Assembly (NCBI GenBank): GCA_040954595.2
Contig: CM082587.2
Location: 3,046,275-3,110,274, forward strand
Reading direction: 5' to 3'
DNA length: 64,000 nucleotides
Source of the DNA: Balanoglossus misakiensis
Taxonomy: Eukaryota; Animalia; Hemichordata
The notes beneath the pieces were generated by a model. It did not search any database. It was not told the DNA's origin and saw only the letters and a list, made by a program, of their open reading frames with translations. The position numbers were made by a program, and so were the translations under genes. How positions within the stretch are numbered: the stretch's first letter is position 1; every line of letters starts with the position of its first letter. Below, one piece after another: positions 1-64,000 of the stretch.

Positions 1-128
1 AAGTTCTTAAGGATTCTCTCAATTTGTTAAAAATCTTTGATTTTCTTTCGCTATTTCCCCTGTTGACGACAGATTCACCCATGACCCCCGTACTGTCACG
101 TGGCAAATCCCTCCAATCATTTGCCTAC

Positions 129-2397
129 CCGATTGGTGCACCAAATCTGCCAGTCCTGGATCGTAACCTCCGGGTATTGTCACCATGTCAACCACCAAGG
201 AATTGTTGATGACGTCACTTGTTACGTCCGATATGAATGGTGCTTGGTTTTCCTCGCCATTAGATACGATAACCAGCCTGCTGCTTGAGTCTTTTTGGGT
301 CGTAGCTTGATCAGAGGAATTCGCCAACATCTGGTAAATAATTTTAAAAACCGAAATGGTTTATCGTCCCGCCATCACCACCACCACCACCACCACCACC
401 ATCATCGTACGATTGGCCATTCCTGGCACTAATAACGATAACGCCGTCATCATTGACAACAAAAACATCAACAGAAATGACAACAACGACAGTATCACTC
501 ACTTGCATTGCTTTGATGACGCCATTTCCGATACTCGTCGCGCCGTACACCTCGCCAGGTAGACTTGCCAACAGAGCCTCACGAGTTTCATTTCCGGTAA
601 TCGTCGTCAGCGGTGCTGCTTCGGTGGCCAAATCAGAAAAGCCAACAATACCAACCCGTGTACCATTGGGCAGTAGTTCTGTGATGTAGTGTTTCGCAAC
701 TTGCCTTGCTATGTTGAAAGCATCCCCAGGCTGCAAGACACCAGTTAAAGTTACACTCGTGTTTTCATGTTTATATGTGTTTCGTTAATACCACCGGCTG
801 AATGAAAGCAGCTTGTCGCTTTGATGACTAATGATTATTCGTTCGTAATTAAGAAAACTTACTTTCGTACTTGCTGACGTGTCCATGACCAGTACGACAT
901 TGGCATCGCTGTTATTTCGGACGATTTTGAACTCTGGCACTGTCGACGGCACCGTCCGGGGTTGATTCCTTCCTCCGATAAAATCCACCGTTTCTTCCAT
1001 GACATCCCACGCGCTGCGACCACTGCAGATTTGGTTTTGTCTGGTTGGAGCCTCGTTGTCGTGGAAAGTATTCGGATTGGATGAGTTACTGTCGCAAAAA
1101 TGGTCGATCTGCCAGGATGAAAGAAAGGACGGTCAGAAAACGTATTCAACTGACATGCGTGGTGACTTAGCTCTTATTGTCGTCACATATATACCAGGCT
1201 CTGCATTACTTTCACTCACCCCTTCCAAGTCTTGTATGTACATCAAAGATGCCGTTGCATCTTGGTCTGCGTCGATGAGAAAGAGACAGCCTTCTTCGTA
1301 GAGACCGGTGTTCGGATCAACCAGGCACAGGCGGAATACGGGCGGCGAGAAGTACCACGCTTCGCCGGTGATTTTCCGACAGCACTTGGTCGCTTCGATG
1401 CTTCCGGTGGCGTTCAACAAGAAAAATGGATCCTCGTCCGAGACTGAATATTCTTCAAAGATGCCCCAGCGGTATGTGGCCCACTGAGATGTCAGGTACC
1501 GTCCTGTGAACGGACAAGAGATTTCTCCTAAGATATACATCAGCCGATGCAAATTTATACATTTTGGCAACTTTCGAAACGAAATGTTTTCAGCTGCGAA
1601 GCGCCCTCTACTTACCTCTATCACCATACAGGTCTTCGTACGTGTCATCGGAAAGATACGTCGGCGTCAGGTGGATGAAGTCGCCCTGGTTGCCACAGTA
1701 ACCACCATGGCTGACGTACGGCTTATTTGAATATTGCGGGTTGGGAGCCTCGATAATAAAGTCAGTGTCATCATAACTGATGGAGGCCGGCAGAATCTGA
1801 TACTCTCGTCTGGGTGTCCACGAGTCCGGAACCACGATGACGATCTCGCTAAAATATGCCCGCTGACGAGTTGCCCGATACAGAAATTCCGACGTTTTCG
1901 TCAAGGCGCTCTGAGTGAGAGTCGGAAATGAGTGTACTTCAATATACATGTATACCATTCCGGAAGTACAAATCTCAAGAAATGATTAGAGTGAGAACTT
2001 CAGATGAAGTATAAACTTGACGTATCTTACGTCATACGAAGGGCGTGTCCAGAGTTGTCAACGCGACGAGTGGCGTAAACGCCGCGATACAGGGGTTGTA
2101 CATGGACGTACAAAGACATACGAGAATCTATAGTTTTTAATTCACCGACTTGAACCGAGCCTAGAAAGACCCCAAACTTTGTCCCTTTGACACACGGCAA
2201 GTTCGACTGACCTGTAACCTTTGAATCAGCTGATCGTCCTCTGTTACGTCTTGGTGCACGGCCACAACCAGACCCGTGTACGCGTTGTTGTCAAGCGTCA
2301 GCGACGGCGTTGTCAGGTCCAGCCTGTAGACGAGGAGAAACACGAAACAGAGCAAATGATTGGCGAGTTCAGTGGTTACAAAGAGTCTTGGTAACAT
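129..2397 (-). CDS. CLCA-family (calcium-activated chloride channel regulator-like) protein, 5' part; gene runs off the left edge
   Basis: Exons read by eye: 2397-2212, 1910-1616, 1503-1220, 1108-863, 730-503, 330-129, all GT-AG. CLCA hallmarks in the translation: LDNNAYTGLVVAVHQDVTEDDQLIQRLQ, FLYRATRQRAYFSEIVIVVPDSW, CGNQGDFIHLTP, WATYRWGIFEEY, HDNEAPTRQNQICSGRSAWDVM, then the vWA domain VVLVMDTSAS...VGIVGFS...GATSIGNG. The start at 2397 is inferred from the hydrophobic N-terminus; an upstream exon splicing in at 2323 is also possible. Confidence 0.9.
372..406. repeat. (CAC)n trinucleotide microsatellite in a CLCA intron
   Basis: ccatcaccaccaccaccaccaccaccaccatcatc seen directly; it produces the spurious poly-T/poly-G ORFs. 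Confidence 0.9.
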
Positions 2398-3510
2398 GGT
2401 GTGTTTTCTTAAATATCAGACCAACTCGAAACGGAACAGCATTGGATGAACACACAAATACAATCCTGGACTACAATGTTATGGAAAAAACTGTGCTGAC
2501 AATGGCCAACATATCGTCACATAACGGATCCTACAAGTTTACGATTGTATTAACTCTGTGTAATTACTTGTACAACTTTATTTCAATATTTGCTTTATGA
2601 TTGCAACGAACATGAATTTGATTAAACTGAAAATGCAGTGTGAAGCGTTTGCGTCACTATTTGGCATCGGTAGCTCCGGTTCTGTTTTGGTACAATGAAA
2701 CAATAATTCATGTAGTATTGGTTGCCTATATACGATAAAAAGTCTCTCGAGCATAGTAATCTCCCCCCCCCCCCGCGGCCCCATGGTCAACCTTGTCTGA
2801 GTTGTGCTAAAAGTCCTACACCATCCAATATATTTAAATGACAGATCCGGGTTTGATTACATAATCATTCTGAAAACAGAGTGTGTGGTACAGATTTCGA
2901 CATAACTCAAGGGTTTTCTATTGGTCAAATCAACAGGTGGTTTCCCGCGCGTTGCGAAATCTCGCGAGAAGGGGAGGGGTGACGGGGGAGATAGAAATTA
3001 TCCAGGGGATTCGGCGATGTGTGAACCAAACTGAGCCTTGAACGAGGCTGCCCACATATGCTATCGGGGTGTGTTTGTAAACCTAACCCCTCCGTCGTGG
3101 CGTCACCAAGAAAATTCTTATCAGCGGCGAAAATCCGATAAAAAGACAGCGTTAACCTTGATTGCAAATCCCCTCGGGCGCAAGTGTTGTGTTTCTCCGG
3201 AAATTGACATTTTGTGTGGTGTGCCTTTCCACGTTCACAACAGAACACATTCACTGCTATGTTCTTCGCGTACAATTTGAGATCATTTGTGCTGTAATTC
3301 TATATCTGGTTCTATCACAGCTGTTCAAAAACGCGCGCGGGTTGTTCAATAGTGTATTAAAAACCTGGAGCGGTTTGTGTGTTTTACGCAAAGCGACGTA
3401 GGATAAAAAAGAGATTCATCAGTACTTATATTGATTGCCAACAAGCGGTGTATGTCCGTATCGGAAAACGCATCGTTTATATATTGTTGTCGTCAAGGCA
3501 CTGTTGCTGC

Positions 3511-3524
3511 GTCACCATGGTTAC
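3511..3524. promoter_or_regulatory. RFX X-box-like motif
   Basis: GTCACC-AT-GGTTAC, a near match to the X-box palindrome, between the CLCA-like gene and the 513-aa ORF. Confidence 0.3.
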
Positions 3525-5019
3525 GCGTGACCTGACGCTCGGGCTTATCGGGAACGTACGTGAACTTTCTTTTGAAAAAATAAATAATGTTCGTGTTATC
3601 GTTAGGTAAGACAAACGCCTTTTGGAAGGAAACAGGCGAAGAATATGTGTATTAACCTTAATACTGAGATCGATTGGATTGCACAGAGAAAAGGGGCCAA
3701 TATGGAAAAGACCGCACAGTTGTAACAATTCAAGGCAAATCGTTCACGCCAATTGCTATTCCGTCGACGCGTAACGACGCGTTGCCAAGACATCCACTGT
3801 CTGTGCTCATACGGGTTACTGAGGATATCGACACGCCAATATACGGTTGTGTGGGGCTTTTTTCTTCTTTTCTGTGGCGCCTGCGTAGAACAGGCGGCAC
3901 AAAACAAGAAAGACAGTGCTCTAGTCGCATTATTATGCTGTTATGCCATGTTCCCCGGTGAAACTCTTCGAATGAGGCGATATGGCGAGCCGTTCGGCTG
4001 AAGTCTGGATGAGCGCAGACATCACCCGTAAGTGATTATATGTTTCATGTATTAGCGACAAAGCGAATACCGATGATGTCTCAATGTCAGCACGCGACGC
4101 GACGCGAGTTTCTGTATTTGATACGAGGTGACAAACATGTACATGCACGACCCTTGGGTAAATATACACATCACGTATAGGAACCGTTCTTAAATCAATC
4201 ACGATATTTTTTTCCAGCGAAAAATGGGCACATTTTTATCCGGGCAGCTTGTGTTGTAGTACAGCCCAGACACTATACACAGAATCAAATTAACTCACGC
4301 ATCAATCTCGTTATATTATTGCGGCAGTCAAGCGGCATTTTATTCCCTATTAACAGCAGTCAATCTCGCCAACGTGTATAGACTAGAGCACATTTTTACC
4401 CGAGTGCCGTTCTGTCGGCAGACGTTGTTTTGTGATAACTTGATAAACAAAAGTTAATGCAATATTATTAATTGATTAGCCATGTTTTCGCCAATACGCA
4501 TGGATGGTTAGGAGTAGATTCTAGCACATACCATTAATTACGTTATCATTAGCGATAATACTTACAGACACAGTGCAAGCAGTCTTCTAATGACCCACTC
4601 CTATGCGATATCCTTACCTGAAAATATAATCAAAGTAACATACATGAGACTCTCCAAAACTGCGGTAACAAAGCCATCTACAACCTTATCTGACCGTGTG
4701 TATAGAGCTAACTACACTGTGTTATACCACATAACTCTGTCGGTAATCTTCGCCTACCAAGCAATATTCATTAGACCGTTCTCTGAACGACGGCGAGGAG
4801 CCTGGGGTTTGCCAGTGGTACGGGAACTCAAGCGATATATTTTTTTGCATTGGAGAGAGACGTTGATTTAAAATACTAATAACGGTATAACCATTAAACC
4901 TTGCAAAAGAAACCTGTCGGTAGTTGCAATTCACCCGAGCCAAGGGTCGTATGAATTATTGCGGCTCAGACTGTAAAGTGAATATTCCAATTGCCATGGG
5001 TTCCATTACTTTCCCCCTG

Positions 5020-5033
5020 GTATCCATGGCAAC
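5020..5033. promoter_or_regulatory. RFX X-box-like motif upstream of the 513-aa ORF
   Basis: GTATCC-AT-GGCAAC fits RTHNYY-WT-RRNRAC; a second partial site (TTGCCATGGGTTCC) lies at ~4991. Confidence 0.45.
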
Positions 5034-5932
5034 CATTCGAGGAGTCTTTGTAGACATAATGTACCTTGGAGCTCTCGACGGCTCTATTATGATGTATACT
5101 GCTCACGTTTGACTGATTCTGTAGTCACTTCACATGATTTACCCTTGGAGTTATTGCAGAACTGCGGTACTGCCATTGAGACTAAAACAGAGATGTCTCC
5201 CAACGGAAAACTGACATTGTATGGCTGAGTAATTAATTAATTTTAAATAATCATTAGGCTAATACATGTACCTATCGGTCCGGGCAAAACGGTTAATGAA
5301 GAACATATATTCGACACAGATCACTTGCTATTGAGTTCGGCGAGGGGCATTGTGGTCTTATTTATAATTATATGCCTCTTTACGGAATCGCATTATCAAG
5401 TCATCAACCAAACGAATTTTATTCGGTGTATAAATTTCCTCTCTCAGCGCGAAAAAACTGCTCGTTCACGCATGAATTCCTGCGCTCCGAGTCCTTAATT
5501 AACTCGCGGCGTCCTTTTGGCCGTGAATGACGTCACTTCCTCTTGAAATATTTAATGTATGAAAATTATATCTTCCGTTGAGTTTTCTGAGACTCGTTTG
5601 TCAGTAAGCCGATAAACAAGCAAAGCTGTGGCTTTGTCGTTTTAGATCTCAGCTAGGACGGTTAATTTTTGTTCCATGATCGTAATAACATTCCAGAACT
5701 GTTGACATCGCTTCGAGGTTTTTATTCTTGTAAATAATCGGTAAGCGGGTAATTAACTTTTCATACGGTTCTTTCAGGGTTACTGATTCATGTAGCTTTT
5801 CATATTAATGCTTTTTGTTTCTTTTTCCTTTAATTTCTTTCAGAAATCTGTTGTGCTTGCCTGAAGACACGTTTGCCAAGTGAGTCTACAGTTCTTTCAA
5901 TCTATATCGTCATGACATCTGAAGAATAGGAT

Positions 5933-7474
5933 ATGTGGGGCGGTACAACCACCGTTCGGGGGGACGTCGAAGCATTCTACCGCCGACAGTATGTGCGAAA
6001 CGAGCAACTGCAACACCGCAACAACAAGCGGTATGGCGACGCTCTGAAACGAGAACTGAGGCTCATCGATCGCGGCAAGTCAATCCGCGCGCGAGAACTG
6101 GCCCAGCAGGAGACCAGGTACCTCGACAAACTCATCCTCCTCTTCAAAAAGCAGTGCGAGATATCGCTCGACCGGGGCGAAAAGTCAGTTTCGGCCGGGC
6201 AGGGCCAGGATGGTACGTTCGAAAGGCTCCGTGTCGGACTCAGCGAGAAAGTGAAGCGAGAGGAAAAACGCCAGTCTATCAAGGAACTGCGGATGAATTC
6301 GAATCGGCCGCGAACTGCGCCCCCAAGTTCAAGCCGCATCTACAGTCCTGTGAACGGCACTCGGTCGACAGGCGTGACGCCCAGACCCAGCGTTGCCTGG
6401 GTCGATGACATTTTCCAAGATGATGGCGTTAGTTTGCCAAACACAGTCATATCACCGGAAGAAGTTATTTCCGATTTGCCTGAAATCGGCACCAAACGAG
6501 AAGAAAAGCTACAAAATGGTTGGGTCGTCGGGACTGACACTAAACTATCCCCGAGAACTGAACCTGCCCGCATGGTAGTTGTGAGGCCAGAGAAAATGGA
6601 CAAGAAAAATGAAAGGGAGAGACCTCGAACAGAAACTGAAATAAAATCATCAATTGTCGAGCAAAACTCTCAAGAAGTCAACAGAGATACTAAAAGTGAG
6701 CAACATGACAATAGTTCTGAGACTATCAACGTTCCCAGTGGTCCGCTTAACGGACTGACAAAAGACATGGTCACGGTTTACAACATCTCGAAGAACGGCG
6801 TGGCTTCTTCGGGCGTTCCATATGCGACGCCGACAAACGTGAAGATAAAACCGGTCTTTGAGAAAAAGACAGCTCTTCCAAAGGCAACTACTCACTTTGA
6901 GTACCAACCAGAAGAGAAGCGCCCTCTATCAGCCTCCCATGTCCACTTGAGCGGCTACAAACCAAACTTGCAGACGATCGTCGAGGGGCAACATACCAAG
7001 AAATCTCGACCCAAGACCGCCATTCCGTCGTTTCAGCGCAAGACTAACGACGGCAGTTCGCATTTGACCGCGGCCACAGAGCCTACGCACAAATCGAGGC
7101 CGGGCACACCAGGGAACGCTAGATCGGCGAACATCTACAGTAAATTCGAACGCCAGGATCGCAACTTCTCGCCCGCCTCCGCGTCGCCGTCGCCGTCCCC
7201 TTCCCACCTGTCCCAGTCATTAAACGGGTGCAAAGGTCACAAAGACACCGAAGAGCTGAGAGAAAGATGTGCCTCCTGTCCATGTCCAGACGTTTCCAAA
7301 GCGAAGAGATCGGCGAAGCGTCGACCGAAGACGGCAGTCAACTATGATCAAATACAGGAGAAAATGATGCGACGACTGCTGGATACTCACATGAAAAGTC
7401 AAAGACAGCATCTGATGTTATATGCCAGGGCGCAATCAGCTCCAACCAGACGAAACCTTGGATTTTCAACTTAA
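5933..7474 (+). CDS. Uncharacterised 513-aa protein, single coding exon; N-terminal predicted coiled coil, then a basic disordered region with repeated RPx[T/S]A motifs
   Basis: 1542-nt uninterrupted ORF, GC-richer than its flanks. A strong acceptor (ctttttcctttaatttctttcag) ends at 5843 just upstream, and a candidate 5'UTR donor (cc|gtaagt) lies at 4028. No family recognised. Confidence 0.75.
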   Translation: MWGGTTTVRGDVEAFYRRQYVRNEQLQHRNNKRYGDALKRELRLIDRGKSIRARELAQQETRYLDKLILLFKKQCEISLDRGEKSVSAGQGQDGTFERLRVGLSEKVKREEKRQSIKELRMNSNRPRTAPPSSSRIYSPVNGTRSTGVTPRPSVAWVDDIFQDDGVSLPNTVISPEEVISDLPEIGTKREEKLQNGWVVGTDTKLSPRTEPARMVVVRPEKMDKKNERERPRTETEIKSSIVEQNSQEVNRDTKSEQHDNSSETINVPSGPLNGLTKDMVTVYNISKNGVASSGVPYATPTNVKIKPVFEKKTALPKATTHFEYQPEEKRPLSASHVHLSGYKPNLQTIVEGQHTKKSRPKTAIPSFQRKTNDGSSHLTAATEPTHKSRPGTPGNARSANIYSKFERQDRNFSPASASPSPSPSHLSQSLNGCKGHKDTEELRERCASCPCPDVSKAKRSAKRRPKTAVNYDQIQEKMMRRLLDTHMKSQRQHLMLYARAQSAPTRRNLGFST

Positions 7475-7570
7475 AAGCCCCATGAACTGCCAATTTTAGC
7501 ATATTTTTAAACAATAAAATACCTCGGTCGTCTTCTCCTAAGCCTACGGTCGACGCCATTTTGAATTTGT
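7471..7570. repeat. Fragment of a short interspersed repeat (related to 7852-8089)
   Basis: TTAGCATATTTT..ATAAAATAC..TCTTCT..GACGCCATTTTGAATTTGT is shared with 7875-7953. Confidence 0.55.
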
Positions 7571-7851
7571 GACGATTCTAATGCGCATGTGCGCATGGCA
7601 AGATGCCTGTGTACAATATTTCACCCAACATTTGAAACAAAACATGTTTAAAATTGGACTGTACAGAATTTTTTTATTGTAATTAAAATGAATTTATTGA
7701 ATACAAAGCTGACGTTCCAAAGCATTCTTCGGTATATACATCAAGGCGCAATGCATGATGGAACAGGAAATGGAACCCACGCACCGTTCTTAGCTATTCA
7801 CGCACGACTATAGGATTTCCGGGGGAGGGGAGTCACGAATGAGGTATACTG

Positions 7852-8089
7852 TCAAAGTCCCAATAGCTGACACCTTTAGCATATTTTAATCGATAAAATA
7901 CTTAAATCTTCTACCAAATCCTTAGTCGACAAATGACGCCATTTTGAATTTGTTAAAATTCTACCACCCATGTGCACATACCACAGTAGTAATGGCTACT
8001 CTTGCAATGAAATATTTTAGATACCAATGAAATTTCAAGAACACCTGGCTGGCCACCTGATAGCGACACGTGTCGCTGGGAGACTTTCA
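7852..8089. mobile_element. Possible degenerate non-autonomous DNA transposon (MITE-like), ~240 bp
   Basis: Similar to 7471-7570; imperfect inverted ends TCAAAGTCCCAATAGC ... GCTGGGAGACTTTCA. Confidence 0.35.
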
Positions 8090-9845
8090 TGGTCGTGACC
8101 ATTGCCACGGATGTGATAAATAATGGTCGCACCTTCGAAGTGCCGTCCACTGCATGGCACCGTGGCAGTTTCTAGTGTAATGCCGGTGTGGGTGGATGCG
8201 TGTGGGCGGGGGGGGGGTGCTTCTCCAGTGGTTGGAACGACAGGGTACACTTGTCTTATATGGTCAAGCTGCCAAAATGAACGCCGACGTCCAGAAAGTC
8301 CTCAAAAATGAGCATGCTTCATTCTCATGTGTCGGCAAGCCTGGCGTGACATTGGCTTTCACTCGCCGGCTTCCTGCACATCACGCCAATGAATACGCCC
8401 AGACAACTGCTAGTTAATAGCCAAATACACTTTCTAAAGAGGACCTTGAGAAAGTATAAATCGACTTTTAACCTGTCCTAATGCAACCGGCTAAGTGCTG
8501 TGGAATTTGAAGCGCCATTGCTCGGGGGGCATTCTATGATTCTGGGCATTTTTGTCGTGCTTTGACAAAACAACCACCACACTGTTCAGGCCCAGATGAT
8601 ATGCGACCATTTGTGTGAGGTCAGTGGCGCGAGACGTTCTCTGTCCACTATGCACTCCGCCCACCCACCATCAAGACAACGTAGCCTGAAATTGAGGCTA
8701 AGGGACTGGTCAGTTTCTTCGGCTGGGGCGGGGAATTCTATTTTGCGGGTATCATAAAGTGACTGACACCCCCCCCCCCCCACCTTCTCGGGGCTGCATC
8801 CAGCGAAATTGAATATATTTGAGAAGTGGGCGTTAAAGTGTTTGGAAAGTTGCATTAATTTCCGAGAGTGGGAATATTTTCACGGCGGAGTAATTTTCCC
8901 ATTTGAATTTAGGAGCATACTATTTATATAACATTCTTACTCAGCGTACTGTGAAGCAGTATAAATACCTTTCACCTGTAAAGGTCTACGAATCACTGAT
9001 CTGTTTCAAAAACAAGTATTTTACATTCTACGGCGCATTCCACTTTTGTATATTACACACCAAGATATGACTGTCTTCAATACTATGTACAGTTTCCTTC
9101 AGTGGCCTGGTTCAGGCTTGAACGATTAATGTCATAGGCGAGTTGTCATGTCAGTATCCCATGACTCCCCGCCCGCGTCAACGACCTCATTGCCGTCACG
9201 TTCCATTTACTAAAATGACATCGTACTCGGGATTATGCCTGCAACAATCATCCCTCCGGATCAAAAATATGTCAATATCACGAGCGGGTCCAGACAAGCT
9301 TGCGAAACAATACTATTCTATTTTTAAAGCTATTATTATTATTATTACTATTCTATTCAAAAAAAATAAATAGGCCCCTAATCGTTTTGTTCTTCTCAGA
9401 TGCATCCTGTAATACCGAGAGACACTATTTAAACTATAGGCGTCCAAGGAATTTAACACATCAAAAATAACATTCTTTCGAATCAATACCGGTATTGTTT
9501 AGAAAAATGCCAGTCATCGGAAGCATGTGACGAGTACATGTAGTTCGACAAACATAGTCATGGTCGCTCCACACACCGTGCATGACAGTGATGCAAACAC
9601 GCCAAGAAAAGGCCGCTTTTGATATCTGAATGTTAATTTGAGAGAGAGAGAGAAAAAACTGCTTTGAGGTCGTTCGCTGGCCTTGAAGCCGAGCACGTGA
9701 ACCCAAGCTTGTAATCAATCTTCTTCGAGAGAAATGAATTTTTTTGCATAGACTGTACCACTGAATTTTGGACATGTACTTTCATTGTCTGACACCTGAT
9801 GCAAATACATGTGTGCGCCGACGAATACGACGATTCGACCAGGCG

Positions 9846-10012
9846 GTCACGTGACAAGAGCTAGCCAATGAGATTGCAAGGCCAGGCATTCACAGAAGGC
9901 CCTATAAGAAAACTGCGATCGTGAAACGCCCAACATCAGTAGCCAGCCAGTTATCCATCAACCACAGTCCCAACCCGGGTTTTCCTCTTGTCTGACAGAT
10001 AAAAAACCAAAG
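9846..10012 (+). promoter_or_regulatory. Putative promoter and non-coding first exon of micro-exon gene A
   Basis: In order: GTCACGTGAC E-box (9846-9855), CCAAT (~9865), TATAAG (9903), Inr-like TCAGT (9936), then a strong donor AAG|GTAAGT at 10013 that could splice to the acceptor at 11262. Confidence 0.5.
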
Positions 10013-11270
10013 GTAAGTAAGAAAAAATATTTTTTTTTTTATCCCGAAACATTCGTGGGGAATCGCCAACGGAGTGGATCACTGTCTTCGTTCCTTTCGG
10101 GCAGAGATAAAAAAATCTCTTTGTGTTTCGGGGATAACTGCAAGTCATTTTGGAAACCATTTGCAAAATGTATTACTATTATACACAAGGTTTCACAAAA
10201 TTTCCTCGGATGAAATGTGTGTTTTATAGAAAGTTCACATATTCAAATGATCGGATTTCTCTAAACCGTAGATTTCTCGAAACCGCAGAGAAACTACAAA
10301 ACTCCAGGGATTGGCAAATACGACTAAAATAAGCTATGTGATGAGCAAAGCCGCGTCCCTGATGTGTCCACCCCCCGCGCGCTTTCCTGGCTAAAAAGTA
10401 AAAGCAGATCCCCACACCACTGGACGGGAGATGCAGCCTCCGCGAAAATGGGCAAACTTTCAAACGAATGATCAGATCCGCGAACGCTCATTGTAGCTAT
10501 AAGCAGACTGGCCTTTGTGCATCGTCAGTCAAGCGCACGTTTTACCGGAAAGAGCAGCGCCATAAAATAGAAAGGCAGTATCTGCATATCTGAAGGGCAG
10601 GTGCGTGTGCGGAATAAACAGTTATTCACAAAAGCGGCGAGTAGACATCCGTCCGGTTTTGTACAGCTGTCAACATGGCGCGAGTGGCCGGTCACATTTC
10701 AAGGTGTTTCCCGTGCGTACCTTTCAACGCAAAATTTGGCTTCGTTCGATCAGTGTTGTTTGAAAGAACTTTCCTACGAAAGACTATGGCAATGAGCATA
10801 AAAGCTTTGTTCGGTTTCAGAAATCTTTGCTGGGTTTTTCAATGACTCCCCCCCCCCCCCGAAATTTTGTCAGAAACGAACCTTGACCCGTGGGTCACTT
10901 CCCGATGCAATGCTAATATGCCACTTTGGTATGTTCAACATTACATACAACATTCACCCATTTGTAACACACAGAATTCAACTTATTTGTTCTGGGGTGA
11001 GTTAGTGCACAAATTCAACAATATGGTTGGTTGGTTGACTGTTCAAAATGGTAACCGAGCCAAAAATGCCAGGATGTAAAGGACACGTGATGCAAAAAAC
11101 ACGTGTTTGTCATTTGCCAGGGGTACGCACACTATAGTGTCTCACCTGGGTTCACGTGCCGAGTGCAAATAGTAGATATTGCGCTTCCTGTTCGTTGCAT
11201 GATTAAAGCCATGTGATTCCTATCGACTGATGATAATGTATTTTATGTATTTTATTTTCCAGACGTCAAT

Positions 11271-12694
11271 ATGATGAAACAAGTGCTCCTGATCGCAATC
11301 ATTGCTTTCTGCATTGCCTGTGCATCTGGTATGAAAGTACATGTATTTGTAGTTGTTGTTGTTACCGGCTTGTTTCAAAAGATTCGAAATCAGTTAATAT
11401 AAACTTCTTTCAATCGCAATTATGGTCCGTTCTAAGAGTCAATTATACTGGACTTATCCATATATATTTATCTCAGCGTTTCCTCCAATTAAATTTACTT
11501 CCCCTATTCCTCAAAGTTCTTCCTTCATATGTCTTTATTATAGAACACCAATTACTAACTATTTTATTTTACTTTCCCCCTATTTAGCCCAATCAACAGC
11601 AGGTAAGATTTTCTTAATGATACTATTATATTATCTTTAATATGTTACATTAGTATGAAGCCAAATTTCAACATATTATTGATGATTTGTGTTATTTTAC
11701 CATATTTCTTGCGCTAAATTTACGACTTTTGCTCAGAGTCGGCCGAATCAAATGAAGCTGTGTAGTAATGGTGATGGTATACTCTACATGCGAGTGAATG
11801 TGTCGTTTCTTTTGTCCTTTCTTAGCCACAACAGCTGCAGCCACAGACGCACGTAAGTTTTGCCTTTGATCACTGGTACACTTTAGGAACTTCTTTAAAA
11901 ATACCGACTGGGTTTGCTATTTTGATTGCACTCTTTTGATGCCAGACGACAGCTTTGTTCTAATGACTAAAAAAGACAGACCGCCATGATGCGTTAGAGC
12001 GCAACTCTCGCTGGGCTTTGCATATCAATACTTCAGTGGTCACGTGACAATTATGTAGGGATTTTCTGTTTTACAAATTGAACCAAGAAAATCAAACGAG
12101 TTTCTTCCTCAGCCGCCTCCTTTATACATGTCGGCAAATTTATTTTTGCCCATGCATACAAATTGAATAAAATTCAAAAATTTCAGTGTCAAATTATTAC
12201 AATACCATTGTTTTCATTTGGGTAGAGGGTTCTATTGTTTTCTTTGTGAATAATAATCTATCGCTTTTATTTATGTTGGTCGCAGCAACGAGCGAACCTG
12301 AAGGTAAGACTTCGCCGCTTCTCAATGTTCTTGTTTTGATTTTTCGGGAACATTTTGTGGTCGAGGAATAATTATTCTGTCTGGCAACTTTAATGACTAT
12401 TAATCTGGACACTAATACTAACGTACTTTCCCTATTCATTTTCTTTCCAGCCACCACCGCAAGTAAGTAATTTGATTTTGTGGTTAAACGTTTAAGTTCG
12501 ATTTCCTAATTATCCTAATAAGAATTGTTAGTTCGCAGTTTAGAGATTGTATTCTGTTGTGTATATACAAAACCAGGCGTTTACTAACGTGGTAATTTTA
12601 TTGTCTTGTCGTAGACGGCGCTGTTGGCCTCCAATCAGTCGGTGCCCTGTTGATGACTGCCACCCTGTTGGTCGTCAGCCGTTGGATTCAGTAG
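11271..12694 (+). CDS. Micro-exon gene A: 69-aa precursor of a small Thr/Ala-rich, predicted GPI-anchored glycopeptide (CD24/CD52-like architecture)
   Basis: Coding exons 11271-11328, 11588-11602 (15 nt), 11826-11852 (27), 12286-12303 (18), 12451-12462 (12), 12615-12694; all introns GT-AG and phase 1. Translation: MMKQVLLIAIIAFCIACAS-AQSTA-ATTAAATDA-PTSEPE-ATTA-NGAVGLQSVGALLMTATLLVVSRWIQ*. The paralog at 15247-16909 supports the model. Confidence 0.85.
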
Positions 12695-13233
12695 GAGCCC
12701 GGACCCTCAAGTCAGAAGTAAGACTTGGATAGCTTTGTCTCTGTGTTCTTATTACAAAGAGGATTTTTGGTCGATCTGTTGTTTGAAGGCCCTGCTTGCT
12801 CGCATTGTGAACACTCCAACTATAACTGAATCACAACTGACAGTTTTAGGAAATGTTGTTTTCGATTCCACGACCGTTGCACCAACTGATAACGTATTTC
12901 TATGCATTTTTTTCGTTTCAGGCCACGTTTTTACCACCGAGTGAACCAACAACGGACATGTTAAAATCTAACTGGCTACCTGAGTGATTTTGTTTTTGTT
13001 CACATTAATTTTGTTTCGATTTACAACCTTTTGTAAGTTTTATATTGATGGTAAACATAACATATAGATAGACGCATATAGATAGAACTACTATATCTAT
13101 CTATGCAAATATAGACTCCTTCACTCGTGCAATTTGTATTCAAGTGTATCAGGATTTGTCTATAGTTAACAGTTTGAAGATTGCGCTCACTTTCGCCAAA
13201 TTCAAGTTGTCAGCCTGAAGTGATGTGTTCAAA

Positions 13234-13309
13234 ATGACGGTGCTATGGATGACGAACAACGGAAGTGACATCATTCAGATGGAACTTCCGTTTTTGATGA
13301 CTCCGTACT
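13234..13309 (+). promoter_or_regulatory. Conserved 3'UTR block with stem-loop (gene A copy)
   Basis: AACGGAAGT-ga-CATC-attca-GATG-ga-ACTTCCGTT (13258-13292); aligns with 17422-17496. Confidence 0.65.
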
Positions 13310-13442
13310 CGAATGAACGCGACGCATCAGTTTTAAAGATTGACGCGCTGTCCTTGTTGAATGTTGACAAAGTGAAATTACTGGTGCATGGGTATTTCAA
13401 CCATGGTGGTGCTGTAATAACTTGAGTTATGAGGGAGTTGGC

Positions 13443-13448
13443 AATAAA
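13443..13448 (+). terminator. Candidate poly(A) signal of gene A
   Basis: AATAAA ~150 nt downstream of the conserved hairpin, followed by GT/T-rich sequence. Confidence 0.5.
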
Positions 13449-15246
13449 CATTTAAATGTTAACAATAACATAATTGTGGAGTGCGTTATTTCTTGACACC
13501 CCTTTGGGCATGCCTACAGACTTACCATTGGGGAAGTGAAGAGTCCCACTTGAGAAGAGGGTTCCCTTGTTTGCTTTGCCTGTGCTCCGATCAGCGATAT
13601 AGGTCATCTCCCAGATTCACGATCTAGCCAGCAACCATTCTCACCTACAATAAAATAAAAAAGGGAGAAGTGGGTCAACCTTTTATTGTCCATCACAAGG
13701 CCTTGCTGTGGCCGGTGTTATACCTGACTAATGGAGGATTACAACCTCGTCCAAACATCGTCTCAACTGCCGATATAAATCGACGGAAAGGGGAAGGAAC
13801 ACCATGCCACTCCTCTCACTTCACTTCCCTAAAACAAAGCTTGTGGCTTATATAGTAACCTAAATATACTAAACAAATGCACACAACTAATACAATCTGA
13901 AACCCCGGTAACCACCGCACGATGAAATTGCCAGCCAATCAGGGGCGACTAGACTCTGGAGACAGTTTGAATTATTGATATGACCGTGCGGGGACATTTA
14001 TTTGAGAAAAAAACGTCGTTTGGAGACAGCCAGTCCGCCAAAACCTGCGAGAAGTGAAACAGAGCATCTGTGCAGCTTTCTGTGAAACTGACTTTAGGTA
14101 GGTATATTTTTTTTTGTCATGAGAACATTTTATGAAGCATCAAACGAAAATGAATCGGACCGAGAGACATTTGACGTCATTATCAAGTGATGGTTCACGA
14201 AATATAGTACAAATGTAGTTTTTTTGGATAGCGTTTGAAACAGAGAGAATCAATTGTTTTTAAGAGATCTTCCATGTGCAAATTGAAATCGCTTTTGAGT
14301 ACAATTTAAGATTTGATAAAACTTTGAGTAATTTCAGATATTTCTGTTCACGTCACCAATATTCAGTTACACCACAAGTGTGGATGATATTCCAAAAAGG
14401 TGTACAAACGTTGATTTTTGTAGATTATCTTTCTCTTCTCCGATTGCATAGTCGTGCGGAATGGATAGGATTGTTCCCATGGTATCGTGACGATATTTTG
14501 CAAGCGTATCAGTCATTCCGGCGTCCATGGGTAGAAATCGTTCTCGCGTGTCTAGACTTCGTTCGCCAAGCGGTCGCCTTGGTTACTTCATTTCCTGTTC
14601 ACTCGGTGGCCACTCGTTATGCTTAAAGCCACTTTATAATATGTGCGTGTTTTTTTTCTGCCAATAATTCTAATAATTGGAGAGAGTGCACCATCTATCA
14701 TTTGGCAGTCTGTCGTCATCAACGATGTCGGTTGGCTGATTTCTCCTTCACGAAGTTACAGCAACAGAAACCGTAGATGGGGGTCATGGTTACAGCAGAA
14801 CCCAGCGAAAGCCGCCATAAGGCCCACGAGTCACCAGATTCCATGAATAATGTCGAACACATTAAAGTCTGTAGCGGCGCCAAATCAAAAATATACTAGA
14901 AACGACACATCCGGGGATATCGGCGGGAGGGCAGATGTTTCCGCCGTCAACGGGTCCAATTATGACGTTTCAGTACAGAAATTTAATGCATATCGAACGT
15001 CGACCATACATGTACTTCTAATGTAGTTTTTACACGTGGTTGAACACACAGTATAGGATGGCACGTTCTCATACTTGTAATGTACGGATTACTTAATTAT
15101 GAAATAGGCCTCTTTCACTGACAGCATTGTTCATTTTTATGCCGTATAAGTTATTCATGATATCCTGGCTTCAAATGGCGACATAGTCAATAGTGTATGT
15201 TGCTTATCATATAAACACGTTATTTTATTATTTTACAGACATCAAG

Positions 15247-16909
15247 ATGATGAAACAGCTTCTCATGATCGCAGTCATTGCTGCGTTCGCTTCCTGTGCA
15301 TACGGTACGAGTCTCGCATTCTATGAACGAATTTACAAATGTAATTTGCAACTGAATCATCGCAGTATTTTCTCGAGCTCCAGTCTTCTACGTCATTAAC
15401 GGTTGACGTTTAGTGTCTGTGGTTATGATCAAAATGTGCGAGGAGTCTTTTTTTGAAATCATCATCATCTAATCAAAAGAATATTAAAACAGATGGTGAT
15501 CAAGTTCCTTGAAATTATATATGTGTCTATTTTAATATTTTTTTTATTTTTTTCTTTAATATAGCTACGTCGACGGCAGGTAATTGTCGATTTTATTATC
15601 AAACAAACTCCTGGAGTTTGGAAAATTGTCTATTCGATCAATGAGAATTTTTTGACAAAAGCGATGAGTCCCTAATTACTTTCTGTGACAGCGACGAAAG
15701 ACGCACTGTCGAATACTGACTGAGTCTTGTATTATTTCATTTCTATGTAGCAACAACGACGGCGGCTGGCGGAACAGGTAAGGACCAGTTTTGTTAACAA
15801 AATTGTCAATATGGAAGGTTCAGTCCATGGATGCACACTAATTCGCAGATGAAATGCATTTCACAACGCATTGGTGATTTACTCAAGGTCAGAGTGTGAT
15901 ATGAAAAGGATGGTTTAATGTCTATTATTTGAATAACATATTGCTGTTTCATTGGATGTTCTAACAGAGACTACCACGGGTGCTCAACAGCAACCAACAG
16001 GTAAGAACTTCAAAACACAAGAACTTTGTCGTTGGTAGAAAACACAGGATCGAGTCCGCTCGGGGGAAGAAAAGCCGAATTTTAATGATAAACTTCGCTG
16101 TGTCGTCTCTGCAGCGGGCAATTTCGTTAATTTTGCAATTTGGAATTAGAGTTTACATCTGTTGTCGCACGGCTGACAAACTTCACGTTATCATCTCTCT
16201 TTCAGGGACTCAAAGTGAGTGTTGTTTGGAAAACTGGCGGAGAGTGCCATCGCACACAGAGTGAACACTTCATCCTATCAGAGTTTATCGCAGGAAGTAA
16301 AAAATTATCGTGATACATGTAAAACGATTAGTTCTCGGTTGGTTGGTCGATTTGTAACGGCACAGCTACGTGCGTGCCATTAATAACCGTTTCTACATTA
16401 CTATTCCCTTGTATGTAAAGAGTGCATGCCATCAGTACAAACCTAAGGGTATCGGCCGCCATTTAAATACTATTTAACACCTGGTTTTATTTTCAGATAC
16501 ACCCCAGACTACAGATGCAGGTGAGATTATGGGGTTATTTATCCGACATTTTCTAACGCGAATATGAATAAACTCTTTTGGTGAAATGAGAATGGATCTT
16601 TTAATTAATTCGAGAACATTAGAGTGAATACTGTTTATAAGTTTTAGCAAAACTCTGCCAATCGTAGCCAAACATGCATGAATTACGAGAGGGTTCTAAT
16701 ACAGTCGTTTTCCATTCCCCTTTCAGAAACCACAACTTCAGGGAGTAAGTATTTATACGATTTTTTAGCGTCGGATTTTTTAATTTGATTGTTTAAAACG
16801 TCAGGTTTGTAAACGGGTATTCCACTGTTTTACCGTAGGTGGTGCAACTTTAGTCGGTACTCTGTTGTTGACCGTCTCTCTGGTCGTCTACCATGGCCTG
16901 GTTCGTTAG
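15247..16909 (+). CDS. Micro-exon gene B: 84-aa precursor of a small Thr-rich, predicted GPI-anchored glycopeptide; paralog of gene A
   Basis: Coding exons 15247-15304, 15565-15579 (15 nt), 15751-15777 (27), 15968-16000 (33), 16206-16214 (9), 16497-16520 (24), 16727-16744 (18), 16839-16909; all GT-AG and phase 1. Translation: MMKQLLMIAVIAAFASCAY-ATSTA-ATTTAAGGT-ETTTGAQQQPT-GTQ-NTPQTTDA-ETTTSG-SGATLVGTLLLTVSLVVYHGLVR*. The 9-nt exon is the least certain. Confidence 0.85.
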
Positions 16910-17421
16910 CCGAATTGATAAAACCGACAGGTGAGATATAATTTTCGTCTACAGTGACCGACGTTGTTTCCTTGTTGTTTTGAGTGTTTCTTCCGCAATA
17001 TTGATAAGTTTGTTTCCGTGGCAACACATTTAGGCCGATCAATAATATTAATGGATAATTTCTGGTATTAACAGAAAAGGAGTTTCTAAATGATGGCAGA
17101 TTTAAAAGGAGCAGTTCCCAATCCATTAAACGTCGAACGTTTTCCTCGGTTACAGGTCTGATTTCCAAATGACGACCGGAGTTATCTAGAAATTCCTGAA
17201 AAGTTTGCTGTGCCGGACACTAGGCCCAGGCCTACCTATTATGTCCACTCTGCATGGGTGATGTATTCAGAGGAATAAGATAACAGCAGTCTACACAATA
17301 GACACTGCCAGTCTACCACTGAATATAGATGTCGAATTTATGGCAGAATTACTGATGCAACGTTAGCATTGTGTTCAACTCCTGACGGCAGTAAAGGGCT
17401 CAGTATGGAAGTGTTGTACAT

Positions 17422-17496
17422 ATGATGGTGCTATGAACGATGAACAACGGAAGTGATGTCACTGATGACACGCTTCCGGTTTAATGACGTCGCACT
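17422..17496 (+). promoter_or_regulatory. Conserved 3'UTR block with stem-loop (gene B copy)
   Basis: CGGAAGTG-a-TGTCA-ctga-TGACA-CGCTTCCG (17448-17478); aligns with 13234-13309. Confidence 0.65.
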
Positions 17497-17667
17497 TGAT
17501 TTGACAACAAACATGGCACTTCCATTTAACATGTTGAATTTTGTCTCGAATGAACCAGTATCTTCACATTTGAGATTGCAACGTTGTTTTATTTTTTTTT
17601 CAAAAAATGCCATACATATTGTGTTCGCATCTGTAATTGACCTTGACGTATACCATGTTTGCATTTA

Positions 17668-17685
17668 AATAAACACCGCAATAAA
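17668..17685 (+). terminator. Candidate poly(A) signals of gene B
   Basis: Two AATAAA hexamers (17668, 17680) ~190 nt downstream of the conserved hairpin. Confidence 0.5.
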
Positions 17686-18339
17686 GATGGACGTCATTAT
17701 TTTGGTGTAAAAATTGTGGTATTAATTATGTGATTGTTATGCGAAGAAGACGAAAGGGGAGAACACCGGCTCAAACCGGTTTGAACAGGTTTGCAATTTT
17801 CATTGCTTCGAGGAACGCTCATGTACCAGAACTTGGTCTTGGAATGTGGCGAGGTTGATAAAAATAGTAAAAAGTTAAATGTTCAGACCCTTGAGAAAGC
17901 GCTTACGTACTTTTTTAACATGTGGTCCGATTTGTTCTTACCCCATAAGCTTAATATAATGTCAAAAGTCACAACGAAGCTCTCTCGTCCGGTCGGGCTC
18001 GGTCGCATGTTTGCTTGTTAGGCCTAAGCGAAATATTTTGTTCTGACTCAGAACATGCGAGGTTTCTCCCCACCACCATGGACTTATAGTGCTGCACTCA
18101 ACGATGGTATCATTCTCTTTTCTCTCATCTAAGAAGATACCTCACATTCAAAAGCATGGTCGTCATGGTAATTTCAGATGCGTACGCACAAGCAGGAACC
18201 ACATACACACGTCGCGACCAAAGGCTTCTTTCTTCGTAGCATCCTTGTCATATCTGGTCAGTTTGTAGGACGCTGTAAGCAAGCGACCACCGACATTTTC
18301 ACTGTTATCAGCCAGCCATCCACGGGCGGCGCCGTGAGA

Positions 18340-21300
18340 ATGTCCACCTTTCTACGAATCCCGCGCCAGTTTCTGCCGGAGATTCAGCGCGACTCTCGTC
18401 GCGGAAAGTCTAAGTCGCTGATGAAAACCACAACGGCAACCACGAGCTATCGAGATGTGCAGGCGAACGGTCGGCGCCGCGTCGACAACTCGCGGTCCTC
18501 CTTCGGCTCGCTGTCGCAGGTCGACGAGAAGGTGCGCAACTTGCTGCTGCACCCGAACGACATCGGGCAGTGCAAGGCCAACCCGCTCACCCACCGAGGG
18601 AAGCGCATACAACTGGTGAAGATGCTGCTCTTGACCCTGTTGCCCGTCCTCTCCCTCGCCTTGCTTGCGGTCATCGACCTGCACGGCATCGCTTACGGCA
18701 ACAGCGTCGACATCCAAGTCCGGAACGTCATCCGGTTCAGCCGGGACATCGGGGTCCTTCTGAGTCGACTGCAGCGCGAGCGAGACATGACGGCCCTGTA
18801 CATCAGCGTCATCGGACCCGAAAACAAGGCCTACCTGACGGAGACCTATCCGCTCACGGACAGCGCCCTGGAGGAGTTACAAGAATGGCCGGTCAAAACG
18901 CACATTTTGCGAGCATTGCCGTTTTTCCGAAAGAAAGAAGATTTCCGCAACCACTTAGCCAGCCACCGTGCCGACATCGACAAGTCCAACGCCACCGTGT
19001 ACGACGAAATCAACTTCTACACCGATGCTATCCAGATTTTCATCGATTGGCTTTACGAAAGCGTCGGCAATTCCAAAGGTACGGGTCTGTGGCAGACTCT
19101 GGTCGCCTACCAGTTTCTTATCGTGAGTAACGTCGACACGGGCATCGAGCGTACTCTGGGCTCAGTCTTCTTTTCTCGTGGCGGCTTCGACCGATACGAT
19201 GACTACATCTGGTACCTGGAAAAATACAACGTCGGTCGTACCAACTTCGCAGCCTCCAAACAATACTCGCCGCTGATCGAAAGACTTTACATGGAACAGG
19301 TAAAAAATCTGCAACTCGACGAAAATTTCACCCATACCATCGAAGAGCTGCGTCGGCAGATCATTTTCAACAACGGCGTCGGGCGGGTCGCCGACTTCGA
19401 CGACGCCGCCCGCTGGTTTGACGGCATGACCGTGTACATCGACATCCTCGCGGATGTGCAGAAGAATCTGGCTGACGAAATCCTCATCAAGCTGGAGAAC
19501 GAGCTGGAAAACGACACCGAAGCTATCGCGGTCAGCATCTTCCTGGTCATCGTGGTCATCATAATGTGTCCTCTGACCCTGCAAGCTATCTGGACACTGA
19601 CCACGGACATCCAGAACTACGCTCTGACGCTCGCCACCCAAACCAAGGCCCTGAACCGGGAGAAGAAGCGCTCGAATTGGTTGCTGTACTCGATGCTGCC
19701 GAAAACAGTCGCCGAGCAGTTGATGCGCCACGAGGAGGTGAAAGCCGAGTATTATCACCAAGCGACCGTCTTCTTCTCCGACATCGTGGGATTTGATCGG
19801 CTGTGCGTGGAGAGCACCCCCATGCAAGTCGTGGAAATGCTGAATGGTCTGTACGTGTTGTTCGACTCGAGGATTGAGCTGTATGACGTGTACAAAGTGG
19901 AGACTATTAACGAGACCTATATGCTGGCATCAGGTTCGTTTAAGCATTGTTGTTTGTTTGTTTATTTGTTTGTTTGTCCTGTGGGACCCACACCCGCAGC
20001 CGCAGACATGACGACACCCACCCTTTAACTATTCACAAAAGTAAAACTCTTCTTCTCTTCACTTTCAGGACTGCCCGAGAGGAACGGGATTATGCACGTT
20101 GGCGAGATGGCCACGGTAGCTTTGGATTTGTTGCACAACATCAGTTACTACGAAATTCCTCACAAGCCGTATACCAAGATCAAAATCCGCATTGGAATGC
20201 ACATAGGTAGGTCGCAAATACCCACCAACAGAAATGGTATCTCTCTCGTCAATATTAAAAGGGAATATCGTTTTTTATGAGACAGGATCGCCGTTTAACA
20301 TTCTCGACAAATGGCAGAAACCATGTTTCTGTTGTTATAGTTACTGGAATGCACTGAATTTTCAGCTAGGCTAATTAGACGTGACAGGATACAGGATACC
20401 AATGACTATTTTTGGTACCCACCGGATGGATCATTCTACAAATTATGACAATACACAACATATCAGCAGAAATCTGATGACCGATGATTCTATACAGTCA
20501 TCTGACGAGGGAGACAACATAACTATATTCTGGGGGGAAAAAGTTCAAACGATGGCGAGATTGTCATGTTTTGATTGTCCACCGAATTACCGTTTCGCCA
20601 ATTAAAACCCTCTCCACACGCAAAGCGTGATTAGCGTCGTTGCTATGGAAATTGGTGGACTTCTGCAAAGGAAGCCGTGGCCATGCGCAGAAGAGGTCGT
20701 GATAAATCGGATCGGCCCCCGGGCATCACCATGGAAACAGTCACAGCTTAAATTTATTTGCTAGTCTCGAATCTGGCCAGTTCTTTTTTTTCAGGTACAT
20801 TTTCATATTGGGGATAAAGACTTATGTCGAACCTGTCAGATATTGAAGACTTGTTTGTGTGATTGCAAGATGTGATCATTTATATTTTCTGAAAAACAAA
20901 CACATCAACCCACGTCGTTTCAAGGTCTCTGTTACTATGGTAGCCGTATGGTTTCTTGTTTGTTCCTCGCTCGTTAGCCGCAAAAAAAACCTGAATGTGG
21001 CAGCCTGTATTCTGGTTATTTTCTCAGGGCCAGTCGTCGGTGGCGTCGTGGGACTGAAGATGCCCCGTTATTGCCTGTTCGGTGACACCGTCAACACAGC
21101 ATCCCGGTTACAGACCAACAGTTTGCGTGAGTTTTTCACATTTCTGGTTTGAGAAACTTGAAAATGTATGAAAAAGTATTATTTCACAATTTTAAGTACG
21201 CCCTTTAATGTCTTACAGCTAGCCGTGCTCACATCAGTCATAACTGTTACATGGGACTGCTGGACATAGGTGGGTACACCATGGTAAAACGAGGTGAAAT

Positions 21301-21526
21301 CGAAATTAAGGTAAGTTCGAAACTAGTCTCCTTTCACGAAAAAGAAGCGAGTTTTCGGGCAGTTCTCAATGCAATCCTATGGTATACTTTCTATGGAAAT
21401 CATTCATTCGTTTACGTTCGGGTTTTTTAACAGGGAAAAGGCACGATGACCACATACTGGTTGACGGGAAAGGACACCTTCAGCAAGAACATCCCGGTAA
21501 TGAAACCCATGTATGACAATAAATAG
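18340..21526 (+). CDS. NIT-domain-containing membrane guanylyl cyclase (NIT-GC)
   Basis: Exons 18340 (or 18178)-19933, 20069-20206, 21028-21126, 21219-21310, 21434-21526. Domain order: TM1 ([18 protein letters not shown]); NIT-like helical sensor ([45 protein letters not shown]); TM2 ([18 protein letters not shown]); signalling helix ([24 protein letters not shown]); class III cyclase ([61 protein letters not shown]). Confidence 0.9.
20639..20944. promoter_or_regulatory. Cluster of X-box-like motifs in NIT-GC intron 2
   Basis: GTTGCTATGGAAAT (20639), ATCACCATGGAAAC (20725), GTTACTATGGTAGC (20931). Confidence 0.4.
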
Positions 21527-23951
21527 ACAAAGAACATTTGGAAACCACAAAAAAAAACAAGAGTTCGGGTAAAAAAATACGAGGAGAGACCGTCACATTG
21601 ACTGCGATTTGCTTGCTTTCAACGGACAGATGAGACACTGTATATGTACTTTACATTTTCGTATTAATCTATCAGCAAAATAACCCCGGTTTTCTATACG
21701 TGAAGTTTATTTTTGGTAGCAGTTACGTTCGTTATACTCTGTAAGTGGTGATCTTTGCGTTGTATTTTTAAAAAGCTCTTAATTTTAGTTTGGTCCCAGT
21801 TGGGAATCGTGGCTTGAGCAGCACAGACGTTTATGAACTCTGGTTTTATTTTCAATGTAATAGATGTTTTCCACGGAATAAACACTTTCCCTCGCGGAAG
21901 TAGTGACATTTTGGGGATAAATATATGTTGTTTAGTGTAAACTTATCAGTTATGCTGATCGTTATGGTGGGACTGGTCTTTTTCGGTTTTCATTGTAACA
22001 CGGCAAGTTTCTGGGAATAGCGGGAAATTTATAATGATGAGGAAACTGCTCTTTACTCACCAATTCTGAACAGCTGCAGTCTGGTTGGGTTGGTTGGTTG
22101 GTTGTATGCAACAGTTCTGGCACACACGTGGAGGAGCGAGCATGCAGTATACCCAAGCTACGGGAAATGTCCCTTGTGATGGATGTACGGCCGGCTGAAT
22201 TGGACACGTGTAACGACGGACATTGACAATGTACATTGGACAGACTCGCAGACTGTGAGCGCAGGTATACGTAGAAGCGGTGACTCCGAAGTGATTAGAA
22301 ATGGTGACCACAGGACGCGAATCTCCAGCCTTTTGTAATGTCCGGTTTTGCAGAAAACAAGTCTATCATCTCCCCGGACGCTCACTCTTGTCCTAACCAT
22401 GCCACGACCCCAACGCAATACTTGCCAAAAACAGGTGCAGCACTTGCAATATGCAGATTCATATGACCTGTCTAACTCACCCAGTCATTCACCCGCTCTG
22501 CATCCACCAAATATTCAACTACAGTAAACTATAGTGTGAATAAAGTACCTGCAAATTCGGTTCAAATACTTCTGAGATGTCAAAATTGCCATAATTTCTA
22601 GCTTCCGTAAATAGGTTTTTACTTAGTGCTAGGGGGTCAAATTGCATTCTGGGTAAAATGTCGGCAACTCACTCAAATCGGCCATCTTGAAATTGTGTCG
22701 ACCGGATGAGATTTCATCACTACTTGAGATATTATCGTATTAATAAAGCTGATTAAAGCGAAAAGACAAAATCAAACAACTTGAGACAAAGTTCAGGTGT
22801 ATACTGTTATTCAGGAGGAAAAAAATGCTCATCAGCAGAGCTGTAATTGAAATAAACAGAAAGACAAGTGCTAATAATGCAGAAAATGCCAAATTCAACA
22901 TCATATTTTGTAACCTCATGCAAATTACATTTTTCAGACAAAACATTAAGGTATCACGACACCATGGGGCACACACACTACTTATGCAAATCAGAATGTG
23001 CGCTGGTTCCTCGACCCCTGGTTGCCTCTTGAGGGCACTCTTCAATGATAGTCAATCTTAGACACTTCAAACATTCTGGAATCTCTCTTACAATACTACT
23101 TTCTCTTTCTGTCCGAGTCACATTCTTCCCTGATCCCAAAGAGGCAAACACTGAGGCTGTGAATTTGAGCAGCAGCAGATTTTCTTTATACCTAGCAAGC
23201 ACCACCCAACCCTCACAATTCACAATCACCACAAAAAAAGTCAGCGATTACATTTTGGGCGAAAACATCATCTCAACCAAATTCTGACATTTTTACAACA
23301 AACATTTCTATCTACTCTGTAGTCAGATGGCTTGAGTTGCTTCTTTGATGAGCTCTTCTCCCCATTTTTAAATCCCGGTTATCATTTCAGTGTAAACCAA
23401 TATGCAGTTGGGACATCATTTGGTTCATAGAAATAGGGAATCTCTTCATAAAGATCTTGATGGTAAAACTAATCATGAGATTGAAATAATATTTCCACCA
23501 CACATGAGTTCTAGCAAATAAAAAAAACATGAACTATTTCAAAGGGTGCCTAAACTCAAACTTAAACAGACCCTGCAAATTAAAATGAGAGCATATCTCT
23601 GAAGAGTATAGCGTGCAGTGCAATTTTACTTCTTTATTTTTTTAATCACAAGCGGGTAATAAAACTGATTAACTTGATCTGGATTTCTGCTTAATGGAAT
23701 TAGCTCTGATGGCTGATGATGCAATAAAATAATGAAGTGAACAGGTTGGAATAATCTACGAAAACTATTGTGAGATGAAAACAAAAATACTGAGGCTGAC
23801 AGACTGACACCAATGCATGGTTGCATTGTAAAAAACGTTTCCAATATCACTGTTATCTGTTCTTTCTTGTTTCATGTGATTACTGAGTTTCAGTTGTTTT
23901 GTTTTTTAATCTTCTGTATGAAGGTCAATCTTGTGCTTGTGTTGTGGCAGC

Positions 23952-26900
23952 CTATGGGAGAGACTTCAGCAAATCACTGATGAATGTGTCATGGTTCTGC
24001 ACGTCGCCAAGGAGACCTGTAAATAAATTCATAACATGGTGAATCTGAATGAGTCAATTATGACTAGGTCTTCCCCTCTCCTCTCCCCATTTCCTTGTAC
24101 AGTTTTATCCATTCATGAAATACTATCAAGGCCCAACTCTCCATCCTACAATTAAACCCTAACCAGCCATTCACCCGTCTGGACCCAACTCCACTCAACC
24201 AATTCACACACACACAACACAAAGCCCACTTACCAACAATGTCACAGAATTCCATGAAGGTATCTGCAGGTAGGAAGTCGCTCTCATACTGGGACAGGAG
24301 CTGCATGAGAATGAACATCAAAAAAAAGGTTGTGAGAATGACAGATATCTCTCAAGAGATCATGAACCATCCCCTGCAGATTACACAAATGTTAATCATA
24401 GTCTTATCAACAGTGAGACCAGATCATCTTTTACCTTGTCTGTTCCTTTTATCAGCGATTCATCATTGTTCCTGATGAAGTCGGCCACTGCCGAGGCCCA
24501 GTTTTCACTGCTAGACATGCTGACTTTCTTGAAGATAACCGTGTAGAAGCCGTCTATCAACGCATAGTAAATCAAGGCTGGTTTGTAAACTGAATAGTCC
24601 TTCACATCTTTCTCTGTGATTCTGTGTGGCAAAAAAAACAACACATTTTCTCAGAAGGACAACAAATTTTCAAGTCAAAGTGGCCTTCAGTCCTGCTTCA
24701 TGCGTGGAAAATTACACCTGTCCCCTCACTAAGCTTGGTCAAAACAACATTCTGATCACAACAGAAGAGACAGACGTCCCACTGACGGACGTCTCAGCAA
24801 GAAAATCACCAACGCAAAACTTCGGACATCGTTCATCTCTAAACACAAACACTCACTTGGTAGCCCCACCCGGAGACACTCTCCTCGCATGCACACAGAC
24901 CAACAGTCTCTGTAGATACATCAGTCTGTTGGCCTGCCACTTGTCCTGGCCGTGAACCAGTAGTGAGAGCAGGGTGTAATAGAACGGGCTGTCCACTTCG
25001 TAGCAGCTCTCCACCCACTTGTCCTTGCCAGCCTTCAGGAAATTGCCCAGGTTCTTCTCTTCCCTTGGAACAGAGCGAGTTCTGTGTGGTGTGAAAAAAA
25101 ATCAAGACATATTGAGATGCGTGGTGTGACTGTGTTTTGTGAGCTTTGGAAGGAAACTTGTATGACATGGAGACAGATAGCAGAATTATGGCAATGTGAG
25201 ATTTAATGTGGTGTATTGGAGCAAGTTCTGCTTAAATTTCTGTTCCCCTTCTGTTATACATCCTGTTTCTGCACACACCCGACAATTGTTACTTACGTGT
25301 TGAGGACGTAAAGTGCCATGTGTATGACGTAAGGGATCATGTGCATGTTGCTCTGGCGACCGCCTCCCCCACTCTCGTCGCTGAACGACTTCTCAAACGA
25401 AAACCTCTGGAAAAGCAACTTCAGATCGTGGACCGTGGCGTAGTAGGTGGGCTCCCTGTGACCGGTGCGTTCTTGAAGATAGGTGTTGTGTCTGTGAAGT
25501 ACATAAATGTTTCAAAGAGATGTGAACACAATACACTATACACACATATACACATTTAAGCAAAACGGTCTCCTGAAAGAGGACTCTGGTTCCACAAATC
25601 ATATTACATACTAGGTATATGCATTGTGTAATAATACTTGTAAGAATACATGCAGATATTTCTGTGCCTCACCTTGCTAGGCAGCTGGCAAATGCTGATT
25701 CCGGGACTTGTGGTCCCCACAGTGGAAGCAATCCGTTACACTTGGTGTTGGCGTTCTGCAGCGCTGCGCTGTCCCATTCTTCTCGACCTCTTGCATGTCT
25801 GTCGGTGACAAAGACAGAGAATGTGCTATCAGGATGGTTACCCCCTGGAACGGACGTTCAGTTGGTGCTTGGGTAAGGTAAGTGACTAACAGGTGAATGC
25901 CCAGGGAGTGACTGTCCTTACACTGTGACTACAGCATTGTTTCTCTGAAATACGAGACAAAGTGTTGTTAACATACCTAACAGCCGACATGTGGCAGTCG
26001 TAATGCACAATGTTGAAATGGGAGACCGTGGCATATCCTTGAGTCTTCCGAGCTTTGTTTTCAAACTCCTCCATGTTGCATCGCTTCGTGTATGTGTAAA
26101 TTCCAAGAACCTGGATGGGAATGAGGAAGTAAAAATTATGAGTTCGCCAAAAGATTCAGTGGTTCAGGCAAGAATTAGTCTATCTCAACCAGTAGCACTT
26201 GATTACCACACTGCTGATAATTCAAACTATGGTCGTCCTTACCTTTGTCGGTTGATATTTGTAACCCTCTCGACAGATGCAACACGTCAGACCAGATTCG
26301 TCCACCAAATCTTCAAGAAGTAATCCAGCACTCTTGGCTTTCACTTGGCCTTTCTCGTTTGTCTGAGGGAAAGACAAAATTTTAATGAGAGGGTGAGAGA
26401 GACAGAGAAATGAGTCAGCATTACTCAGACAGATTTTGAGAGCACCAAAGACAACCACTGCTGATGTACTCACCGACATTCCCAATGCACCCAACTGTTT
26501 CTGTCTCATCGCCATGGCCAGCCTCTTCTTCTCTGCTTTGGTATTTTCTCGGACTTCCTTGATCTGTGAACAACACAAGTGTCCAATATTATCATCAGGT
26601 TCTCGTACATGTGCTTATTTAGGCTCCAATAGCTGTACGTTTTTCAGTGCAAACCATGCATTTTCTAGATCATCTCTCCTACCTTTTTGGAGACGTTTGG
26701 ATTTTCTTTCAGCGCTTCCATCAGATTCTCTGCCAGTGACCCCACGCCCTCTTCGCTGGAGACTTGTTCGAGTCGATGAATTGCAGGCACACAGTCATTA
26801 CCCACCAACTCCTGTACACAGAAAAAATTGCATCACTCCTGATAAAATGTTCACCCCTAATTCCTTCTGTAGAGGTCCAACTTTACCATAGAAAACAGTA

Positions 26901-29900
26901 GATTTGGGCCAAACCACGGTGGTGAAAGGGTTCAAGGCAGAGACAAATCCCCAGACACACACATGAACACTGTGAAAGACTACCAACCTGTGTCATGGTA
27001 TGACCAGTACACAACCCAGTCAGTAATTTCAGGATATATGGCAACGAGGGCTTGGCTATGAATTCCTTCCAGGGTGCACTGTCAACACTGCAGAAACAAA
27101 CAGAACATGGATCAGATCTAGCAAACGGCATTAATATGGAAGAAACAGACATACACAGTTTGATGGTATGATTTTCCAGTCCAGCAGATTTTGCATCTTC
27201 GTTTGTGTGGCCTAATACAAATTCTGCGGTATTTACTTAGAGGTATGACCTGTCTGATTTTGATCATGACCATGCAAAACCATCATACACCTAAAATCAC
27301 AACTGTGGCTAGGCTATGTTCATTCTCACCATACCTGAGGCTAACTCTAGGTGTGTGTTCTCCCATGTAGTCTATGGCTGTCTGGACTATCCCTCTTTCT
27401 ACTATCATGTTCTTCAGTTCACTACCATTGGCATTGCTCTGTAAACACGAAAAAAAATCGCACATTAATATAACTCTGTTTGCACCGATGTCCGTCAAAA
27501 TTCAACGTTACATCTCTTGCTAGATGTTACGGCTTTTAGTGAAACACGAAAGTACTCACCGTGATACCAGCTGCAACTACACAGAAACAATCTATATAGA
27601 CCTCTTCATCTTGTGTGTGTTCCTCATCGAACCTACATTGGAACAAAACAAAATACAAATCCTGTTGAATCACCATTCAAACTCTGTCGATGTTTATAGG
27701 GGCAGAACTTGAAATTCTCAACACCACAAAAAACAAAACAAAAGATGCACTCACTTGTTGAAATCGACATAGGGCTTGAAGAAGTTGATCAGCGTCTGCA
27801 TCTTGTCTTTGGAGCCAAACGTGAGGTAGGGTATAAGCCTCATCAACCCCTGCAGCACGTTGGTGTTGTTTCTGACGAAGGCGCTGTTGATTCTCTCCAG
27901 CAGCATCACCAACTGAGGCTTGTCACCAAACAAGAGCAGCGACGTCTGAAGCAAAGGTTACAGGGACCCAAAGTTAGCATCTGAACTAGAGATACGACTA
28001 GCACAATGACTTAAGAGACACCATGGAAAATATCAAACACACGGTAACAGCTGTCTGTTGCCAGTTGATAGGTATGGGTTGTACAAAATTTACATGAAAC
28101 TACACATGTAAAACTCACAGGCTTGTCTGTCATTTTCTGTTGGTTGGCTTCCTGCAGTACAACCTCCATGATTTCCATCAGTTGCTGGGCTAACTGTGCC
28201 ACACCAGTGCCACCCTGTTCAGTCTCAGCTGCTATCAAGATCTGCAATATGGAAAATAGTGCCGGTGACACTGCAGCTCCCATAGATAAGCAACACACAA
28301 CATAGCATTTTTAACATTATATTGACATAGCCTACCATGTTGAGCGTAGACAGCATAATGTTGATGGTGTTCATATTTGGTTGTATCAGTGCCTGCCGGT
28401 TGACCTTGACCTTGGCGCAGAAACCGAACAACTTCAACAGAACTGTCAGCAGTTGCTTGCCTCGTACGAGATCTTTGATGACTGCAAGTCTGCGCAACAG
28501 AGGGAAATAAAATTACAGTTATATATTGAATGCGAACAAAATTTACAGAATAGTGTTTAGTGTTTATCATACTGCATTTGTCATTAATAAAATCCTACTA
28601 CATTATTTTTTTACCTCTGTAACATGACTTCCAACCCTCCACACTCTGCCATGATGGTGGCCATCTTGTAAACTTCTTCATGGTCAACTTCTTCATCTGT
28701 ATTCAGAATAGGATTCACACAAGTGAAGTGAGCCATAATTGGGGGGAAGGGGTCCCCAGGGCATTTTTAATATTCATACTTGCTTGTGACAACACTCTTG
28801 CATTAAAATGCTTAAATGAAGATTTACATGGCATATTTAAATTCGTACCATTTGTGTTATCCAGTGAGTCCACAATATCCTCGGTGGCGTCTCCTAGCAA
28901 CCCTCTCATCCGGTACACTATACGCATTGGCTCTCCCTAGAAAAAAAGAGAAACATTTTCCAGGATTTGAATTTGTGGAAGTTGGAAACTGAATCAACTT
29001 TCATTTTTCTCAAAACTTTGTGTAACAATCTTTTCGCAGAAATGTAGCAGCAAATAAGCAGAAGTATCTTACCTCGTTTTCAGGACACCAGATCTTCTTG
29101 TAAACTTCCTTCACTGGCAAATCAAGACTGATGATCTTATTCTGTACCAGCAACTGTGAACAGTGAACAGGATAGGACAAATTATTGCGTGCACATAACC
29201 AAACAAATACTACACAATTTTCATTTACATCAATTTAAAGCCATTTTTGTTTAAACTGCCATCACTTCATTTCGTCAACACTTTGTGTAAATATTATAAT
29301 AACTCACTTCCATGCCATTATCATCTTCCAGCAGAGCGATGAGTTCACAGTCCTGACAGATCTTGTTCTTGACGTCTCTCATCAGCGGCCCCAATCCCGG
29401 TTCATTGGAACTGTAGGGATTACCTTGCATACGCCCTGACAGGAAGTCTTCCTGCTGTGGGTCTTTCTCTAATGTCATGAAGAACTCACCCACATCATTC
29501 TCCTCCTATAATTGGATACGATAACAACATATACAAGATCAGTTCTGAACACTCTTTCAAATTTTTTGGCTGGTGGTCGGTTGATACACAGCAGATAATG
29601 TATCTTGATGACTTACCGGGTAGATGATACTGCACAGTCTTTCAAAGATGAAGACAGGAGTTCTGAAGTCGTCCAGGCCGTACCTCTTGACTGTGTCCAC
29701 GCACACCGACATGAATGCCCGGGTCTCAGAGTCAGTACCTGTGACAACAGACATTTGAATTATGTTAATCAGTTTGCAAGGCACATCATCAGGCTGGTAT
29801 CATCAATTTCAATATTTTGACACACACGGTTGGCCATTTAAGACAGTACACAGGCTTAATTAAACCAGCCCATCCTCTCACCTGTAGTCATCTCCTCCAG

Positions 29901-32900
29901 AAGTTCAAGCAACATGTCCTGCGTCTCGTCCACCAGTTTTGTTCTTTGCACAACCAGTTTCCTCAGCGACAGATACCCATTCAAGACAGTGCCAACCAGT
30001 CGGCCTTTGTAGTGTTGCTTGATGGTGTCCAGCTCGACAAATGACGCAAGCAGCTCTGTAAGCATAAAAAATCACAAGGTGATAGGCCCAGCAGTTTCCA
30101 GTTTTTGATGTGGACGGACATACATACAACATACACGAATGAATACATACATACATACAGAGACCACAGAACGTCTACCAATTCCTTCTCAGACATGTAC
30201 GATAATGACACTACCATTGCACAAAAAAGTACAGAATGTATACACATACCTGTCAACATCTTCAAAGCATACCCTTGTGAGAGGTCAGAGTTCAGAGTAG
30301 TTTCTTCCAGCATTGTTAGGTGATCGATTTCCTGCAGGAAAACATATGACAATCAAACATAGAGAAACTAATCAAAGTGCTGGCAAATTATACCAAATGG
30401 GACCTAAATATCTACACGCAACAGCAACTGTATGGGTCTGAACACAAAATATCGATGCGACACCACCATTACCTTAGCAATGAGAGTGCCCAGGTGTGGG
30501 AGTACACCCCGAGCGGCCAGGTAGAGTTTCCAGTGAGTCGGTTTGATCAGTCTCTGATACAGAGCCAGAAATTCCGTAGCACTCTCCCCGGCCGAGTGTA
30601 GTTCATCCATGTACGTGGTCAGCAAGTCCAACACTTGTTGTCTGCGGCTTTGAACCTGAAAATATGAAAAGTTGTTAGGATTATCAGCCATTCAGTATAT
30701 ATCAGATGTAGTGGTATTTGTCGGCTGGCTTGTTGGTCGGTTGAAGGACAAAAGATACACATGAAACACGCAATTTGAATGGCTTCTTGCCAAGCAAACG
30801 TTCACAACCAACCAATCAGAGCCACCATATTACAGAGACAAACTTGGTACTGTACCTGACACAGAGCTTCCACAATGTTACAAGCGACTTGTCTGGCCGA
30901 TCTTGAAGACGGCGAAAAGATGACAGATCGCAGCCAGTTATCGCCACAGATCTTGACCGGACGTCTCGGCTCATGTTTGGGCATCTTGGATTTCCATCTC
31001 CTGGCGTACTTCTCCATCAGGTATTTGACCCTGACGTCCTTGGTGGCAGCCTTCTTGCTGCTTCCGCTGTCTGCTACTGAAGTTGCAAAAACACAAATAA
31101 CGACATTTCAATTTCTGAAGATATTTCGTTACAAGATAAGCATCCGGACCAGAATTCATTTGTCAACAATAACAATTTGTTACACACATATATAGGCTGT
31201 GATCCCCAGCAGAATACTGGGAATTTTAGCACGCAGAACACCACATCCTATGTTTGTCCACAACCATTCTGATACCGTATCTGCTTCCTACCTTTGTGTG
31301 GCACTTTGCTCTTCCACTCCTTGTATTCACTGCCTTTGCGTTTGGTCAACCACCTGGACACATTTGCGTTGACCTCTGTGCCTGGCGCTTTCACTGTGCT
31401 TAGCGTCTCCACACCTTTGTCCTGCAGTGGTGACCAGAGTATGCAATTAGAACAAAGAATAAGATGACAGACCCCCCCACACCACATCACCACTGGACTC
31501 TAGCACTCTGAGTCCATTTTGTCTTTACAAACACCAGTCCATAACAATGTCAAGCACATTGATAATTCTTAAATATTTTTACGCATTACTGGACCAATGC
31601 TAAGCATCAAATAAGAGTAAGTCATACCTTATTTTTCTTGCTGCATGGAGAGACTGGCTTGACAATATGCTGCAGTATCTTGAGACACGGTAAGGTCACA
31701 CTCTCCATGACGACGGGGCTCATGATTTTGACGGCCATCAGGAAAAGACGCATCACTGAAAGTGACATCACACAACGTCAAAAAAGACCACAGAACACAA
31801 CCTTGGCATTGAACATAGAACGTGCATTGAAGATGTTTCGCAGAATAAGGAACCAAAATTCTTACCACACTTGAGTCTTTGCTCCCAACAGCTATCTCCT
31901 CGTTGTATTGTATCTGTCAACAACAACATCTCATTTCGTACAGTGCCAGCCTAGAAAAAATACAGGTATATCAAAAGTCGTATCTTGGACGAGGTAGCCA
32001 TTTTGAATACTGCAATGTGGGTAGTCTTGTAACTACTTCTACCAAGGAAAAAGACCACATACTAACCATATCATGGGCCGACTGGTGGTTTCTGATGGCC
32101 ACCGAAACGCTGGCTAGCAGGATGGAGTTGAGCTGTTCCGTGGCTTGACTGCAGTCTCTGGTCAGCATACACAGGAGGTTTCTAACATCCGCTCTGACGG
32201 GCGCAGACCCACGGCGTAGGTTGTACTCAACTAAGTCCTTGATCAGACCCTGTGGAAGATATATGTAGATGCTTAACATCTAAGTGCAAAACTTGCTGTG
32301 AACAATATAAAACTCTTTTCTTCTCTATCTGTCTCTCCTTGTCTCTGTTGCTCCCCTCCTCTCTCCCCTCTGCTTCCCACTCCCAATAATATCTTACCTT
32401 GTCGATGAGTATCTGTCGAGTGACAGGGTTTGAAGCCAAGGCTCTCAGCAATGTAACACAGTGTTCAGTAGCAGCAGCTGCACATCCATAGCAGTGAACC
32501 ACACGAGACGAGCTGTGAGAAAGAGATACACATGACAGGATTCAATGACACATGTATGTGTGACAAATAAAGCTAAAGACATGATCAGTACGGGAGGACT
32601 TCAAAATATTTGACCATGCACGATTTTGCAGCATAGTTTACAAAGGGGAAAAGCCAACCAAGTACAGTGACATCACCACTTTGTCCTGAAAGTCTAAACT
32701 ACCCACCTGTGAGCTTTGCTGCTCTTGACGGTTGGCATCGGCATGGTTGGTACGCTGGGAGACGGGGTCGGAATAGGACTGATGGAGGGACTGCTGACAA
32801 CACTGCCAGCTGCTTCTCTCTGCCTTCTGTCGTATTCCACCAACTCCTTGCGCGAAGCAAGGACTTTCTGAAATGCAAACACCACCTTTGGTGTTACTTT

Positions 32901-35900
32901 CTCTCAATAAAACAGAATTAAAACTGCCAAACAGTGTTCCTTCTGTACTAGAGATATTTTATCAAGTCTACAGACTGAAGAAATAAGGTAACAAGAGCTT
33001 GCTTTTGACAACATAATTTCACAAACGCAAACTTACCTGGATTATCTTGCTGAGTTCATCGAAGGATGACTTGCAGTCCCCGCAGTACTTGGACGCCAGC
33101 TGCTGTATCGCTTTATTCACGTTGCTTCCGCTCGCACTGGTGCCACCTCCAATTACACTAGCCATGGTCACTTCCTCCTGTGTCGACAAGATTTCAACGC
33201 ATGAAGGACTTTTACCCAAGAATTGAAAACCAAGCCAAATGGAAGACTCAGTTACAGTTGTGCATTGAGAATTAGGATTCATGACTCAATTGATTCGCAA
33301 AAATCATGCCAGCTAAAAAGGAAGATTGGGTCTAGTCTGAATATTGTGACGTATCATATCAATAATAAGGACCTTTGTGCCTGCTACTTTTTTGTGCACT
33401 TTGAAATTCCTACCTGTTGTTTTTCTCCGCCAGATTCGTTGATCTTAATCAGGAGTGACTCCAAGTGTGGTTTCTGTGATATCAGCGTCCTGTAGACACG
33501 GTCCGCCTTCTCCAGCAGTGAGTTGATGGACACAGCAGCCTGAAAAGTATAATTATTGCAGGTCCCATTTCAACGCCATAGTCAACTTGTTGCCGTCTTT
33601 CAAAAATTTAACCCTCATAAATTTTCCCCTTATTTTTTGTCAAATTTTGATCAAGTCCTGCAGACAAGAGAAAATGATGTCCACTTGGTCTAAAATTAAG
33701 GGGGAAAATAGAGAAATATATTAATTATCAATTTTTGAGACCAATTATCTGACCTTTTTCCTGTCGTCTTCATTCTCGATGGGATCCACAGCACAGCATG
33801 GTTTGGCTGTCAGTGTGTAGTCAAACTTGGCATACTTGCAGAAGCCACAGGAGTTGCACAGGAAGGGGTCCTTCTCATCATAATTGATAGCTCTGCGATG
33901 GGAAAAATCAGCAATGGTGAGGGAAATAGGAGTCAAAAATGGGAGTAATACGATCTTGTTTAGAAAGTGGTATGATGCTTATTTCTTACATGCACGTGGA
34001 ACTCTCAAGAAATATAGGCGAAACAAACACTAACCTGCACTTGTGACACTGGAACACGTTCTCACCACAGTTACCGCACACACCAGGGTTGGCGGGAACA
34101 CTGGCACTGCAGCGCGGGCACTGCAGAGTCTCGGCCGAGGCTTGGAAGTTGTCGTAGAAATCAGCGTACTCTATCATCAAGTTGGCCGCGACGATGGGAA
34201 GCGGGAATTCCACCTTGAGCTCCGTCTGTCCGGCCGACAGCTGACACTTCTTAGCCTTGTGCCACATGGATGGCCTGCGAGACAAAGTCACATTTGAACG
34301 CGTTAATTAACCCCCCAAGTTGACATAGAATGGAACCTTCTGCCCAGACCTACCTCTGCAATGGGTGATACCATATGCACAGATGCAGGGTTCTTTGACT
34401 TGCAAGAGATGTCGGAGAACCCTGCAGTTATATATTTTCACATGCAAAATGAGGCCCCACTGTTCCATGTATTCAAGAATGTCCACTAAAAAAAACTTGC
34501 ATGGAAGGTGTCTCATAACAAGATGGCTGATGAAAGAGATCAAGATCTCAAACACCAGAAAATTCACAAAGGAAGACTACTCACTTGTTTTTCAGTTCCA
34601 CCACAGACTGCACAGTTCTGTTGTTGTAGTAGATGTTGATGGTCCTCACCATTTTGTTCCGCTTCAAGTCGCCGATTCTCAGCGATATCTTGGAGACGGT
34701 GTGCGTGCTCACCAACTTGACGATCTGGGTGTTTGCCGTGAACCTGCTGTCCACTTTGATGGCTGAGAGCTTGATGCTCTGATATGGAAATCAGACAGGG
34801 AAGAGCATAAATGTTCTGAACTGAAATTTGCGTTATCTGTATTACAATCAATACTCCCATTGTGAATCGCGCAGATACGCTGTTCACTGTATACTCTATA
34901 CTTGATAATGTCGCTCCTAAACTACCATACATATAATAAATTACATGAATGTGATTCAGCACCTCTTGGTCAAAGCTTGTACTAATATACAGTGCCCTCT
35001 AGAACTAAAGTATGTTAATTAGTTAGACTCACCTGGAAAGGAACTTCTGGATTGTTGCAAACCAGGCACGGATCACTCTCCAGATAGTAGCCATCGAATT
35101 CAACCAGTCCAGACAGCATACTGCAAGAGAGTGGATAACATTAGATCAGTCACCCCTTTAATCTGAGTACACAGGTCCAACAACAGCATTGTAAATCACA
35201 GGTTGAAACTAAAGTAGCTACAGAATAGGGCCCATAGATCACCGTATGTGCACATGCTAAGGGTGCATACCTAAACTATCACAAATACATAGTTCTGTTT
35301 TCACTATGCTTTGGATGAGGTGGTGTACGACTTACTTGTAGATGTTAGAATTGGGATGATTGGCCAACAGTTCATTCTGAACTCTGAGAACAGAGACGGC
35401 TTTGTCCACAGCTTCCTGAACCTGGAACTGAATGAATGAACAATTCAATGAGTAAATAAACACATCGCAAGAACGCGTCAGGTTTGAGGTCCAAGAAAAC
35501 TACATCTACTAGCCAAAACACTGTCGTTACCTTTCTCTCAGAGTGCGTCTTCAGTGTGAAGTATCCAAGAAGATCCACAAACTGGGCTGCTTTGCGTCCG
35601 TAATTTGGCAGTTCAGGCCACAGCGCCCACATCAGGTTGAGAATCATTTCTTGTTGACTCTGGGAGGAATTCCTGTAGTCAAAAGATTGAATCAGTCAGA
35701 ATGTTTTGGATAAAAGGACAGCCATGAGTCATCACGATCAGAAGTGACTTGGCATGTATGGCATTTCGTTCTGTTCTGATGACTGAGAATGTTCCAAACT
35801 ATTGATCTTTGACAGCAGAGACTATCAAGATTCCTGACTTACTTGAAGATGTGTAGAATCAGTCCATGCGCCTGCCAGCGCACGGCTGTGTTGTTGGATT

Positions 35901-38900
35901 CCAACAGGAAACACTGGACGAAACGACTCAGGATGTCGCTGTCCACTGATTTGTTCAACTGTTGGACCAGACTGTTGCACAGCGCTTCGTCGTGCTTGGG
36001 GGAATCATCAGAATCTGAAATCATTGCACAGAAGAGGTGGTCACTTCGCATGGGAACTTTAAGTCAATGTGTTTTGTAATACGTGAAACACAGCTTTGCA
36101 GTGCAGCACAAGTTATCAGGTGTGTCCTGTGGAACTTCAGACATGTAGCCATGTTCAAAGGTCTAACCCCACTGTAAAAGCCAAGTTTTGTGGCCAAGAT
36201 TACCTTGCTTCTCTCGTGCAAAACTTTTCCATCCTCCTTAAATTCCACACTCTCCCCACAACCCTTCCCCCAGTACGAACCAAACCTTACCATCTTTATC
36301 CTTGTCCTTATCCTTGTCTTTGTCCTTCTCTTTCTCTTTCTTCTGTTTGCCGGAAGAGCCGCTTGCTCCTTGCGCCTTGGCTCCACACAGCGCACAGGCC
36401 AAGAGCTGCAGAAGTATCGGAGACACTCCCTCTTCCAGATGGAAACTGGCTTGCAGCAAGTAAAACAGAACGGCTGTAATAGACAACAATCAACGCTTTT
36501 ATGATCTGACATCTTTGGATTAATTCTACCCCTTTCACCACCATCGTTTGGTAAAAATCCATTGTCTGTTATGGTAAACAATCAGCTAACATGACTTACT
36601 GTCGTCTTTCTGACAGAACTTCTGCCAGTTGACTGTTCTGGAGGATGCGATCTCACAACAGGCCTTCAGATGTTCGATCTGCAAAGGAAGAAGATTAATG
36701 CTGTAGCTTAGCGATTCATAAATCAATGAATTTCAATGACAGGGAAATTTACAGCCAGGACATAGGTATAGATTTTAAACACAGGCTCATGTCAATTCCA
36801 ACGATTACTAGTATGTTTACTTGATCTTCTAAGGACACAAACTACTCACCAAATTGATAAGGGTATCATAGGGTAAGCTGAACGGCATTCCTGTGATGTG
36901 CTGTTTCTCCATACCACCCTGATCACAGATAGATCTGTACCAAGCAGGAAGAAAACATGATTTAGTGAAATTTATATCAGAGAGAAAGTGTGTAGTCATT
37001 CAAATGGCAAACAAACTAACAAACAGTTCAGCAACCCCAGCTAGACTGTTTTCACCAAGGAAGAATACCAGGTCATGTTTGCCATTACAGGGTGTTCCAT
37101 GCACAATCGTTCAGCAGCCACAGTCCATATTGTTCATGAGACGACCAAATGAGGTTTTCCCGGTTTCTGTGCCCACATATAGATTTCAAATATCAGAATT
37201 CATCATTGTCTTACCTGATTTCCTTGATGTGTGATTCCAGTGAGTGGAGGTCACGCAGCTGCCGGTATTTCTCTTTGGAACCGCAGATGAAGAGGAGAAG
37301 TTTCCTGACTTGGCGTCGGACGAATGGAGTCTGCTGCGTCAACATGTACTGAAAAAAATATCAAACATGTTATGTGACTTCCAGTTTTATTTGAGTCACC
37401 CTGTCCGTTGTTTAAAGGGGTAATACTGAGTCTGAAAAATTCATTGAAGAAACACACCCACACAAACAAAGATACACACGGGAGTACAAAAAAAACTGAC
37501 TGGTTGAGAACTAACACCTACCTCACACAGGTAATAGAACCATGCTTGGTCGAACACTGGTGTGGCAACTCCGCTGTTAGAATCAGCTATCTTCTTGATC
37601 TGAGAAAAAAACCCACAAAAATTGATGAATGAATGAAACATTAAAAGAAAGAAAGAATGAATGGACGGATGGAAGGACCAACGAACAAACAAATGAAAGA
37701 AAAATCGAACAAACAAGAGAACAAATGGATGAAATTTTTGTCCACTGTCGTACCAGAAATTCTTCTGATTCAAACCATGTTTTTCAGCCCACATACAAGA
37801 GCAACACTTACCTGGTATGGTAGTCTCAGAACCATTTCAGTCAGCAGCTGTGGATAGGCTTCAAACACATCACCAGCATGGCCCTGTAAACAACAGAGAA
37901 TGGTGAATTTCTTTACTGATATTAATGTATATTTGGAGGGAAATAACCCCAGAGCATAGCTGGATTCAGACCAAGTATATTACAGTCAATCATATGGAAG
38001 TCATAATCTAAGTGAAAAATTATGCCACAATCTTAGTTACAAATCCATCATTTTATCCTTTTACCTTGACGTATTGTCGGAGAAAGAATGGCGACATATC
38101 AGGAGGAGGCATCAGTGGATGTGGCTTCAACAAGTTACTGCCTGCATTACTAGTCTCCTGTAAATACAGAAAAAAGGTTTAAAATCACTTCCTGGCCAGG
38201 GCAGTGGGGAGATTTCCTCACTGACATTATCACTACGCTAACTTCAAGTCAAGAATGGTAAAACAAGAGAGAACACATACCTCTTCGACCTGGGTCTGTT
38301 TCCAGTGATCCAACAACGCTTTCAGAATCAGCAGACAGTAGTCGACAGCCCCACAGCTGAGCAATGCTGATGCTGTTGCGTTGGAAACCGAAGATGATGA
38401 CTACGGGAATACACACAAAGATATATCAGTATTGGCATATGACATAATAAACTGAGCCAGAGCCAGTCTTCAACTATTTGTGCTTGAAATGAGGTTATGA
38501 CAGCTAAACTCAGCATGACACACTAACTATCATGTCATCACAACATTATACACCTTTGGCTATTTCCTTATCTACAAGTGCAGATATTTTGGCATGATTA
38601 TCAGTACCTCGCTGCTCCTGGTGCCAGACTTTGTCCTGGACATGAAGACACTGAGCAATCGCATGATGATCAGCTGCACTTCATGCCTGGCGGTTCTCTT
38701 GGCCACGTCACCAAATTCCTTCTTGGACATCTCCAGCTCGGCCAGGGTGAACTGCAGCAGATTGTCCAGGGCTATCTTGTCCTTCAGCTCATCACTGTCC
38801 AAGTCAGAACTCAGCATCAGCAACACCTGGGCACAAAGAAAGCAATGTTGCTTTGTCATCAAAGGTATATGTGGAGGGACTGTGATTATTGTAACCACAT

Positions 38901-41900
38901 TGCCAACTAACATACCGACCTTTTCTTTCACGTCAGTGCAGGAAAGTGACTGTACATGTCTGTGGATTGAACTGCTGTCTGTAAAGCTAATTTTTCTACA
39001 GTGTGTGTCAGATGTCCGTATTGCACAGAAACTAAAAGACTGACAATAATTCCTGTTGCTATGGTTCCCATCCGAGGACTCACCTGCATGAAGGGGATGG
39101 CTCTGACTCCGCCCACATCTCGCAGCTCGGGCAAATGTTGCAGTAGTCTCTCCAGCAGCATGAGTCTCAGCGTGTGGAGTCTGTAGCTGGTGTCGAAATC
39201 GGTGTCGGTCTCCGACATGTCGCACATTTCAGTCTGGCCCATGGACGCGCTGGGCATGCCGCCACTACTGGCAACACTGCCTGGACCGGTCACTGGAGGT
39301 TCGTGGATCACGTCCTCGTAGGCACTGCTACGACCACTCACTGTGAGTAGTATATGGAAATATGTTGGGTTTTTTAGTATAGTGTTTGGAGAAGGAGAGG
39401 GTGTCAGTAGCCTTTGCAGTGAATATCATCTTGCATTTAACATTTTGTGTTCAACAATCACTTTGATATTTTAAGTTAAATGCACACATAAACACAAACA
39501 CAGACACAAATAAATCAATACATACAAACACAAAGAGAAGTTACAACTGAGCACTATACTTCAGAAATATATTTCATAAAGACAAATAAAAACGCAGACT
39601 GCACACACCTCACATAAACCTTCCTCCCCCACACATACCCTGACACATACCCACACACAATAAGCGCAAACTCACCGCTGTGTTCTCCAGAATCCACACC
39701 ACTGCCACCACTCTCAGAGCCTGCACTTCCTCCGTGATCGGCCGGCGACGTCCTCAGGGTTGAACCATCAGTGGCAGCAGTGCTACCTTCATCATCGTCA
39801 CTCGCTGCAGCTAGCAGGGAAAACAAATCGACAACTCCAAATGAACTAATTTGAAAATAATACGTGTTTGGCACACAGATTTAGAATCACCAGCAAAGTC
39901 AGTCATCATAAGACAAGACAGATATCTGCTTCTATATGTTTTCTTCTACCAGGATATTACAAGAAGCATGTTCGAGAATGAAAAGACACAACTCACCCGA
40001 TGCGGTGGTGTCGGAGAACGTTCCCGCTTCCAAGGACGACGAGCTCTGCCCCTGTCCACTGAGGGCCAACCCCTGCAGACCGAGCCCAGCTCCGGATCGC
40101 CCTGGTTGGTCCTGCAGACTCAGGGCTATGGCCAGCTCCACCATAGTCTCATCATCGGCATCTGGCGGAATATCCAGCATGGGAGGGAAACCTCCTCCCC
40201 CGGCCAGTAGAACCTCAAGGGGGCTCTGGCTGGGGCCTCCCAGGGGGCCAGCTTCAGGGGGTTCCAGGACCATTGGCTCGTGTTGTTCCTGATGGTAGCA
40301 ATACATTTCAAGTTCAATTTTTTTCAGTTGCATTTTTTTATCTGATCCTAAGATACAACAGGCTTACTTCAATGGTAATATCCAAGCCTTTTCATATTCA
40401 GTAAATGACACAGAATTACAACAGTCAATTCTTTATTTCTTGAGGTCCTTCCCTTGCTCATGGGGCCTGCCCGTGCCACTGAAAACAACAGGATCAACCA
40501 AAGTACAGTGCTGAGGTTGTGGGTAGAAATGGTAGCAGAAGAATAACCATGTTTCCAAATCAAGATCGACTCACCACAACTTCAAACTGTGAATCACTAT
40601 CTTGTCCCTGTGAAGTACTATCTGGCTGCCCATTGCTGCTGCTCTCTCCGCCACCGGCAGCTGCCTTCTCGTCGCTCTCCTCCTCCTCGCCCCCACCGAC
40701 ACCACCAGAGGGCGTGCTACACCTGGGCGGTGACGGTATCACCACACGTCGCCTCTTGTGTCTGGGACGCAGTACTCGGATCAGAGCCTGCTTGGCGGCA
40801 AAACTCACTGCTTGGTCCTGTAGGATAGAAAATTGTGATTATGAACGAGGCTCTAGACTTGCCACACTGCCAATTTACAGACATTCTGGAAGGCACTGAT
40901 GATAGGCCAAGTTATTTTGGGGAAAAATAGCAGAAATCTTACCTCACAGAGCAACAACTGTACATAGAGTTTGGTGGCAAGGTTAACATTCTCCAAATCA
41001 CAGGATGCGAATGCATGGATGATTTCAACCAAGGCTACCACAGTTGCTTCCACCTGTGTCAAACCTGTCAACAGAGAAACTCGGCGTAGTGAGTGTACAG
41101 TGATAGTCAGAGAGAGAGTGGTGAACAGATGGGAGTGCATTGTCACTGGGACTATTTGCAAGGCCATTCCCCACAGAGTATATATTTCCAGAAACTGAGG
41201 ATTGCAAACACATACCTGGTAGACATACGGGTCCCAAGAATGGATTGGATGGTTTGCTGGTGTGCAACTGCCAGAAGGCTTCCATGAGCTGCACCACAAA
41301 GTGTTGGGATTCACTGGGATCCAGGTCTGCCAGTCTTTTGTTGGGAGAAGCGGTGCTGGCAGACGTCTCTGCTTCCATTTTATCTTCCGCCTCTAGATCC
41401 GTCACTTCCATCACTGCAGGAAGAACACACTGTTACTTCAGAAGTTATCGACTTCACACTTCATGTTGCTCAAAAGATGACAACGGAAGCCAAGTGAGAA
41501 GGCCGTAATCAAACTTAGAATAATTGTGAAAATAATACAAATTTCTCTGTATAACTGCTTCAGGAGTTTCGTACCTGTATCCATGGTGATACCACTCTCT
41601 GTCAAGGTCGTATCTCTGTTGTCAGCAAACCGGACGAGGTTCGAGGGCCTCGCCACAGCAACAGATCTGGCAGTGACCACAAGCCTCTGGTAGGCCTCTG
41701 CGTCCAACTCAGCACTACTCTTCTCTTCTTTTCCACATTCCTTGGCGAGCGTGCTCAGACACTGGACGACGTGAGCCAATTGGGCTTGGTCCTGAGAAGG
41801 TCAACAAGAAGTCAAGCTCACTTTAATATGAACAGCAAGCAATAAGGGATCCATATTTGCCCTTGTTGCTAAACCAAAATATACTTAACAGATCAGATAT

Positions 41901-44900
41901 GTTATAGATCAGGTAGTAAAAAATGTATTTACCTTGTGGTTGTGATAGGTAGTTCTACTGCTATGCAGAGTCGCTAGCAGAGTCTTGGTGTATTGTTGTA
42001 CACTGGATGGTGTCGGTAGGGTCAGTAGAGTAGTGGCCAGGTCCAATACTGACTGTCTGCTAGGTTCCTGCAGTGGTAAAATTACACACAGTACATTGTC
42101 AATTGTCACAGTAAGACATGAATTAAACACTCAATTTAAGAAATTATGCCTCTACCAGACTTCTACCACAAACACTTGTTCCAAAGTTAAATATACCTTT
42201 GATGAAAATTATTATGGACCTATTGATTGAACTCACCCGGTCATCCAGATTGACCACAGACATACACCCCTCGAGCACCTCCAGAGAGCTGGCTACCATT
42301 CTGTCCAAAGAGGTCAAAGGTAGCGGCGGAGTCACAGCGGCTTCCGTGTCCGCTGCCGGTGCCCCAGAGGATGATGGGAGGCTCGTGCCGGTGGTTGATG
42401 GGAACTCATCTGGCGGCTCGTCGGGCCAGCCGAAGGCTTCCTTGGTTTTGCCGTACACTTTCAGGGAATCCACCATGGTGATTCCTGCAGGATCTACGGA
42501 AGGACCGACTGTTGAAAGAAACAGAATTAGCACACAAGATGTTAGAATTCTAGTAATGTGCTAATGTCCCGACTCGAACGAAAGACTGCAGAATTTGACA
42601 CCTTTTCACATGGGGACACACACAAATCTCCATACATGTACTTGACATACATTGTTCAATACCTGAATATCAGTAAATCTATTGCCAAAGGCAAACAGTG
42701 GACTGTAGATCGAACAATTACTCACCAAAGAAAGTGAATTTCTTGTCTGCAGTCAGGGATTCCTCTCTTGTGAACGGCATGTCATACCATCGGTTACGAC
42801 TCAGATTGACCTACAGAGCAATGACAGAATTATAACAACAGAGCAATGTAGAATAGAAAATTCAAAACTATTTCTGCAGAATGGGTAGGGGTAACCCCTG
42901 TGAAAGACTGGGTATTTATATTTACCTGGTGGGTTCTGCCAAACATCTCCACAAAGGACGGTGCCCTCTCGATTGACTGGGTGCCCACATGCAGGCGAAC
43001 ACCAACCATCACCATGTTACTGTTGTTATTGGTGATCTCGATGTTGAAACCAGCCGGCTGTAGTGGGATAAAAAAAGAAGTCATAAGTCGGCTACAAACA
43101 GGAACATGGTTTTGTCACTACTGCTATACTGCACCTTTTGAAGTCATTTATGTGGTTCCCACAAAACAAAGAGTTCAATCCCTGAATGATGAATGACATA
43201 CCTTGGTGCTGGCCACATACATGCCGGTGGTGTTCAGACGATGTTTAATCTGCTGTGCATTGTACACTTGAAGCAGATCCGTGCCTCCGAAGTCGACATC
43301 GTTCAGAACTTGACCGTGTTCGAAGAAATCAATGGGGAATGACACCTGACCAACAGGACGACCTGATTGAGAAGAAAAAATCACTATCAGTGATGGCGGT
43401 GAAAAGGTTAAATCAGAATAATGCCAGTTTCATGTCAGTAAAATTCACAGAATTGGAGAAAGGTTCGTTTACCAGATTTTGCCGACTTCTTTTTCTTGGT
43501 GGGCCTGAGAACGCTGATAACACTGGACGGTTGGAAGTGGCTAGACATCCAGTGACTGGTGTTGTCAACGCTGGCCATGTAGATACGCAGACTGCCGTCC
43601 TCACACAGCAGTATCAGGGTAGTCCTGTGCTGATCTGAGCTGGCAGAGGCATGTCTGATGGCAACCATGTCTTGGATCTGGAAAAGCAAGACAAAGACCG
43701 GTCAGTCAAGCAGTGAGAAGTCTTAGGCCTCCTCTTGGTACTGTCATTTTTTTAAACATGAAACTGTGATACAAGAAAGTTTTTTCTCCCAAAGACAAAC
43801 CTTGGCCTTGGCTGGCAGCGTCTTGATCTCCTGCACCATGATGGTGTCCGGTTTGACCATCATGATCACCGGCACCCCTCCGGTCTGCGTGATGCAGCAT
43901 ATCAACCCTGGGTGGTTCGGCACCTCGTTCCACTGACATAGAGCTGGGCTGCTCGACTTGCTGGAGCCATTGTTGCTGAAAACAGATACAGGGGCCATTT
44001 TGTTACGGTCACTAATACAAGTGTAGTCACAGTTATTAATAGCCAATCACAATGTTCTCTACAACTTGGTGAAGGATTTTTGATGTGTACTTACCTCTTG
44101 AAATTGATGGGAAAGAGGGGCGAGAGCTGATTCATCTGTTTTCCAACTGGTGAACAGAATGTCTTGCCTGCATGTACAATGTAAGAAACAGGAAAACGTT
44201 AGGATTCAATTCAGCAAGTGCTCCATCAGGACAATGTACACAATAGTCTGCTATGGTATTTTCATAGTGCAAATATCACTTTCCCATCAGCTTGGGTGTC
44301 AGCTCCCATCAGCTACAGATTTATATTACTTAGACTCAGTTAAAAGTATGCAGTTGAAAAGCCAAAACATAACCTGTGCACTCATATTTCCATTTATTTT
44401 CCTCTTACCTTGTGTGTAGCTGAAGAAGAGAAGTTGTAAGGTGTGCGAGTAATACACAGACACTCCTCCGCCGGCCACCTGACCATTGGTATCCTAGGTA
44501 ACAAGAATACAAGGAACATGCTGTGAATTTCATGAACTCAGAAAATCTACAAACCATAAGTCCAAGACAGGTTTTAATGTATGTACATCTGTGTTATCTA
44601 CATGAAACAATCTGGAAAGGAGTTCCTCACCTTCAAGTCATCGTGTTTGACTTCCAAGACATTGGTCACATAGAACGGCCCATGCTTGGCGCAGCTGAGT
44701 TCCTCCATGGGTTGGGTGTAGATGTAGCCAGCGGACGACATCAAGACCATGGTGCGAGTCTCCTCAGTGAAGATGAACGAGGCATCGCGGATCTTGCCGC
44801 TTGGCAACAGGAAGTAGTAGAGGGGACTCAGTGCATCCTGGGATAGGTCATAGATCTGTGGTTTTTCGCAAGAGGAAGATCAGATGAATAAATGGAACCA

Positions 44901-47900
44901 TCATGAACTCATGACACCAAGATGTTAAAAGCAAATTTTGAAAAATACCCTGGACAGAACCACTCACCTTGACAAAGTCTGCCGTTACTATCGCAAGCTC
45001 ACACTGCGACCCTGGCAACCAGATTGTTTTGATGATGAAGTTGCCGGCCTCCAGTTGTGGGTGAAGCACCAGGTGATCGGACACTGACCCTGAACTTGTG
45101 AACGTCAAGACATGGCAATCCTGTAGCAACAAAATAAACTCCTTCAAATTTCAGAAACACGGCATACAAAGATTACGATTTAGACACCTCTGCAAAGAGA
45201 GCAATATTCTCGAACTCTCTGGAGTTTCCCCCCAATTTGCAACTACAGAAAATATCCCGGCAATGATGCAAGTTTTCAAACTGACCTTGAGACCACATAC
45301 TGCCAGGAAGTCTTCGTTGCATGGATTACCACAGATATTCAACACAGTGAATGGTACCGGAGCTGAAGACAGTCTCTGTAAAAAAACACACAATGGCACC
45401 AGAGCAATTTTAGAGTTCATAGTTCTTATCACTAACTACATCAGGTATGCAGCACTTAAAAAATATGCACTGCTTTCTAGCAGTATCAAATGATAGATTG
45501 TTCTTGCGATAAAAGAGATACTCACGGTTAGAGTCAGCTTTCTCTTACTGGAGTCCGCCTGTTTCAACAATGCTGACAGCTGAAGAATGGTGATCTTGCC
45601 TTTCTCATGGCTGACAGCCAGATGCTGGCGTCGTCCGTTGGGAGATGACATCACGCACATGGCCACACGTCTCAGCATGTGAGCGCTGATCAGCTGGCGT
45701 ATTGTCTGGCCCTGGTCTCCGGAGTAGTTCATGCGAACGTTTTCGAACGCTCCTTCCTGGGAGCCAAGTGTCGGCACCTGCAAGGACAGTGATGTGGATT
45801 TCATTCAACCCTTTCATCCCCAGTTCCCTCTTTAGAGGTCCAACCTTACCATACAAAACAATGGGCTTGGACTGAACCATGGTGGTGAAAGGATTAAAGG
45901 AACTACATTCTTACCATCAGTTGATCTGTGTTCTCCACAGCCTTCTCCACTGTGTGCAACTCATCCAGGGCTTTCTGGGCCCTGGCTGCGGCGCCCACTG
46001 GCGACGTTCTCTTGCAGTTCTCGCCCATGGGCTCCACCAGTGACTGCAACATCTCCAACACCACATTGGAGCAATTCGACGATTCCTACAAATAACAGCG
46101 AAACCAAACCTCTTTAGAATAGATTCTAGTAGTTAAACCGGCGACCACATCAACATCAGGTCACTAACGCAAGGCTGAACAACTTTATAGATTATTGGAG
46201 GTACTAATATATGTCCACAACTTACCAAATGAGCAATGAGCACATCTTTGTACTTCTCAATCTGTTTACACATGGCAAGCCTGGCCTTGTTGGTTTCCTC
46301 GCTTGTCTTGTCCCCGCCGTGCGATTTCTCCGCCGGTGTCGGAGACGAGGTGCGTCTTCTCAGAGAGCTCTCCGGCACTTTGTCCATGGAGAACGGCGAC
46401 TGCATGTTACCCGGCGCCACGCTTGAATCCAGACCACTGCTTGGTGTTCTCTTCACTAGAGCCTGCAAAAGATCCACATGACAATTGTCAACAGTCACCT
46501 AAACTATCATGAAGTACGTACTCAGAATTTCACACAAAGATGCACCATCATTAAATTACAGACTTAAGATATCTGTCAGTCATACAGATGGCTGACACAT
46601 GATGCCCACATGATGTCCACATGTTCACCACATGAACCTACCTGACAGCTGCCATCTTCTTTAGCACCGCAGTCACAGAAGAATGATCCATACTTGGCAT
46701 AGGACAGCTCATGGTCCTTGTGGCAGACCTTAGCACAGATGGTACACACACCAACTCCATCCACCATCTTGCATGTGTGACAGTGATACCTTGGGTGAAA
46801 TATAAGTATGATTGTATTTTAATTTCCAATATGTGCTCTTCAGTGTTGCTTACACTCACAAACAAAACATTGTAATTAATCAGAGAATACAATTGTATGT
46901 TAGGCTTACCAGTGTTGATTCATAAATTCTTTCTGTGTGATGGTGAATGTACACAGCTTATTACACAGAGAATCTTCATCCTACAAGGGACAAATAAAGG
47001 ATAGTGGTCACATCATGCCCATGAAATCAGCCTTTAGATACGGCCATATACAATTACAGTGGAAACCACACTGAATTGGTTTCTGCACAATGTACACATA
47101 TTCTTACCGAGTCTTCAGCAGCTGAGTCGTCTTCTTCCGGGACCAGGTCTTCTGCCCAATCAGAATCCACTTCCTGTGCGGTGGTTTCGCCATCGTACAG
47201 TGGCGATGTGCTTCCACTTCTTTCAGTGGACTGTTTCAGAGCCCCGAGGATGTTCACCAAGTACGACAACAGATAACAGGTGGCTTCCATCATTGTATGG
47301 TGCTGTGAAATATAACATATCATCCTTTATCACAGCTAAGTTTATCAACTGAAAGTAAATACTGGACGCATATGCTTACTCTTTTTACAAAAGTATTTGC
47401 TTTTCGGGTGATCCTCGGTTTTGACAACATTTCAAGAGACTATATCATTCCTTACCTTTCCCTCAGTCACACTGTTTTCTATCTTCTCCACAACGTCCTT
47501 GTGACCCAAGTATTTTTTACTGTGGAAGCAGGAAAAAATAACATTTTAAAATATATTATCACCATTAGTTTACAAGTCATCAAAATGCTGTCTTGCTATA
47601 CACTTGCATGGCCACACACAGCACATGTAATTATATTACTGATTTTCAATCTGCCAGACAGCTTCTACTCACCAATCTTCCAACCATCCAGTAGCAGCTT
47701 TAAAAAGCTCCACGTGGCCTGCACCTGAGCCGGCGCCGGCCAGTGTTGCCATGACAACTATCAGCTCCGAGAAGCCAGTTCCTCCGTCATTGGTCAGCAG
47801 CTCTGAACCCATGGGGATAAGATTTTTCAGTAGTGTCATGGCAACGGGCTCACCAACATGGCTGAGAACGATAAATAAAACACAGTAGGTTTTTTAATCA

Positions 47901-50900
47901 AAGTTGTTATTGTCTTGCATTTTTGTAGATATCTGGAGGAAACATTTTCAGTCTATAAAGAGATTTTCTGCCTCACCTGTTGTCCTTGACAATATAAGAG
48001 GTCAGTCCCTGTAGTAAGAGTCTATTTTCCTGTCCCTTGCCGATGAGTTCTGTGTCTCTGATAATTCTGGACAGCCACTTCTGCAGTCGGGCCGGTTGGG
48101 CCGTGGTCAGCTTGGACAGTGATGAACACAGAACCCCATAGCTCTTGTCTGTGGGATTCTTCTCAGCTGAAAAATAAAATATTCAAAAATGAAATGTTCT
48201 GAGTTTTTTTTAGTAATCCAGGGTTACCATTGACAGAAACATGACAATGTACATTTACATTTAGACAGACAAAATTCCAAAACTCTTAGCTGAGAAAACT
48301 TACCCAGTTGGAATAATTTGTTGAAGAACTTCAGAACTTTGGTTCCATACTCCGAGGAGAGAATTTCATTGGATGAACTCAGAAGCAGGTTAATAAGATC
48401 TGCAATAAAAATATTACGTGTTAAAAAGTCAGTTGTGAGATGGCAATACCATAATTCATAATATAACTCAATATATGAAAGGCTTCCTACGATTACCTGC
48501 ATCTTCTGTGTAGAATTTCTCCATGGCTTTCTTGGCCGGTCCTTTGTCAAGATTACTCTCCATCGTCTTAAGACATTCATGCAAGATGGTCTCATCCATA
48601 CAACTGCAATGTGACGTTTGGGAGAGATTTAAAACGTTGACTACTTATAGGTATGAATACTAGGCAGCATTATCAATAGCCATATAATTGTTATGGCATA
48701 TCATGGTGAGAAATATTCTCAGTGGCTGAATTGACACAGCTACATACATACATTTAGACAACACACACTCACTCCAGTGTCTTACCTTTCCTTTGCTGTG
48801 TGCTTGGTGAAGATTTCATGACACACTGTCATCATGTAGTAGTAGACCTTGTTTGTGAAATCATCGCTGTCGCTGGGTCCCATCACACGCTCCAGTGATA
48901 GGTTACACTGTTGGCAGACATGTTTAAAACATTTCATTTTCAACTGAGAATATTGTGATAATACACATAGGCGGTCATGTATAATTTTCACCATCAGGCT
49001 CAGAGATTTGTATCATTAACTAATTTGCATTCAAGTTTTCTACTCATTAACATTCTTCAAAAACACAAGACACAATGAGAAACTTACGTAGTCAACAAGC
49101 CCTTCAGCAGTGACATCTAAGACCAGAGGAAAGAAGATGCTGATAATCTGCTTGGCATTGTTCTCATCAGGGTACCAACTGAAAATTCGACAAATTTGTT
49201 CAATGACAGATTTCATCACAAAATGAGACAATAAAAATTCCAATTCCGGGTGATCTTTAACCCTCTAATACTGCCATGGTTTGGTCCAAATCCATTGTTA
49301 TCTATGGTAAAGTTGGGCCTCTAATGAGAGAAATAGGGGTTTAAAATGTACTTACGAGATGAGGTCACTGCTGAACCTGACCAATGACAGCATGACGTGT
49401 TTCAGTGACTGCATGATAGTGAACGGCTGCTGACCTGTAAAGCCAGACGACGAAACATGTCTAGATCAACAAGATTCACTATGATCCTGAACATCATGAG
49501 CATTGTGCTCCTGGAAGTACTAATGCCTTGTTCTGCTGTTTATGAACAGATATGGGGATATATTTCTAAATGTTCATATTCATGCTGTTTCCCCCAAAGT
49601 GGCTGTGTAGTAATTCTGTCAAAATATGACAGGGCAAATGCAACTTCTACTTACCAGAGAGGGTTCTGATATGAGCCGACTGGACAGCATCCAGATAAGT
49701 CTCTGATGGAATGGGATCATTAGCATATGCATTGCGCTGTACAAAAGACATGAATACAGAACAATATTAATATTGAAGTCCATATTACCATGGGGAGGGA
49801 GAGGCTATGTCACAGGAAGTGAAAATACACGACCTTTACAACCCAGGTGTAACAAGAATACATATTCAAATGTATGATCTATGTTGCCACACTGCAATAA
49901 GCATAAATGGCTGTTACAGCCGCATTACAATACACTCGTATATGCAAAACTACGTACCCAAGCACCGATGGCTGGGAACTCGCTGACCGCCGTACTGTTC
50001 CACTTGTCAATGGCACTTCTGATTGGCGACGGCAAGGAGCCCATGATCGCCAGGCCGAATGCGGACAGCTTGGATGCCCGGCTGGATCCCAGTCTGAGCA
50101 CGGCTCCGTAGGCAGACAGGGCTTCCGGCACGGTGTGTTCCTTCTTCATGTCGGAATGGTTCACCACTTGGTGGAGAAGGCAGGACCTGGAAAACAAATC
50201 ATTACGAACATCTTAGATTTACTCGCACTGATCACGCATGTTCAAGTCACTCAAAAGAAATCCAGGAACTTCCAGGCATTTTCGTGGAACTGCCGCAGGT
50301 TTATAAATATCACTCTTCCAAAACTGATTTACATACCTGCAGAATGCGGTATACATCTCTATCAGTGTAAATATCGGAGGCAGCAGATCTTTGGCAATAT
50401 CCAGAGACTTGGTCTGGCTTGAGTCGTTCTGAAATTGAAAAAGGAAAAATTGAAATATTAGATGCTCAATTCGAAGGTCATATGAACTGTGATTGTGCAT
50501 AGTACACCCACGTAATAAGCCAACATTTCCACTCTTGATTTTGCAAGCAAAGATATAAAAGTTGCGACGCTCACCGTTGATTTGGACTGGATGTCGTCCA
50601 GGGCCACCTGAACTTTTGCGATGACCGAGTCGAGCATGTAGATGTGGTGCAGACTGGGTAGTTTATTCAGAGACAGGATGTCGCCGGATTCAACGCAGAA
50701 TGGAAACTCTGACAGCTGAAAACAAACAGAACATATCGGAATGGGTTGTGTGAGGACGCAACATTGTCCTTTTTACATTAGTCATACCCCATAAGTACAA
50801 AGCTAACAGTATTCTTGACAGATCCAGATTCACCACATACCTGTCTGGCGATGAATTCTCGAGCCAGCTGCACATCATACTTGGCTGTGTTGCAATACTT

Positions 50901-53900
50901 GTTGACATATGATACCAGCTTGTCAACCAGAGTCCTGGACATTCTCTGCTGAGACAGGCAGTCCTGTGGCAAAGAGACAAACAGAACATGTCACGCACGA
51001 TTTGTGTGGTGCGCACTTGTGCAGACTACACTGTACACTTGGGTTGTACCTCTCGCCCCTGTGCATGCACCCAGCAACATACCTTGATCCAGGTGGAGTA
51101 CCCATTGCTGCCCAGTCTCGGCGCCCACCTCAGGGTGTGCAGGATTTCGCTCTGTGTCAGCGACCTCTCTGTGACCCCGGTCTGGCTCTCCAGCAACTTC
51201 ATGTAGGCCACAGACGGCGGCAAATCCCCCAGCAGACGCCAACACAGAAGGAAACAGTACTGGATGGAGCAAGCATCCAGGAACTGGAGTTGTTTGTTTT
51301 CTGTTCTGGTCACAACATCACACTGAGTACCGGCTGCCAGAAGGTTGACCATGGCCGCATAGAACTCATAGTAGTCGAACGACTTATCAAAGAGGATCTT
51401 GCAAAGCTGGAGGAATAAACAGATAACAATGGTTGTTTTTTATTTACAAACGTAATAAGAAATGTCGACAGAAGAAAGTAAAATTATCCACACAAAGCCT
51501 TGGTTTAACAAACACGGTGTTCTCTGCTCTGTTGAGCTTTTTGTAAGTTGTGTACTGCAGCGGCATATACTGGTGTGGAGACTTACCTCTTGATCAATTT
51601 TGGGAGCTGTTGTGTTACTGGTTTCTCCTGGAGTTATGTTGTAGAATTTCGGTGTCATGCCTTGACCTGAACAGAGAGGGGAAAAATCTGTTAAAACATT
51701 CAATACCCACAAATCTTTTTATTCTAAGCATCATGAAGTTGGCATCCATACATAACATTTCCCCAAATATCATTTACCAGATCCTCCCTGTTTATGAGAT
51801 GCCTCACAAAACTGCCTACCTGGCGTTTCAGCTGTTACAAATTTTCTGTACTGCTCTTCAACTTCCTTGCAGGGATGGTAAATTTTACCGAAAGCCGTGG
51901 AAAAGCTGGTGTCTTGCTGTGCCATTGACGAGAGACTCAGCGAGTGGAGTGTGAAGACATTCCACTGAACCTGTTTGCCAAAGAGATTAGATACATCAAT
52001 ATTATGACAAATTTAACATTTGTGCTGTTTAACATTATGGTTCAGAAAATAGTCTCTGTTCCAAGAAACTTATATAATGTATGTGCCCATACATGAGCGA
52101 CCTTCCTTACCTGTTCAAACAATGGACCATGCGGTACAGAGTAATGATGTAGGAAGTATTCAAACAACTGGACCAGTCTGCTCAATGCCAGGGGTGGCAC
52201 TTCAGAAAGACCGCTGGGCAAAAACAAAAAAGCAGAATATAAATAAGCAATTTTTACTGTTTTCAAGGAAAAGTGATCCCTGAAAGGTTCACTCCATAAA
52301 AGACAGGTGAAAGTGTCTAGATGCTTACCTCATCTGTGATATTTCCATCATGGAGTATGTAATTCTCAGCACGATGTTTCTCTTCGTCTTCGCTGTGAAG
52401 TTTTGGAAAATGAACAGCAGCAGCTGCATGTGTTCAACGTTGATGTCTGCAGAGATCAAAACACACAAAATCACTGCTTAAATCTTCACTTTTTTTTCTA
52501 GGCTTGACGAAGTTAGGAAAACAGAGAGGGTGCCAAAAAGAGGTCCCCATCCACAGAAAGTGACCATACTATTTCATCAGGATTATCTCACCATCAAATT
52601 CACTCAGTGGTACTCTGTCCAGCGCCTTCTGTTTCAAGGTCTCTATCAACCTCTCCCACACTCTGATACAGACAGGGGTGTCCAGATTTTTGCCCATGTC
52701 TCGCTTCTGTCTCAGAAGAAGGACGTGGGCCAGAACTGCGAGGGATCGTGGGTAGATGCTGAGTTGCCATGGCCCTTCGGCCATCGGGCTGATGCCCAGA
52801 TGTGTCAGCAGAGCATCCTGTGGGAAAAGTTAGAAGAAACAGTTTTGATTATTTTTGACACCAGAACAGACAGAATACACTTGGTTACATTTGGCATAAG
52901 GACACCCACCTGCAGTTCATCAGTCAGTGAACCCGATGCAAGCAAACCATGGTTAAAGTGGGACAGGGTCACTGAGAAGTCGTCGTACAGTTTCACTGAA
53001 AGAGAAAACAGGAATTCAGATATTATTCATCATTTTTCATTTACCTGTTACACAGCAAAGAAACTGTGATTGAGTTCTGATGCTTTTTGTTTTCAAGATT
53101 GCTGAAGATCTTACCATTGTCTGCTTTACTCAGTTCTCTGTCCAAGTCTCTGATGACCGTGGCCAAACCGACCATGTGCTGGTCACTGAAGGATTTCCTG
53201 TCAGCAGAACAAAAAGATGATTTCAAGTATTACCATTTTCACAACCTCTAAATGACTCTACATCCTGGTACTTTTGGAGGTGTTTGAACTTGTCCATTTG
53301 GCTGCAAGACCTTACCTCAAGTAACTCCTGACAAGTTGATTGTGAGAGTTCAACATCTGGACACTGAGAAATCGCAGTATGTCGCATCCAAGGTTGACGA
53401 ACTGAAAAGAAGGAAACAGGTCTTGGTTAAATGTCACCAAATATTTCTCAAAGAAGATCTAAAAAAAAAATTCAACTCATCGATCCAGTATCAGGTATTC
53501 CAGTCAACCTGGGCAGAACCCTGCTAACAGATGAACTCACCCCATCAGGTTCTTTTTTGTCCGGCATCACTCCCACATCTTCTCCAGGACTCGCCGAATT
53601 GGGTCCTCCGTTTCCGCCGTCAATAACTTCGTGCATCGGAGGGGGTCTAGGAGGGGGAGGGGGTGCCGTGGAGGAGTCCGACTCTGGCGACAGGGTCTCC
53701 TCAAACCACTGACCAAGGATGGGTTCACTGTCATCATCTACAAAAAATAAGGTATCCAAAGATAAAACAATATTGAACTATGCCCAACACAGACAAAATG
53801 CAAAAAAAAAAAAAAATCATGACTATTCGATTATTCAGTGTAGACATGAAAACTTAAACCTTTTCGCCAACAAATTTGGTTTGGTTCAACATAGGAGGAA

Positions 53901-56900
53901 ACTGGGAGGAAATGATTGAAGTACGTGTGTGCTGAAGAACAGAGTTGAGTACGAACCCTCAGATGATTCCTCTGAGCTGCTAAAGTCATCTTCATAATAC
54001 GTATTTGAATCTGACTCACTGCCACTCTCTGAGGGCACCAGTACTTTCTTCTGTCTTTTCAGAGAGCATGCCTGAAACAGAAGATGAATCAGTAAAAAAT
54101 ACTTGGAGACAATGAAAAACAAGAAAAATAATACACAAATCACATGATAGTCATCCAATCAGTGCTTCTGACTCACCTTCTTGTAAGCGACAGTGAAGAG
54201 ACAGAGCAGCAGATTGGTCAGCTGTACACCATCAATGAGTCTCTGCACACGCTGCCAAGCTGTGTAGTTTGGCATGATGTCTAGGTTGGCTGGGGTCATG
54301 TCTATACTGGATGAAGTCTGTGGGAAAGAAATACAATGTATTACATGATGATGACTTGCATGGGAATCATTATAAACTGAAGGGGAAATACAAACATCAA
54401 CAGTAATTTTACAAGCACTGCTTTTCCCCCCTATTCCGTTACAATGTGGACGTGCTTGTCTTACCTTTGATATTCCTTCCACGTGCAAGTCTTCAAAGAG
54501 GACAGTGAGCAGTCTGACAGCATGATCTGACAACGCTACTGTCAGAACTCCAAAGCCTTGCAGTCTAAGGACAGAAAACACAAAAACAGTGCAGTGTCAC
54601 CTCACAGGAAGATCTATTTCCCTGAATTCAAAATTCTACATGGTACTTGATTCTTATCGTCAGAAACAATCTTACCCTTTGGCAGATCCAGGCCTGGTCT
54701 GTGTGTACTCTTTGCTCTTGGCTCCACCGGACTCCTTGAACTTTGGTGAGGAGGCCTCCTTCTCCTTGTCCTTCTCCTTGCTGCTGGTTCCCTTATCGGC
54801 GATGTTGGAGGCGTTGAGACCAAGGATGCTTTGTAGGCCTGTCAGGATGCACCATGCGCCCAGCATGTTGAAGTTCTGCAGGTTCTGACCGCCGGCACGG
54901 GTCGAATTCTGAATCGCACTGGCCACTGTGTTGAATACTGCTAACTGGAGACGGGGAAAGTGCGACAAAAGTGTTGGTATCTGACAAGCTCTGCTCTCTA
55001 TAACTAATGTCTATGCTGATTTGAAAAATATAGAATTTTCTTGTGGAGACTTACACTTTTTTGCACAATGGAGGTGGCATAGCCTTCAAGTTCCTCGTCT
55101 TTGGACGTGGACACTCCTCGCATCTGCACACTGCTGGCGATGCTCAGGATGGTGCTGCAGGTTGCCACGGTGACACCGGCAAAGAGGCAACTCATCGCTA
55201 TGGTAACCAGGTCAGTCAGTCGCGACGGGGTCAAAGGTTCCAGGATGGGCAGAGATAGTGCCCGGCTGACTATCACAATGTCATTCATCAAAGACTGGAA
55301 ACTGATATAACAGAAAAGAAATGTCATTTGGTAATCTGGATTTTTAATTAGGGTCATTTTTACATCTTCACTATTCTTTAACCAAAATATGACAAAAACA
55401 TGTAAGTGTGCGTGTATGGATGGATGGATGGATTTCTGGCAAGACAAAGGCCAAATCCATGAAAAGATTCAGTATCTCACAAACCTATTCCTGGCTGCAA
55501 TAGCATCACTGACATTGTTCGGCATCATGAAGAATTTCCCAGTCAGCGCCTCTTTGTAGCGGTTGACGTATCTCAGGAGATAGGGCAGGTTCATGCAGAT
55601 ATCCAGGAGGGCATCTGCGCCACCCAGCGTGTGCAAGTTGTCCACGTTTCGGGCAGCAAAGTAGGTCTTCATGTCGCCTGCAGTGTCCATTTTGGCCATG
55701 TCTATGTCCATGAACTGAAAATTTACAGTCAATCACAAAATGTAATATTGGTGTACATGAAACAGAAGTGTTGAAGAAGGGGACACTTTCATATTTGCCA
55801 AGTTTTTATTTCAGGAATTAATTAGTCATCAATTGTGCAAACACTACCCAGATGACACTCATCTCATCATGGGCCTCTGCCACAGTGTATCATTGGGTGA
55901 TTCCAATATCTGACCCTACCTTGGCAAAATCTTCATTGTTGGTCCTCTTTTTGCTGGCCACGATGTTGTCGTAGCTGGGACTGACTTCCGTGAACGCAGA
56001 CGTCAGCTGTTGGAAGAAGTCTGTCGGGAATCCAGTGGCTACACTCTCCACTTTCGGGGGTGGCTTGTCTTTTGCTGTGGAGGATAGCAACATTTTTACT
56101 GATAAAACGGTCTGGCAGATTCTCTGGGACCGGCAGCAAACATCAGCTATATGTGAACTAAGTTCTTATGCATGCACAGAGATATCGAGAAAATTTCCTG
56201 TCGTGGAAATAACCCATTTTACAGTATCAGAATAGAACACACGACTTACATGGCTGCATGGGCATCTTGGAGGATTTCATCATAGCAGTGAATGTGATCA
56301 AGTCTGTCTTCTGCAGTGCCCCAATCCCCCTGCACAGCCCTTCAATCAGCTGCATCAACTGTTTCTACACGTGCATAAATTCAGAGAACAGAGAGAGAAA
56401 AATGTCAATCTTTGCATTTTCAAACACCTGAGCTTTGAATCATTTTGGTTAGTATCAAAGGTGTATAGTTTCACAGAGGTGGCACAGCCATGTACGAACA
56501 CACAGACCAGTGGTGTAAATTTACCTGTGTTTTGAGAACAGACAATTCACCATTTCACTGACAGAACTATAAATTACAATCTGCTTCCAAGAAAGACAAC
56601 CCTCTTCGACCCCCAAAACAATGATTGTGTTGCTCCTTACCTGTGTAACGGCACAATAGTCGTCATGTTTCAGCAATCTCTTGATGCAGAAATTCATCAA
56701 GATTTGACAGGCTGCCGAGGCATTGTTGATGCAAGATTTTGGAACTAGAATAGATGAAAATGAAACCGTCATCATCATCATCATCATCATCATCCAGTCA
56801 TCATCATCATCATCATCATCATCGTCATCAATCACCATCATCATCATCATCATCAATCATCATCATCATCATCATCATCCTAAGTTCCCTATGATGTTAC

Positions 56901-58024
56901 CCCATCATGGCCAGTCATTATATGTGTGCAGTGCTGTTACCCCCATGGCCAGTCAACATGTGTAGGATGTTACTTACTGTCTCCAGCATTTGTACTGATG
57001 TAGTGAGCACTGAGTGCCACAAATGCTGAGTAGAAACATTCATACTGGTCTTCATGTTCCAAGATGTCTTGTTCACTTTGGGTGGGGAAAAAATAAATTT
57101 ATTGTCTTTATTTAATTTCAAAAGGTCCATTGTGTATGTAAGGGAGTGTTGGTTGTTTTAGTTAACCCCCCCCCCCCCCCCCCATGTTCTAATTTACATA
57201 ACAACAGCATTGTTCCACCCAAATTAACTTTGTTCAGCTGATACACTTCACTGTAATTGCTCTAGAGAGACACTGTGCCTTTCTTCCATACATGGACTGT
57301 GTAGCCATATGTATCTGAGTGGACCAAGTGAGGGCATTTGCCCCGAGACACCATGGGAAATCAAATTCGTGTCAAGTTCAAACTACATGAACCTGTCTCA
57401 TTTGCATATATGCAGAGAAAAATCACAGCGCCACCTAGCGTACCTCAGTGACGCGACAATGTTGCGCGTCTCCCAAACTGCATCATTTGAAGGGTGTCGG
57501 TCTTTGGAGTAACATTCACTCGTGAGTGAAAGGCAGGAGAACCGGTCAAATCACCTCGGACAATTGCAGACGGCCAGAAGGTTATCATGAACCTTGAACG
57601 GAAATAGTTACAACACCCCACACCCCAGGGATCGTAGTTCTGTTTCTAAATAATCAGTTGCTGTTTATTTATCGCTTCATATTCACACTCCACTGGACTG
57701 AACGTGCATTTTCTTATCGTTTTCCTCTATGTGATTCTACGAGGAAAGTTTTGCCACGCAAAGCCCCAGTAATTAGCGACTTGCCAGGCCATAACAAAAT
57801 GCTGATTAACTACATCATACATGATTGAAACCGACGCGTCGACGGTGACAAAGAAATGAGAATCACTTAATAGTCACGACCCCTAGACAGTCAAAACTCG
57901 CCACTTACCTTCTTATGATCGATTGTGATAACTGTGGTATATCACTGCTCTTAAAAGATGTATACGAAGCTGCTAGTAATGGTTTTATCATTGACGGCCA
58001 GTCTTGTACTACGGCCGACGCCAT
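23952..58024 (-). CDS. UBR4: E3/E4 ubiquitin ligase UBR4 (p600 / pushover-like), apparently complete, ~108 exons
   Basis: Start [24 protein letters not shown] (58024-57909). UBR box [17 protein letters not shown]|YHCHTC...[31 protein letters not shown] (~46980-46640). Also [102 protein letters not shown], and hemi[20 protein letters not shown]...[11 protein letters not shown]-terminus [21 protein letters not shown] (24016-23952). About 107 GT donors counted by eye. Confidence 0.97.
26844..26934 (+). mobile_element. ~90-bp MITE-like repeat, copy 1 (UBR4 intron)
   Basis: AGAGGTCCAACTTTACCATAGAAAACAGTAGATTTGGGCCAAACCACGGTGGTGAAAGGGTTCA, homologous to 45805-45897. Confidence 0.7.
36526..36578 (-). 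mobile_element. ~90-bp MITE-like repeat, truncated copy 2 (UBR4 intron)
   Basis: CCCTTTCACCACCATCGTTTGG..AAATCCATTGT..TATGGTAAA is the reverse complement of the family's right half. Confidence 0.6.
45805..45897 (+). mobile_element. 93-bp MITE-like repeat, most intact copy 3 (UBR4 intron), piggyBac-type ends
   Basis: TCAACCCTTTCA ... TGAAAGGATTAA: terminal inverted repeats with TTAA-like flanks. Confidence 0.75.
49257..49350 (-). mobile_element. ~90-bp MITE-like repeat, copy 4 (UBR4 intron)
   Basis: TTAACCCT..CCATGGTTTGGTCCAAATCCATTGTTATCTATGGTAAAGTTGGGCCTCT, reverse orientation of the same family. Confidence 0.7.
56769..56879. repeat. (CAT)n microsatellite in UBR4 intron 2
   Basis: ~110 nt of imperfect ATC repeats next to the acceptor of UBR4 exon 3. 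Confidence 0.95.
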
Positions 58025-58531
58025 CTTGGTTGACTCACTAGCTACCGAATAGCGCCCTCATGAAATGACATCACTCAAGTACTTCCCGTTTTCTATGGTA
58101 AACTTTACAAATACGGAAAAGTTTCATTTTCTTGAATGAACATTGTGGAAAAAATGTTAAAAGTAGTAAATAAAAGTAGAAGACTGGTCTTGTAGTTGTA
58201 TTTGCCTAAATCATTGCTTGAATTTGCGTGAACGTTACTAACGTTGGCATTGAATTGAATAAATAGCTAATTTCCATAATTATTTAATCAATGTATGATT
58301 AAACAATTCATCAATCCAATCACACACACAAATACACAGAAAAACAATGACCAAATTGGTTTGTGCAATATGCATCGTTTTTATTCATGGGATAAAATAT
58401 CTGTATTCACTACAGATATCTTCTCTTTTCTTCTCGGTATTGTAAATGTTAACTTTACACAGACTTCACCAACAGCGACATGAGAAGGGGGAAGGGACTG
58501 TTAAATAGGGTTACACAGTTTTTAACATGTG

Positions 58532-61500
58532 CTAGCTTGATTTCTTTTGGAATCTGTCCAAAGCTGATCTCTTGCCAAGTAGAATGTCTTCTTTCTCTTT
58601 TGTTTTAGCGTTTTTGACTGCTTCTTCTTTCTTCTCTATTTCTTTCTTCAGAATATCCTGAGAGAAAAACAACGGCACACAGATATATGTATTATATACA
58701 CAATTCTGAGACTCATGAACTAAGAAATAGGGAGGGAAGCCTACCCCCAGGCTTGGGGTAAAGCTGCAATATATGTTGGTCATCTACATACAAAGACACT
58801 GGATATTCATTCCTAGAAATATGTCCTACTCTGTACTGAGAAGGAAAATCATTACTAACTCTTTTCTGTTCCTGCAATACTCCCTGTTTTCTCTGTTCCT
58901 TCTTGGAGGCTGAACTCTTGCCTTTCATTTTATATCTGGGTTCAAATTTAGCAGCAGGAATGTAACCCTGTTGAAAGAAGGCACTGATGTGTTATGGCGT
59001 TGTCATCAAGTTTCAATGCATGCAAGTTTGAAAATCATGACTAGTCTGTGCTGGCATGGCTATCAGCTTCATCAAAAAATTACCACTTTCATCATAATCA
59101 CTTCAATTATTATTATCACAACCGTCATCACCATCACAGAAAACGCAAAGTAACATTTTACCAAAATTTCTTTCTTCTCTTCCAGTTTAACCACCATACT
59201 TGTCTTGTCAACTTCCGAGATCTTGTTTGTGTCCAAGGTGATCATTTCAGGTTGAATCTGCAAATTCACACAAGATTTCAATAAATTAAAGTTATAGTTT
59301 TCAACAGGATTAAGAGACACATCCAGCCTTGACCCGATGATAAGGCCTATTGACACTTAAGAGAACTTGCCTTGTCTAACAATGCCTTGACTTCCCATTC
59401 TCTGCGCGACTGTTTAGACTGGTAGGGGTTGTGTTCCAAGGCATCAAAGTTAGCCTCGCCAGCACCTGGAATGAGCAGGCTGGAAAATCCCTTTCCGTGG
59501 GAAACACCTATAACATCCTCGTATGGACAAAACTGTAGACCAGATACGATATTTCTCATTCTATGCCTCATGTATGGTTTCTCCTGAGTTTCTGTACAGG
59601 CACCTTTGTAAACCTGAAGAGAGTGAAAGTATGAAAAGTTAGCATCAGATTCAGATTCAAGTTTACATTCGTGCTATTAGCATCAGAATCAGATTCATTA
59701 AAAATGTCACTCAATTTATTCTATTTCTGTTGTGACCAGCAACAGCAACAGAATAATTACCTCTACAATATTGGAACATGCGGCGGCGAGGAGGCCCCGC
59801 TGACTGAAGGACAACTCTGATGCTCCTGATGATATTTTATAAATATGCAGTGGTTTAAATGTCCTCACATCAAATATTTTCAGTTGTCTGTCCTGGCCTG
59901 AAGTAGCCATATATCTGTGAAAACAAAACAGAAATGACAAAAAAATCCAACATCTTCTACCAGTGATTTCAATCAAATTATGTTTTTATCACATGGATAG
60001 GCCTATTTTCCAACTCTTGTAAACTTACAATCCTTTCTTGTCGATAGCAATGGATCTGACGGCAGCTTTGTGACACATCATTTTCACCAATGGTTGTTTC
60101 ACGTTGGGACTCCATAGTGTTACAGTACCTACCGATAAAATCATAAAATTCCATGGTTACAGATGGTAACCACCAAACATTTTGAACAGGTAGCCATATC
60201 GTCTCAAACTTGACTTTCAAAATGGCCGCCAATCTCTGTGTTAAACTCTCCTCAGCTCCAAAATGACACACTGCTCAATGCCCATCTGCGTATGCAATCA
60301 AAAGTAGGATCACAGTACAAACCATTCGGGTGTCCAAGATGGATGAGTGCGTTGTGAGGGTTCTGTGTCATCACATTCAATCTGCCTTGTTTGGTCGGAA
60401 TGCAAGCCACTTCCCGGCCAACTGACGTGTCTAGATACTTCAGGAAACCCACGGCACTCTATCAAAAGGAACATTGAAAAGTTTTGAGAGAGATATATAA
60501 AACGAACTTTCACAATCATGACGGATTTAGATGCCGCACTGGGTAAAGGAATTGACTAGTACACTTACTGAAGTTGCTAGGAGGAAGTGATACGGAAGAA
60601 ATTCCATCCTGAGAACGTCGTTGAAACTTTTAATGCAGTGTATTTCAGTACCCTGGTTGTCGTACATGTACAGCCATTTCTTCTGAGCCACGGCCAACAT
60701 GGTCTCTAAGTGAAGCCACCTGCAAGAAAGAAAGTCAGCAAACAATTTTTATCAGACGGAGTTCAAGTCATACATTCATCAGCAATCTTGAAATACACAG
60801 TCACCACCAACACATACACATGTAAGGTTTGAAAAGGAATCACTTTTGATCTTACTTCACATCTCTGATGGTCTCCATGACATTGATCTCAAAGGCCAGG
60901 TTCTTGGTGACCCAGTCGATGGCTGCCAGGTGGCCTGCCTTGCCACCCAGGAGAAGGTGTCTGCCGTTCCTCGTGTAGTCCATCCGGTATGGTCCGAACT
61001 GGCTCAGTATCAGGTCAAAATGCTGCAGAGAAAAAGGATTGAAGTGGCATGGTTTGTTCTGATGATCCTAAGCATTCAGACATTTACACGGCACAAACTA
61101 GTTTACTTCCACCATTTTTTATGTTTCTGTCTTGAACCCAAATTTCTTACCTTTTGAGCACTTGATATATCCACTGCTTTAGCTATTTCTTTTTGTGAAA
61201 TCTGATGTGTTTCCTCATCTGAGTCTGCTACAAGAAAACTGTGAAGGAATTTTGTGGAAATCAAATGATTTGATTATAACACACAGCAATTATTGTTTTT
61301 CTTTTCACAGTCTTGGAAAAAAAAACAGTACAGATCTGTAGTTAACTTAGAGAAAACTTATTTTATTTATTACCCAGCTTCCTCTGTAAGGAGTAACTCT
61401 GATCTAGCTGCTTGTTCAACAGCTTCTTCATATTTTTTTTCAAGTTGCTGTAAGATTCTTCTGTGCTTCATATCAGGAATGTTTTTCTAACAGGACGAAT

Positions 61501-62278
61501 CAAACAAAAGTGCCTGTTTAAGTTGTACATTTCATTAATTATTTACCGTGGTTTAATCACATGTAAGAAACTTTGCCACTCTCTAAAAATCCATTGTGAA
61601 TCATTGTATATTGTGTGCAATTTTATTAATCTATGCAAATTAACTCACTTTTCTGGTGTCAACTTTCTCTCCCCTGGAATACCGCTGGACTTTCTCCTGA
61701 GGAACCGGGACCGGCCCCTCAAATGGATCAGCACTCCCCCGTTTCATCATATGATCATCATCATGTCTTTTTCTTTTTCTTTTCCTTCTCTTTGGCTCAT
61801 CATCACCACCGGGTGGACCTCTTTTCTCTGACTTGTCCGTTTCTTCATCATCATAATATCTAGCCGCCTTCTTCTAAAATGATAGGAAAAACACTGAGAT
61901 GGTGTTGCGTAGGCTTAGCGAAGCCAACCTGATTCTTCAAGCTGAGATCGGCTCCGTTATTGAAGGTGTAAGAAAACTGTCTTGACAGCGAGGGGCCCAA
62001 TATAAGTTTGCAACTTGAAAGACCTGCAGTCTGCACGTTGCAAGGCGCACACACGTGTTGTACTAGCAGCAGACGCCTATGGGCACTTCCGGTATGCATG
62101 ATTCTTCCTCAGTTTTGGGACAAGAATATAACTTTTTCATCGACGTTTTCGTTATATTACAGACTTTGTTTATTTCACTGTGCCCGACATGCGTTGTCTG
62201 ATCGGTAATCATAATATGTAGAGAGAAATTTACCTTTTTCTCCCTTGTTTGTAAACCATTCTCTTCTGAGTCAGCCAT
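58532..62278 (-). CDS. WDR46: WD repeat protein 46 (UTP7/BING4), SSU processome component
   Basis: Starts [15 protein letters not shown]. Contains [103 protein letters not shown], and the BING4 C-terminal [56 protein letters not shown]|IQPEMITLD. Ends [11 protein letters not shown]. Confidence 0.95.
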
Positions 62279-62608
62279 TTTGGTTGGTTTGTTCACAGGT
62301 CTGATCAATCATTACTCCGCTGGAAAAATGTTAATAAATATCATAGATCATATTTTCACTTTATTTGTATTTTTTGCAATCAATTTTGCATCATCCCACA
62401 ATAAGTTAAACTAACTTAGTAGATATAAAAATTTCATTCCAATTTCGTGTTCGGTAAAACTCGGATTTTATGGCTTCGCCTTCAGCTCGGAAGTTTCCTT
62501 ATTTGGAAACGCGCGCGTAATGCAAATGTGAACGCGTACGCGCGAAATGCAAATGCTGCGTTTACGTACAAGCGGGAGAAGCTAGCTCATGGTGACCGAA
62601 GGCAAGAG
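62279..62608. promoter_or_regulatory. Bidirectional WDR46/CDC7 promoter region with E2F-like and octamer motifs
   Basis: Start codons diverge 658 nt apart. CpG-rich patch 62508-62580 with GCGCGAAA (62540-62547), GCGGGAGAA, and two ATGCAAAT (62520, 62547). Candidate CDC7 5'UTR donor AG|GTCAGT at 62609. Confidence 0.6.
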
Positions 62609-62935
62609 GTCAGTATATTTCATTTTAGGCAGATCCTTTCTTCTGAAATGGTTAGATCGGGTGCTTAGATCATCTGATGTAACTTACAGATTAATTTTTA
62701 GCGTTGACAACTTCGAAATTAACCCAATTCTGCCTCATAATGCATTTCTGTGGTTGTCCACAAAGGGTGTCAACTCAAAAGTCCTGTTGCATAGCGACCT
62801 GTACAGTGTACTGTACCCCCCCCCCCCCCTCAGAGGGACTATAACTCCTCACATATAATCATTGGTTTGTCGCGCCGTGAATTAACAATTACATTTTGTT
62901 TCTATCATCTACAGATTGTAAACTAATGCTTGAAA

Positions 62936-64000
62936 ATGTCGAGTCTGTATGAAAGAAGTTCTGAAAGTCCATTTATGCAGATCGATGAAATCAATGACAC
63001 CAAGTACAAAACACCACCACGTAAACGAAAGCGATCAGTGGAAATCGAAGAAGAAATTTCAGGTATGAACAAATCAAAAATTCTCAGCACTTGTTGAAAT
63101 TCGTCTTGGTGGTGTCCCACACAAACTATTGAATTCACATTCAGTAATTAATTATAATTTTCGTTATTTGAACAGAAAAAGTAAAACAAGAAATTGACAA
63201 GTTAACAACAAGTATACCAAAGCTGGGGGAAACATTCACAGTTACAAACAAAATTGGAGCAGGTAAGTGATAAAATCTATTAGACTCTATGAAAATTAAT
63301 AAATTTACGCATACATTTTGGAAAAATTTTCCCAGATCTCAGCACACAGGTTTATTTTTGATTAAAAATCTATTTCCATTATTTCCAGGTACCTTCAGCG
63401 CAGTGTACTCGGCCAAACTGAAAGCGTACCCACACGTCGATACTGCATTTGCATTGAAGCACATCATCCCAACAAGTCATCCAAGTCGAATAGAGGGCGA
63501 ATTGCGATGTCTCCATACAATTGGGTAGGTACCAAGTGGTGTCATTCATTTCTGCCAGTGAGTGTGTTGAGGTTGATTTCAATAGTAGAAACAGCCAGCC
63601 TTAGGACACACTCAAAAAGTCCATCCTCATTTATATATTTGTCTTTTCTTTTCCACAGTGGCAGTGATAATGTCATGGGAGTGCAGCTTTGTTTGAGAGA
63701 GAAGGATAATGTAGTCATCGTCATGCCATATTTCACCCATGATAAATTCAGTGTAAGTACTCAAAATAGTATTGGAATTCTATATGCCATTTGCAGGGGA
63801 AATAAAACATCTCTATCAAATAGCTGACTGTTTTGCTCATTTTCAAACAAAATAGTGCGGTGTTAATATGGAAAACCTTTCTCTTGCAGGACTATGTCTT
63901 TGATATGTCCGTCCACGAAGTCAGGGAATATATGCGTAATTTATTCATTGCTCTGAAGCGGGTTCACAAGTTCGACATTATCCACAGAGACATCAAGCCA
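62936..64000 (+). CDS. CDC7: Cell division cycle 7-related protein kinase, 5' part (runs off the right edge)
   Basis: Exons 62936-63062, 63176-63262, 63389-63524, 63659-63752, 63890-end. Motifs: [85 protein letters not shown]. ALKHxIPTSHPxRI is CDC7-diagnostic. Confidence 0.95.

Follow-up and report, generated by a model that had tools for sequence, protein, structure and literature searches.

Two neighbouring genes of the acorn worm Balanoglossus misakiensis, here called A and B, are old tandem paralogues and very likely real orphan genes, in which a chain of micro-exons stands between a signal-peptide exon and a hydrophobic tail exon. As judged from the sequence, their products are likely tiny sugar-coated peptides, lipid-tethered at the cell surface, and it is very likely that the two genes combine a layout like that of micro-exon genes (MEGs) with a CD52-like product. 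Both lie on the + strand of the window, by which we mean the whole stretch of 64,000 nucleotides that was analysed. MEG-type genes are known from parasitic flatworms, where they are often taken as an adaptation to the host interface. A clean MEG-like case in a likely free-living acorn worm suggests a general, under-annotated route to tiny glycan scaffolds, as well as the presence of CD52-like minimal GPI glycopeptides among the invertebrates of the deuterostome lineage, in which sialylation expanded. Symmetric micro-exons of this kind could serve splicing diversity or evolutionary modularity only.

Gene models and support for the micro-exons

Gene A has a putative promoter at 9865..9940, proposed from the sequence and the positions of its motifs (CCAAT at 9865, a TATA-like word at 9903 and an initiator-like TCAGT at 9936), and a predicted non-coding first exon at 9930..10012 (start approximate), whose donor AAG/GTAAGT scores 8.7 and opens an intron of 1250 nt. 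With an acceptor at 9998, it would instead be a UTR exon of 14 nt. The signal-peptide exon (11263..11328) has 66 nt, made up of 8 nt of UTR before the ATG, 19 codons and 1 nt. It is followed by four micro-exons of phase 1-1 with 15 nt (11588..11602), 27 nt (A3, 11826..11852), 18 nt (12286..12303) and 12 nt (12451..12462), the final base of the last one opening the codon of the predicted omega residue, Asn44. Inside exon A3, an AG occurs at each of three in-frame offsets (9, 15 and 21). The GPI-signal exon (12615..12717) encodes the 25 residues after Asn44 and the stop TAG at 12692-12694, and the predicted last (3'UTR) exon (12922..13470, end approximate) has an acceptor with a branch-point word and a 70-nt AG-free zone, and AATAAA at 13443.

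For gene B, a putative promoter and non-coding first exon at 13935..14097 (CCAAT at 13935, exon about 14000-14097, donor TAG/GTAGGT, then a 1141-nt intron) are suggested by the parallel layout and are the least certain part of both models. The signal-peptide exon (15239..15304) again has 66 nt, comprising 8 nt of UTR, 19 codons and 1 nt. The six micro-exons are B2 (15565..15579, 15 nt), B3 (15751..15777, 27 nt), B4 (15968..16000, 33 nt), two of 9 nt (16206..16214) and 24 nt (16497..16520), and B7 (16727..16744, 18 nt), which contains the omega candidate Ser60 and opens the codon of a second candidate, Ser62. Exon B4, with a donor of 7.3 and a 57-nt AG-free zone, is the least secure exon owing to its weak acceptor (score 0.9) and its absence from the blind scan described below. 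The GPI-signal exon (16839..16930) contains the stop TAG at 16907-16909, and the predicted last (3'UTR) exon (17157..17700, end approximate) carries AATAAA at 17668 and 17680.

With these exact coordinates, each of the 12 coding introns has GT..YAG ends and is of phase 1, and all ten micro-exon lengths are divisible by three, confirming what an earlier, sequence-only reading had claimed, and the spliced frames give the two proteins of 69 aa (A) and 84 aa (B) that it had proposed. A terminal G is found at 8/12 coding donors. That reading had also taken the tail exons to be terminal. They are instead probably penultimate, because strong donors sit 23 nt (A) and 21 nt (B) past the stops; both genes thus probably have a 3'UTR intron beginning 21-23 nt past the stop, in addition to the predicted 5'UTR exons.

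Both strands of the window were scanned blind for AG-(3-51 nt)-GT intervals with a simple splice-site score that uses approximate matrices and a donor cut-off of 2.5, reduced from 3.5 once the exon coordinates had been checked, which lets B7 in. Among the 28 candidates obtained, the nine within the two coding spans were all exons of the sequence-only reading and all 3n in length, compared to 6/17 of those outside 9900-17700 (Fisher p=0.002); the two remaining rows, which belong to a single 5'UTR candidate at 9999 with alternative donors, fall in neither group. Nine of the ten micro-exons were thereby recovered, B4 being the one missed, whereas 200 local shuffles averaged 1.1 candidates and never exceeded 5. 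Ser and Thr account for 28/56 codons in the proposed frame versus 2/66 and 9/56 in the other two frames. The exon chain exceeds chance, and its observation is confirmed.

The signal-peptide exons of A and B are 78% identical over 83 nt. All five matched intron pairs are unalignable. Of 120 intron pairs compared, one reached z>3 (3.1), and the top micro-exon pair agrees at 73% over 15 nt. The first two micro-exons had been described as alike in both size and sequence; the sizes (15 and 27 nt) do correspond, but the sequences are only 60% and under 60% identical, respectively, which is lower than the 73% between B2 and B3 within gene B and indicates that the likeness is largely compositional. 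That A and B have the same layout, UTR introns included, despite unalignable introns argues for long-term selection, and their different numbers of micro-exons (four and six) indicate that symmetric exons have been gained or lost in the genome. Neither the genes nor the hairpin discussed below recur elsewhere in the 64-kb window, in which the pair has CLCA and NIT-guanylate-cyclase/UBR4 genes as neighbours and the product of a neighbouring gene matches Ptychodera flava at 93%.

Homologue searches with signal-exon queries were of low sensitivity because only 19 residues per query are real exon. Word-based searches with the aligned exon-1 read-through frames gave no candidates among proteins of 23-88 aa, and 201 candidates, none with E<=10, among proteins of 89-2000 aa. 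Exon-1 queries matched no protein in collections that include those of Ptychodera flava, Pfam returned no family for either exon-1 frame, an atlas search with one query had no usable match, and three translations from the window had no exact match. A profile search of 1.84 billion representatives had a single match, a repetitive 1141-aa protein, which was rejected as the match lies on the mostly intron-derived positions 16-47. No relative among the flatworm MEG families was matched by the signal-exon queries, each with its 19 real exon residues, and convergence is a likelier source of the resemblance than common descent. A literature search, conducted largely outside subscription journals, turned up no publication describing either a micro-exon gene from a hemichordate or an MEG with a GPI anchor.

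Predicted products

Rule-based tests support the proposal of a signal peptide, a Thr-rich core of ~24 or 40-42 aa and a GPI-type tail. In each gene, the long 5' exon encodes a predicted signal peptide that fits hydropathy and the -3/-1 rule and would be cleaved near residue 18-20, leaving predicted cores of about 24 (A) and 40-42 aa (B), with Ser/Thr at 9/24 and 20/42 positions, respectively. The N-X-S/T sequon is absent from both products. The GPI rule asks for an N-terminal signal, small residues at the omega and omega+2 positions, a further 20-30 residues beyond omega and a hydrophobic C-terminus (PMC7125958). Gene A agrees with this rule at Asn44-Gly-Ala with 25 residues after, and gene B at either Ser60-Gly-Ser with 24 after or Ser62-Gly-Ala with 22 after. 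The post-omega spacers, with mean hydropathies of +1.25 (A) and +1.4 to +1.7 (B), are less polar than the ~10 hydrophilic residues described in the same source (PMC7125958). In both genes the last micro-exon ends in a non-consensus A, which makes the predicted omega residue an Asn or a Ser. The tail exon would be a GPI signal exchanged for the anchor at Asn44 in A or Ser60-62 in B, and since the anchor replaces the tail at omega, the mature peptide is predicted to be encoded wholly by micro-exons.

Known systems and competing explanations

An operational definition of MEGs asks for seven exons or more, of which at least half must be 3n in length and shorter than 70 nt, and for a run of at least four such exons (PMC7653826). 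Gene B passes on exon number, with 8 coding exons (10 with UTR exons), whereas gene A has 6 coding exons and reaches 8 only if its UTR exons are real; both pass on small 3n exons (5/8 with a run of 5 in A, 7/10 with a run of 7 in B), predicted UTR exons counted. In schistosome MEGs, symmetric exons with lengths of 6-36 nt are described as making up ~80% of the coding sequence (PMC5825161, PMC4671649), a proportion of which both genes fall short, as micro-exons form 72/210 nt (34%) of the coding sequence in A and 126/255 nt (49%) in B, although they cover the entire predicted mature peptide. The signal peptide in a long 5' exon and the secreted or membrane-anchored product given in the same descriptions (PMC5825161, PMC4671649) are predicted for A and B by rule-based assessment. 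Like the MEGs of Schistosoma, Echinococcus and Hymenolepis, A and B have long flanking exons, a 5' signal peptide and central symmetric exons of <36 nt (PMC4671649, PMC5825161, PMC7653826). Their products also resemble those of flatworm MEGs in being small, disordered and Thr/Ser-rich, the genes of both kinds are overlooked by gene finders, and some MEGs are membrane-anchored and predicted to be O-glycosylated. Unlike flatworm MEGs, they belong to a likely free-living deuterostome, have a predicted GPI anchor rather than a helix, and gave no sequence homology. MEG variation was reportedly defined by DeMarco in 2010.

CD24 and CD52 are two-exon genes with the core in one exon, whereas the cores of A and B are split across 4 and 6 micro-exons. 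CD99/XG, the glycophorins and endomucin are O-glycosylated vertebrate stalk proteins with small phase-1 exons, and SCPP genes have small phase-0 exons. In all of these, as in A and B, a signal exon is followed by short symmetric exons for a disordered extracellular part, but their products are larger and transmembrane or secreted; since they share the layout, architecture alone implies no diversity system. The products of A and B resemble CD52 and CD24 in consisting of a signal peptide, a very short Ser/Thr core and a GPI signal, and in being mostly glycan scaffold (PMC7125958, PMC11982460, PMC5381688). CD52 has 12 residues with an essential N-glycan at N3 (PMC11982460), unlike A and B, which have no sequon and for which no homology to CD24 or CD52 was found. 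In the Schistosoma polymorphic mucins (SmPoMuc), 27-nt exon modules likewise encode Thr/Ser-rich units, and differences in exon number go with differences in length and glycosylation (PMC2576457). However, SmPoMuc exons are near-identical, in ~1-kb repeat units of a recombining multigene family (PMC2576457), whereas the modules of A and B differ in size and sequence and have non-homologous introns; tandem near-identical 27-nt exons were not found, the best pair being the one that agrees at 73%.

A quite improbable alternative to anchoring is that the tail is retained. The products would then be either mucins that cross the membrane once and end in 4-5 cytosolic residues, like the membrane-anchored MEG-14/29/32, or peptides that are secreted into mucus and aggregate through their tails. 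The 19-residue hydropathy of the tails, 1.87-1.93, would suit this, as 1.9 clears the classical transmembrane threshold too, as would the single Arg right after each hydrophobic run and the O-glycosylated membrane-anchored MEGs that have been described (PMC4671649). However, the tails are rich in Thr, Ser and Gly and fare worse than real helices (summed 19-residue membrane-helix scores of +1.96 and +1.77, versus +0.25 and -2.74 for the two helices of a neighbouring cyclase, on an approximate scale on which the tails are poorer), the cytosolic part would be nearly nil, and a small-small-small motif lies at the right distance and at an exon junction in both paralogues. Both tails therefore appear closer to the GPI-signal rules than to a transmembrane helix, and GPI attachment is predicted. 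It is very improbable that one or both genes are unexpressed relics, or that the models over-fit chance splice signals. The lack of a match in the collections that include Ptychodera flava proteins and the weakness of B4 are compatible with such a reading, against which stand the nine 3n exons found blind, far above the shuffle mean, and the retention by both copies of frames, splice sites, UTR introns, poly(A) signals and the hairpin while introns became unalignable. In addition, gene finders are known to overlook micro-exon genes (PMC7653826).

MEG-type diversification, in which regulated or stochastic micro-exon skipping would create a length and glycan repertoire for microbe, self or gamete recognition, is in our view unlikely. 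The count of 16 and 64 in-frame combinations in the sequence-only reading was correct, all 16 exon subsets of A and all 64 of B keeping the common C-terminus, but as a sign of skipping it fails, since it is the arithmetic outcome of symmetric exons and the same symmetry is equally demanded by exon gain and loss. Diversification is also favoured by the tail junction, at which 11/12 possible upstream exons give a permitted residue for omega (Asp, Asn, Gly or Ser), by the room for real alternative splicing that the internal AGs of A3 and the weak B4 acceptor provide, by the agreement of gene B with the operational MEG definition (PMC7653826), and by the protein variants reported for schistosome MEG-2 and MEG-3 (PMC5825161). 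Against it, the window has two copies only, variants of low-complexity Thr/Ala modules would vary mostly in length, and the introns are short (94-433 nt), with mostly strong splice sites and branch-point words near -30 at 6/10 micro-exons. Moreover, the UGC that lies between branch point and AG in 74-79% of SRRM3/4-type neural microexons, without being strictly required (10.1101/2024.09.17.613571), occurs within 30 nt of the acceptor (as TGC) at 1/10 micro-exons. The hypothesis of a variable recognition system or combinatorial repertoire is unsupported so far. We are similarly doubtful that a free-living deuterostome has convergently evolved a micro-exon system for diversity, in which skippable modules of 3-11 residues would make up the entire mature chain of sialylated GPI brushes co-regulated by a previously undescribed 3'UTR hairpin.

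The explanation we favour, and consider reasonably probable, is that A and B are old ptychoderid tandem paralogues whose symmetric phase-1 micro-exons encode O-glycosylated, GPI-anchored, Thr/Ala-rich brushes of the surface coat, the exons being mainly evolutionary length units. Mucin-type, possibly sialylated O-glycans on Ser/Thr would form a hydrated coat that may be anti-adhesive or lectin-binding. The biology of the group points to ciliated or secretory epithelia as the possible site and to this role, as sialylation and mucin genes expanded in hemichordates (PMC4729200) and the hemichordate epidermis is highly secretory (PMC13554239). The main mRNA would be the full-length chain, with occasional in-frame skipping tolerated.

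Hairpin in the predicted 3'UTRs

A hairpin of ~80-100 nt is conserved in both predicted 3'UTRs, although the introns no longer align. Rfam had two chance-level matches only (E 0.58 and 3.2) across 7000-18500. A SECIS reading was unsupported, as there is no UGA (both ORFs end in TAG and have no TGA inside) and, by eye, no apical AA; C/D snoRNA and pre-miRNA readings were unsupported by eye, with seeds that differ. A 20-nt pattern from the hairpin core had five metagenome matches, which were set aside as their upstream 33 nt agree at only 6-12/33 positions and the best model E values are 0.3 and 0.37. The common hairpin would co-regulate both mRNAs, and its conservation between the paralogues provides a second handle on these genes. 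Its copies, at 13225..13325 in A (conserved core 13234-13312) and 17413..17512 in B (conserved core 17422-17499), are homologous with z=11 and a blastn E of 1.6e-6, and have fold z values of -3.85 and -5.51, respectively, on the + strand and -1.73 and -2.99 on the - strand.

Exon chains and predicted products

On re-check, the exon borders proposed by the sequence-only reading for the tandem micro-exon paralogues A (coding span 11263–12694, + strand) and B (15239–16909, + strand) were exact. Each gene has a 66-nt signal exon, followed by micro-exons of 15, 27, 18 and 12 nt in gene A and 15, 27, 33, 9, 24 and 18 nt in gene B. All 12 coding introns are GT-YAG and phase 1, as had been claimed, and TAG closes both open frames, which encode 69 aa (A) and 84 aa (B). 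A blind splice-site scan of both window strands, with simple weights and one threshold loosened after the proposed exons had been checked, returned 28 candidates of 3–51 nt. All nine candidates within the coding spans were proposed exons with lengths divisible by three, versus 6 of 17 outside (Fisher p=0.002; two scan rows at 9999 counted in neither group). In 200 local shuffles the mean was 1.1 candidates and the maximum 5. The 33-nt exon B4 (15968–16000) escaped the scan due to its weak acceptor. Ser and Thr codons were 28 of 56 in the proposed frame versus 2/66 and 9/56 out of frame. Genes A and B are very likely real orphan genes that look unannotated.

The claimed signal peptide fits residues 1 to about 18–20 by hydropathy and the -3/-1 rule, and the predicted cores, residues 21–44 (A) and 21–62 (B), agree with the proposed mature lengths of ~24 and ~42 aa. 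These cores contain 9/24 and 20/42 Ser/Thr and three charged residues each, with unglycosylated masses of about 2.3 and 4.0 kDa; a search of both products found no N-glycan sequon. The suggestion of a GPI-type tail was borne out in part. Under the GPI-signal rules for omega, the predicted attachment residue, and the residues after it, as given in PMC7125958, omega would fall on Asn44 (gene A) and on either Ser60 or Ser62 (gene B), leaving an allowed 22–25 residues behind it, but the post-omega spacer is not as polar as these rules ask. In favor of the claim, both tails would make poorer membrane helices than the pair in the neighboring cyclase (on a hydrophobicity scale without position weights). 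Asn44 and Ser62 are each encoded across an exon junction. Although G is the final exon base at 8 of 12 coding donors, the last micro-exon closes with A in both genes, a hint of selection on the omega-junction residue. In this predicted division, one exon would supply the signal, one the anchor signal, and the micro-exons the whole mature chain.

Known systems and the role of the micro-exons

Pfam, exact look-up, word searches of a protein collection, Atlas and a profile search identified no relative of either gene; because the only real exon sequence in each query was 19 residues of the signal exon, this means that no annotated 23–88-aa protein shares three 5-mers with them, rather than that the family is unique. 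Small symmetric phase-1 exons also occur in vertebrate O-glycosylated proteins. Gene finders are known to overlook the micro-exon genes (MEGs) of flatworms (PMC7653826). The likeness to MEGs holds for layout (PMC4671649, PMC5825161, PMC7653826, PMC3512318), and gene B passes an operational MEG test, as does gene A if its predicted UTR exons are real; however, micro-exons form 34% (A) and 49% (B) of the CDS, below the ~80% of the MEG description. Similarly, the proposed CD24/CD52 design stands for how the predicted product would work (PMC7125958, PMC11982460, PMC5381688), but not for membership, as A and B lack the sequon and spread their core over several exons. Nor do they belong to SmPoMuc (PMC2576457). 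Genes A and B appear to combine a CD52-like product with a MEG-like layout.

A surface-coat role is plausible, since sialylation and mucin genes are expanded in hemichordates (PMC4729200), whose epidermis is rich in mucus (PMC13554239). We lean towards the products being tiny GPI-anchored O-glycan scaffolds of that coat, with exons acting mainly as units of evolutionary length change. We consider it unlikely that they instead form a convergent micro-exon diversity system, in which skippable modules would yield a spliced repertoire of hairpin-coregulated surface brushes. As the sequence-only reading had counted, all 16 (A) and 64 (B) exon subsets keep frame. When joined to the tail exon, 11 of 12 upstream exons give a residue permitted at omega. 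The same symmetry is equally needed for exon gain and loss, which the four versus six modules display; among 120 intron pairs, one had z>3. Three in-frame AGs inside A3, the 27-nt micro-exon of gene A (11826–11852), and the weak B4 acceptor speak for skipping, but the splice sites are mostly strong and the introns 94–433 nt. We consider a sizeable regulated repertoire of skip isoforms improbable. UGC was found at 1 of 10 micro-exons versus 74–79% of SRRM3/4-dependent microexons (10.1101/2024.09.17.613571), which speaks against a neural microexon programme, not against other skipping.

Untranslated regions and the 3'UTR hairpin

A non-coding first exon is predicted for both genes, in each case preceded by a CCAAT word and followed by a 1.1–1.25 kb intron. 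A strong donor lies 23 nt (A) or 21 nt (B) past the stop, opening predicted 3'UTR introns of 204 or 226 nt before a last exon with AATAAA. An intron so near the stop escapes nonsense-mediated decay, as these would. Matched introns (5/5 pairs), promoters and 5'UTR exons of A and B gave no alignment above shuffles (z -0.7 to 1.2). In the first and last coding exons (11271–11327/15247–15303, 12617–12691/16841–16906), 14 of 18 identical codons share synonymous sites versus 6.8 expected under saturation (P about 5e-4). Beside unalignable introns, this likeness may reflect either exon-limited gene conversion or nucleotide-level constraint such as splicing enhancers.

A 100-nt 3'UTR stretch (A, 13225–13325; B, 17413–17512) aligns between the genes (z=11; 0/100 shuffles as good) and folds into a long hairpin, with sense z of -3.85 and -5.51 versus -1.73 and -2.99 antisense. 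It supplies the three most stable of 170 100-nt windows across 9.5–18 kb. Single-sequence folds have 11 pairs in common, out of 36 and 39, and pair-keeping changes comprise one double-sided and one single-sided, weak evidence from two sequences. Rfam matched the hairpin to no family. A DNA-level element remains a rival to an RNA hairpin because the invariant core resembles an ETS+CRE motif, an inverted ETS-site pair with a CRE-like word, and five metagenome contigs carry the core without its flanks. On two, L004 (5979–6020) and L001 (5978–6021), the 20-nt core precedes a short inverted ETS-like word; these partial hairpin-model matches (E about 0.3) are probably a common promoter-type palindrome. 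By eye, tandem G-A pairs can be placed near the hairpin base in both copies, as in a kink-turn or SECIS core, although genes A and B hold no UGA codon.

Genomic neighborhood

The window typed as animal DNA. About 8 kb from genes A and B lies a CLCA-family gene (344–1985, - strand; CLCA and VWA exons by Pfam, reaching ~2 kb), a family tied to mucus-producing epithelia. Downstream, a NIT-domain receptor guanylate cyclase (18172–21152, + strand; Pfam NIT, HNOBA and Guanylate_cyc; two membrane helices) has an exon that matches two Ptychodera flava proteins at 93% and 88% identity; next come echinoderm proteins at 60–69% and Saccoglossus ones at 65%, so that a ptychoderid acorn worm is the likely host. 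NIT guanylate cyclases are expanded in ambulacrarians, and this one is a candidate nitrate/nitrite or NO-related sensor. UBR4 and then a BING4CT/WDR46-type gene are also within the window. An orphan single-exon ORF of 513 aa (5933–7474, + strand) with a coiled-coil-like start had no Pfam family and no exact match in the protein collection; the splice-site scan gave a possible 36-nt 5'UTR exon at 5844–5879. Just 3' of this ORF is a 61-nt direct repeat (7536–7596 and 7919–7979; 75% identical, 383 nt apart) containing the word GCCATTTT, which is presumably YY1-like.

Follow-up and report, generated by a model that had tools for sequence, protein, structure and literature searches.

A conserved, predicted 3'UTR hairpin with two opposed kink-turn-like motifs in tandem paralogs of Balanoglossus misakiensis, a candidate docking site for L7Ae-family proteins

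Results

Two tandem paralogs are predicted to encode small surface peptides

The window, that is, the whole stretch of 64,000 nucleotides of Balanoglossus misakiensis DNA that was analysed (contig CM082587.2, positions 3,046,275 to 3,110,274), contains two tandem paralogs, referred to as genes A and B. Both were predicted from AG/GT junctions and an open frame, with guessed transcript starts and ends.

9940..13465, plus strand: predicted gene A
9940-10012, plus strand: predicted non-coding exon of gene A
11263-11328, 11588-11602, 11826-11852, 12286-12303, 12451-12462, 12615-12717, plus strand: predicted coding exons of gene A
From 12922, plus strand: predicted terminal exon of gene A (stop codon TAG at 12692-12694; AATAAA at 13443)
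14030..17705, plus strand: predicted gene B
14030-14097, plus strand: predicted non-coding exon of gene B
15239-15304, 15565-15579, 15751-15777, 15968-16000, 16206-16214, 16497-16520, 16727-16744, 16839-16930, plus strand: predicted coding exons of gene B
From 17156, plus strand: predicted terminal exon of gene B (stop codon TAG at 16907-16909; AATAAA at 17668 and 17680)

The predicted products of 69 (A) and 84 (B) amino acids share one layout. They are hydrophobic at both ends and have a Thr/Ser-rich middle part (36% in A and 46% in B), suggesting a signal peptide, a mucin-like core, and a GPI-type tail, a layout that we take to resemble CD24/CD52. Both coding regions (11263-12717 and 15239-16930) are built of symmetric phase-1 micro-exons, the internal ones being 9-33 nt long and every length a multiple of three. 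The mature peptides are predicted to comprise only about 20 to 40 residues, and exon skipping would vary the mucin core. Neither predicted gene contains an in-frame TGA, and both frames end at TAG; read-through of this codon was rejected, since gene B meets another stop two codons on.

In both paralogs, an intron (12718-12921 and 16931-17155) follows the stop codon at a distance of 21-23 nt, and the predicted terminal exon behind this 3'UTR intron carries the element described below. With an intron so close after the stop, nonsense-mediated decay is not expected. Both UTRs also contain CTGTAAT (13413 and 17632) 30-48 nt before AATAAA, presumably a UGUA cleavage-factor-type motif, which is too short for alignment significance. 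Nothing relevant on a gene family of A and B in hemichordates was found in the literature. A frame starting just downstream, at 18340, is 93% identical to a NIT-domain guanylate cyclase of Ptychodera flava and 65-69% identical to most of the best echinoderm and Saccoglossus matches; these identities point to a ptychoderid acorn worm as the likely host.

Elsewhere in the window, BLASTN self-comparison revealed a dispersed repeat of about 50-90 bp, with four copies 79-84% alike, which is probably a small MITE-like element. Its copies lie inside a long minus-strand gene that we presume to be UBR4.

26850-26937, 45813-45900, 49274-49340, 36530-36578, both orientations: copies of the dispersed repeat

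In addition, there is a direct duplication of about 125 bp (7474-7596 and 7854-7979, 72% identical) just past the stop of the 5930-7474 frame, and an exact 25-bp direct repeat (56771-56795 and 56856-56880, 85 bp apart) that is either a tandem duplication or an assembly artefact.

A single non-coding block still aligns between the paralogs

A previous inspection of the letters, here called the sequence-only reading, had reported a block of about 75 nt shared by the two 3'UTRs. BLASTN comparison of the window with itself recovered this block (13234-13312 versus 17422-17499, 75% over 81 columns, E = 1.3e-5). The two sequences quoted at the time occur letter for letter at 13234-13301 and 17422-17488; the end given for the former, 13309, was wrong, and the limits were too tight, since the fold described below extends the element to about 100 nt in both copies.

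13225..13320, plus strand: hairpin copy A, within gene A's predicted terminal 3'UTR exon, delimited by fold and alignment
17412..17509, plus strand: hairpin copy B, within gene B's predicted terminal 3'UTR exon, delimited by fold and alignment

Local alignment of A against B, region by region and with shuffled controls, was significant in 3 of 14 comparisons (p = 0.003 each), namely, for the signal-peptide exon, the last coding exon, and the element. The element scored 76, compared with 36.5 for the best shuffle, and is the sole non-coding block of the tandem paralogs that still aligns among the 14 regions. The introns and remaining UTRs, in which no similarity had been seen by eye, indeed gave p values of 0.07-0.91 in these comparisons, a range that also covers the first exon and the flanks, where no significant alignment was found. 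Since the introns and the other UTR sequence lack detectable similarity, the block appears to have been either selectively kept or locally converted. Copies A and B were the only ones found in the 64-kb window, BLASTN as well as covariance and sequence-only models detecting no third; a common dispersed repeat, a possibility raised in the sequence-only reading, would have many copies in the genome.

The position of the block relative to AATAAA, stated as 150-190 nt upstream, was about right: the signal follows the end of the quoted sequence by 142 nt in A (13443) and by 180 or 192 nt in B (17668 or 17680). Predicted splice sites and poly(A) signals suggest that the block is transcribed within the 3'UTRs. 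A codon-like reading of its 5' half (about 10 codons to a TGA) was rejected, as it has no splice acceptor and leaves the 3' half unexplained.

The block is predicted to fold into a long hairpin on the mRNA strand

Copy A (13222-13323, 102 nt) has a minimum free energy (MFE) of -33.8 kcal/mol (z = -4.11), and none of 200 shuffles was as stable; its reverse strand reached -25.4 (z = -2.24). For copy B (17406-17514, 109 nt) the corresponding values are -35.5 (z = -4.00, 1 of 200 shuffles as stable) and -26.5 (z = -2.66). In both copies, the plus strand folds 8-9 kcal/mol more stably than the reverse, and the two element windows have the lowest z along their UTRs. The hairpins contain 4 and 3 G-U pairs, which pair on the mRNA strand only.

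The shared fold starts with helix I, followed by the internal loop of a first tandem G-A motif (Kt1), a 5-bp stem, a UAU bulge, and 2-3 bp. Above these lie a second such motif (Kt2), a 4-5-bp stem, the CGGAAG/CUUCCG stem, and a variable top hairpin.

13225..13231 with 13314-13320, plus strand: helix I of copy A (pair probability 0.87-1.0 in isolation, mean 0.85 in the whole exon)
17412-17417 and 17419-17420 with 17502-17509, plus strand: helix I of copy B (0.87-1.0 in isolation, mean 0.52 in the whole exon)
13258..13292, plus strand: upper hairpin of copy A, the stem-loop of the sequence-only reading (probabilities 0.9-1.0); counterpart in copy B at 17448-17478

In copy A, the upper hairpin consists of the CGGAAG/CUUCCG stem, a 2x2 GA/GA loop, a CAUC/GAUG stem, and a 5-nt loop; in copy B its probabilities are likewise 0.9-1.0 except for the last pair (0.69). 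The outer stem and both differing inner stems named in the sequence-only reading are present in the predicted folds. That stem-loop makes up the upper third of the hairpin, whereas the lower helices and the two tandem G-A motifs had been missed.

Structure, alignment, and motif descriptor were drawn by hand with both copies in view, and relative to the MFE the hand fold is less stable by 1.1 kcal/mol in A and by 4.4 kcal/mol in B. In copy B, helix I is lengthened by an additional outer stem of 9 bp without mismatches, of the GGAAGUG/CACUUCC type (17405-17413/17517-17525), and in copy A an alternative outer pairing (about 13220-13228/13319-13327) competes with helix I.

Two tandem G-A motifs lie in opposite orientation in the predicted stem

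The hairpin carries two AUGAY/YGA tandem G-A motifs in opposite orientation, and the distance between them is identical in the two copies along either strand of the stem.

13232..13243, plus strand: Kt1 of copy A, AUGA 13234-13237 facing GA 13311-13312, loop 4x1, paired by hand
17421..17431, plus strand: Kt1 of copy B, AUGA 17422-17425 facing GA 17498-17499, loop 3x2, paired by hand
13296..13304, plus strand: Kt2 of copy A, AUGAC 13297-13301 (3' strand) facing GA 13251-13252, 2-nt bulge
17483..17491, plus strand: Kt2 of copy B, AUGAC 17484-17488 facing GA 17439-17440

All four motifs consist of AUGA(C/U) facing (C/U)GA, with an A-U pair before GA and a pyrimidine-pyrimidine third pair. In Kt1, the tandem is followed by C.C, G.U, G-C, U-A, G.U, and C-G in A and by U.U, G.U, G-C, U-A, G-C, and C-G in B. 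This stem is predicted with a probability of 0.89-1.0 in B and 0.2-0.5 in A, where a second register competes. Kt2 of A is flanked by a 3-bp stem below (0.92-0.95) and a 4-bp stem above; the lower stem in B has only 2 Watson-Crick pairs besides A.G and C.C, and with a probability of 0.01-0.02 in the hand register it is the weakest part of the fold.

According to the available portions of PMC5061560 and PMC5689011, a standard kink-turn comprises a 3-nt bulge, then G.A and A.G, between the C and NC helices. The tandem G.A is present in 4 of 4 motifs, with 4x1 and 3x2 loops (Kt1) or a 2-nt bulge (Kt2) in place of the standard 3-nt bulge, and Kt2 lacks a purine-pyrimidine fourth pair. C at position 3b, which, as far as the accessible text of PMC5061560 goes, favours kink-turn folding in metal ions alone, occurs in 3 of the 4. 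Kt1 and Kt2 may be able to kink.

Single motifs are common in the window (9 + 12 and 59 + 95 matches). The opposed-pair descriptor, made with both copies in view, matched only A and B in the 128 kb of the window's two strands, against 17 matches in 32.3 Mb of null sequence. When the 32 unpaired letters of A were shuffled, both motifs recurred in 3 of 2,000,000 trials, other placements being disregarded. A scan of metagenomes gave one locus (L001) matching the pattern alone, which was dropped as a chance match; we take it to sit in a group II intron reverse-transcriptase frame. The scan of viral contigs for the element pattern gave 0 matches.

Paired positions tend to change together

The hand alignment comprises 35 pair positions, with 6 changes on the 5' side and 9 on the 3' side that coincide in 5 cases. 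Four of the five are compensatory Watson-Crick swaps (13248:13303, 13253:13296, 13269:13281, and 13270:13280), two of them in the top stem, where the changes could be CpG decay; the fifth is C.C to U.U beside the G.A tandem. At two positions with a single change, pairing persists as G-U, and the broken pairs are an A-U that became A.G and a lost terminal G-C. The p values for the coincidence (hypergeometric, 0.002) and for the 27 of 29 canonical pairs kept (simulated, 5e-5 to 1e-3 depending on transition bias) are post hoc and optimistic, because A and B were both in sight when structure and alignment were drawn up by hand, and because they are only two related sequences.

RNAalifold, which the sequence-only reading had suggested as a check, yielded 14 pairs on a MAFFT alignment, one of them compensatory. 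It retained the middle stems but not helix I or the top stem, which MAFFT misaligned. When the model was derived from the MFE fold of A itself, B reached 32.4 bits, without gain over the sequence-only model (39.5 bits); the hand-structure model scored 44.9 bits in a comparison that is circular. In the model-fitted alignment, 95% of the cells pair, versus 38-47% for slid partners. Among its 32 pairs, 7 show double changes (3 of 500 shuffles), of which the 3 in helix I were discounted because its register was fitted, and 4 were used.

Kt1 resembles the core of a SECIS element

As described in the accessible part of PMC2761289, a SECIS element has a tandem of 5' AUGA and 3' GA at helix 2's base, together with an internal loop closed by helix 1, and helix 2 should extend over 14-15 bp up to unpaired AAA/G or CC. 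Kt1 of both A and B conforms to the core, having the AUGA/GA tandem, the internal loop, and helix 1. The apical part differs: 5 bp are followed by the bulge and the second G.A motif, the first AAR lies 24 nt past the core and is paired, and there is no CC. SECIS models of Rfam gave no match at gathering score in the window and none up to E = 10 in 9000-19000. Since the predicted genes have no in-frame UGA and the element has no AAR at the required distance, we conclude that the element is not a SECIS.

The available text of PMC1874613 lists as rules for SBP2 binding a protruding U, A or G at loop position 2, the tandem G.A, a non-Watson-Crick third pair, a purine-pyrimidine fourth pair, at least two Watson-Crick pairs, and an internal loop rather than a bulge; it further states that AAR is unnecessary for binding, that the internal loop favours SBP2 over Snu13, and that SBP2 binds preferably where helix II is long and stable. 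In both copies Kt1 fits most of this, with a protruding U, A at loop position 2, G.U as the fourth pair, and G-C as the fifth, while the C.C third pair in A is outside the variants given in that part of PMC1874613. Kt2 fails the fourth-pair rule. Helix II above Kt1 is short and bulged, comprising 5 bp, the 3-nt bulge, and 2-3 bp; its predicted probability is about 0.5 for copy A and about 1.0 for copy B.

An ETS-CRE-like centre lies within the block

The sequence-only reading had offered a DNA element of inverted ETS sites around a CRE-like centre as an alternative. An ETS-CRE-like centre is present, but it covers only a third of the conserved block. The exact overlap motif CGGAAGTGACGTCA is absent, each copy having one mismatch at the central CG. 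The sites in A and B lie more than 3 kb from the predicted starts, and CGGAAGTGACGTCA is a proximal-promoter-enriched motif.

Elsewhere in the window, GGAAGTGACGTCA at 5524-5540 on the minus strand is an ETS-CRE-type site with an intact CRE that shares 16 of 17 letters with copy A. It lies between a presumably CLCA-like gene and the 514-aa frame 5930-7474.

Discussion

The strand-asymmetric folding, four compensatory pairs, and G-U pairs available only on the mRNA strand support a cis-acting RNA element, as the sequence-only reading had proposed, and we think it probable that the element acts as RNA. We propose that the hairpin of about 100 nt, with its two opposed kink-turn-like motifs, may be a docking site for an L7Ae-family RNA-binding protein. 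SBP2L, the most likely ligand, would bind the basal SECIS-like core Kt1, and Snu13/15.5K or L30 could take the upper motif Kt2. Once bound, the protein would adjust how the mRNA is translated or how stable it is, and no UGA would be recoded. A related case may be that of mouse Sbp2l, which, according to the accessible portions of PMC10783607, acts via a SECIS-like element in the 3'UTR of the non-selenoprotein mRNA Tcf7l2. Docking of an L7Ae-family protein, most likely SBP2L, with such a recoding-free effect is a tentative reading, to which we assign somewhat less than an even chance; protein binding, the identity of the ligand, and an effect on the mRNA are all extrapolated from the motifs.

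Recognition of the hairpin by some protein other than an L7Ae-family member, such as an hnRNP A2-type or double-stranded-RNA binder, might instead provide a localisation or stability signal, and the folding and covariation evidence would serve this explanation equally. In the available text of PMC3153643, hnRNP A2 binds a GA motif in a 44-nt stem-loop of the PKMzeta 3'UTR that is needed for dendritic delivery. Copy A even has a third GA/GA loop (13267-13268/13282-13283). Yet this loop is lost in B, and the A-U pair before GA and the pyrimidine-pyrimidine third pair of all four motifs are not predicted by such a reader, which we regard as unlikely. The two opposed RUGA/GA motifs in C-D'-C'-D order and the U.U third pair in Kt1 of B would also suit a box C/D-like scaffold bound by Snu13/15.5K in a U3-like manner, in the mRNA or in a processed small RNA. 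Box C/D snoRNAs have RUGAUGA and CUGA boxes, guides of 10-21 nt, and an intronic origin or their own transcript. Here, consensus boxes of either kind are missing at the motif sites, the inter-box spacers are short and paired to each other, which leaves no guide, and the block lies in a predicted exon, not in an intron. The search against Rfam that the sequence-only reading had proposed detected 0 families at gathering score in the window; copy B has a sub-threshold match to SNORD41 (21.3 bits, gathering 41, E = 2.7), and outside the element IRES_APC matched below threshold (E = 0.51). A purine at loop position 2 favours Snu13 (available parts of PMC5499572 and PMC1874613), but Snu13 binds internal-loop versions loosely (PMC1874613, same limitation), and we rate the box C/D-like scaffold as quite unlikely. 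An exonic microRNA-type precursor would account for the long stable hairpin, and 22-nt windows starting at 13253-13255 keep positions 2-8 between A and B with 15-18 paired positions. In microRNA precursors, however, the conserved seed sits on a 22-nt arm of a 55-70-nt precursor. For the same-seed windows, which enter the apical loop, only about 45 nt of precursor remain. Windows 13241-13252, including those of the usual geometry (13245-13252), do not keep the seed between A and B. Conservation of the lower stem (13 of 14) equals that of the arms, indels occur in the 3' arm, and there is no Rfam match; taken together, this makes such an origin highly improbable. As extremely improbable we regard a genuine SECIS of atypical form, by which a UGA of another isoform would be recoded. 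Kt1 with helix I is a good SECIS-type core, and TGA-bearing frame-keeping exon candidates exist, but only in B, between 16727 and 16834 and with weak donors. Inclusion of the cryptic exon at 16769-16804 would require flanking introns of 24 and 34 nt, and gene A lacks a corresponding exon; both predicted genes stop at TAG without an in-frame TGA, and the paired AAR 24 nt past the core contrasts with the helix 2 of 14-15 bp given in the accessible part of PMC2761289.

Inverted repeats can gain matching changes via template switching. The element might be a neutral relic, an old inverted-repeat insertion or gene-conversion tract kept paired by this process, and most changes are indeed transitions at CG/TG/CA positions. 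In the signal exon, 1 of 11 same-residue codons differs (2 of the 11 are ATG), and because of these few synonymous changes local conversion is possible. Nevertheless, the mismatched or bulged letters (both AUGA, both GA, and the UAU bulge) are identical while paired letters change; repair of a palindrome would give the opposite pattern, erasing mismatches. Given also that 64 kb hold no third copy, a neutral relic seems very unlikely to us. A DNA enhancer composed of an ETS-CRE-like composite, an inverted ETS site, and CRE half-sites, with the hairpin as a by-product, could explain why A and B do not differ over 15 nt around the ETS-CRE-like site. Each copy departs by one letter from the ETS-CRE motif CGGAAGTGACGTCA (available portions of PMC3464117 and PMC4555227), and a near-perfect ETS-CRE site lies upstream of another gene (5524-5540). 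In neither copy does the CRE retain its central CG, however, and an enhancer leaves unexplained helix I, the GUGC/GYAC stem, the G-U pairs, the compensatory changes on the motif-free 3' strands, and the strand difference of 8-9 kcal/mol; we give it very little credence.

Returning to docking of an L7Ae-family protein, the hairpin is a small testable candidate, in that its SECIS-type core is conserved, its stems show compensatory changes, and the predicted genes offer no UGA for recoding. The natural targets of SECIS-binding proteins beyond selenoprotein mRNAs are described as an open question in the accessible text of PMC12936836. It is tempting to go further and propose a new 3'UTR class, in which a SECIS core back-to-back with an inverted kink-turn in non-selenoprotein mRNAs would recruit SBP2L, which in invertebrate deuterostomes is the only protein that binds SECIS elements, possibly alongside another L7Ae protein, and control translation of small GPI-anchored glycopeptides, although this wider proposal is doubtful. 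If true, it would constitute a conserved recoding-free target of SECIS-binding proteins and might link surface peptides to the selenoprotein machinery. Even with another protein as the ligand, the RNA element, which is absent from Rfam 15, would be a marker for co-regulated hemichordate genes.

Comparison with known systems

Neither this element nor opposed K-turns in a eukaryotic 3'UTR were found reported in the partial, open literature covered. We consider the element to be a conserved RNA hairpin, a putative K-turn cis-element, whose layout of a SECIS core plus an inverted K-turn is unreported in that literature and which falls outside every tested family.

With eukaryotic SECIS elements it shares the predicted 3'UTR position, helix I, the internal loop, 5' AUGA and 3' GA, the non-Watson-Crick third pair, and the G.U and G-C pairs above it. 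In contrast to these, its predicted genes have no in-frame UGA, it lacks an apical AAR or CC at 14-15 bp, and past 5 bp its helix II is interrupted, first by a 3-nt bulge, then by the inverted G.A motif. The GA-motif dendritic targeting elements of the PKMzeta 3'UTR and BC1 RNA, recognised by hnRNP A2, likewise have a tandem G.A beside an internal loop in a 3'UTR stem-loop; they are single motifs of mammalian neurons, whereas the present element has two RUGA-type motifs with SECIS/box-C-like letters.

The K-turns of the U3 3' domain are opposed. U3 snoRNA resembles the element in having two K-turn motifs, C'/D and B/C, in one stem (available part of PMC5499572), but the element has no consensus boxes, guide, 5' rRNA-pairing domain, or Rfam match, and is predicted to be exonic. 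P12 of euryarchaeal RNase P RNA also has two close K-turns in one long helix and can fold this helix back; there, the K-turns stand in tandem, and a single helix serves as the NC helix of one and the C helix of the following one (accessible text of PMC5499556), whereas in the element, which belongs to a eukaryotic mRNA, the two NC helices face each other.

The mouse Tcf7l2 SECIS-like element is similar in being a 3'UTR hairpin of a non-selenoprotein mRNA with proposed translational control by SBP2L. It was chosen by folding prediction and tested in reporters, and the available portion of the report gives no covariation (PMC10783607). The present element, known from sequence alone, differs from it in its conserved core, its compensatory changes, and its second K-turn.
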